NCBI GenBank assembly: GCA_021324415.1
Contig: JAJPJF010000396.1
Span: forward strand, 2,730 to 34,729
Direction: 5' to 3'
DNA from: Nostocales cyanobacterium Centralia_MAG_434
Lineage (GTDB): Bacteria; Cyanobacteriota; Cyanobacteriia; Cyanobacteriales; Nostocaceae
Length of the DNA: 32,000 nucleotides
In this document: piece by piece, positions 1-32,000 of the stretch
Layout of the letters: every line of letters begins with the position of its first letter
How positions within the stretch are numbered: position 1 is the first letter of the stretch
The notes under the pieces: generated by a model
Databases searched by the model: none
Seen by the model: the letters and a program-made list of their open reading frames with translations, nothing else
Told to the model about the DNA's origin: nothing
Made by a program: the position numbers and the translations under genes

Positions 1-224
1 CTGGATGAGCCACAATTAAGGTAAAACCCCTTCCTGTACCCTCCCCGCAACCCCACTTTCTTAAAGTTTCCTGTCGCGAGACTTTAAAAGGGCTTTTTGC
101 TGGAGGATTAGGAGAGGGTTTTTTATTGAGAATATGAGTAAAATGAAGAACTCTACATCCTATCTGACTGGTAATGTCTTTACCCATATCTTGATTTGGA
201 GTATCAGCTATCTGAATCCAAGAA

Positions 225-1310
225 CTACTCAAGCCGAGCAATTTCTTCTGCTAAGTGATCCTCTTCAAACAAAGCTGTTGGCATTTCCGAGTCTTGTGAA
301 TTCGTAGAATCAACGATAATTCCCTCTGTTGGCTCGGGAGATGAAATATAAATAGTCGGTGTCACGTCTTCGTTTCTTATCGCAATTTCATGATTCTTCG
401 ATTCCTGTTTTTCTGCAACTGAGCGATCTTGACATTGAGTGCTCTGATGTTCAAATGGCCTATCATTGTGTGCTGTATCTTTGGCTTTTTCCGCTACACC
501 TTGTACAGCTTGGTTAACACCTTGTGCTGTGTTTTGTACAGCGTCCAGTGTGCCTACTGCTGTTTGCTTAGTAGCATCAGTAACATTCTCTACTGCACCT
601 TTGGCTACATCTGTTGCACTTTGCACTGCTTGGTTAACACCTTGTGCTGTATTCTGTACTGCATCTAGTGTGCCTACTGCTGTTTGCTTAGCAACATTAG
701 CAGCACTCTCTACTGTACCTTTGGCTAGCTCCGTTGCACCGTGTACAACTTGATCAATACCCTGTGCTGTGTTTTGTACAGTATCTGATAATGGAGTTCC
801 GGCAAAAGCTTGTGTAGCACCTTCAGCAACACTTTTAGCTGCATCTCCTACACCTTTTGCTGTTTGACCAAGACCTGCACCGATAGTTTTGGATGCTTCG
901 CCAATACCTTTAAGGGCAACGTTAAAGCCTTCACCTAACCTTTTACCAGCCAAAGCGCCAGCTAGAGAGCCTATGGTAGCACCAATAAGTCCTCCTATAA
1001 GTGCTCTACTTAATGTAGGATTGATGCCTTGGCCTGCTGAAATAGTATCAGCTTGTTGAGGCGTGGAATGAACCCCAGTACCGCTATTTGTGGCAGCAGA
1101 ACCTGTATAAGATGGTGTTGGTTGTGTTTCATTAGCATATTCACTTCTAGATACCTCAGCAGCATTGTTTATACCTGGGGTACTAGATGGAATTGTTGTC
1201 GTAGGGTCAACATACTTGTTGCTAGTTGAACCAGTATAAGATGGATTTGTTGTTATGGCTCTGTCAGTATTTATACTCTGATTGTCTATAGCCTGCCTAC
1301 TCTCAACCAT
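225..1310 (-). CDS. repeat-rich glycine-zipper membrane or stress-like protein, family unknown
   Basis: 361-aa ORF. It has a central glycine-zipper hydrophobic segment (LIGGLIGATIGSLAGALAG). The C-terminal half is built of 40-aa amphipathic repeats (GTLDAVQNTAQGVNQAVQ...). Confidence 0.6.
   Translation of the reverse strand: MVESRQAIDNQSINTDRAITTNPSYTGSTSNKYVDPTTTIPSSTPGINNAAEVSRSEYANETQPTPSYTGSAATNSGTGVHSTPQQADTISAGQGINPTLSRALIGGLIGATIGSLAGALAGKRLGEGFNVALKGIGEASKTIGAGLGQTAKGVGDAAKSVAEGATQAFAGTPLSDTVQNTAQGIDQVVHGATELAKGTVESAANVAKQTAVGTLDAVQNTAQGVNQAVQSATDVAKGAVENVTDATKQTAVGTLDAVQNTAQGVNQAVQGVAEKAKDTAHNDRPFEHQSTQCQDRSVAEKQESKNHEIAIRNEDVTPTIYISSPEPTEGIIVDSTNSQDSEMPTALFEEDHLAEEIARLE
481..780 (-). 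repeat. in-frame 120-bp tandem repeat (~2.5 units) inside the 225..1310 CDS
   Basis: The sequence lines starting at 481, 601 and 721 align column by column with few mismatches (cttggttaacaccttgtgctgt...gtgcctactgctgtttgctta). Confidence 0.85.
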
Positions 1311-1784
1311 ATCACTGAGTTCCTTAATTCAAAAGAATTAACATGCGTCTGATGTTATTTGTCTGTTAGCGTCAATCTAACAATTAAACAATAAGAATTA
1401 CATGCTCAAAAGACAGACATAATCAATTACATATTCTGTCTATGGATGCAGTTTAAGATATAAGTTTTTATACTTGAAGATTTTTATAAATCCCACTTTT
1501 TTGAGGTTTAATTGAGACGAAAAACTGATGGTTGGTTAAATGTAAAAATAACTATTAACATATTGGTAAATATACTGAGATTCAATAATTATTGCCTCTA
1601 AAAAAATGGATAGGTTAAAATTTGTTAATAGTCTATTGAGGGACTGCCAGGAAAAATTCAGTCCTCAGAAAAAGGAAGTTAGCTGTTTCGTTGTCAGCCT
1701 CCCACTCTATTTTATACTTCGTATCAGTGACGACATAATAAGTTGCTCAATTAGTGAGAGACTCAAATTCGCCAGTTGTACAGG

Positions 1785-1993
1785 ATTTATCCAGAATTCT
1801 GATTCCTGACTTCTGGATTCTGTTTGATGAATTCTGCTCTCAGCTTTGGGTTGTCAACAAACCGTTGATGTATTGTATTTAATTGAGTGAGTGTTCGAGG
1901 TGTGATTGGGCGAACTCCTGTTGACCATTTATCTACAGCAGAGACTGTAACTCCTAGTAGTCGTGCTATATCTTTGTGGTACATGGGGTGCTT
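1785..1993. repeat. 209-bp direct repeat, copy 1 (partner 3877-4085)
   Basis: Aligned by eye to 3877-4085 with only about 7 mismatches. The two copies have the same orientation and lie 2092 bp apart. Confidence 0.9.
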
Positions 1994-2017
1994 AAATAAC
2001 GCCGGACAAAGCTTCAT
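1787..2017 (-). CDS. small HTH DNA-binding protein, copy A
   Basis: Track ORF 1787..2110 trimmed to an internal Met (MKLCPALFKHPMYHKDIARLLGVTVSAVDKWSTG...). The segment IARLLGVTVSAVDKW is HTH-like. Its 3' part is near-identical to the 3879..4121 gene. Confidence 0.6.
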   Translation of the reverse strand: MKLCPALFKHPMYHKDIARLLGVTVSAVDKWSTGVRPITPRTLTQLNTIHQRFVDNPKLRAEFIKQNPEVRNQNSG

Positions 2018-2317
2018 TGCCCTTCGATTCAATGTGTTGCAACAGACAGATAACTTAAAAAAGGTAAGTTCTGCGTTATTCTTACCTGAATGCTTAGGAG
2101 AATGACACAATCTTGCAGCCTCAGCAGTAGTCTACTACGACAACAAAGCGACAGAGTCTATTTAGAAAATCTTTAAATAATAAGAATTTTCAGCTAACCC
2201 CGATTTTTTGTAATTTTCATAATGTCTTGTTGGTGGGGACCACCACAAGTCTTATTATTCTGTATAGAACTAATCAAAGTGTCACATAGCCTACAATGAT
2301 TTATGTGCCAGTAACGT

Positions 2318-2439
2318 CAGCAATTCTCATTTTAAGGTTTCATGACATTGGAACCCTTACAGTCACAGGGTTTTACAATTGTTAATAAATCTGGGGAGTA
2401 CTGAAATGGCGCAAAATCGTTTCAAAATGAGAATTGCTG
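2318..2439. repeat. MITE-like element: 16-bp terminal inverted repeats around a ~90-bp core
   Basis: cagcaattctcatttt (2318-2333) is the exact reverse complement of aaaatgagaattgctg (2424-2439). Both arms are flanked by agtaacgt (2310-2317 and 2441-2448, offset by one base on the right). Confidence 0.35.
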
Positions 2440-2519
2440 CAGTAACGTAAGTCCAATTGAAAAGGAAAATCCCTAATTCCTAAATCGTCGCTCCTAACTT
2501 AAACAAAAGGTTTAAAAAA

Positions 2520-3497
2520 ATGCGTGCAATTCGATTTTCACAGGTAGGTTCTCTTTCTCAATTACACTTTGAAAATATCCCGACACCAGTTATCAAGACT
2601 AACGAAGTCCTAATAGAAATTCATGCCGCGGCGATTAATCCCAGCGATGTCAAAAATGTATTGGGTGCAATGCATCACACAACTCTACCCCGGATTCCCG
2701 GACGGGATTTTGCGGGTGTAATTGTTGAGGGTCCTAGCAATTTAATTGGAACAGAAGTTTGGGGAAGTGGTGGAGATTTGGGATTTACTCGTGATGGCAC
2801 ACATGCTGAGTATTTAATTTTACCTTTAGATGCTGTCAAAACCAAACCGAAGAATTTATCAATGAGCGAAGCTGCAGCAGTGGGAACTAGTTTTATTACT
2901 GCTTGGATGGGGCTAATAGATGCTGCTCAGTTGCGAGCAGGGGAAATTCTGCTGGTAATTGGTGCAACGGGTGCGGTAGGAAGTGCTGCAATTCAAATAG
3001 CTAAATGGAAAGAAGCTTTTGTAATTGCTACAGTTCGTCATGAATCTGATTATCAAATAGTGAAAAGTTTAGGTGTTGATGTTGTCATTGACTTGAAAAA
3101 GCAAACACTCCCAGATGCAGTTTTAACAGTAACAGATAATCAAGGTGTTGATGTGGCTTATGATACGGTGGGAGGGTCAATGTTTGAACCTTGTCTCAAG
3201 ACGTTAGCATTAAAAGGTCGTCAAATTGAAATTAGTTCGCCACTTGATAATCGTCAGGTTTGCTTCGATTTACTCGATTTTTATCGCCGAGAATTAAAAT
3301 TGCTAGGAGTCAATAGTTTATCTGCTGATGCTATCGCTTGTGGAAATATTCTTTCCCAACTAACTCCAGGTTTTGAATTAGCAAAGCTCCAGCCGCCTGT
3401 GATAGGTCAATCATACCCACTTCAAGATGCAGTTATTGCCTACGAACAGGTTTTAAATAGAAATGTTGCAGGTAAAGTCATTCTAAATTTGAAATAG
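2520..3497 (+). CDS. MDR-family zinc-type alcohol dehydrogenase-like / NADPH:quinone oxidoreductase
   Basis: 325-aa ORF. The N-terminal GroES-like fold reads EVLIEIHAAAINPSDV...PGRDFAGVIVE. The Rossmann motif is VIGATGAVGSAAIQIAK. An A-rich RBS region lies upstream. Confidence 0.85.
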   Translation: MRAIRFSQVGSLSQLHFENIPTPVIKTNEVLIEIHAAAINPSDVKNVLGAMHHTTLPRIPGRDFAGVIVEGPSNLIGTEVWGSGGDLGFTRDGTHAEYLILPLDAVKTKPKNLSMSEAAAVGTSFITAWMGLIDAAQLRAGEILLVIGATGAVGSAAIQIAKWKEAFVIATVRHESDYQIVKSLGVDVVIDLKKQTLPDAVLTVTDNQGVDVAYDTVGGSMFEPCLKTLALKGRQIEISSPLDNRQVCFDLLDFYRRELKLLGVNSLSADAIACGNILSQLTPGFELAKLQPPVIGQSYPLQDAVIAYEQVLNRNVAGKVILNLK

Positions 3498-3555
3498 TTA
3501 GACATGACGCTTTGAGAGTACTAAAGCCCTGAAGACGAAATTCAAGAGGAAATCA

Positions 3556-3732
3556 ATGAACTTTTTAAAAGACGCGGGGATAGCTTTACTTGGCGGTTGG
3601 ATTATTGGGGTTGCATTTGGTTTTTTGAAATTACCTGCACCAGTACCGCCATTGATGGGGTTGATTGGTGCTGCTGGGGTTTTAATGGGAGGTTTGTGCT
3701 ACGAATTGTTGAGCCAATTTATTTTTAAGTAA
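3556..3732 (+). CDS. XapX-domain (DUF1427-like) small membrane protein
   Basis: 58-aa ORF not in the track (below the size cutoff): MNFLKDAGIALLGGWIIGVAFGFLKLPAPVPPLMGLIGAAGVLMGGLCYELLSQFIFK. It has two hydrophobic helices joined by the LKLPAPVPP motif typical of the XapX domain. Confidence 0.55.
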   Translation: MNFLKDAGIALLGGWIIGVAFGFLKLPAPVPPLMGLIGAAGVLMGGLCYELLSQFIFK

Positions 3733-3876
3733 ACAAATTATTATAGTTCCCACTCCCTTATCGACCTGGAGGCAATTCCCCTCGAGGAACGTTTCGCAAT
3801 TCCTCTGTTTTTCCTTCCCACTCTATAGAGAGATGGGGTCTCCAAACGGGAGAAAAAGATGATTTAGGATTGTTAT

Positions 3877-4085
3877 ATTTATCCAGAATTCTGATTCCTG
3901 ACTTCTGGACTCTGTTTGATGAATTCTGCTCTCAGCTTTGGGTTGTCAACAAACCGTTGATGTATTGTATTTAATTGAGTGAGTGTTCGGGGTGTAATTG
4001 GACGAGCTCCTGTTGACCATTTATCTACAGCAGAGACTGTAACTCCTAATAGTCGTGCTATATCTTTGTGGTACATGGGGTGCTT
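3877..4085. repeat. 209-bp direct repeat, copy 2
   Basis: See copy 1 at 1785-1993. Confidence 0.9.
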
Positions 4086-4121
4086 GCTAATGAAGTCATG
4101 AAAAGAGGTAATTTCTGACAT
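3879..4121 (-). CDS. small HTH DNA-binding protein, copy B
   Basis: 80-aa ORF. Residues 14-80 are almost identical to copy A, and the N-terminus is different. Confidence 0.7.
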   Translation of the reverse strand: MSEITSFHDFISKHPMYHKDIARLLGVTVSAVDKWSTGARPITPRTLTQLNTIHQRFVDNPKLRAEFIKQSPEVRNQNSG

Positions 4122-4147
4122 AAAACGCTTCTGCTACAGGATGTATC

Positions 4148-4396
4148 ATGATGAGCAAGACTTGGCGATCGCACATTCAACAATTGCTGCGAAAAGAAGT
4201 TATGCAAGAATCGGTTTGTTATCAAGCTATCAAAGCTGAAGGTAAAGCCGAAGGTAGTGAGGAAAAAGCACGTCAAATCGCTGTTAATTTCCTCTCTAAA
4301 GGAATGACAATTGACGCGATCACCCGGATTACTGGTTTAGGGGTGGAACTGGTGCAACAGTTGCGGGTTCAACAAGCTGATAATCAACAGCGGTAA
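4148..4396 (+). pseudogene. C-terminal tail fragment of an Rpn/YhgA-like PD-(D/E)XK putative transposase
   Basis: 82-aa ORF. YQAIKAEGKAEGSEEKARQIAVNFLSKGMTIDAITRITGLGVELVQQL resembles the charged-repeat plus HTH tail found at the C-terminus of cyanobacterial Rpn-family proteins. No nuclease domain lies upstream. Confidence 0.45.
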
Positions 4397-4502
4397 TCTT
4401 TTTACCTAGAACTGGGGGATATTGAGCGTTTTATTTACTCAAATTGTTAAACAGATGGACGCTTTGCCACTGTCAATTTGTCCAACTGTTGGATATGTCT
4501 AG

Positions 4503-4529
4503 ATAATAAAAAACTCGCACTAGGCGAGT
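4503..4529 (-). terminator. intrinsic terminator-like hairpin (minus strand)
   Basis: actcgc (4513-4518) pairs with gcgagt (4524-4529) around a 5-nt loop. On the minus strand it is followed by a T-run (plus-strand aaaaaa at 4508-4513). Confidence 0.4.
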
Positions 4530-4751
4530 CCATTGCCATTGGTATCGAAGTTTTGCTTAAAACGTTTGTATTCTCACAAAATTGATGCAAGCGCATCAAG
4601 ATAGAGTTTTTGGAGCGTTGTGATAGTTTAGGGAGAATTAAGGTAAATTGCCAAAACCATTATCCTGCCTATATTGTTCGCTTTTTTAGAAATCCTAGAC
4701 ACGCTAGAAAAATTAATGGGGATGAGTTAAAGACTATTAACACATTCCTTA

Positions 4752-4988
4752 TCAATCCTTTTCAAGTGTAATATCTTGTGGAGTTAGATAGGAAAACTCT
4801 AAACCCATGATGTCTAATAGCTCTAGAAAGACATTGGGTTTCATTTCCATAATTTCTGCTGCTTTTTTTAAGCTAATCACTTGCGAAAATAATGCTCCAA
4901 GCACAAACAGAAAAGTTTCTTTCTGCTCAATCTCATTAAACAATTGAACTTCTGCAGCCACGCTTCTAAGTACTTCTCTATTAGTCAT
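4752..4988 (-). CDS. UPF0175-family antitoxin-like protein
   Basis: 78-aa ORF. ISLKKAAEIMEMKPNVFLELLDIMGLEFSYLTPQDITLE matches the characteristic UPF0175 C-terminal HTH-like pattern. Confidence 0.55.
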   Translation of the reverse strand: MTNREVLRSVAAEVQLFNEIEQKETFLFVLGALFSQVISLKKAAEIMEMKPNVFLELLDIMGLEFSYLTPQDITLEKD

Positions 4989-5011
4989 AAATATGTTAGA
5001 TAACTTTAAAT

Positions 5012-6166
5012 TTAACGGAGCGGCACAAACCCCGACTTTTCAACAATCTGTTGCCCTTCTTTTGATAGTAATAAGTTAGCGTATGCTACACCTGCAGCTT
5101 GTTCAGGTGTACCATCTCGGCGAATCACCACAAATAGACGTCTAGTAAGGGGATATGTACCATCTCGTAGGGCAGGAAAGTTGATTTGTTTGCCATCATC
5201 TGTAAAAGGTTTGACATAATTATTTGTCTGACCACGAGCTAGGGCAAGAGGACGGATCGAACTTTGACCAAGAATTGCACCTGTGGAGCCAATGCCAATT
5301 GCGCCAGGAATCGAGGCTACTTTGCGAACGCCGTCAGTATAATCGCGCATGAACTCCACCTTGGGACTGAGGTCTCCAAGTTCTGGACCAAGAAGGACAT
5401 TGAGTGCAGCACCAAATTTAGGGTTGAAAGCAAAAGCTGTAATTGGCAGGTTTGCTCCCCCTACCTGCTGCCAGTTGGTAATTTTGCCTTTATAAATATC
5501 TCGGATTTGCTCTATAGAAAGTCCGGGTATAGTCACATCTGGATGGGTAAACAGTAGAAAGCCATCAATAGCTATTGGTACCTGCTGTATGGAAAAACCA
5601 CGTTCGTTGGCTTTACGATAATGTTTATCTTCAAGGGGCTGTGAAGATTGGGCAAAGCTCAACTCACTGTCAAGGAGCATGTTGATTCCAGTGGCGTTGC
5701 CAGGGTTGTTATATCTAGGTTCTGTGTAACGCAAGTGAAAATTTGGGTGCGCTTGATTTATAGCCTCATTGATGCCATTTGCACTTAGAGCTGCAAAGAT
5801 GACTGAACCACCGTAATTGAATGTCCCGCTTGGTACGTTCGGAACATCCTTCATAGAATTGTAGAGTTGGATATCTGAAGAGACGGTGTTAAAAGGCACG
5901 TTACTACTGTCTGCAGTAAGTAGAGATTGGGTTTGCTGCCATAAAAAATAGGCAGATGCTCCACTGAGTAGCGACAATAAGATCAGATTAAGCCAACCTA
6001 AATTAGGTCTGAAAATCCAATCTTTACTGGGTTTAGCGTTAATCACAAGAGGCTGACGGCATTTTTGACAGTGTGTAGCTCCAAGAGGATTTTCATCGTA
6101 AGTACATCTGCTACAGACTATAGTTCCTTTGTTGTAGTCCTTATTACCAAATTCATTAGTATTCAT
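5012..6166 (-). CDS. PstS-like (PBP_like_2) substrate-binding protein with N-terminal zinc ribbon and TM anchor
   Basis: 384-aa ORF. It has a CxxC...CxxC zinc ribbon (CSRCTYDENPLGATHCQKCRQPL) and a TM helix (LNLILLSLLSGASAYFLW). The periplasmic-binding core includes the GKITNWQQVGG motif typical of PstS-family proteins. Confidence 0.75.
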   Translation of the reverse strand: MNTNEFGNKDYNKGTIVCSRCTYDENPLGATHCQKCRQPLVINAKPSKDWIFRPNLGWLNLILLSLLSGASAYFLWQQTQSLLTADSSNVPFNTVSSDIQLYNSMKDVPNVPSGTFNYGGSVIFAALSANGINEAINQAHPNFHLRYTEPRYNNPGNATGINMLLDSELSFAQSSQPLEDKHYRKANERGFSIQQVPIAIDGFLLFTHPDVTIPGLSIEQIRDIYKGKITNWQQVGGANLPITAFAFNPKFGAALNVLLGPELGDLSPKVEFMRDYTDGVRKVASIPGAIGIGSTGAILGQSSIRPLALARGQTNNYVKPFTDDGKQINFPALRDGTYPLTRRLFVVIRRDGTPEQAAGVAYANLLLSKEGQQIVEKSGFVPLR

Positions 6167-6612
6167 TGGTATTCATCAAATTGTTCGAAGGTGTATATTG
6201 TTTAATGACAATTTCGTGGAGACAAAATCCTCGATTTCACAATTAATGGTAGATAGTAATTGCACCCACAACAATTGATTGAAAACGTATCTATGTGAAA
6301 GTAGAAAGCAAAAGGGCTTTTGCATTTGTGGGAGTTCCACCCCACTTGAAGCAGAAGCACTTAACTAGAGTGTATGAACGAACTTGTCGCTCTTACCGAA
6401 AATCTATATGGTTTGAGCGATGTAACCGAATTCACACGGTTATATATAATACCTTGTTCGAAGACACTATAGAATATTTGCTAGAAAAAATAGGTTTAAT
6501 AGCTGTCTAACCTTAAAATCTTCTACAACCCTGACTTTATAGGCGATTTGGAGACTATGGTCGGTTTAAAGTAGCTCTTCCATTTATTGACGCCCTAAGT
6601 GTCTACCAGGTC

Positions 6613-7371
6613 CTAGCACCTAATCTCCTTCATCTTTCGGTTTGAACTTTTGGAAACTCGGTTGAAGATTTGTCCTGCTAATGCTGTAAATGCAGAATGA
6701 CCACGATGTCGAGGACGATCAAGGGTGATCTGTAAATTCATTGCTATTTGACCTTGTTCAATCAGTAAAACTCGATCTGCTAAAGTAACGGCTTCTTCTA
6801 CATCATGTGTAATTAACAATGCGGTAAATTGCTGTTGTTGCCAAATCTCTTCAATAAGATGCTGCATTTCAATTCGAGTCAATGCATCTAATGCACCTAA
6901 TGGCTCATCTAATAACAGTAGACGTGGTTCACTGACTAAAGCTCTCGCCAATGAAACCCTCTGACGTTGACCCCCCGATAGTACAGATGGCCAATCAAAA
7001 GCACGTTCAGATAGCCCAACTTGTTCTAATGCCCAATGTGCTTTCGGTCGCCAATTTTGTTTCAATCCTAATCCTACATTCTCTAAGACCCGCTTCCACA
7101 CTAACAGACGAGGATCTTGGAACATCACCCGTGTGTCTGGATTGAGCTTACGTAATGGCTTTCCATCGATCAAAATAGTGCCATTGTCAGGATATTCTAA
7201 TCCTGCAATTAGCCTTAATAAAGTACTTTTCCCAGAGCCACTACGTCCCACAATTGCGACAAATTCTCCTCTAGATATTTCTAAATCTAGATTCTGCAAG
7301 ACATGGATATTTCCAAAGCTTTTTCTCAGACCTATTATTTTCAGATCTACTCCCTTAGGTCCTAGTTTCAT
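6613..7371 (-). CDS. ssuB: aliphatic sulfonate ABC transporter ATP-binding protein
   Basis: 252-aa ORF with Walker [10 protein letters not shown], signature [15 protein letters not shown] and Walker B LLLLDEP. A GGAGG RBS sits 4 nt upstream. It is the last gene of the ssu cluster. Confidence 0.8.
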
Positions 7372-7455
7372 AAAACCTCCGATACGTTTGGAAACCCATA
7401 GCCTTCAGGTATGGGAGGAAAAACGAACGGGTACTTTAGTGCCCGTCTAGATATC

Positions 7456-8739
7456 TCAAAACACATAACTGTAACCGTCCTTTTTATAAATAGTGGTGCA
7501 GTATTTGTAAGATATGCCTTGCACCAATCCGTCTTTAGTTGAGATATTGAAACTGCCAGTGGCGCGGGTTGCAATTCGACCGACGTAAACACCAATTTTC
7601 TTTCCCTTGCCAACAGTGGCTTTGACAATATCACCAGTTTGAAAACCAAAGTGGAATTTTGTCCTAGCACAGTGACGATTAGGAAAGCCGTACTTATCGG
7701 TGCGGCATGATTGACGTGTTCCGTGTCCAGTTGCCTTAATGGGCAGTGGTTTGACGTGTTTGACAACAAGTGTAGGCGTGGATTTACCAACGCAAGCTGC
7801 ATCAATCCAATGCGTCTTGTCTAGACTTTGTTGGGTACGATTGAACTTGGTCAATCCGCCACTTCCCACCTCTACTTGTAACCCCGTTGCTTTCAGTATT
7901 TCCAGCAACTTGAACCGAGTAGCGTTAACTGCTGCTGTATCTGCCATTGGTTTTTTGGCTTGAGCCAATATCTTTTTGAGCAACTCAGGTTTACTTTTCA
8001 AAAATTGTTCAATAGGTTTATTCCCCTTTTTCAAATTGCACTTTTCACACGCTAAGCACAAATTGCTGATCCGGTTAGAACCACCAAGTGAACGTGGGTG
8101 TATATGCTCTATTTGCAGTGGCACATCTTTGATATTGCAATAGGCGCATTGACGGTTCCACTTTTCGAGTAAGTACTCTCGTGTTTCGTAACCAGCGAGC
8201 GTGCCTTGCTGATATTCGTTGCCACTGAACTGTGGGTTCTGCATTAATTGCGTGTCGAACTTCACCAACTCTTGGGAAATAGCGGCAATTGGTGCTAATT
8301 TGCACAATCGCTTAACCCAAGTCTCGATGTTATGGACACGACTCATTAGGCTTGGTGGCAACCATCCATTAGCCTTTGTGCGGTTGTCGAACCGTGCTGC
8401 ACGGTAACGAGTTTTGCGGTTGCGCCGACTACGACGCAATTGACGACGGGATGTCAATGATTCCCGAATAGCAAAACCTCGGTGTTGCAACTCGGCTGCC
8501 CATACTACTTCACCCGTTGCATCGTTGACCAATGCCAACCCCGTGGTTTTTGCACCTGGGTCAATCTTGACTCTTAACGGGTTAACAGGTGCGCTAGGTC
8601 GTGACTCTTTTAAAATCACTGTGAATGGAAACCGTCGGAATATCGCAGCTTTACCATTTCTCAGTAGTTGCCTTGCTTGTGCGGGATGGATTGGATCTAA
8701 CGGTCGTTTGTCTGTATCAATTACAAGTACTTTGGACAT
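7456..8739 (-). CDS. iscB: IscB RNA-guided nuclease (OMEGA system; RuvC with inserted HNH)
   Basis: 427-aa ORF. Motifs in order: PLMP-type N-terminus (RPLDPIHPAQARQLL), RuvC-I (KIDPGAKTTGLALV), Arg-rich bridge helix (RRQLRRSRRNRKTRYRAARF), RuvC-II (ISQELVKFD), HNH (CAYC..IEHIHPRSLGGSNRISNLCLACEKCNLKKGN), RuvC-III (THWIDAACVG) and a beta-rich C-terminal tail. A GAGGGG RBS lies upstream. Confidence 0.9.
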   Translation of the reverse strand: MSKVLVIDTDKRPLDPIHPAQARQLLRNGKAAIFRRFPFTVILKESRPSAPVNPLRVKIDPGAKTTGLALVNDATGEVVWAAELQHRGFAIRESLTSRRQLRRSRRNRKTRYRAARFDNRTKANGWLPPSLMSRVHNIETWVKRLCKLAPIAAISQELVKFDTQLMQNPQFSGNEYQQGTLAGYETREYLLEKWNRQCAYCNIKDVPLQIEHIHPRSLGGSNRISNLCLACEKCNLKKGNKPIEQFLKSKPELLKKILAQAKKPMADTAAVNATRFKLLEILKATGLQVEVGSGGLTKFNRTQQSLDKTHWIDAACVGKSTPTLVVKHVKPLPIKATGHGTRQSCRTDKYGFPNRHCARTKFHFGFQTGDIVKATVGKGKKIGVYVGRIATRATGSFNISTKDGLVQGISYKYCTTIYKKDGYSYVF

Positions 8740-8742
8740 TTC

Positions 8743-9062
8743 ATTTTCCCCTCAAAAATGGGCAGCCTTAATCCAAAACTGGCTAGTCTGAACACTAAAT
8801 GAATCAACCAAGAAGGCTGCCCATTTTTGTACGTGTTAGACCCAATCATATGTCCCTCCTTTCGGGTAATGTGAGCCTAGACAATGTTATTGAGCGGGAC
8901 ATCCAAACAGCACTAGCCTCAAACCCTCTAAGCTTGTTTAACCATTTGGTTGTAGAGCTACAGACTGGCATCACGTATCTGTAGGTACGAACTTAACCGC
9001 TTCTCAATAACGTAGTACCGAAGTACTTAGTCGGGTCAACTAGGGCTTACAACAACCGAGTC
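8743..9062 (-). ncRNA. candidate omega RNA scaffold of the IscB element (boundaries approximate)
   Basis: A 368-bp non-coding gap lies directly 5' of iscB on the same strand. It contains a 16-bp perfect stem (8754-8769 with 8813-8828) and a UUCG-tetraloop hairpin (9014-9027). It also has a 7-bp stem (8958-8964 with 8978-8984) and a long-range 9+3-bp helix (9003-9011 with 8886-8894). Confidence 0.6.
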
Positions 9063-9107
9063 GTTGCTGGAAGCCCACGGCTATAAGCCGTGGGTGTTGA
9101 CAAAGAA

Positions 9108-9911
9108 TTATCTCCTAAAAACTTCAGGTGAGATCCGTTGGTATGCAGGATGCCAAGAAAGCCATTTCCTTTCCAAAAATCCTGCTAATATATCAGCTAG
9201 CTTTCCCAAGGAGGCGTACAGCAAAATACTTAAAACTACGACATCAGTTTGCAGAAATTCACGGGCATTCATCGCCATGTAACCAATGCCAGAGTCAAAC
9301 GCAATAGTTTCACTAACAATAAGAGTTAACCACATAACTCCTAAAGCATAGCGTACACCAACTAGAATAGAAGGCAGAGCACTGGGAAGAATGATTTGCC
9401 AAAATAAAGACCAAGTGTTAAGTCCATAAACTTTTCCCATTTCAATTAGTTCTGGATCAACAGTTCGGATACCGTGAAAGGTGTTGATGTAAACAGGAAA
9501 TAATACACCTAAAGCAACTAAAAAAATTTTTCCCTCTTCCCCAACCCCAAACCACAAAATCACTAAGGGAATCATAGCCAAATGAGGAATATTACGCAAC
9601 ATTTGAATAGATGTGTCTAACAGGGTTTCAGCCAAAGGAATAATGCCATTAACTAACCCTAGAAGAAAGGCAATACTACCACCAATGAAAAAGCCAATCA
9701 CTGCCCGTTTAGTACTAATGCCAATGTGGTAGAATAATTCTCCAGACTTAGCAAGGCGAATTCCTGCAAGTACAACATCTACAGGTGTAGGTAATAATTT
9801 TGAGGAAATCCAGTCAAATTGAACGAGGAACTGCCAAATTATAACCAAGAGAATTGGAATAAACCAAGGAGCTAATCTATAAAAGCATTGATTAAAAGAT
9901 TTTGTCTTCAC
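9108..9911 (-). CDS. ssuC: aliphatic sulfonate ABC transporter permease
   Basis: 267-aa ORF that is polytopic and hydrophobic, with a BPD-type permease core (ETLLDTSIQMLRNIPHLAMIPLVILWFG). It sits next to ssuD and ssuA. Confidence 0.8.
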   Translation of the reverse strand: MKTKSFNQCFYRLAPWFIPILLVIIWQFLVQFDWISSKLLPTPVDVVLAGIRLAKSGELFYHIGISTKRAVIGFFIGGSIAFLLGLVNGIIPLAETLLDTSIQMLRNIPHLAMIPLVILWFGVGEEGKIFLVALGVLFPVYINTFHGIRTVDPELIEMGKVYGLNTWSLFWQIILPSALPSILVGVRYALGVMWLTLIVSETIAFDSGIGYMAMNAREFLQTDVVVLSILLYASLGKLADILAGFLERKWLSWHPAYQRISPEVFRR

Positions 9912-9950
9912 AGTAACAACATTTATAAATTATTAATTGTTAATGAACTG

Positions 9951-11078
9951 TTACTTAGGAAAGTTTTCAAAACCAATAAGTTCGCCAACAGGGCTAACCA
10001 TTTCAGTTTTATCTATGTTATTGATTTTCTGGATTGGCAAGCGAGGAAATAGTAATTCAGCAACTCGATAAGCTTCTTCTAAATGAGGATAACCGGAAAG
10101 AATAAATATATCAATTCCTAGAGCGGCATACTCTAGCATTCTGGCAACGACAGTATCAGGATCTCCTACCAAAGCTGTACCTGCACCACCTCGAACTAAC
10201 CCAACTCCTGCCCATAAATTTGGACTGATCTCCAGTACTTCTCGACTACCATTGTGTAGCTGTGTCATACGTTGTTGTCCTTGAGAGTCCATCCTGTCAA
10301 AAATTTTTCGGGCATTGGTGATCGCCTCATCGTCAACAAATTTAATCAATTGGTTAGCCGCCTCCCAAGCTTCAGTTGCAGTTTCTCGAACTATGATATG
10401 CAAGCGAATACCAAAACGGATAGTTCTACCTTGTTGTGCAGCTAATTCTTGGACAGACTTGATTTTTTCAGCTACATTTTGTGGTGTTTCTCCCCAAGTC
10501 AAATAAATATCGGCATGCTTGGCAGCAATCTGTTTTGCAATAGATGATGAACCACCAAACCATATAGGAAAGCGGGGAGATTGCACGGGAAGAAATAGTA
10601 GTCTACCTCCTTTGATGTGTAAATGATTACCACTAAAGTTAGTTTCATGACCAGATAAAATTTCTTTCCAAACGGTTAAAAACTCATCGGTTAATTCATA
10701 ACGTTGATCATGAGACAGATGCACTCCATCCCCTGCTAACTCCACGGGATCACCACCAGTGACAACGTGAGTTTGTAAACGTCCATTAGACAAACGATCA
10801 AACGTAGACGCCATTCTAGCAGCTACACCTGGAGACATCAATCCAGGACGAATCGCAACTAAAAAATACATTTTGCGTGTTATTGATATCAGGGATGAAG
10901 CCAAAATCCATGCATCTTCACAAGAACGTCCAGTGGGTAACAAAGCCCCGGAAAAACCTAAATTATCTACAGCAAGTGCAAGTTGTTGAAAATAACAAAA
11001 GTTGCATTCACGTCCACCAAATGATGTGGCTAAATATCGACCATCTCCATGTGTTGGAATAAACCAAAGTAATTCCAT
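9951..11078 (-). CDS. ssuD: FMNH2-dependent alkanesulfonate monooxygenase
   Basis: 375-aa ORF with long colinear similarity to E. coli SsuD as I recall it (WFIPTHGDGRYL; SCEDAW; ISPNLWAGVGLVRGGAGTALVGDPDTV; LSGYPHLEEAYRVAELLFP). Confidence 0.88.
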   Translation of the reverse strand: MELLWFIPTHGDGRYLATSFGGRECNFCYFQQLALAVDNLGFSGALLPTGRSCEDAWILASSLISITRKMYFLVAIRPGLMSPGVAARMASTFDRLSNGRLQTHVVTGGDPVELAGDGVHLSHDQRYELTDEFLTVWKEILSGHETNFSGNHLHIKGGRLLFLPVQSPRFPIWFGGSSSIAKQIAAKHADIYLTWGETPQNVAEKIKSVQELAAQQGRTIRFGIRLHIIVRETATEAWEAANQLIKFVDDEAITNARKIFDRMDSQGQQRMTQLHNGSREVLEISPNLWAGVGLVRGGAGTALVGDPDTVVARMLEYAALGIDIFILSGYPHLEEAYRVAELLFPRLPIQKINNIDKTEMVSPVGELIGFENFPK

Positions 11079-11158
11079 AAAATTCTTCCTCTTTGGCTAA
11101 ATAAGTCGGTGAGAATAAATGATTATTTCTCAAACTTCAGATAGTTTTTAAGTTTTAT

Positions 11159-12196
11159 TTACGATTTAGGTTGCCAAACAGCATCTGCTACTTTTACGGG
11201 TTTAGGAAGCATCTTAAGACGTAAAAAAGTATCAGCAACTTTTTGTTGTTCTGCAATAATTTGAGGGCTGATTGATTGGACATCGTAACGTTTCCTCCTA
11301 CTCTCAGCAAGCTCTAATGAAGGAGCATCAATTCCTAGCTGAGATGATAAAATATCAACAACTTCATGATGATTTTTTTTTGCCCAATTTCCTACTTCAT
11401 TAGTTGTTTTGAGAATTTGCTTGATAATTTCTGGATTTGTATCAGCATAGTGTTTTGATGTCACAAAAAATTCTCTCCATGATGCTATACCCTTACCATC
11501 TCTTAAAATTCGTGCTCCTCCATGTCGTTGAGCTGCAGCTAGGAATGGGTCCCAAATTCCCCAAGCATCTATGTTGCCCTGTTGAAATGCCGCACGAGCA
11601 TCGGCTGGGGAAAGATAGACAGGTTGAATGTCGCTATATTGCATTCCCGCAGACGCCAACGCTTGCGTCACCATAAAATGAGCACTTGAACCTTTCGTCA
11701 CACCAACTTTTTTACCTTTGAGGTCAGCCATAGTCCGAATGGGAGAATCGTTGCGGACTAAAATAGCCAAACCTTCTGGACTTGCTGAAGAATTACCAAC
11801 ATATACCAATGGCACACCAGCGGACTGAGCAAATACTGGTGGAGCCTCTCCCACAGATGCAAAGTCAATGCTGTTTGCATTTAAAGCTTCTAACATAGGA
11901 GGACCCGATGGAAATTCTAACCATTTGACAGTCACTCCAGAAGAGGAAAGCTGTTTTTCTAAACTGCCTTGATGCTTAACCAGTGCTAAGACTGCAGATT
12001 TCTGATAGCCTATGTTTACTACTTTAGGCGCTTGAACATTTCTAGAAGTGCAACCAGCAAATCCTAAACTTAGACATAAGCCTAGAGTAAATAGCAGTGT
12101 AAAAACTTTAGCTGAGTTTTGTTTCAGTAAGCTGAAGGATTGCCGGAAACAGCTTGTTAGCAACAACAGAGGCTTAAAAAGAACGTGAAAGTTCAT
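11159..12196 (-). CDS. ssuA: sulfonate ABC transporter substrate-binding lipoprotein
   Basis: 345-aa ORF with a signal peptide and lipobox (LGFAGC). It has an NMT1/SsuA-type binding fold (IGYQKSAVLALVK; GKKVGVTKGSSAHF). It is the first gene of the cluster. Confidence 0.78.
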   Translation of the reverse strand: MNFHVLFKPLLLLTSCFRQSFSLLKQNSAKVFTLLFTLGLCLSLGFAGCTSRNVQAPKVVNIGYQKSAVLALVKHQGSLEKQLSSSGVTVKWLEFPSGPPMLEALNANSIDFASVGEAPPVFAQSAGVPLVYVGNSSASPEGLAILVRNDSPIRTMADLKGKKVGVTKGSSAHFMVTQALASAGMQYSDIQPVYLSPADARAAFQQGNIDAWGIWDPFLAAAQRHGGARILRDGKGIASWREFFVTSKHYADTNPEIIKQILKTTNEVGNWAKKNHHEVVDILSSQLGIDAPSLELAESRRKRYDVQSISPQIIAEQQKVADTFLRLKMLPKPVKVADAVWQPKS

Positions 12197-12460
12197 GGCT
12201 TAACACCAAACCCTGAATAACTTAAGGTAGTTGCGTTGCAAGAGTGAAATTCTCGTTTGCCAGTTTATTATCTCAGAATTCTTTGTCTATTTTAGATTTC
12301 GGATTACAGATTATAGTTATCTTGAGACAATTGGACTTTGCTGAATCAAAATAGAATTTATAGTTTCAAAAGTCGGTGACATGATTTAGAATGGCTCATC
12401 ACTTGTACAAAAATCAGAAATCAGCATGAATTCTGGCTCCTGAATTCTTTCCTGTTAAAG

Positions 12461-12490
12461 CCGAAAAAGACCCTACAAAAAGGTCTTTTA
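12461..12490 (-). terminator. intrinsic terminator (minus strand) after the 12537..12749 gene
   Basis: aaagacc (12466-12472) pairs with ggtcttt (12482-12488). A T-run follows on the minus strand. Confidence 0.55.
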
Positions 12491-12536
12491 CCATCAAAAG
12501 GCTCTTATCACCGACTCCTTACAGGCCAGGCAGAGA

Positions 12537-12749
12537 TTAATCAAACTTAAGTGGTGGCGGTGGTTCTAATCCTTGGGCTTTCAAAAAATCTAATAACTGG
12601 ACTGTTCTACAAACTATGTCCCCAGGTTTTCTTCGGTTGTTGAAGTATCTCCTGACTGTATTCTCCTCAACTCCTAAAGCTTCAGATGCAGCAGCCTGGG
12701 TTGGATAGTTTTTTGATAGCATTTGTTTGACATACTCTTCTCTTGTCAT
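12537..12749 (-). CDS. small HTH protein
   Basis: 70-aa ORF. TQAAASEALGVEENTVRRYFNNRR is HTH-like. It is the last gene of the 15014->12537 minus-strand block. Confidence 0.5.
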   Translation of the reverse strand: MTREEYVKQMLSKNYPTQAAASEALGVEENTVRRYFNNRRKPGDIVCRTVQLLDFLKAQGLEPPPPLKFD

Positions 12750-12795
12750 AAAATTTCTTCTGCTACAGCTATAGTCCTCAGCGATCGCCTCCGCT

Positions 12796-13047
12796 TCACG
12801 CTGCTTGCGTTCTTGCCGCTTGTAATTGTTGTTCGCGCAGAATCTTTAGCTTGATGGACACTGAGGGAAAACTATTCAGATTCAAAGCTGGTAAATGTAT
12901 AACTTCTAACACTTGGGTTGTGACTCGAACTTTACCAATGCGAAGGAAAACAGTTTCGCCTAAGCGTGGGACAACTTGCACATAAGCTTGGATAGTCTCT
13001 TGTCCTGACACATTTGGTCGTGTGATATCAAAAGTTACTGGAATCAT
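12796..13047 (-). CDS. hypothetical protein
   Basis: 83-aa ORF, co-oriented with the block. No recognisable motif. Confidence 0.4.
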   Translation of the reverse strand: MIPVTFDITRPNVSGQETIQAYVQVVPRLGETVFLRIGKVRVTTQVLEVIHLPALNLNSFPSVSIKLKILREQQLQAARTQAA

Positions 13048-13075
13048 TTGTTGCCTCTACTTGGTTACAAAAAAA

Positions 13076-13110
13076 GGGAGCAGGGGGCAGGAAGCAGGAA
13101 GCAGGGAATA
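13076..13110. repeat. STRR-like heptamer tandem repeat (GGRRGCA x5)
   Basis: gggagca gggggca ggaagca ggaagca gggaata, in the intergenic gap between two minus-strand genes. Confidence 0.7.
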
Positions 13111-13127
13111 AAAAACTTTATCCCACA

Positions 13128-13640
13128 CTATAGGCATGTGGGTTCCCCTGCTCTCTGCTCCCTCTGAGATTGCAATCTAAATTGAATGCTGTGAATCATT
13201 TCGACCCAATCAGCATCTTTGTTCCATTCCCTGCGAAATCTGATTTTGGTTACTGCGTCGTAGAGCCTACAGAAAACCACGTTTTCTTCCCCAGGAGTGG
13301 CAGCGATAATTAGGGGCTTAGAAAAATCTTGAACTTGTGATACTGCCAGTAAAAATGTCTTGGCGAAGTTGGTTTCTATCCCGGTTCTAATAACATAAAG
13401 TTCGTCAGCCGAGACAACAATATCTAACTTAACGTTATCCTTCCCCTTAAATTCTTTCGTCGTCAATCGTAGTTGAGTTAGATAACCAGTTAATCCTTTC
13501 TGCTGTACAGGAATAGTTTTGTCGTTGTTAACATCGTAGCGATACCAGACATAGGGCTCACCGTTAAACTCGCCTTGATTGACGTAAAGATAAACAGGAT
13601 CAGGAGGATTGCACAAACCCAATTTAATTTCAGCAAGCAT
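13128..13640 (-). CDS. hypothetical protein
   Basis: 170-aa ORF. Its start overlaps the stop of the upstream gene (TAATG), which implies translational coupling. Confidence 0.55.
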   Translation of the reverse strand: MLAEIKLGLCNPPDPVYLYVNQGEFNGEPYVWYRYDVNNDKTIPVQQKGLTGYLTQLRLTTKEFKGKDNVKLDIVVSADELYVIRTGIETNFAKTFLLAVSQVQDFSKPLIIAATPGEENVVFCRLYDAVTKIRFRREWNKDADWVEMIHSIQFRLQSQREQRAGEPTCL

Positions 13641-13903
13641 TAAGGTTCCTCCGATTCATCTGGTGTGTCTGCAACTGTTCTTTGGACTTTCGCTTTATTT
13701 ATCTGAAACTCCGAAGCCTTAAGCACAGGCATTGCTGCATTTTTCACTGATGCTTTTGCTTGGTGGTAGAGGAATTGAACGACTCCGTCTGGATCTTCTT
13801 CTTCATCTACTTGTGCCCAGAGTGAGCAACCCAAATCAAGTGATTCGTACTGACCAAGATTGAATTTTCGACTGTAGGATATTGACACAGTTGTAATTTT
13901 CAT
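13640..13903 (-). CDS. hypothetical protein (acidic C-terminus)
   Basis: 87-aa ORF. It is translationally coupled to the downstream 170-aa ORF and lies 9 nt after the upstream ORF. Confidence 0.5.
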   Translation of the reverse strand: MKITTVSISYSRKFNLGQYESLDLGCSLWAQVDEEEDPDGVVQFLYHQAKASVKNAAMPVLKASEFQINKAKVQRTVADTPDESEEP

Positions 13904-13912
13904 TCACTACTC

Positions 13913-14125
13913 CTAATCTGATATTTCAACACTGAGTTGGGAGCATAAATCAGCAGCTTTAACACCAAAAACTCCTGGTTCAATTTCAGTTACTAATTTG
14001 TCCACTAGGGATTGAAACCCAGGATGACTATCGTTAATCTGCACCTCAGTCAAACCTGCAACATTCGAGACAACAATTGCCCAATTAGGTAATGTTTGAG
14101 GATTTTGTGTGGTGTAGAACTGCAT
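13913..14125 (-). CDS. hypothetical protein
   Basis: 70-aa ORF tightly packed with the following genes. A GGAG RBS lies upstream. Confidence 0.45.
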   Translation of the reverse strand: MQFYTTQNPQTLPNWAIVVSNVAGLTEVQINDSHPGFQSLVDKLVTEIEPGVFGVKAADLCSQLSVEISD

Positions 14126-14230
14126 TGTTACAACTCCGTTTTGGTATCAACATCTTAGTAGCCAGTTATTGCCCTTTTTATGAGTGAGCAATCGCTTGAA
14201 TGTTGACGCAACAAGAGTTAAATTTCTTCC

Positions 14231-14318
14231 GTATTTCTTCAGGTAAACTGGTATATTTAAACCAGAAAATATTGTAACTAGTCCACAGGGTGAGCATTTT
14301 GCTCACCTTCTTTTTCTA
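14231..14318 (+). ncRNA. candidate ~85-nt antisense sRNA
   Basis: A sigma70-like promoter reads TTGAAT (14196-14201), 17-bp spacer, TAAATT (14219-14224). There is an internal hairpin, ctggt/accag. The terminator is an 8-bp stem ggtgagca/tgctcacc (14289-14307) followed by ttctttttct. No plus-strand ORF is present. Confidence 0.3.
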
Positions 14319-15014
14319 CTAGGCAGCAAGTAACACTACAGTTTTGCAGAGCGGCTGATACTCCAAAAGTTGCTCCCATTCCTGAGTAGTCAATTGGTCA
14401 AACGGCTGGTCTAACAACTCTTCGTTGTGATCAGCACAGCATGAAGTTTCCACCATCCACAAAGACCACACAGCATCAGATGCAGAATCGCAGGGCACTT
14501 GGTTTTGATACTGGGATGAGGCGCGTACAACCCACCAGTTGCCATCAGTGCAACCAACTTGACCCAGTTTCACGTCGTTGTGGTAGATACCATCGTCCGT
14601 CAGTTCAAATCCGAACTCGTCACACGCTGCTGCAATTTGTGCCATGACTTCGTTACCAGTGGTTGCAGGTGCTTGTGTATCTACTTGCTGCTGTTGTACT
14701 GGCAATGTCCCTTGGGTGTAGTGCCATGTGATATAGCTATGGCACTTCGCCCAACTGTCAGCACGATGGATTTCCTCATCGTTGATCATTACCACCCAAC
14801 GCTGAGTCACAAAGTCATCGTCGTCATGGGTGATGCTGGCTATGAGTTTGTCGCCAGCGTAGATTTGGTGGTCGTAGAAGCTGATTTCAACTACTGTGAG
14901 TTCTTCTGGAGCTACGACTTCTGCTTGTGCTTCGAGGTAATTCTCTAGTTCGGCTTGGGCAACCGCTTGCTCATTAAGTGAGGGAGCTTGCTGTGCGTAA
15001 GCTAGGTGCGTCAT
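14319..15014 (-). CDS. acidic hypothetical protein, first gene of the minus-strand block
   Basis: 231-aa ORF rich in D, E and Q (DDDDFV; EELLDQPFDQLTTQEWEQLLEYQ). No family recognised. Confidence 0.55.
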   Translation of the reverse strand: MTHLAYAQQAPSLNEQAVAQAELENYLEAQAEVVAPEELTVVEISFYDHQIYAGDKLIASITHDDDDFVTQRWVVMINDEEIHRADSWAKCHSYITWHYTQGTLPVQQQQVDTQAPATTGNEVMAQIAAACDEFGFELTDDGIYHNDVKLGQVGCTDGNWWVVRASSQYQNQVPCDSASDAVWSLWMVETSCCADHNEELLDQPFDQLTTQEWEQLLEYQPLCKTVVLLAA

Positions 15015-15126
15015 AATGATATCTCTAAATCTGATAAAAAATTAGATTTTGACGAAAGGCGATTACTTTGCTTACCAGGCTGGGGTGATCGCCTTTTGTC
15101 TAACCTTACAATCTAATGTTAATATC

Positions 15127-15159
15127 TGTTATCCCACTTGTCAACATTTTGGGATAACA
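15127..15159. promoter_or_regulatory. operator-like inverted repeat tgttatccca-N13-tgggataaca in a divergent promoter region
   Basis: 10-bp perfect arms at 15127-15136 and 15150-15159. Further copies of the motif lie at 15185-15193 and 15584-15593. Confidence 0.5.
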
Positions 15160-15237
15160 AAAAAATACTACTTGTATGTACACTTGTTATCCCTAGGTTT
15201 TTATTGATAGCTTTAAAAAAACCACGAGGAAATTGCT

Positions 15238-15450
15238 ATGGCTGAATCAAGGCTAAACATTAGGATTTCACCAGAAAAGAAAGACGCTTTTTATCAAAAG
15301 GTTAAATACGAAGGGAAAAACGCCACTGACGTACTCATAGACTTGATTGACCAGTATCTTGGTAACAAAGTTGAGTCAGGCGAGATTTTAGAACTCAGAC
15401 AGCGAGTTGAAAAATTGGAAGAGGTGGTGCTGGGGGAAACAGCCGCCTGA
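15238..15450 (+). CDS. ribbon-helix-helix (CopG/Arc-like) protein
   Basis: 70-aa ORF. The N-terminal beta strand plus two helices read RLNIRISPEKKDAFYQKVKYEGKNATDVLIDLIDQYL. A GAGGA RBS lies upstream. Confidence 0.7.
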   Translation: MAESRLNIRISPEKKDAFYQKVKYEGKNATDVLIDLIDQYLGNKVESGEILELRQRVEKLEEVVLGETAA

Positions 15451-15509
15451 GAGAAGAGAATGAATCTCTCAGGCAATTACTAGAAAAACTCAAAGAAATG
15501 CTCAAGGAA

Positions 15510-15545
15510 AAACCCGCCAATTATTAGGCGGGTTTGCTGCTTTAA
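15510..15545 (+). terminator. intrinsic terminator
   Basis: aaacccgcc (15510-15518) pairs with ggcgggttt (15527-15535) around an 8-nt loop. A T-containing tail follows. Confidence 0.6.
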
Positions 15546-15805
15546 ATGGGTTGTATTTTTTGTGATAAAACTGTGCTACCATTTGGGATAACAAGCATGG
15601 TTCGTAAATGAGTTAACCACATGGAGGTGATGCATCCCTACTATTTGTGATAGCAAATGGCTACAAGCAGTAAAGAGGGGGTATAGGTAGTTTTTCTAAA
15701 CCTCTTAATTATGTTTTGTGCTTTCTAAAATGGGAAAAAACTAAATCCCAAGAGCGCTTGCCTCGAAAACATCGCTCCTGGGAAGTCTCACAAACTACAA
15801 AGTTC

Positions 15806-17428
15806 ATGTTCAATCAAACAATACCAAATTCTCTTGCACCATGCATAGAGGATAGTGCTGTTATTGACCCCTACAATTCCCAAACAACTTCAACAGTTGA
15901 TTTTGCCAACCTTAACAGTAGTATTCAAGAAACCTTCACTGCCATTGATAGATTTGAATGGCAGGTGTCGGAAGAATTGCGATTGATGCGAGATAATCGC
16001 TATTACAAAGATGCGGGTTATACCTGTTTTGAAGACTACTGTGAAAACGAGTTGAGCAAATATGGAGGATACCGCAGGGTCAGAGATTTACTTGCAGCCA
16101 AGAAAGTGGTTGATGCCCTTCCCGAAAATCTTAAGGAAAGGATTACCAAACCTGCCCAAACACGTCCGCTTCTGCGGTTGGTCAAAAATCCAGACAAGTT
16201 GCATGAGGCTGTGGCGATCGCAGTCCAAGAAAAACCTTTTCCCACTGCTGCCGATTTCGCCAAAGCAGTTCAACAAGTTATGCCGAGCGATAAAAGTACC
16301 CTAAAAAAGGAGAAAAGTCAAACGCAATTGTGTCAATCGGTCAGGATTTCATCACAATCACACTCCAGATATGGGGAAGAGGGAGTGATTGAAACAGACC
16401 CACCAAATCATTGGCAGCAGCTTGTCACTTTAACAGACGGCGAGAAACTACTAGTTAACAATGCGGATTTAGATGGTCTAAGTGTTCCTTGTCCCAAAGA
16501 ACGGCCTTACCCAGCAGAATATGCTGAAGCGATTGCTGCCATTGAAGAACGCCATAAACAGGAACTAGAGCGACTAGAACAAGACTTAAGAATTGGGCTA
16601 CAAGCAGAAGCAACAGCCAGGGCAGAACAACAAATAAAAGAACAGGTGGAATCACTACAAAAGTTGTTGAGGCAGCAGAAAGAGCAAAACATTCACCTGC
16701 AGCAACGGCTGGATGAGATGGAGGGGCTAAGGCAGCTGGAATTTGAAAACCAACAACTTAAGCAGCGTATTTTGGAACTAGAACATGCAGTAGAACAACG
16801 TCCTCAACAGCAGTGGGAGGATACTTTCACGAAAGGGGCGACTAAAGCACTAAACAAGCAGCTAAAGCTTGCATTGGAAAGGACAATTGATTTGCGCTCG
16901 TTGGCAGTTGAACCCCCAAAAGAAAATGCACAGGAATGTTTGCTGCTAATGGGGATGGCATTGAAGAATCTTGCCAGTGCCATGAATAACACCCAGGCAC
17001 TTCAAGCAGCAGCAATTATCCTGGGGAGTGAGCCGACACCGCAGGCGATCGCATATAGAGCCGAGCAATTGCAACTACTACCGCAAGCAGTTAGTGATAT
17101 TCGGTGTGTGCTGGCCAAGTCTGAGTGCACTTGGCAGGACTATTGGAGTGTGGCTCAAAACTACGAGCTAATTAAACAAGACTATCTGGCAGAGTTAACA
17201 CCGCAACAGATACAGCTAATTGATGCCTTAGAGAAAGCCAATTCACAACAAAAAACGATGGGAGATGGTTCCATAGTAGCCCATGCTGACCCCTATAGCG
17301 CTTTGTATAAGGCGAGGGGGGAGGTTATTCAAGACCTGGGTGATGAAGTCCAAGTAGCTTGGGAACATTGGAAAGACCAACCCAAAAAATCAGACCGATA
17401 TTTTAAGGATGAGTTGCGACTGTTGTAA
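15806..17428 (+). CDS. large coiled-coil protein, possible plasmid replication or maintenance factor
   Basis: Track ORF 15716..17428 begins with TTG, so I trimmed it to the first ATG (MFNQTIPN). The N-terminal domain reads RYYKDAGYTCFEDYCENELSKYGGYRRVRDLLAAKKV. The central region is Q/E/L-rich coiled coil. Confidence 0.6.
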   Translation: MFNQTIPNSLAPCIEDSAVIDPYNSQTTSTVDFANLNSSIQETFTAIDRFEWQVSEELRLMRDNRYYKDAGYTCFEDYCENELSKYGGYRRVRDLLAAKKVVDALPENLKERITKPAQTRPLLRLVKNPDKLHEAVAIAVQEKPFPTAADFAKAVQQVMPSDKSTLKKEKSQTQLCQSVRISSQSHSRYGEEGVIETDPPNHWQQLVTLTDGEKLLVNNADLDGLSVPCPKERPYPAEYAEAIAAIEERHKQELERLEQDLRIGLQAEATARAEQQIKEQVESLQKLLRQQKEQNIHLQQRLDEMEGLRQLEFENQQLKQRILELEHAVEQRPQQQWEDTFTKGATKALNKQLKLALERTIDLRSLAVEPPKENAQECLLLMGMALKNLASAMNNTQALQAAAIILGSEPTPQAIAYRAEQLQLLPQAVSDIRCVLAKSECTWQDYWSVAQNYELIKQDYLAELTPQQIQLIDALEKANSQQKTMGDGSIVAHADPYSALYKARGEVIQDLGDEVQVAWEHWKDQPKKSDRYFKDELRLL

Positions 17429-17541
17429 CTCAAGCAGGTTCAGTTTTTTCAACACACAAACATGAATATCCGCAAAACAACAAAACCCGCGCTCGCTGTG
17501 GGTGAAATTGCCGTGCGCCAACAAAAACAGGAGGTTGTAAG

Positions 17542-18735
17542 ATGACTGCTACTATGACTCGTCCCATTGCCAAGAAATCTGCTGCTGCCAGTAAACCACA
17601 ATCCCCATATAAAAGACTTCATGTGATTATTCCAATAAAAGATATGCTTTGGGCGCAAGAGCAAAAACATTCAGTGACACAATTGTGGCAAGAATGTTGG
17701 ACGGCGGACCCCTACGGTTCTCGGTGGATGCCTTTATCTACGGCGCTGAGCTACAGCACGTTTATGTGTGCCAAGAAAGTTCTTGCCCAAAGCGGGTTAT
17801 TCATTTTCAAACCAGACAAGTCGATACAAGACGGGCGAGAAACTGTTGGCTGGATGGTGCGTAATCTTCACGGTAGCCGGATGAAAGATTTTTGGGAGGA
17901 AGTAGATTCTGCATCACCAAAACCAGATGTAGAAAAACAACAATCTTCTTCTCAAAATCTAGAATCAAATGCTGAGAATACGGGGATAGATGCTGGCACT
18001 AAAGAAATAGATTATTTGTACAAAGCGTCTATTTCAGGTGAAACTCCCGAACTGCAAGGATTCGGTGCACCCTCACGAACTGCTCAGGAACACCTCACAA
18101 ACTCTTCAAAAGAGTTTGTGAGGTGTTCTTGTTCCACGCCAAACGAAAATTCGCGTGTGGAGGAGACGGCGATTGCGCCCCCCTTGGGCGCATCGCCTCC
18201 AGTAATGTATTGCGTGGAACAGAAGGAAGAACAGCCACCTGTGGTGGCAGACTGCACATCGCTAACGCTCGTGGATGTTGTACAGGGTCAATCTGCTTTG
18301 TTAGAGGGAGAAAACCAGAATTTGGGTGTGGAGCCGGAAGTCTCTGATGAGGACACTTATTCCGCCGCGCCCGTTGCCCAAAATGAAAAATCTTCAACTG
18401 AAGCGAGTCATTCCTCTGCTGTATTGATGGCTGAAAACTCGGTTTCTCTTGGAGAAAGCAACGCATCTTGTGAGGACGAAGGTTCCGCGTCGCCTGTTCT
18501 CGATGCTGAAAAATGGTCAGAAGAAGCGATTTTTGCCAGGTTAAAATCACGTCCTAGAAGACTGCAAAGGCTCAAAACTGCTCAAGTTCTTGCAGAAAAC
18601 CCAGGTTTTGAATACCTGCAAGAATGCTGGAATGACGACCCTGCCTTACAGATAGTCATCAAGAAGCTGCTGGCGAAGTTTCCGCAGTGGGGGATTGCTT
18701 GTGTGGAGGGACAGTTGGTTAAGTGGAATGGCTAG
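17542..18735 (+). CDS. hypothetical protein, possible replication initiator (winged-helix-like N-terminus)
   Basis: 397-aa ORF with a strong RBS (caggagg, 8 nt upstream). The motif QECWxxDP occurs near both termini (LWQECWTADPYG and LQECWNDDPALQ). The centre is acidic, S-rich and low-complexity. Confidence 0.6.
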   Translation: MTATMTRPIAKKSAAASKPQSPYKRLHVIIPIKDMLWAQEQKHSVTQLWQECWTADPYGSRWMPLSTALSYSTFMCAKKVLAQSGLFIFKPDKSIQDGRETVGWMVRNLHGSRMKDFWEEVDSASPKPDVEKQQSSSQNLESNAENTGIDAGTKEIDYLYKASISGETPELQGFGAPSRTAQEHLTNSSKEFVRCSCSTPNENSRVEETAIAPPLGASPPVMYCVEQKEEQPPVVADCTSLTLVDVVQGQSALLEGENQNLGVEPEVSDEDTYSAAPVAQNEKSSTEASHSSAVLMAENSVSLGESNASCEDEGSASPVLDAEKWSEEAIFARLKSRPRRLQRLKTAQVLAENPGFEYLQECWNDDPALQIVIKKLLAKFPQWGIACVEGQLVKWNG

Positions 18736-18955
18736 CTTGAGTATTACGCCGTCAATAGAGTTGGGTAAACGTCCAGCCTTGACACTTGCCTCGTCCTTGA
18801 AGGGTTTCGGGTTCGGTTCCGAATTACCTCCTTTTATCCCTGCTTCAACTGTTTGATAACTAGTCTCAGGGCTGGGGGATACGCTGTCACCGCTGCACCT
18901 GCGGGATAGGACTTGGCTTGTTGCCTCACCTATATGATTGTACTATATTGATACT

Positions 18956-19525
18956 TCATTGGAGTTCTTGTAATCTTTGATTCGCTTCATCTATGTCGAA
19001 AATATTTGGGTTAAAGGTTTCACCTACCCATTCAATCCTCTCTTCATATTCTGGGTGCGATGGGTCAGTAATAATTTCAAGTAACTCTGCATAGCCCCAA
19101 GAACCTCCACAATCTTCAGGAGGACAAGCACGCTTCCCAGTAATGCATACAGGGTAGTTTGTATCTGGAGAATATGGTAGTTCTTTTTCGACTAAAATTT
19201 CGTGTTCCCAGCTATCTCCAAAATCGTAAGTGTAGAAGAATTTGGACTTTTCACTGTTAACCACCTGACGAAGAATGACACTTTTTTCCGAACGGACATT
19301 AAAGTCATATTCTGGTTGAGATTGACCGTAATCAATACCAGCAATGGTCCATGAATGCATATGATAATTATCCCAGCCCATTGCCGCTTGCACAATCAGA
19401 TGTAGCTGTTGAAGCGTTGTCGAACTTAATACCTGTATCCTTCTCCAAATAGGGGGTCGAATGTCCCTAAGGGTGATTTTCAGTTGGTAAACGGTTTGAT
19501 TGCTTGTGGATTTTTTCGTTGCCAT
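18956..19525 (-). CDS. plasmid pRiA4b ORF-3 family protein (PF07929-like)
   Basis: 189-aa ORF. The N-terminus shows the hallmark YQLKITLRDIRPPIWRRIQV...LHLIVQAAMGWDNYHMHSW, followed by YTYDFGDSWEHEI. Confidence 0.85.
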   Translation of the reverse strand: MATKKSTSNQTVYQLKITLRDIRPPIWRRIQVLSSTTLQQLHLIVQAAMGWDNYHMHSWTIAGIDYGQSQPEYDFNVRSEKSVILRQVVNSEKSKFFYTYDFGDSWEHEILVEKELPYSPDTNYPVCITGKRACPPEDCGGSWGYAELLEIITDPSHPEYEERIEWVGETFNPNIFDIDEANQRLQELQ

Positions 19526-20138
19526 AGTTGCTTGCTCAATATTAGTATCCCAATTGCATTAATCTGATTCCAGATAGGAGTGATCAATTTTGGTAGATTT
19601 TCGCACCTCGACCCTAAATTCTTGATTTAGGTACACCCAGCATGAAGGAATGAGGTGCCACCAACACATTCTCGTTGTGGCACTCTCAGTTGGGGTCTTT
19701 TTATGCTTTCTACTGTACTATATAAACTAGTACAGTAGTACATCCGAACTATGAAAAAGCAATCCGCCTTTAGCGTTGGGCAGAAAGTCTACTCATATCT
19801 TGCACCTCTAAGTATAGACCCTGATATCTTAAAAAGATGCGCAATAAAGCTACTTCAATTTTATGGGCTTTTATCGGTAAATCAAGGGTTTTGCTTTCTT
19901 ACTGAGTAATAAAATTACATCAATTTTTCTTGGTGCAAGATATGAGTCTACGTTAGTGACCCCAGAATGCCCCAATATGGCAGACGGGTGACAATTCGCG
20001 GTTTTTTAGATGGACGCAGTTTGGGCATGTTTTTGATTTGCAGAGATGATCGGGGAAATGAATTGCTGCTGCAACTAGAGGAGATTTCTGCTATCTTACC
20101 CCAATCAATCAGAATGTAGCCAAAGTTAGCATACAGGT

Positions 20139-20654
20139 TCAAATCTCTTCCATATCTTTTGGTTTCACCTCATACAGAGTTGAGGCTACAGAAAGATGGC
20201 GATGTTTCCCCGTACCTTTTAAAGTAAAATCTGCTATAAAACGTTTAATATTCGCAAAATATTTCTTTTTCCGCATAATTAGTTCGGATATGAGTTGTTT
20301 TGTCTCTTCTTGCGCTTGTGGATCTCCAAGCAGAATTCTTCCTATGAACTGATCAACCATCTTTTGTTGCTTTGTTTCAGGAAGTAGGGATATATTCCAA
20401 GCAAACACAGCCAACTCATATAAACTTCTGTGCGCTTCTATATTGTGTACGGTATCGATATAAGGGTCAATGAACTCTTCCAAGACTTCTGACATTTTTT
20501 CAGCTCCTGGTGGTTCAATAACTATCTCTACTGCGGAAGAGCCAAGTGCACCTTTTTTGACTTTCTGTGCTAATTCATTTAAGTGTTTTTGGTTATCTTT
20601 TGATTGTTTTTGCTGTTTGAGTAATTCTTGAAACTCCTTGGATTGTTTGGGCAT
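20139..20654 (-). CDS. hypothetical protein
   Basis: 171-aa ORF with a basic N-terminus followed by EKMSEVLEEFIDPYID...AVFAWNISLLPE. I recall seeing this pattern in cyanobacterial hypotheticals, but cannot name a family. Confidence 0.55.
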   Translation of the reverse strand: MPKQSKEFQELLKQQKQSKDNQKHLNELAQKVKKGALGSSAVEIVIEPPGAEKMSEVLEEFIDPYIDTVHNIEAHRSLYELAVFAWNISLLPETKQQKMVDQFIGRILLGDPQAQEETKQLISELIMRKKKYFANIKRFIADFTLKGTGKHRHLSVASTLYEVKPKDMEEI

Positions 20655-20874
20655 AATGCAGTAGCCTTCTTGTTTTGTGCCAAATGCTAGTTCGATGGTT
20701 TCAATTAGCTTAACGCATTTCCAGTATAGGTTTTTCGTGTGTAATTCTTTTTACTAGTTGTCGACTTTTATAGAAGTTGCCTTGGAGCATGGCTGAACTG
20801 GAGTATTAAGGCAGTCGCTACAATAGGAGCGATGCCTGTGGCGGGCTATGCCTACGCACTAATATTATATTTAT

Positions 20875-21111
20875 ATGAAGTTTAATTTAATAGGCATGGA
20901 AGTTTTAAAACTGACTACAAAAACAGACGAATTGGCTTATTTAAATATTAATATTCCGACCCAGTTAACGGCAGTCAAGGTGAATGTTGTTGTTGTTTTG
21001 AATCCAGTTTCAGCAGCCAGTAAGCAGAACTTCAAGTATGATTTTTCTGATTTAGTGGGGCGGTTAACCTGGGAGGGAGATGCAGTAACAATGCAGAGGA
21101 ATTTACGCTAG
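20875..21111 (+). CDS. VapB-like antitoxin
   Basis: 78-aa ORF. The C-terminus FDFSDLVGRLTWEGDAVTMQRNLR matches the tail of cyanobacterial antitoxins that precede PIN toxins. A PIN gene follows immediately. Confidence 0.55.
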   Translation: MKFNLIGMEVLKLTTKTDELAYLNINIPTQLTAVKVNVVVVLNPVSAASKQNFKYDFSDLVGRLTWEGDAVTMQRNLR

Positions 21112-21113
21112 GG

Positions 21114-21594
21114 AGTGGTTATCGCTACCTGCTAGATACGAATGCGATCATGGCCCTGCTGCAAGGAACTACCCAACTTATTCAATTACTACAAAATGCT
21201 GATTATGCACTTACCAGTAATAAAATGTCCAGCCTTTGAAAGTTGATCTGTAGGCGCAGTAGGTTATTCGTGGTAATAAGGCTGGACATTTTATTTTTTG
21301 GATCTCCCTTAGATAGCAGTTTCAGTCATTAGTCAAATTGAGTTTCTAGCTTTTTCTGGGCTAGGACAAAATGATCGCCAACTTTTTCAGCAGTTTATTC
21401 AGCGTGTTGAAGTGATCGATTTGGTAACAAATAACACAGTTTTGCTTGAGAAAATTATTGAATTTCGTCAACAATTTCGGTTAAAATTACCAGATGCAAT
21501 AATTGCGGCAATGGCAATCCAAAATTCTGCAAGTTTGGTAACTGCTGACCAAGAATTTGCAAAAGTAACGGCTCTCAAGGTAATCAATTGGTAG
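21114..21594 (+). pseudogene. vapC: PIN-domain VapC toxin gene interrupted by a MITE
   Basis: The N-terminal part reads RYLLDTNAIMALLQGTTQLIQLLQNADY, ending at 21206. The C-terminal part reads IAVSVISQIEFLAF...LVTADQEFAKV (21313-21594). Removing 106 nt (21207-21312) joins the two in frame. No clear start codon. Confidence 0.7.
21207..21312. mobile_element. 106-nt hairpin MITE, copy 1
   Basis: There is a 16-bp perfect stem, aataaaatgtccagcc (21219-21234) with ggctggacattttatt (21280-21295). The flanking arms are shared with copy 2 at 31846-31952. It sits inside vapC. Confidence 0.75.
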
Positions 21595-21905
21595 CGATCA
21601 CACTACAAAATTAGATGATCGCACTCATAAATCTCAGCAATTGCTCTTCGTGGCTCCTCACAGCAGTGGCATTGGTCGCAGTTGAGATAAGGGTGGCTTC
21701 GCTTTATCGTTAAATACCCAGCCTGTTGCAGAGATAATTGCTATAGGCTGGGATTTAGGTTTAGTAGTGTGTGTCTTAAATTGATGCTGTTGTGCTGTGG
21801 TAAATGGTAAGCGTGTGTGAGTTGTGAAATCTTGTTAAGAGTTCCCTTTGAACTCTAGATATGACTATTAGACACCACTCACAAAACCTGATGATAACAG
21901 TCAGA

Positions 21906-22379
21906 CTATCTCGTTAGTGCAGCTTCAATATCTGGCTCTAGTTTAGCTTTAGCTTTCTGAAACTCCTGACCCAATTCCGTCAGTTGCTGCTCATCCATAC
22001 ACTCGCGTACAGCACTAAAAATTTCGCTTTCTTCTTCTTCTACATGATGTTGAACAGCTTCTTTTAATTCACTCAATTTCTCTTGAAACTGAGAATCAGT
22101 CGGTTGGAGAGCTTTTATTTCTTCCAAAAGAACTGAAACTTCTTCATGTTCTTGTTCAGCTTCCTCAACATACTCTTCAGTTTCGTCATATTCGCGCATG
22201 GCTGGGTAAAAAACTAACTCTTCAGCTCTTGCATGTAAGTTCAATGCTTTATAGATTTGATTGAAGTGCTCATGTAATTTACCTTTCTTAGCTTTCTCTA
22301 TTTCTGCAAAAAGTTGCTCAACTTGACGATGCTCTGCTTCAATTAATGAAAGAATGTCTGTTGCTTTAGTTTTAGCCAT
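21906..22379 (-). CDS. hemerythrin-like (HHE cation-binding) domain protein
   Basis: 157-aa ORF with H/E metal-ligand helices (IEAEHRQVEQLF; HARAEELVFYP; EQEHEEV; HHVEEEESEIF). Confidence 0.8.
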   Translation of the reverse strand: MAKTKATDILSLIEAEHRQVEQLFAEIEKAKKGKLHEHFNQIYKALNLHARAEELVFYPAMREYDETEEYVEEAEQEHEEVSVLLEEIKALQPTDSQFQEKLSELKEAVQHHVEEEESEIFSAVRECMDEQQLTELGQEFQKAKAKLEPDIEAALTR

Positions 22380-22845
22380 TTTCCCCTCCTAGGAAGGATT
22401 TATTCCTTGTGTTAGCAGTTCAAAAATGTGCATCATATTTCATAAATTTTCCTGAATTGAGTCAATCGAAACCTCATTCTTTGAGAAGCTTTAGTTGAGA
22501 CTTAAGGAACATTTTAGTTCATAAAAATCTACCGCTTTTGCTGAATGACAAAGCTTTTTGTAACTTTTAGTACAAACACAGGTATACATTTTCTCTTTAA
22601 TTGCAAAAGCACTATGATGTTGAGATAATGCCCAGCTGCTCGTTCAGGCGAATTTCAAGGTTGAAGAGTGAGCCATGTCCCGATATGCATCCTCTAAAAT
22701 AAAGCCAAAACAGAGCATTATACCGATACTTCAATCTCTGTTTAAGGTTAGTCAAGAAGCACTAGGTAATGTTGTTGCTGTGAGCGCTTGTGTCAAAGAG
22801 ACATCTGATATCTGTCCCTTCTCTGCCTCTATATAATAATTTGCT

Positions 22846-23415
22846 CTATATTTGATTTTCTGAAAGTCCTTTACTCGTAACTCTAATTAAAAAACGCAGA
22901 GCTTCATTAACTGCTTCCGAACTAGGAAACATTTCTGCAACATCCGGTTCTAAAAAAACTGTTAATCCTTCAGTCTTCTTATGGATATCTTCAACTTTTC
23001 TCACATAGTTGTCTTTTAAATCCTGAGGTGAACGAGGTTTATTATCACCTATAGGTTTTTGGGAAGATGTAGCATTTAATTTATTTACAAGTGTTTCCCA
23101 ACTATTAGCTTTCAGGTTAAAGTGAGCCTTTGCATCTCGTAATGTTTTATATTGTTGCTTGAGGATATCAACAGTATAAATATGTGTTGGAAATGGCTGT
23201 TGTTCTAGATTAAGGTCTTCCTCAACCATATCAACTACTTCATTAATAAGTCGGTCATGATTTTCACTAATCTGAGCCGCGGCTCCTAAAATTCGCGCAG
23301 TTGCTTTTATCTGTACTTCAGTCTCTTGTTTAAGGCGATCAGCAATAGTGCGAATTTGCTCTCCCAACTTCGCTTTCCCTTGATTTCCCTTAGCTGGTAC
23401 TGATTGTTTACTCAT
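22846..23415 (-). CDS. hypothetical protein
   Basis: 189-aa ORF, 11 nt downstream of the coiled-coil gene and so probably co-transcribed. Confidence 0.55.
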   Translation of the reverse strand: MSKQSVPAKGNQGKAKLGEQIRTIADRLKQETEVQIKATARILGAAAQISENHDRLINEVVDMVEEDLNLEQQPFPTHIYTVDILKQQYKTLRDAKAHFNLKANSWETLVNKLNATSSQKPIGDNKPRSPQDLKDNYVRKVEDIHKKTEGLTVFLEPDVAEMFPSSEAVNEALRFLIRVTSKGLSENQI

Positions 23416-23426
23416 AAGGGCAGTTC

Positions 23427-24176
23427 TTATTCAGAAAGTATTTCTTTAATCGCAAGCCAGATGCGTTTAAACTTCTGTACCAGGCCCATAGGATTGCTTG
23501 TGGTTTCCTCTTCCACTGAATCAACTAATGATTGAATTCGATCCAAACGTTCTGCGACAACATAAAGGTTGTTTACTGCCTCATCCTTACTTGCTAAGGA
23601 TTCACGCAACAGTACAACCATCTCAGCAATTTCGCGTTTTAGTCGCTCGTTCTCAGCTTTACGGCGAGTTTCCCATCCCTTAATACTAGCCTTGGAACGT
23701 CGTTCATGCTTGAGTTCTGCTTTAGTCTCATTGTATAGAGTCAAATACATTTCTCGCTCAGAACTGACTGCCTCATACTTGGAAAGTAGTTCAGTAGCTC
23801 TAGCTTTTTCTTCGTTATAGAGGCAGAGAGTCTGTTGATAATTTTTTTGCTCATCAATATAGAGATGGTAGTTTTGAGCAGCACGCTCTTTTAGCTCATC
23901 AACTTCGACTTGATAAGTTTGGATTTCTTGCTGAACAAGAACCAATTGAGAAGCAGCTTCCTCATTTTCCTTGGCGCGTTGTTGCCATTCATCACGCTGA
24001 GAAGCAGCTTCCTCATTTTCCTTAGCGCGTTGTTGCCATTCATCACGTTGGGCACGAGCAGTCATCAATAGTTGTTTAAGCTCATGAGGAGAAGCTGGTT
24101 CTTTCTGACGTGAGCGGGGATGATTAGTGCTATTATCATCATTAGAATCCCTTCGATCTGCTCTCCTCATTGGCAT
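23427..24176 (-). CDS. coiled-coil protein with an internal 17-aa duplication
   Basis: 249-aa ORF. QRDEWQQRAKENEEAAS occurs twice in tandem. The sequence is heptad-rich and contains a KGWETRRKAE motif. Confidence 0.6.
   Translation of the reverse strand: MPMRRADRRDSNDDNSTNHPRSRQKEPASPHELKQLLMTARAQRDEWQQRAKENEEAASQRDEWQQRAKENEEAASQLVLVQQEIQTYQVEVDELKERAAQNYHLYIDEQKNYQQTLCLYNEEKARATELLSKYEAVSSEREMYLTLYNETKAELKHERRSKASIKGWETRRKAENERLKREIAEMVVLLRESLASKDEAVNNLYVVAERLDRIQSLVDSVEEETTSNPMGLVQKFKRIWLAIKEILSE
23948..24049 (-). repeat. 2 x 51-bp in-frame tandem duplication
   Basis: gagaagcagcttcctcattttcctt[g/a]gcgcgttgttgccattcatcacg[c/t]t appears at 23948 and again at 23999. Confidence 0.85.
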
Positions 24177-24723
24177 AGTTGAACTTCCTAAGTGAAATTT
24201 TTTATACCTAAATGTAAAAATTCAGTTTAGCTGATAGCGACTAACTCTGGTGTAATCCTGGTTCTGTTACTAATTCAAGTTGGCTTTACTAATCATGAGA
24301 TTTTAGCCGAACAAGTCCCAGCACAAGGCTGAACTTGCAGATATTTAGGTCTATGCTTGGATACACCTTGAGTGTGCAGCTTTTCGGACTGTAGGGCAAT
24401 ATTGCTGCTGAGACTCCTGTAACTTGGGTTGAGGCGGTACATTAGACAAAAGTATTTGCGGTTAGCAGAACGTCAGCGATTAGGTGATCGCTAGTCCCTC
24501 AAGAATGCTTATAACTGAAACACTCCCTTTTTTTCTGGGATCTGTTTCGGAGATTTTGCAAGCAATGCCCACCCTACAAGATTAGGCGATCACTTGCTTC
24601 ATCGTTTTCAACTACTTGGCACTAGGTGACAGTTTCTCTAGCTTTAGGCGCTAATGGTATTGTTAGCATTCAGTCTCTAATATAGTACATTAGTACTAAA
24701 GACGATTCATTCAATCCAAATAC

Positions 24724-25452
24724 ATGAGACAAGTAGTTAGGCAAATTAAAGAGCGCAGTAAGGTTGAACTACAATCGAAAGATATTAAATATCAACTTTG
24801 GCGACTAGATGATGCGGAATTTAGAAAACTGAGAAAAAATAGCCTTCCTATTAAAGATGATCATATGTTTTATATACATCTTTATTTGTCGAAGAATGAA
24901 AGAGAAGATCAGCTTAATTTAGCTCAAATATTTTTAACGTTAACACACTTATTGGGTGAAAGCAGTGATTGGATAGATGATTGGAAAGGCTCTTTCTCTT
25001 TTACTGTATTATTGATTGTAGAAAAAGTTCAAGGGAAATTTTTCTACTTAGTTGATATTTATGATAATCGCGGTTCAATCAACTTCAGCTTGTACAGGAT
25101 TGTGGAGGCTGAGGTAGAAGGTTATGATAATCAAATACTACGTGAACCTTTTGAACTAGAATTTTCTCGTCAAGAAATCAACTATTTTATCAGCTATTTT
25201 ATTGGTTATCTTGAAGGCTATTTTCATAGTGTAAGATCCTTAATGCCAGTTGAGCAGTTTTTTAAGAGAATTGATTCTAACAATATACTTTATGGTTATA
25301 AAGATGAGCAATATTTTGAGGAGCAGTACGCAGACCAAGAAGCTTATCAATCAGCAATTAAAAATTTAGAGTCAATGGGAACTAGTTCTATTACCTCACA
25401 AAATGTCAACGAGATTTTACAAACAATAACTAGCGAAATAGTCGAACTCTAG
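24724..25452 (+). CDS. hypothetical protein (AT-rich gene)
   Basis: 242-aa ORF, first of five co-oriented unknown genes. Codon usage is visibly more AT-rich than in the neighbouring genes. Confidence 0.55.
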   Translation: MRQVVRQIKERSKVELQSKDIKYQLWRLDDAEFRKLRKNSLPIKDDHMFYIHLYLSKNEREDQLNLAQIFLTLTHLLGESSDWIDDWKGSFSFTVLLIVEKVQGKFFYLVDIYDNRGSINFSLYRIVEAEVEGYDNQILREPFELEFSRQEINYFISYFIGYLEGYFHSVRSLMPVEQFFKRIDSNNILYGYKDEQYFEEQYADQEAYQSAIKNLESMGTSSITSQNVNEILQTITSEIVEL

Positions 25453-25526
25453 CCGTAAAATGGAAGGGGACGAGCGAAACCCCGTTCGACGGGTGCGGCT
25501 GGGTAGTTCATTCTAGATATAAATAT

Positions 25527-25904
25527 ATGGTTCAGCGTATTGAAGAAATTTTAGGGAACTCAATTACTGAATATACTCCCAACGCAGTCAAATTTCAGGG
25601 TTTATATTTGGAATCATTAGAGCAAGTGCTTCAATTCGGCTACACTACACCAAATGCAAATTTTAATGCTGCTCCATCAGTTGGTTCATTTATTGAATTT
25701 GGGCAACGTTGCAAAAAATCAGAAGTGACAGCGATTTTTGATGGTGTAGTCCTCAATCATACAGAAAACCCAAACTTGGTGATTGATGCAATTACAGTTA
25801 AAGGGGTGAAAGATTTAGACTTTGCAGGTGAATTTGTAAAATTCGTCTGGGGTTGCGATGAATTAGAGATTAGTTCTCAACAGTTATATGCTTGGTGGGA
25901 TTAA
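25527..25904 (+). CDS. hypothetical protein
   Basis: 125-aa ORF. No family recognised. Confidence 0.5.
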   Translation: MVQRIEEILGNSITEYTPNAVKFQGLYLESLEQVLQFGYTTPNANFNAAPSVGSFIEFGQRCKKSEVTAIFDGVVLNHTENPNLVIDAITVKGVKDLDFAGEFVKFVWGCDELEISSQQLYAWWD

Positions 25905-25951
25905 CTATTCAACCAGCCCGAACCATTACAAAACCATCCTGGAGTACTGTT

Positions 25952-26296
25952 ATGCCCCTATTTCTAGTTACTTCTTTAATTGACGAGGGAATGTACGAAA
26001 ATGATTTCCAAGTTGTTGAAGCAGCTTCAATGCTAGCAGTTGCCCAGCATATGCTTGAGCATCCTGATCAATGGGAGAATTATTTGCGTAGTGCTTACCC
26101 AAGAAATTGGCAAGATCCAACTAGTAGTGTTGGTAGTTTATGGGATTTTGTTAATCAGCCAGACATAACTGCTGAACGTCTTTTAGAGCTGATTAATATG
26201 ACCAGTGTTGATGGGGATAGTGCTTCACAGTTGCGTATCTTTGCAGTGAAAGCACAGCAGTTATCTGAAGTAGATACAGATCCCTTGAAGAGCTAA
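25952..26296 (+). CDS. hypothetical protein
   Basis: Track ORF 25892..26296 begins with TTG. I prefer the ATG at 25952 (MPLFLVTS), which has GGAG 7 nt upstream. Confidence 0.5.
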   Translation: MPLFLVTSLIDEGMYENDFQVVEAASMLAVAQHMLEHPDQWENYLRSAYPRNWQDPTSSVGSLWDFVNQPDITAERLLELINMTSVDGDSASQLRIFAVKAQQLSEVDTDPLKS

Positions 26297-26435
26297 ACTA
26301 TTTATCAGACTCTTGGCAGTCCTGGTCTAATGCGTGGGATGTTATGCTGTCAAATCGCTCTTGATAGTTGTCTACTTAGTAACAAAATTATCTGCAATGA
26401 GCTACGTTGAAATAAGTATAGCCTGATACCATTAA

Positions 26436-28298
26436 ATGTCAAAACATAATCAAAATCGAAGTAATTCGGCTGATAATTTGGGCAGTGTTGGCGATCGCAT
26501 TTTGGCAGCGCTAACACAGCAGGAGATTTCGCAGCTACTTGATGTGCTGTTTGGAGTTTTGTCTGATGATTTGCGCTCGTTGGCTTTAGCGCAACTCCAA
26601 CCGAATACTCAAGAGACTGTCAAACAAATCCTTGCTCCGTCGCCATTAACTCAACAAGCTAATTTAGCTAAATCGCAACCTGTTTCTCAAGCTAAATTAG
26701 CCCAAACGTGGTTGAAATTGTGGCAACAATGGGACGAAATTATTGGGGAAGCATCCCTTGAAGAGGGGGAATACATAACGCGAGAAGCAGATTGGGAACC
26801 ACCTTACTTTGATACTTATTCGTTTGCTGAAAATCTGGATAAGGTTGCCCAGAAAATGCAGCCACTAGTAATGGTGGCTTTTGAAAACAGATTTAATCCC
26901 GACACAGGTTTTGCCTCAGCACTTTTAGAAGCCGAGAGCGAAATAAGAGCAGGCATTCCTGATTGGATGGATATTGATGATGGGATTCATCTGGAACAAT
27001 ACGTGAGTGCTAGCCTATTGCTGTGGGAATGGCTAACAGTTAAGGATGCACGCCAAGATGCTTTCGACTTCGCCCAAACAATCAGGCAATTGGAAGAGGA
27101 ATTTGAATGTGTGAGTCTAGATGGTGACACAATTTTGGATTTTTTGACGCAGTTATCTGATGAGGAACAACAGTGTATTTTAGCTGGGCTCAACGCTAAT
27201 AGAGAGACGACTTTGTGGAAACAATCGCTGGATAATACTCACTCACACTGGTATGAATTTTATATGGAAGCCATCCATAAATACGCGCCACCAGAAATAT
27301 ATTTGAACAATCTCCGGGCGACAATCCCGCAACAGTGGCAAAATGGTTTACCAGTGATTGAGGATTTCTTGGCCAAACAAGACTATTCAGCAAGTCTGAG
27401 CGTAATTGAGGAAACTTTAGATGCTTTGCTAAAATCCAAGCATAAGGATAAGTCTTGGTCACCAGAAACTTCGTTACTGTACACCATTGTTGGTGGGTTT
27501 TCTAGTAGCGACAGGCAGAGAGAAAATGAGTTTGCCCTACTTCGCTATTATCAGCAGACTGCTCAAGGACTGGGACAATCACAACGGGTAAATGCTTTGG
27601 AGATTCAGCTCATCGTCTTTGAAAGCTGTTTTGATTGGGCAAGGATGTTTCAAACTTTTGCTCAAATAGAGGTCTGTGAAACAACTCATCAATCTCTGTT
27701 TCAATCCTGGCGCAATTATATCATTCGGTGTGCTAAACCCCGCTCCCGTTGGGACTTCTACCAATACCAACAAGTGAAAAGCGTTGAGAGTTGGTGGTTG
27801 CACTGGCTAATCGACAGTATTGCTACTCCCAATAAAGGTGCTACCTGGTTTGCTCAACAAATCCTGCAATGGTTAGCAAGTTTGTCTGGAGAACGCACAG
27901 ACTTAGGGGAGGCATACGATATCTTACGTTTGCTCACTAAAGACTTGACCGAGATCCATTGTCTGGGTCAACCGCCTTATCCCCAGTTTTACCAAGTCGT
28001 CATTCGACCAACAGATTTGTCTGCTCCGGATGATACTTCCAGACGAGCGTATTTGCAGCAGTATGCTCCTAATGACCTTTGGGAGAAGGTAATGGCTTAT
28101 TGGAAAGCACAGTTGCATCAATTTGTACCAAGACCGGAACTATCCCGAAATTCAGATTACACAGAACATGCTCAGTGGATGTCTGCACTTAAAGAATTAG
28201 CACCCCAAACATATAAGAGCTTGCTGGCTCAATGGCGAGTTGAGCATCAGCGACGGCGCAATTTGTGGAAAGCTCTGGAAAAATTAGGATTAGGATAA
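26436..28298 (+). CDS. large W-rich helical hypothetical protein
   Basis: 620-aa ORF with predicted all-helical character and many W and Q residues. No catalytic motif recognised. Confidence 0.6.
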   Translation: MSKHNQNRSNSADNLGSVGDRILAALTQQEISQLLDVLFGVLSDDLRSLALAQLQPNTQETVKQILAPSPLTQQANLAKSQPVSQAKLAQTWLKLWQQWDEIIGEASLEEGEYITREADWEPPYFDTYSFAENLDKVAQKMQPLVMVAFENRFNPDTGFASALLEAESEIRAGIPDWMDIDDGIHLEQYVSASLLLWEWLTVKDARQDAFDFAQTIRQLEEEFECVSLDGDTILDFLTQLSDEEQQCILAGLNANRETTLWKQSLDNTHSHWYEFYMEAIHKYAPPEIYLNNLRATIPQQWQNGLPVIEDFLAKQDYSASLSVIEETLDALLKSKHKDKSWSPETSLLYTIVGGFSSSDRQRENEFALLRYYQQTAQGLGQSQRVNALEIQLIVFESCFDWARMFQTFAQIEVCETTHQSLFQSWRNYIIRCAKPRSRWDFYQYQQVKSVESWWLHWLIDSIATPNKGATWFAQQILQWLASLSGERTDLGEAYDILRLLTKDLTEIHCLGQPPYPQFYQVVIRPTDLSAPDDTSRRAYLQQYAPNDLWEKVMAYWKAQLHQFVPRPELSRNSDYTEHAQWMSALKELAPQTYKSLLAQWRVEHQRRRNLWKALEKLGLG

Positions 28299-28458
28299 CG
28301 TGCTAGCTATGAGCCGCATATCCCTAAATATCCATCTAAGGATAGCAGATGATAGAAAAATTAATGAATCATTGTACACCCGTTGATAGACTATATTTAC
28401 TTCGCGCTCGTTAAGAGCAAGAACCACTGTCGTTTTTAAGGTCAGCCAAATATAGACG

Positions 28459-29343
28459 ATGCAATTGGAAGAAATTTTATCTGAACTAGAAAACAACACT
28501 GGTAAATTTCCCCATTTAGCTTTAGAGAGAGCTATTCAAGAGAGGGAAGCCATTACTCCTGTGTTATTAGCGACCTTAGAAGAATACAAAAATAACCTGG
28601 AGGAGTTGTTAGATAAATCTGACTATTTCTTACATATTTATGCCTTGTATTTGCTAGCGCAATTTCGAGAGCTATTAGCTTATCCTCTAATTGTCGAGTT
28701 TTTTTCGGCTCCAGGAGAGATATCACTTGATGTAACTGGAGATGTAGTGACTGAGGATTTAGGAAGAATCCTTGCTTGTGTTAGTGGCGGAAATATTGAT
28801 CTAATCAAGCAACTCATCGAGAATCAACAAGCCAATGAATTTGTTAGAGGCGCTGCCCTAAAATCATTAGTTGTCTTGGTAGCTCAAGGAATTATTTCAA
28901 GAGAGCAAGTTATCCAATATTTTGAGGAACTTTTCTCAACTCTTAAAGACAATAAATCTGACTATATTTGGACTAATTTAGTTATAAATAGTTCTGAACT
29001 TTGTCCAATAGAACTAAAGGAACATATTGAACGACTTTTTGAAGAGGATTTCATCGAAACGTTTTTTATTGACCAAGAAGATGTGGAAGATGCTCTTCAA
29101 CTAGGTCCAGAAGCAGCCTTAACTCGACTTCGTGAGCATCCGCACTATTCTCTGATAGAAGATACAATATCGGAAATGAAATCCTGGGCTTGTTTTCAAC
29201 AGGAAAACAGGAAGCAAGCCAGCCCTATCTCCTTTTCTGGGGAAGACTTTACTCCCTCATTTAATAAATCCAAAAACCATGCCAAGAAAAAGAAAAAAAT
29301 GCAGAAAGAAGCTCGGCGAAAAAATCGACCAAAGAAAAAATAA
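28459..29343 (+). CDS. DUF1186-like protein with a lysine-rich tail
   Basis: 294-aa ORF. The N-terminus ILSELENNTGKFPHLALERAIQEREAITPVLL...FLHIYALYLLAQFRE resembles DUF1186 proteins. The C-terminus is KKKKKMQKEARRKNRPKKK rather than a SEC-C motif. Confidence 0.6.
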   Translation: MQLEEILSELENNTGKFPHLALERAIQEREAITPVLLATLEEYKNNLEELLDKSDYFLHIYALYLLAQFRELLAYPLIVEFFSAPGEISLDVTGDVVTEDLGRILACVSGGNIDLIKQLIENQQANEFVRGAALKSLVVLVAQGIISREQVIQYFEELFSTLKDNKSDYIWTNLVINSSELCPIELKEHIERLFEEDFIETFFIDQEDVEDALQLGPEAALTRLREHPHYSLIEDTISEMKSWACFQQENRKQASPISFSGEDFTPSFNKSKNHAKKKKKMQKEARRKNRPKKK

Positions 29344-29428
29344 TATTTGGCTGTAATCATACTCCGTGTAGTTCCCGAAAAGCGAGCATATGATGGCGCT
29401 GCTCCTTGGGCAATCATAGTATTTTTAG

Positions 29429-30577
29429 CTAGGGACTGGGCTCAGCATTTTCGTTCAATACTGCTTCAATTTCTGTGAGTTTTTGACGCAAAATTTCTTG
29501 AAGCTCCATGAGCTGAGTTTTGTCAGCTTTCTTCAACGTCTCTACGGACAGCTTTTGTAGACGCTTAGCCTCTGTTGCTAACGGCTTAGTTGTCGTACTA
29601 GAGGTTGATGATAACTGGGAGTGTTGTCCTACAATTTCATTGACTAATTTCCGGGTAGCATTAGCAGATAATTTTTCATTCATTACCTTCTGTGTCGTAT
29701 TTACCCTAATGGATTGTGCTTCTTCTTCAATGACTCCTAGATTTTTAGCTGAAAGTTTTTGGAGTGCGCTCGCATGAACGCCCTTTAATCCACTCCTGAT
29801 TGCTGTTTTTAGGTCTTGTGGTAGTGACAACATTGGAAAAATGTTAGCTTCAATCGAAGCAGGATTGAGCTGCAAATCTAGTAAGAATGCCAATACTACT
29901 TTTTCTGAATCACTTATCCCCAAATCGTCTAAACCTTGCTGTTGTGCTTGAGCGTTAGCTGTTATAAGTTCTACAACAGAATTCATCCGCTTGTGTGCGT
30001 TTAATCTTCGCACTACTGTAGAGAGAATGCGGGGAATATCTTGAGATTCTAGATCAGTATTGCTGACTATTTCTCGAACAATAGCCTCTGCTTTATCGAG
30101 GGGATTGAGGTCTTCACGGTGCAGAGAGGTTAGTAATGCTTTACGGTGTAAAGTTTCTGGTTCTTGAATAATGACAGCTTGGAGATTCTGCCAACCTAGA
30201 CTTTTGGCACTACGCCAACGCCGCTCGCCATCAAATATAACTAACTTTTCTCTCTGTACAAGAATAATTGGCTCCAGTTGTCCATCTCTTGACAAAGAAC
30301 GAGCCATGGATTCAATACTTTCTGGCAAAAATGTCTGCCTGGGTTGTTCTGGATTTGGCTCAATTTGTTCCATGGGAATGGACAAGATACCTGTTTGTGA
30401 TTGGATCTGCTCGCGTAGCGTGCTAAGATGCGCCTCCAAATCAGCTGAACCTTGAGAACGAAGTGCTTCAATTTCTGCCCTTAATCGCTGTATCTCTTTT
30501 TCAGCTTCAGATAGCTGCTGGGATTGCTTGGCTGGTGAAAAAAAATTGTTAATATCAGGGGTTTTTCGAGCGCACAT
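29429..30577 (-). CDS. parB: ParB/Spo0J-family partition protein
   Basis: 382-aa ORF with a ParB N-terminal domain (IEPNPEQPRQTF...GQLEPIILV...FDGERRWRSAKSLG). It lies 3 nt downstream of parA. Confidence 0.85.
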   Translation of the reverse strand: MCARKTPDINNFFSPAKQSQQLSEAEKEIQRLRAEIEALRSQGSADLEAHLSTLREQIQSQTGILSIPMEQIEPNPEQPRQTFLPESIESMARSLSRDGQLEPIILVQREKLVIFDGERRWRSAKSLGWQNLQAVIIQEPETLHRKALLTSLHREDLNPLDKAEAIVREIVSNTDLESQDIPRILSTVVRRLNAHKRMNSVVELITANAQAQQQGLDDLGISDSEKVVLAFLLDLQLNPASIEANIFPMLSLPQDLKTAIRSGLKGVHASALQKLSAKNLGVIEEEAQSIRVNTTQKVMNEKLSANATRKLVNEIVGQHSQLSSTSSTTTKPLATEAKRLQKLSVETLKKADKTQLMELQEILRQKLTEIEAVLNENAEPSP

Positions 30578-30580
30578 ATA

Positions 30581-31396
30581 TTATTTTTTCTTCTTGGTTT
30601 TATTAGCTGGCTTTCCAATTAAATTTATTAATTCAGAAGTAATTGCTTTAAAATCACCACGTGCAGGATGACTAGGGCGGTAGAGATGTATTGGCAATCC
30701 TTGACCACTGGCATTAACAAATTCGGCACTGTCTCGAATTTCGGGAAACGCACGAAGATTTATCTGCTTTAACTGTTCTGGTAATGCCGCCAATATCTGC
30801 CGATGAGTTCCCCGTTGAGAATTATATTGGTTGGGAACAAACCCCATAATTTCTGGAGATGGGTTTAAGCGTAAATGCTTGCAATGGTAGTAGTACCACT
30901 CTATTAAATGAGCAGCACCCTGAATAGATTTTGGTTCCAACTGCACGGGAATAATAACATGAGTGCAAGCAGCTAGAGCCATCAAAGGCAAAGGTCCAAG
31001 AGTTGCTGGGCAGTCAAAGATAATGAGCTCCTGTTTGAGTGGATAGTCAGTCAAGCAGTCTCCCAGAAGGTAGGCTCCGCGTTTATGGAGCACTAATTCA
31101 TCTGCCGTCTGGGTGAGGACCATTCCCCCTTGACAGAGGACTACCTTATCAGTGTGTTTGCTCCAGCAAGGAGTTAGGGGCCAAGAACCATCAAAATTAT
31201 CTTTGAGCACAGCAGCTAGTGTTTCTTCCGGCTCTGGCGGTTGCAATCCACAAAAAAGGGTCAACGACCCTTGTGGATCAAGATCAAAAAGCGCTACCTC
31301 GTACTTGTGAAGTGCCAATTCATATGCCAAGTGCACTGATAGTGTTGTTTTTCCACTTCCTCCAGCATTGCTAATTACAGCTAGTCGAACTTGCAT
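30581..31396 (-). CDS. parA: ParA-family partition ATPase
   Basis: 271-aa ORF with a deviant Walker A (VISNAGGSGKTTLSVHLA), the DLDPQGS motif and Walker B (IIFDCP). Confidence 0.88.
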   Translation of the reverse strand: MQVRLAVISNAGGSGKTTLSVHLAYELALHKYEVALFDLDPQGSLTLFCGLQPPEPEETLAAVLKDNFDGSWPLTPCWSKHTDKVVLCQGGMVLTQTADELVLHKRGAYLLGDCLTDYPLKQELIIFDCPATLGPLPLMALAACTHVIIPVQLEPKSIQGAAHLIEWYYYHCKHLRLNPSPEIMGFVPNQYNSQRGTHRQILAALPEQLKQINLRAFPEIRDSAEFVNASGQGLPIHLYRPSHPARGDFKAITSELINLIGKPANKTKKKK

Positions 31397-31399
31397 AGT

Positions 31400-31540
31400 C
31401 TTATTTTTCTGTAATGTGGGTATGATACCTCAAGGATTAAATATCAGATATCGATATCTGAGGGAACGTGTACATCCTTATTTTTTTGTAATGTGGGTAT
31501 GATACCTCAAGGATGAAACATCAGATATCGATATCTGAGG
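31400..31540. promoter_or_regulatory. two 64-bp direct repeats (77-bp period), each with an 18-bp perfect palindrome: candidate parS/centromere and par operator
   Basis: The units lie at 31400-31463 and 31477-31540 (cttattttt[c/t]tgtaatgtgggtatgatacctcaaggat..atcagatatcgatatctgagg). The palindrome tcagatatcgatatctga occurs at 31444-31461 and 31521-31538. The array is directly upstream of parA. Confidence 0.6.
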
Positions 31541-31667
31541 ATTTGAAGTCAGATGCATACCTAAGCTGCAAGACTATCGGTACGGCAGAAGACACGCTTT
31601 GGTTGTGTGAATGTTGGAGGATTCGGATTCTTCAGCAGTGAGACTTTCTTAGGATTCGAGGACCTAA

Positions 31668-32000
31668 ACCTGTTGGATAAGGTGGAGGCGATCACCACTT
31701 AATATTACCAAATCGATTGGGTATTCTGTTGATGAAAGGATCACAGTCCTGGCAACGGCAATCAAACGCATTGAGCGCGATGGCAAGAGTAAGGAACTGA
31801 CAAAATTGGTTGCCCTGAGTGCCCAAGAGCAGCAGTTGGGCTTAGGCACTTACCAGTAATAAAATGTCCAGCCTTATTACAACGAATAACCTATTGTGCC
31901 GACAGATCAACCAACAAAGGCGCTTTCATTTTATTTTTTGGATCTCCCTTAGAAGAACTGGGGATAATTGGCAATGAACAAGATTTACTTTTGTTGCTTC
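31668..32000 (+). pseudogene. unknown gene remnant interrupted by MITE copy 2 (runs off the window)
   Basis: The plus-strand frame reads KSIGYSVDERITVLATAIKRIERDGKSKELTKLVALSAQEQQLGL and then meets the MITE. Removing 107 nt (31846-31952) continues it in frame as EELGIIGNEQDLLLLL. No start codon, and there is a probable frameshift near 31698. Confidence 0.3.
31846..31952. mobile_element. 107-nt hairpin MITE, copy 2 (internal loop inverted relative to copy 1)
   Basis: The outer arms gcacttaccagtaataaaatgtccagcc and cattttattttttggatctcccttag are shared in direct orientation with copy 1. The 45-nt interior (31874-31918) is about 84 percent identical to the reverse complement of the copy 1 interior. 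Confidence 0.75.

Follow-up and report, generated by a model that had tools for sequence, protein, structure and literature searches.

The window analysed here, a stretch of 32,000 nucleotides from the metagenome-assembled genome of a filamentous Nostocales cyanobacterium, contains an ssuA-D-C-B operon with an iscB-bearing element between ssuC and ssuB, oriented like the operon. The features of this region are:

6613..7371, minus strand: ssuB, an ABC ATPase and the downstream host gene (Pfam ABC_tran; N-terminus aligned with orthologues)
7367..7371, minus strand: ATGA(A), predicted to be both the TAM and the target of the transposase (TTCAT in plus-strand reading, located 5' of the left end); its ATG is the ssuB start codon
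7372..9101, minus strand: very probably one complete transposon of the ISC type (IS200/IS605 superfamily), non-autonomous and 1,730 bp long (family alignments and empty orthologous sites)
7372..7455, minus strand: left end of the transposon when viewed in TnpA orientation, lying downstream of iscB (DNA fold z-score -2.9; conserved in the family)
7456..8739, minus strand: iscB, an open reading frame of 427 aa (Pfam, NCBIfam, PDB alignments, codon-position identity, Foldseek)
8740..8849, minus strand: 110-bp secondary insertion that separates the omega RNA from the iscB ATG (not at this position in relatives; ATG duplicated at both borders)
8850..9101, minus strand: omega RNA scaffold, or HEARO RNA (Rfam RF02033 match at 9101..8866, RNAalifold, relatives)
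9076..9101, minus strand: right end of the transposon when viewed in TnpA orientation, on the omega RNA side (5'-GTCAAC, then the hairpin CCCACGGC/GCCGTGGG; z-score -3.9)
9102..9117, minus strand: predicted omega RNA guide in host sequence, 5'-UAGGAGAUAAUUCUUU-3', placed by its position next to the scaffold
9108..9911, minus strand: ssuC, a sulfonate ABC permease and the upstream host gene (Pfam BPD_transp_1; homologues named SsuC)

Profile searches and alignments confirm, at the level of sequence, that the 427-aa product is an IscB with conserved RuvC and HNH catalytic residues. The NCBIfam equivalog model guided_IscB (NF040563) matches with 460.7 bits, 2.6-fold above its cutoff of 175. Pfam RRXRR covers residues 4-179 (3e-72; 242 bits vs 46 for HNH), HNH (3e-11) and HNH_5 cover residues 198-249, and the sequence matches in the PDB include TbaIscB (6e-37) and OgeuIscB (8e-25). 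From a PLMP-type N-terminus (RPLDP, residues 12-16), the protein runs through RuvC-I, an Arg-rich bridge helix, RuvC-II, HNH and RuvC-III to a beta-rich C-terminal domain; the position of HNH between RuvC-II and RuvC-III is the trait that separates IscB from IsrB. The catalytic motifs are KIDPG (D60), SQELV (E157), IEHIHP (H212), CEKCN (C231/C234/N235) and HWIDAA (H310/D313). Across two alignments, one of 30 and one of 50 relatives, E157 and D313 never vary and conservation of H310 is 90% or more, the three aligning to LE and DHYLDA of OgeuIscB; D60, equally at least 90% conserved, lines up with the IDPG of OgeuIscB. HNH, to which N226 is also assigned, shows no variation at H212, at N235 or in the two Cys pairs (C198/C201 and C231/C234). 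The bridge helix (residues 98-116, RRQLRRSRRNRKTRYRAAR) has seven invariant arginines (R98, R102, R105, R106, R111, R113 and R116). A preliminary description of this DNA had proposed the domain order through RuvC-III and the intact catalytic motifs from the letters alone, and Pfam, NCBIfam and PDB alignments agree with it. The checks it had suggested, an IscB profile search and an alignment to OgeuIscB, give the scores and aligned motifs listed above, and the RuvC residues, whose lack it had named as grounds for preferring an HNH-only or group II intron-type endonuclease, are present.

Structural comparison points to the same family. The top nine Foldseek matches to the AlphaFold model are all IscB or IsrB complexes, and the model, which is poor as a whole (pLDDT 58.6) and was built from a shallow alignment of relatives at ≥74% identity only, contains a helix at residues 98-106 and a five-strand beta domain at residues 371-418 (pLDDT ~70-76). 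The match to 8csz_D spans 494 columns with a TM-score of 0.36. The family profile aligns with solved IscBs as far as residue ~346-350, and the last ~80 residues are without sequence alignment. The TAM-interaction-like tail named in the preliminary description is therefore a putative assignment. At the level of codons, the iscB family is shown to be under purifying selection (identity to relatives of 0.75, 0.88 and 0.43 at positions 1, 2 and 3). There are at least 8,000 protein relatives of this IscB, including thousands of close relatives in Nostocales already named "RNA-guided endonuclease IscB", a family name that NCBI's pipeline assigns automatically. In genomes, 282 relatives were counted; they are multi-copy and their sites are unrelated, and those with 70-89% identity occupy many unrelated sites with the same ends.

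The non-coding leader of iscB (8740..9107, same strand, 368 bp) contains a match to the HEARO RNA model RF02033 that covers all 211 model positions (9101..8866; 121.7 bits vs a gathering score of 83; E 6e-25). HEARO is the RNA now called the IscB omega RNA. Its position and strand are those expected, and compensatory changes occur in 26 of 38 pairs in an RNAalifold analysis of 36 family members. A full-length HEARO was also present in 11/11 relatives tested, ending ~17 nt ahead of their ATG. The present copy differs from the model only in minor respects, in a longer variable hairpin near model positions 30-45 and in 110 extra bases between scaffold and open reading frame. Family conservation of the omega RNA region reaches an original Shine-Dalgarno sequence, GGAGGGAC, at ~8850. 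Of the ~370-bp same-strand leader in the preliminary description, the length, strand and RNA character hold, whereas ~110 bp are a hairpin-repeat insertion and not omega RNA.

This insertion carries a perfect 17-bp inverted repeat (8813-8829 / 8753-8769) flanked by A and T runs, and its RNA folds with -33 kcal/mol. It supplies a new Shine-Dalgarno sequence, GAGGGG, 8 nt ahead of the iscB ATG, and the old Shine-Dalgarno sequence and ATG now start a 42-codon open reading frame (8849..8721). At this position it is missing in 14 aligned relatives and also in L167 and L168, the nearest two relatives, both of which contain similar hairpin copies, 81-85% identical, elsewhere. No other copies of the insert were found in loci L001-L081. 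The insertion could terminate transcription before iscB or change the 3' end of the omega RNA.

The transposon boundaries coincide with those of family homology, which starts with GTCAAC at the 5' side and ends directly ahead of ATGA at the 3' side; neither terminal inverted repeats nor a target-site duplication are present. A 5'-GT(CA) terminus has been described for ISC elements (PMC4810608). The left end includes two subterminal hairpins (~7385-7425 and 7427-7446) and a terminal GGAGG (7376-7380), 4 nt ahead of the ssuB ATG, and an 83-bp copy of it, 81% identical, closes an IsrB element in another locus (L058). The span of 7372-9107 given in the preliminary description is, nearly to the nucleotide, that of the transposon (7372-9101) with a 6-nt host spacer added.

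Three related orthologous operons (L162, L163 and L166), reached via SsuC homologues, lack the element and have uninterrupted ssuC-ssuB junctions. When the flanks of the element in the window are joined, they align without gaps to these junctions, save for one extra T in the window's spacer, and the empty sites read ...CT ATGAAA. This match fixes the insertion point at N|ATGA, the ATG being the ssuB start codon; because of the extra T, the 5' boundary is uncertain by 1 nt. An exact 24-nt scan of a metagenome collection for the predicted empty junction gave no match, and an SsuB protein scan of the same collection yielded no usable orthologue (best match 62% identical, with the generic ABC motif DEPLGALD swamping the results).

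With the boundaries mapped, a guide of ~16 nt and a TAM become inferable, which supersedes the earlier statement that both were unknown. The guide of an IscB immediately precedes the scaffold on its 5' side and is located beyond the end of the transposon (Meers et al. preprint, bioRxiv 10.1101/2023.03.14.532601). In this copy it would be UAGGAGAUAAUUCUUU, covering the last ssuC codons, the TAA stop and the 6-nt spacer, with the length of 16 nt assumed from characterised IscBs. This site is the sole exact match within the window, and the flanks upstream of the omega RNA end are unrelated among family members. The predicted TAM is ATGA(A). Of 71 family 3' ends, 58 lie at ATGA and 13 at GTGA, with A as the next base in 39; these ends were called by hand, with some subjectivity, after automatic calling from BLAST support failed for ~40% of loci. 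In about half of the elements related to this one, the ATG at the terminus is the start codon of a host gene. An N|ATGA target was already described for cyanobacterial ISC families in 2016 (PMC4810608), and the TAM of GstIscB is TTCAT (Meers et al. preprint, bioRxiv 10.1101/2023.03.14.532601).

Neither a Y1 transposase nor a TnpB is encoded in the window, as judged by a six-frame scan and Pfam scans of the larger open reading frames, in agreement with the earlier report that TnpA is absent from it. This copy is non-autonomous, having no TnpA in cis, and still falls within the ISC / IS200-IS605 family. Only ~1.5% of iscB genes adjoin tnpA (Meers et al. preprint, bioRxiv 10.1101/2023.03.14.532601), and a missing neighbouring TnpA is the norm for iscB, not a peculiarity of this copy. 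An autonomous IS605 with tnpA and tnpB lies near a relative, in locus L043, where the Y1 TnpA is encoded at 9590-10132. A promoter and terminator scan inside the element detected nothing above chance.

The replicon is probably a large plasmid. A ParA/ParB pair is encoded at 29429-31396 and the 12-32 kb part of the window resembles large Nostocales plasmids, which makes the earlier label of a plasmid-like replicon plausible. For the ssu/IscB region, a megablast against the PLSDB plasmid collection returned no match, plasmid similarity being confined to the right-hand 20 kb.

The locus could be read in ways other than as a functional transposon. The JGI annotation calls many relatives "5-methylcytosine-specific restriction endonuclease McrA", and HNH Pfam models do match, as would be expected if the protein were a stand-alone HNH endonuclease of McrA or group-II-intron type and no RNA-guided nuclease. 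We consider this extremely improbable and rejected it, the Pfam, Rfam, NCBIfam and structure-alignment results all pointing to IscB: RRXRR/RuvC outscores HNH, the equivalog cutoff is exceeded by a wide factor, solved IscB structures align with the protein at the RuvC D/E/H-D motifs, the gene is immediately preceded by a HEARO RNA that covaries, and no reverse transcriptase or intron RNA family was matched. The preliminary description had further called the copy "non-autonomous or domesticated", of which only the former part has support. Recruitment by the host, for instance as an RNA-guided regulator or as a guard of the ssu operon or the plasmid, would fit with a position that is fixed inside the operon and identical in two metagenome assemblies, with intact ssuB and ssuC, and with an element end that gives ssuB a Shine-Dalgarno sequence. 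It is nevertheless very unlikely given that the transposon ends are intact, the three closest ssu operons lack the element, relatives with the same ends sit at many unrelated sites, and the guide is mere flanking sequence, as for any ISC insertion. Known domesticated TnpB derivatives are nuclease-dead, whereas the catalytic residues are retained here.

A somewhat more serious, though still improbable, alternative is that the element is an inactive relic, stranded without a transposase, in which iscB has lost its coupling to the omega RNA through the hairpin insertion and is a passenger that has yet to decay. This copy alone carries the insertion with its perfect stem, precisely where the omega RNA gives way to the iscB ATG; the lack of TnpA and TnpB in the window and of an internal promoter above chance point in the same direction. 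However, active IscB elements normally have no adjoining TnpA, and the insertion itself places a good Shine-Dalgarno sequence (GAGGGG) 8 nt ahead of the ATG. The open reading frame has its full length of 427 aa, as in the relatives, and has kept every catalytic residue, the omega RNA matches the entire Rfam model, and both transposon ends are intact.

We regard it as highly probable that the region is a non-autonomous 1,730-bp ISC-type IS200/IS605 transposon, composed of an omega RNA and an intact iscB, which entered the ssuC-ssuB junction at N|ATGA and caused no duplication there. Since no promoter-like site above chance was detected inside it, the element would depend wholly on read-through from the ssu promoter. 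In model bacteria, ssu operons are induced when sulfate is scarce. By analogy with characterised relatives, such read-through would produce an omega RNA with a 5' guide of ~16 nt, made of the ssuC end and the spacer, so that the ssuC transcript would have to provide the guide. The IscB-omega RNA complex would then recognise the guide sequence when the TAM ATGA(A) comes next, the predicted target being TAGGAGATAATTCTTT followed by ATGAA. Guide match and TAM would occur together only at an empty ssuC-ssuB junction, as left by TnpA excision or found in element-free genome copies, and the occupied site should be immune owing to GTCAAC in place of the TAM. Movement would require a Y1 transposase in trans, potentially from an autonomous IS605 elsewhere in the genome.

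A broader and much more tentative idea, which we think possible but rather doubtful, is that this Nostocales ISC family has adapted to "park" at ATGA start/stop overlaps between operon genes, with the host start codon serving as both TAM and transposase target. The 3' end of the element would provide a Shine-Dalgarno-like GGAGG 4-9 nt upstream of the host start codon, and the 5' end would re-terminate the upstream gene, either through GTAA... or through a stop that comes early within GTCAAC... Thereby both host genes would stay translatable and read-through transcription for the external guide would be assured. The terminal RTG starts an open reading frame of at least 100 aa in 37/70 related elements vs 17% of other RTGA sites; a co-oriented open reading frame of at least 100 aa ends between -45 and +75 nt of the 5' end in half of the elements (22/44). 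A Shine-Dalgarno-like core is present in 34 of the 37 elements with a long downstream open reading frame vs 23 of the 34 without. Survivorship could equally produce this pattern, if only operon-internal, non-disruptive insertions persist, and GGAGG could be kept for transposase or hairpin reasons. If the pattern is adaptive, it hints at how RNA-guided transposons limit harm yet secure transcription of their guide.

The element closely resembles the ISCs with an N|ATGA target described by Kapitonov, Makarova & Koonin (2016, PMC4810608), for example ISC1-1_MA of Microcystis and ISC2-1_MS of Marinobacter. Like them, it is non-autonomous, falls in the range of ~1.3-1.7 kb, encodes IscB as its only protein, has a 5'-GT(CA) terminus and subterminal hairpins, lacks a target-site duplication, is inserted directly 5' of ATGA and shares its ends with IS605 or IsrB elements. 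It differs in its host lineage (Nostocales), in its sequence family and in the extra 110-bp hairpin repeat. That the target ATG is often a host start codon goes unmentioned in that paper, in which "start codon" has no occurrences.

The likeness extends to GstIscB of ISGst from Geobacillus stearothermophilus (Meers et al. 2023, bioRxiv 10.1101/2023.03.14.532601). In both, the omega RNA precedes iscB and has the right end as its boundary, the guide, predicted in the present copy, falls outside the transposon, and element and upstream gene share one orientation. The GstIscB TAM, TTCAT, corresponds to ATGAA on the iscB strand and agrees with the ATGA(A) predicted here. GstIscB cleaves the empty donor joint, a homing role; its activity was demonstrated, in another phylum, whereas that of the present copy is inferred.

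OgeuIscB (PDB 7utn, 7xht and 8csz) and TbaIscB (PDB 9k30) show the same order from PLMP to RuvC-III, with catalytic motifs that align, and rank first among the Foldseek matches. OgeuIscB is longer (496 vs 427 aa), the Foldseek identity to its entries is only 17-22%, and the region after the bridge helix is shorter here; the same TAM is not expected. As a compact IscB with a predicted TAM of ATGA(A), this protein is a candidate for screening as an editor. Earlier publications cover IscB and its omega RNA, the usual absence of TnpA, insertion at N|ATGA and the role in homing, and the discovery value of this copy is small. It illustrates how an element of this kind can lie within an operon with a host start codon as its predicted TAM. 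Its use is as a clean worked example among these systems, in which both boundaries, the predicted guide and the predicted TAM can be read from the sequence because orthologous empty sites exist.

The IscB element interrupts a sulfonate operon, ordered ssuA-ssuD-ssuC-[insert]-ssuB, with the following features:

6613..7371, minus strand: ABC ATPase gene (ssuB), flanking iscB
7456..8739, minus strand: iscB, the 427-aa ORF named in the preliminary description
8740..8849, minus strand: hairpin insert, 110 extra bases with the conserved Shine-Dalgarno sequence (omega RNA/iscB junction) on one side and the iscB ATG on the other
8740..9107, minus strand: leader of iscB, 368 bp, containing the HEARO match
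9101..8866, minus strand: HEARO, full-length Rfam match (121.7 bits, gathering score 83)
9117..9102, minus strand: predicted guide, UAGGAGAUAAUUCUUU, the 16 nt 5' of GTCAAC, covering the stop codon of ssuC and the 6-nt spacer
9108..9911, minus strand: ABC permease gene (ssuC), flanking iscB
9951..11078, minus strand: luciferase-like monooxygenase gene (ssuD), further upstream
11159..12196, minus strand: substrate-binding protein gene (ssuA), further upstream

In the family alignment, homology upstream of iscB starts sharply at 5'-GTCAAC, GTCAGC or GTAAGC, corresponding to position 9101 of the window, and the sequence beyond this point is unrelated between loci. Downstream of iscB, homology stops at ...GGAGG-N4-9-(A/G)TGA; the 3' end of the window element reads cGGAGGttttATGA, whose ATG starts ssuB. 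As a test of these boundaries we searched for an uninterrupted operon and found ssuC directly before ssuB, with the same neighbouring genes, in three relatives: a 185-kb metagenome contig (L162; SsuC 87% identical), loci L163-L165 (85%) and Mastigocladopsis repens (L166; 82%). Joined in silico, the window flanks align colinearly with these empty junctions (window ...TTAGGAGATAATTCTTT|ATGAAACTAGG versus L162 ...TTAGGAGATGATTC-CTATGAAACCAAG). Therefore, the insert comprises 7372..9101, or 1,730 bp, and lies immediately 5' of ATGA without target duplication. Folding of the two ends as single-stranded DNA gives subterminal hairpins in each (z-scores -2.9 and -3.9). The ssuC-ssuB spacer of the window (9102-9107) has one T more at the insertion point (TTCTTT versus TTC-CT in L162, L163 and L166), and the base before the 5' GT is most often T among family members (23/45). 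Thus, the true 5' end could lie one base further out, and with this single extra T the 5' boundary carries an uncertainty of 1 nt.

The preliminary description had called the guide and the TAM (the target motif beside the guide match) unknown, a statement now superseded since both follow from the mapped boundaries. The guide of IscB sits immediately 5' of the omega RNA scaffold, beyond the transposon's right end, and is therefore transcribed from host DNA; IscB elements show a preference for the orientation of the gene upstream (Meers et al., bioRxiv 10.1101/2023.03.14.532601). The window element runs in the direction of the ssu operon, and a scan of the element found no promoter-like sites above chance. 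Within the window, the only exact match to the predicted guide is its own site. The predicted TAM, the sequence after the guide match at the empty site, is ATGA(A); hand-called family ends (n = 71) read ATGA in 58 cases and GTGA in 13, followed by A in 39. On the opposite strand, the window's predicted TAM equals TTCAT, the experimental TAM of GstIscB (Meers et al., bioRxiv 10.1101/2023.03.14.532601). By a mechanism inferred from characterised IscB systems, the IscB-omega RNA complex would cut only the element-free ssuC-ssuB junction, the occupied site would present no TAM, and an occupied copy of the genome would serve to restore the element by homologous recombination.

The target ATG or GTG is frequently a host start codon. 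By counts that rest on hand-called ends and a crude null model, the terminal RTG is the start of an ORF of 100 aa or more in 37/70 related elements, compared with 17% of the remaining same-strand RTGA sites of the flanks, and many of these ORFs have textbook N-termini (MKALVTGANGFTGSHLV, MKILVVEDD, MNILAVIPARY, MSLDLQLSGKTAIVTGGSAGIG). On the other side, 22/44 loci have a co-oriented ORF (100 aa or longer) that ends between -45 and +75 nt from the 5' end, its stop sometimes falling inside the first bases of the element, for example in GTAA (L021, L049 and L071, stop at offset +1). The empty site in L162 is itself called as a 4-bp ssuC/ssuB overlap, and the pattern at the 5' end points to ATGA stop/start overlaps within operons as insertion sites. 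A GGAGG-like motif lies inside the element end, 4-9 nt upstream of the target RTG (loci L003-L081 with related IscB elements; window 7367-7380); a Shine-Dalgarno-like core precedes the terminal RTG at 57/71 ends, including 34/37 with a long downstream ORF versus 23/34 without. The element may supply a ribosome-binding site for the host start codon that is its TAM. These patterns fit either adaptation to operon junctions or plain survivorship of transcribed, non-disruptive insertions. We found no mention of the start-codon pattern in the ISC literature searched, which included PMC4810608 and lay apart from the original HEARO description.

Is the module functional? The identity of the protein as IscB, proposed from the sequence, was borne out by Pfam (RRXRR at residues 4-179, 3e-72; HNH models at 198-249), by the NCBIfam equivalog "RNA-guided endonuclease IscB" (460.7 bits, cutoff 175) and by solved structures, of which the best are all IscB (TbaIscB 6e-37, OgeuIscB 8e-25), followed by IsrB and small Cas9s. 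The claimed domain order and intact catalytic motifs also held in the alignment to OgeuIscB that had been proposed as a check: RuvC-I (IDPG), RuvC-II (LE), HNH (H, N, CxxC pairs) and RuvC-III (H..D) line up, and alignments of 30 and 50 relatives show D60, E157, H212, N235, H310 and D313 as invariant or conserved at 90% or more. In the C-terminal region, which would hold the putative TAM-interacting domain, the family profile aligns with solved IscBs only to about residue 350. A poor AlphaFold model from a shallow alignment (mean pLDDT 58.6) places a five-strand beta domain at 371-418, and its Foldseek matches are all IscB or IsrB complexes with low TM-scores (8csz_D 6.8e-14, TM 0.36). The ORF is of normal length for the family and keeps all catalytic residues; codon-position identity to six relatives (0.73-0.76, 0.87-0.88 and 0.41-0.48 for positions 1, 2 and 3) bears the signature of purifying selection on the protein. 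The non-coding RNA leader was likewise corroborated, the window copy matching the entire Rfam model of HEARO, the RNA now called IscB omega RNA (Meers et al., bioRxiv 10.1101/2023.03.14.532601). RNAalifold on 36 family omega RNAs predicted 38 pairs, 26 of them with compensatory double changes, and in each of the 11 relatives tested a full-length HEARO stops ~17 nt short of the ATG. ORF length and catalytic residues, codon pattern, RNA covariation and HEARO in relatives count as evidence for function.

The 110-bp hairpin insert is absent from this position in 14 aligned relatives, and also in the two closest (L167 and L168, 89% and 84% identical). Its borders both carry the ATG, and it contains a perfect 17-bp inverted repeat (arms 8813-8829 and 8753-8769; -33 kcal/mol) with A and T runs alongside, and its own GAGGGG 8 nt before the iscB ATG. 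It may serve to terminate the omega RNA or form its 3' end, or it may reduce IscB expression. L167 (4335-4407) and L168 have copies with 84-85% identity 3' of iscB, and an 81% identical copy lies within the iscB reading frame of L168 (L168 copies: 4443-4515 and 4146-4222); the L168 ORF, 463 aa versus 427, would fit an in-frame insertion of the repeat. The insert belongs to a small repeat family of ~77-110 bp, which looks like a small mobile repeat tolerating or preferring ISC elements. Ten further relatives have iscB matches of 1,311-1,368 nt versus the usual ~1,275-1,284 (L004, L012, L016, L045, L049, L055, L059, L061, L064, L072), and these frames, longer by ~30-90 nt, may hold more in-frame small-repeat insertions, as in L168.

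Transposition would rely on a Y1 TnpA acting in trans. A six-frame search of the window found no TnpA, as the preliminary description had stated, and its term "non-autonomous" is right; "domesticated" is not supported, given the empty orthologous sites, intact ends and many unrelated insertion sites. Among 79 related loci with 6-kb flanks, a full TnpA occurs only in L043 (Pfam Y1_Tnp 137 bits, TnpB adjoining) and a fragment in L021, in agreement with the ~1.5% of iscB genes that adjoin tnpA (Meers et al., bioRxiv 10.1101/2023.03.14.532601). In L043 (Scytonema sp. PCC 10023, 8486-10135), an autonomous-looking IS605 with divergent tnpB (OrfB_IS605) and tnpA lies 1.2-2.9 kb downstream of the IscB element and is a candidate for supplying the family's transposase in trans. 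Locus L058 encodes an HNH-less, IsrB-like RRXRR protein of 382 aa (9622-10770, minus strand), whose element also ends at an ATGA, where a phosphotransferase (APH) gene has its start codon. Its 3' end (9650-9732) is common to the window element (81% over 83 bp), which fits the published finding that ISC and IS605 elements have ends and transposases in common (PMC4810608).

The remainder of the window bears on the replicon:

18956-19525: pRiA4b ORF-3 family gene
29429..30577: ParB-like partition gene
30581..31396: ParA partition gene

The proposed plasmid-like replicon is plausible in view of ParA/ParB and the plasmid similarity of 12-32 kb; the ssu/IscB region itself has no match in the plasmid collection. 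Over 99% of its length, the ParB-like protein shares 67-71% identity with ParB of 100-540-kb Nostocales plasmids, and parts of 12-32 kb match 100-540-kb plasmids (Nostoc, Calothrix) at 72-86%, in a collection that cannot exclude chromosomal relatives; many ORFs in 12200-32000 lack family matches. The window probably derives from a large plasmid.

One genome per species was searched, which gave 282 relatives. Of these, the 79 best loci are 70-78% identical at the protein level and come nearly all from heterocystous or other filamentous cyanobacteria (Scytonema, Brasilonema, Fischerella, Calothrix, Nostoc); several genomes have more than one copy, and copies occupy unrelated sites. One locus, in a metagenome-assembled cyanobacterial genome (L024), has a CRISPR array of 22 repeats (Rfam CRISPR-DR5; 9294-10841) ~2 kb downstream of its IscB element, probably by coincidence. 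In a large protein collection, at least 8,000 sequences are related at E <= 1e-20, and NCBI gives many of them the name "RNA-guided endonuclease IscB"; the exact window protein is already in public assemblies in the same context. The window element has the anatomy of the non-autonomous ISC transposons in the IS200/IS605 superfamily, and cyanobacterial ISC families were described in 2016 as having an N|ATGA target and a 5'-GT(CA) terminus (PMC4810608). In its testable features, the window element agrees with IscB/OMEGA systems, ISC transposons and HEARO RNA and would be expected to work as they do; it thus fits known classes and should not surprise a specialist.

Follow-up and report, generated by a model that had tools for sequence, protein, structure and literature searches.

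Results

The locus and its host operon

The stretch of DNA analysed here (the window) comprises 32,000 nucleotides of a contig from Nostocales cyanobacterium Centralia_MAG_434. Its minus strand carries a sulfonate operon of the ssu type, recognised from open reading frames and Pfam matches, with genes for a binding protein, a monooxygenase, a permease and an ATPase (Table 1). The gap between permease and ATPase is occupied by an iscB reading frame of 427 amino acids and by the 360-nt structured leader that precedes it. The frame was assigned to IscB, a nuclease whose RuvC domain is split by a bridge helix and HNH and which has an N-terminal PLMP region, on the basis of its Pfam matches (RRXRR and HNH). 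Its product matches solved IscB structures (PDB chains 9k30, 7xht and 7utn), TbaIscB at 6e-37 and OgeuIscB (7xht/7utn) at about 8e-25, and is 70-78% identical to the proteins of 80 related loci from Nostocales and other cyanobacteria, which a scan of reference genomes supplied for comparison. Elsewhere, the window holds parA- and parB-like genes and a gene resembling pRiA4b ORF-3 (29429-31396, 18956-19525), with many ORFs around them that have no Pfam match; this portion of the contig may be a plasmid or another mobile region.

Table 1. Positions of the operon genes, the IscB element and its parts in the window, with the further copies of the insert
Feature	Position	Strand	Basis or remark
Periplasmic binding protein	12196..11159	-	ssu-type operon
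Luciferase-like monooxygenase	11078..9951	-	ssu-type operon
ABC permease (ssuC)	9911..9108	-	ssu-type operon
Predicted guide, UAGGAGAUAAUUCUUU	9102..9117	-	16 nt; ssuC 3' end, stop codon 9110-9108
IscB (OMEGA, IS200/IS605-type) element, whole, non-autonomous	7372..9101	-	1730 bp; ssuC stop to ssuB start
Omega RNA core	8866..9101	-	Rfam HEARO RF02033 match and covariation
Domain of closing helix P1	9035..9101 (P1 = 9101-9095 with 9042-9035)	-	Rfam covariance alignment
Pseudoknot, 5' arm GACUA	9028..9032	-	Rfam annotation
UUCG-loop hairpin, AGUACUUCGGUACU	9014..9027	-	Rfam alignment and covariation
Long-range 9-bp helix	8886..9011 (9011-9003 with 8894-8886)	-	encloses central domain
Hairpin with 7-bp stem	8952..8988 (8984-8977 with 8965-8958; 8988-8987 with 8953-8952)	-	
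Long core hairpin, two stacked helices	8903..8949	-	Rfam alignment
Pseudoknot, 3' arm UUGUC	8880..8884	-	pairs with GACUA 9032-9028
GNRA-loop hairpin CC-GAAA-GG	8858..8865	-	beyond Rfam model
Native terminal hairpin, 5' arm GGACAU	8850..8855	-	overlaps ancestral ribosome binding site
Dispersed palindromic repeat (insert)	8740..8846	-	107 nt; 110 nt with duplicated ATG
Perfect stem, 43-nt loop, then U5	8753..8829 (8829-8813 with 8769-8753)	-	inside insert
SD-like GAGGGG from insert	8748..8753	-	8 nt before iscB AUG
Native terminal hairpin, 3' arm AUGUCC	8734..8739	-	iscB start codon and codon 2
iscB ORF, 427 aa, intact	7456..8739	-	Pfam RRXRR 3.3e-72, HNH 2.7e-11
iscB-distal end, hairpins 7446-7427 and 7415-7395	7372..7455	-	conserved in subfamily
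Predicted transposon-adjacent motif ATGAA	7367..7371	-	ssuB start codon and 2 nt; TTCAT on plus strand
ABC ATPase (ssuB)	7371..6613	-	ssu-type operon
Further insert copies (L087-L092)	metagenome contigs Ga0209902, Ga0070738, Ga0209062, JAESFN01		pattern scan

The leader and the HEARO family

When the whole window was scanned against Rfam, HEARO (RF02033) was the sole match above threshold. On the minus strand it covers 9101..8866 with a score of 121.7 bits (E 6e-25; the gathering score is 83 bits), runs over positions 1-211 of the 211 in the model and is not truncated. HEARO is the omega RNA of IscB (PMC9755519; bioRxiv 10.1101/2023.03.14.532601), and the match sits immediately 5' of the iscB ORF on the same strand. 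An earlier note, drawn up from the letters of this DNA alone, had taken the leader for an IscB omega RNA and proposed a covariance-model search as a check; this full-length match, the adjoining IscB frame and covariation in 60 homologs bear out its view of what kind of RNA this is. Two of the parts it assigned to that RNA do not belong, a terminal stem that is a foreign repeat and a UGUCCC/GGGACA pairing that is not conserved. It also began the structured unit at 9062, whereas the HEARO match, and with it the scaffold, begins at 9101, where homology among the related loci also starts; without the 39 nt that were missed, the closing helix lacks its 5' arm and the first hairpin is left out. The complementary segments that the note quoted are all present where it placed them, and the 381-nt leader folds far more strongly than its shuffled counterparts (-130.5 kcal/mol against -103.6 +/- 4.6; z = -5.84, with 0 of 100 shuffles as good).

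Covariation in the omega RNA core

The alignment holds 60 distinct leaders, and 72 base pairs were scored in a mapped structure that consists of the Rfam helices and two hairpins of the tail. Standard pairs fill 84.5% of cells in these homologs against 68.8% in shuffles, and the covariation score of 0.439 (0.163 when shuffled) was reached by none of 500 shuffles; when partners were slid by 1-3 columns as a control, the score fell to 0.04-0.10. Changes on both sides are seen in 48 of the 72 pairs; in the homologs the consensus helices and the pseudoknot are kept up by compensatory change, for which the earlier note had suggested a test. Across the homologs G.U cells outnumber A.C cells by 331 to 153, and the structure therefore belongs to the iscB-sense strand.

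Closing helix P1 encloses two hairpins, 9094-9074 and 9076-9043. In this 5' domain, helices 1-3 show 77-98% pairing and two-sided changes, and pairing at the base of the second hairpin (helix 5) reaches no more than 54% in the homologs. The pseudoknot (helix 6) covaries, with AU27/UA17/CG9 at one position and CG42/UA9 at another, and the window's own version contains one U.U mismatch. A UUCG hairpin had been read at 9027-9014; it is there, 85-93% paired in helices 7-8, and one of its pairs varies as AU26/CG15/GC8. The long-range helix, with arms GUUAUUGAG and CUCAAUAAC, is 91% paired (helix 9) with both-side changes in 6 of 7 pairs; its nine base pairs stand as first described, and the 'three further' pairs credited to it do not, being non-contiguous, with one of the next four positions paired. 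Likewise the 7-bp stem CUACAGA/UCUGUAG (8984-8978 with 8964-8958) was correctly seen and covaries in the 60 homologs, its hairpin (helices 11-13) being 92-100% paired, with two-sided changes in 9 of 10 pairs, while the long core hairpin (helices 14-15) is 88-89% paired and has 11 pairs with both-side changes. The proposed pairing of UGUCCC (8901-8896) with GGGACA (8856-8851) can be drawn in the window but is 39% paired in the 60 homologs, with covariation below the shuffled mean. We rejected this helix for want of comparative support; GGGAC pairs instead with AUGUCC in the iscB start region, in a hairpin that covaries.

Many relatives carry hairpin inserts of their own within the omega RNA, 25-93 nt long and mostly GC-rich (L014, L017, L020, L034, L043, L047 and L053, and of the same kind L054, L065, L066, L069, L074 and L075). 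They fall at a few recurring positions, equivalent to about 8900, 8925, 8879 and 8960 in the window, and TTCGCG(A/C)AGCGTG is among the motifs that they have in common. None is at the site of the window's insert. This pattern suggests that loops of the omega RNA which tolerate insertion are invaded time and again by short nested repeats.

Hairpins beyond the Rfam model

The conserved RNA extends some 20-30 nt past the end of RF02033, a model that others have noted to be without downstream elements (bioRxiv 10.1101/2023.03.14.532601). In the relatives this tail reads ...CAUUACC-C-GNRA-G-GAGGGAC-N2-5-AUGUCC. Its first hairpin (helix 16) is 99% paired, shows paired indels (CCA-GNRA-UGG, CCAA-GNRA-UUGG) and has GAAA, GCAA or GUAA as its loop, and its 3' arm is formed by the first two G of the ancestral Shine-Dalgarno (SD) sequence GGAGG (8859-8855). 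The second (helix 17) has the covariants GGAC/GUCC, GCUC/GAGC and GCAC/GUGC, with GC replaced by CG in 8 sequences and AU by UA in 5. When 8870-8725 of the window is folded, the structure of lowest energy still joins GGGACAU to AUGUCC around the insert described below. In IsrB, the PLMP domain touches the terminal hairpin of the omega RNA, in which the Shine-Dalgarno sequence lies (PMC9581776), and to judge by its position the tail is likely to be the IscB counterpart of that hairpin.

A dispersed repeat in the terminal hairpin

In 74 of 74 related leaders the iscB AUG lies within a few nucleotides of the SD and there is no insert. The window retains the ancestral GGAGGGACAU AUG at 8859-8847, yet its iscB AUG is at 8739, and the intervening DNA is flanked by ATG at 8849-8847 and again at 8739-8737, an apparent duplication that at 3 nt is too short for certainty. 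Inside lies the perfect stem that had been described as the 16-bp end of the omega RNA. As described, it stops 14 nt short of the AUG (8739), right against GAGGGG (8753-8748), but it is 17 bp long, since C8829 and G8753 also pair, and its assignment to the omega RNA fails: no related leader of the 74 has it, and copies of it turn up in unrelated contexts.

The locus recurs in identical form, with its insert, in two other metagenome assemblies, and a pattern scan recovered six further copies of the insert from metagenome contigs, in unrelated and mostly intergenic surroundings with different flanks. The copies have conserved ends (GTCTAACACG...AGGGGA(C/A)AA) and variable loops, their 17-bp stem is bordered by an A-run and a T-run, and several finish in an SD-like motif and a start, AGGGGACAA(A/G)TG, as in the iscB leader. 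None was found in the 80 related loci or in the plasmid collection. The absence from relatives and the copies elsewhere show the stem to be part of a dispersed repeat that has come to occupy the loop of the native terminal hairpin; by its sequence the insert is a small palindromic repeat, foreign to the omega RNA family.

A 13-nt match to the insert in one related locus (L065) falls within a coding region and was set aside as chance. In one metagenome contig (L090) a second hairpin repeat adjoins the repeat copy. The window itself contains two copies of another small hairpin repeat, at 21205-21310 and 31845-31945, with arms TAAAATGTCCAGCCTT/AAGGCTGGACATTTTA, common flanks GCACTTACCAGTAAT... 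and ...TTTTTTGGATCTCCCTTAGA, and an internal 40 nt that is inverted between the copies. Their arms equal that of the leader insert at 13 of 16 positions, with compensating GGG/CCC vs TCC/GGA; we considered a closer kinship and rejected it, as only the stem core and the architecture are common, which amounts to a loose family resemblance.

The insert places its own GAGGGG in front of the displaced start codon, where it could act as a substitute SD for iscB. By splitting the ancestral SD and AUG from iscB it leaves them at the head of a 42-codon ORF (8849..8721, minus strand) that is now out of frame, crosses the insert's hairpin and ends 16 nt into iscB; coupling to, or interference with, the translation of iscB is therefore possible. 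A second out-of-frame AUG is present at 8744-8742 on the minus strand. The insert could impair the terminal hairpin or the translation of iscB, leaving this copy partly disabled, and the stem with its U5 could be a 3' end signal; a scan for intrinsic terminators did not call the inserted hairpin, the loop of which is too long.

Element ends, predicted guide and adjacent motif

Homology among 75 loci begins at GTCAAC (9101), upstream of which the 5' flanks are unrelated between loci, and on the iscB-distal side it stops after GGAGGTTTT. SsuC has its nearest homologs (87% and 85% identical) on two contigs, L083 and L084, in which ssuB follows ssuC directly. Their uninterrupted junctions read ...AGGAGATGA TTCCT ATGAAACC and ...AGAAGATAA TTCCT ATGAAACC, and joining the window's flanks (9102.. 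to ..7371) reproduces this empty junction as ...AGGAGATAA TTCTTT before the join and ATGAAACT after it. The element therefore extends from 9101 to 7372, without target duplication, and lies just 5' of ATGAA. The start of homology and the empty sites agree that the 5' end of the scaffold coincides with the transposon boundary and that the flank beyond it is variable. In L083, the nearest relative without the element, ssuC and ssuB are annotated with overlapping stop and start codons, ATGA (3301-3304), while the ATGAAAC equivalent to the insertion site in the window lies 5 nt after the ssuC stop; the annotated start of ssuB thus differs among relatives (270 vs 252 aa).

Hairpins are found near both ends of the element (9094-9074, 7446-7427 and 7415-7395). 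Neither the element nor the set of window ORFs of at least 120 aa includes a tnpA (Y1 HUH transposase), and the element is therefore non-autonomous. The same is true of most IscB elements (bioRxiv 10.1101/2023.03.14.532601), so the missing TnpA does not exclude membership of the IS200/IS605 type. A scan of 7300-9300 on the minus strand returned no sigma70-like promoter. Transcription of such elements must start outside them (bioRxiv 10.1101/2023.03.14.532601), and a leader without a promoter, behind a co-oriented gene, fits transcription that enters from outside the element.

By the published rule, the guide lies outside the transposon boundary, in the flank 5' of the scaffold (bioRxiv 10.1101/2023.03.14.532601), which puts the predicted guide at 9117..9102. 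Its length of 16 nt is assumed from characterised IscBs, as are the ends of the RNA and its processing. On the other side the predicted adjacent motif corresponds to TTCAT, the TAM of GstIscB (bioRxiv 10.1101/2023.03.14.532601).

Elements in front of host start codons

The iscB-distal end of the element terminates in an SD-like GGAGG (7380-7376 in the window). Among the related loci (L002-L080) such an end is followed by (A/G)TGA in the flank in 53 of 66 cases, as against 3 of 66 control segments, with ATGA in 46 loci and GTGA in 7. In 34 of the 53, the ATG or GTG is the first codon of an ORF of 80 codons or more, compared with 16% of the other (A/G)TGA sites that these flanks contain. Elements of this clade therefore tend to adjoin host starts and to bring a replacement ribosome binding site with them, and from these sequence patterns they appear to donate it to the downstream host gene, in this case ssuB. 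Weinberg et al. (2009) reportedly remarked, in the original description of HEARO, on ATGA and GTGA next to these elements.

Discussion

We are highly confident that the leader is the scaffold of an IscB omega RNA of the Rfam family HEARO, reaching from 9101 to 8866 on the minus strand with a short conserved tail to about 8847, that it lies in a 1730-bp non-autonomous element of the IS200/IS605 type, and that a dispersed palindromic repeat of 107-110 nt has come to lie inside the loop of its last hairpin.

In proposing how such an element might work, we envisage that readthrough transcription from the ssu operon would yield an RNA carrying both guide and scaffold, the guide being formed by 16 nucleotides of host sequence just ahead of the scaffold (9117..9102, UAGGAGAUAAUUCUUU). 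The complex of IscB with this RNA would cut the element-free junction, where the guide match TAGGAGATAATTCTTT is followed by ATGAA, and cutting of the empty junction would favour retention or homing of the element. The scaffold of the relatives ends in two small hairpins holding the SD and start codon of iscB; in the window, the dispersed repeat has landed in the loop of the last of these, contributing the 17-bp stem, parting the SD from its AUG and providing the SD-like GAGGGG as a putative substitute. A broader proposal, which we offer tentatively and think rather less probable than its converse, is that the clade is adapted to land between a host ribosome binding site and an (A/G)TGA start, in the orientation of the host gene. 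Transcription of the operon would then produce the guide and omega RNA, and the far end of the element would give a replacement SD so that the host gene (ssuB) stays translated. The mobile hairpin repeat would have done likewise to iscB, splitting SD from AUG and bringing GAGGGG, and possibly also a terminator-like stem at which the omega RNA would have its 3' end.

The leader might alternatively be chiefly a cis-regulatory 5' UTR for the translation of iscB, with the hairpin of the insert and its U5 as a terminator that uncouples the omega RNA from iscB. The SD and start codon do lie within covarying hairpins, the SD hairpin of IsrB makes contact with the PLMP domain, and the 17-bp stem is followed by UUUUU, with A-runs and T-runs on both sides in the related repeats. 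However, a regulatory role of this kind would complement the guide-RNA role, not replace it, and a loop of 43 nt is atypical for an intrinsic terminator and was passed over by the scan; as the principal function we consider it unlikely, though worth keeping in mind.

It is very improbable, in our judgement, that the whole leader is a single native omega RNA scaffold, its terminal stem a lineage-specific extension. The perfection of the stem, its place between the conserved tail and the AUG, a minimum-energy fold that keeps GGGACAU/AUGUCC around it, and the tolerance of other relatives for small inserts in the loops of their omega RNAs would all accord with such an extension. Against it, the stem is missing from every one of the 74 related leaders, a hairpin with the same conserved ends recurs in six unrelated contexts, and the ATG duplication of 3 nt borders the insert that carries it.

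Nor do we see more than the slightest likelihood that these structures are mainly signals of single-stranded DNA, that is, subterminal hairpins recognised by TnpA at the transposon ends, and not RNA. Such DNA hairpins are used by IS200/IS605 ends, and here the first hairpin (9094-9074) is at the terminus of the element and another (7446-7427) at the opposite end. Yet the covarying helices and the pseudoknot span 235 nt, well past the terminal hairpin, G.U exceeds A.C by 2.2 to 1, and experiments have established the family as a guide RNA; in the first hairpin the two roles are compatible. That the region instead encodes small proteins can be all but dismissed: one metagenome annotation (L082) calls a 61-aa ORF, but neither plus-strand frame (8799..8984, 9064..9282) has a Pfam match, the frames overlap covarying RNA helices and the ssuC gene, and the variation consists of paired compensatory changes of the RNA type, so that the earlier note had reasonable grounds to discount them.

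The reading as an IscB omega RNA in a mobile element has close analogues among known systems. With HEARO RF02033 the leader has in common a full-length match, a co-oriented position 5' of iscB, identical helices and pseudoknot that covary, and a 5' end set at the transposon boundary, beyond which the variable flank is the presumed guide; it differs in running about 20-30 nt further, through the GNRA and SD/start hairpins, and in its foreign insert of 107 nt. ISGst5, which encodes GstIscB in Geobacillus stearothermophilus, is likewise non-autonomous and of the IS200/IS605 type, takes its guide from the flank (bioRxiv 10.1101/2023.03.14.532601) and is co-oriented with the upstream host gene, and the ATGAA predicted here is equivalent to TTCAT. 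In contrast to ISGst5, the present element has a cyanobacterial host, a distant protein and a GGAGG at its iscB-distal end before the host ATG, and its activity is a prediction. The hairpins SL7 and SL8 of DtIsrB (PMC9581776) are arranged in tandem at the 3' end of the RNA immediately upstream of the nuclease ORF, the last with the Shine-Dalgarno sequence, and CC-GNRA-GG and GGAC/GUCC would be their counterparts here; IscB has an HNH domain, unlike IsrB, and the correspondence of the hairpins is drawn from position only. Finally, the insert resembles the small dispersed palindromic or MITE-like repeats of filamentous cyanobacteria in being short, palindromic, multi-copy and intergenic with conserved ends, and has looser relatives within the window (21205-21310 and 31845-31945); it differs from them in having no match to a named family and no known link to a transposase.

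The locus is an ordinary and recognisable member of a well-studied family that has suffered a secondary insertion, and since the RNA family, its nuclease partner and their mechanism are already well described it adds little to them. It does confirm that an omega RNA can be recognised by a reader with nothing but the sequence, and it is a clean natural example in which both ends of the element, the predicted guide and the adjacent motif are resolved against empty sites. The comparative evidence further indicates that, in this clade, the last hairpins of the IscB omega RNA hold the SD and the start codon and lie outside the Rfam model. The loop of the terminal hairpin has accepted a foreign hairpin of 107 nt while the nuclease gene is still intact, a tolerance of insertion that may interest those who engineer omega RNA scaffolds.
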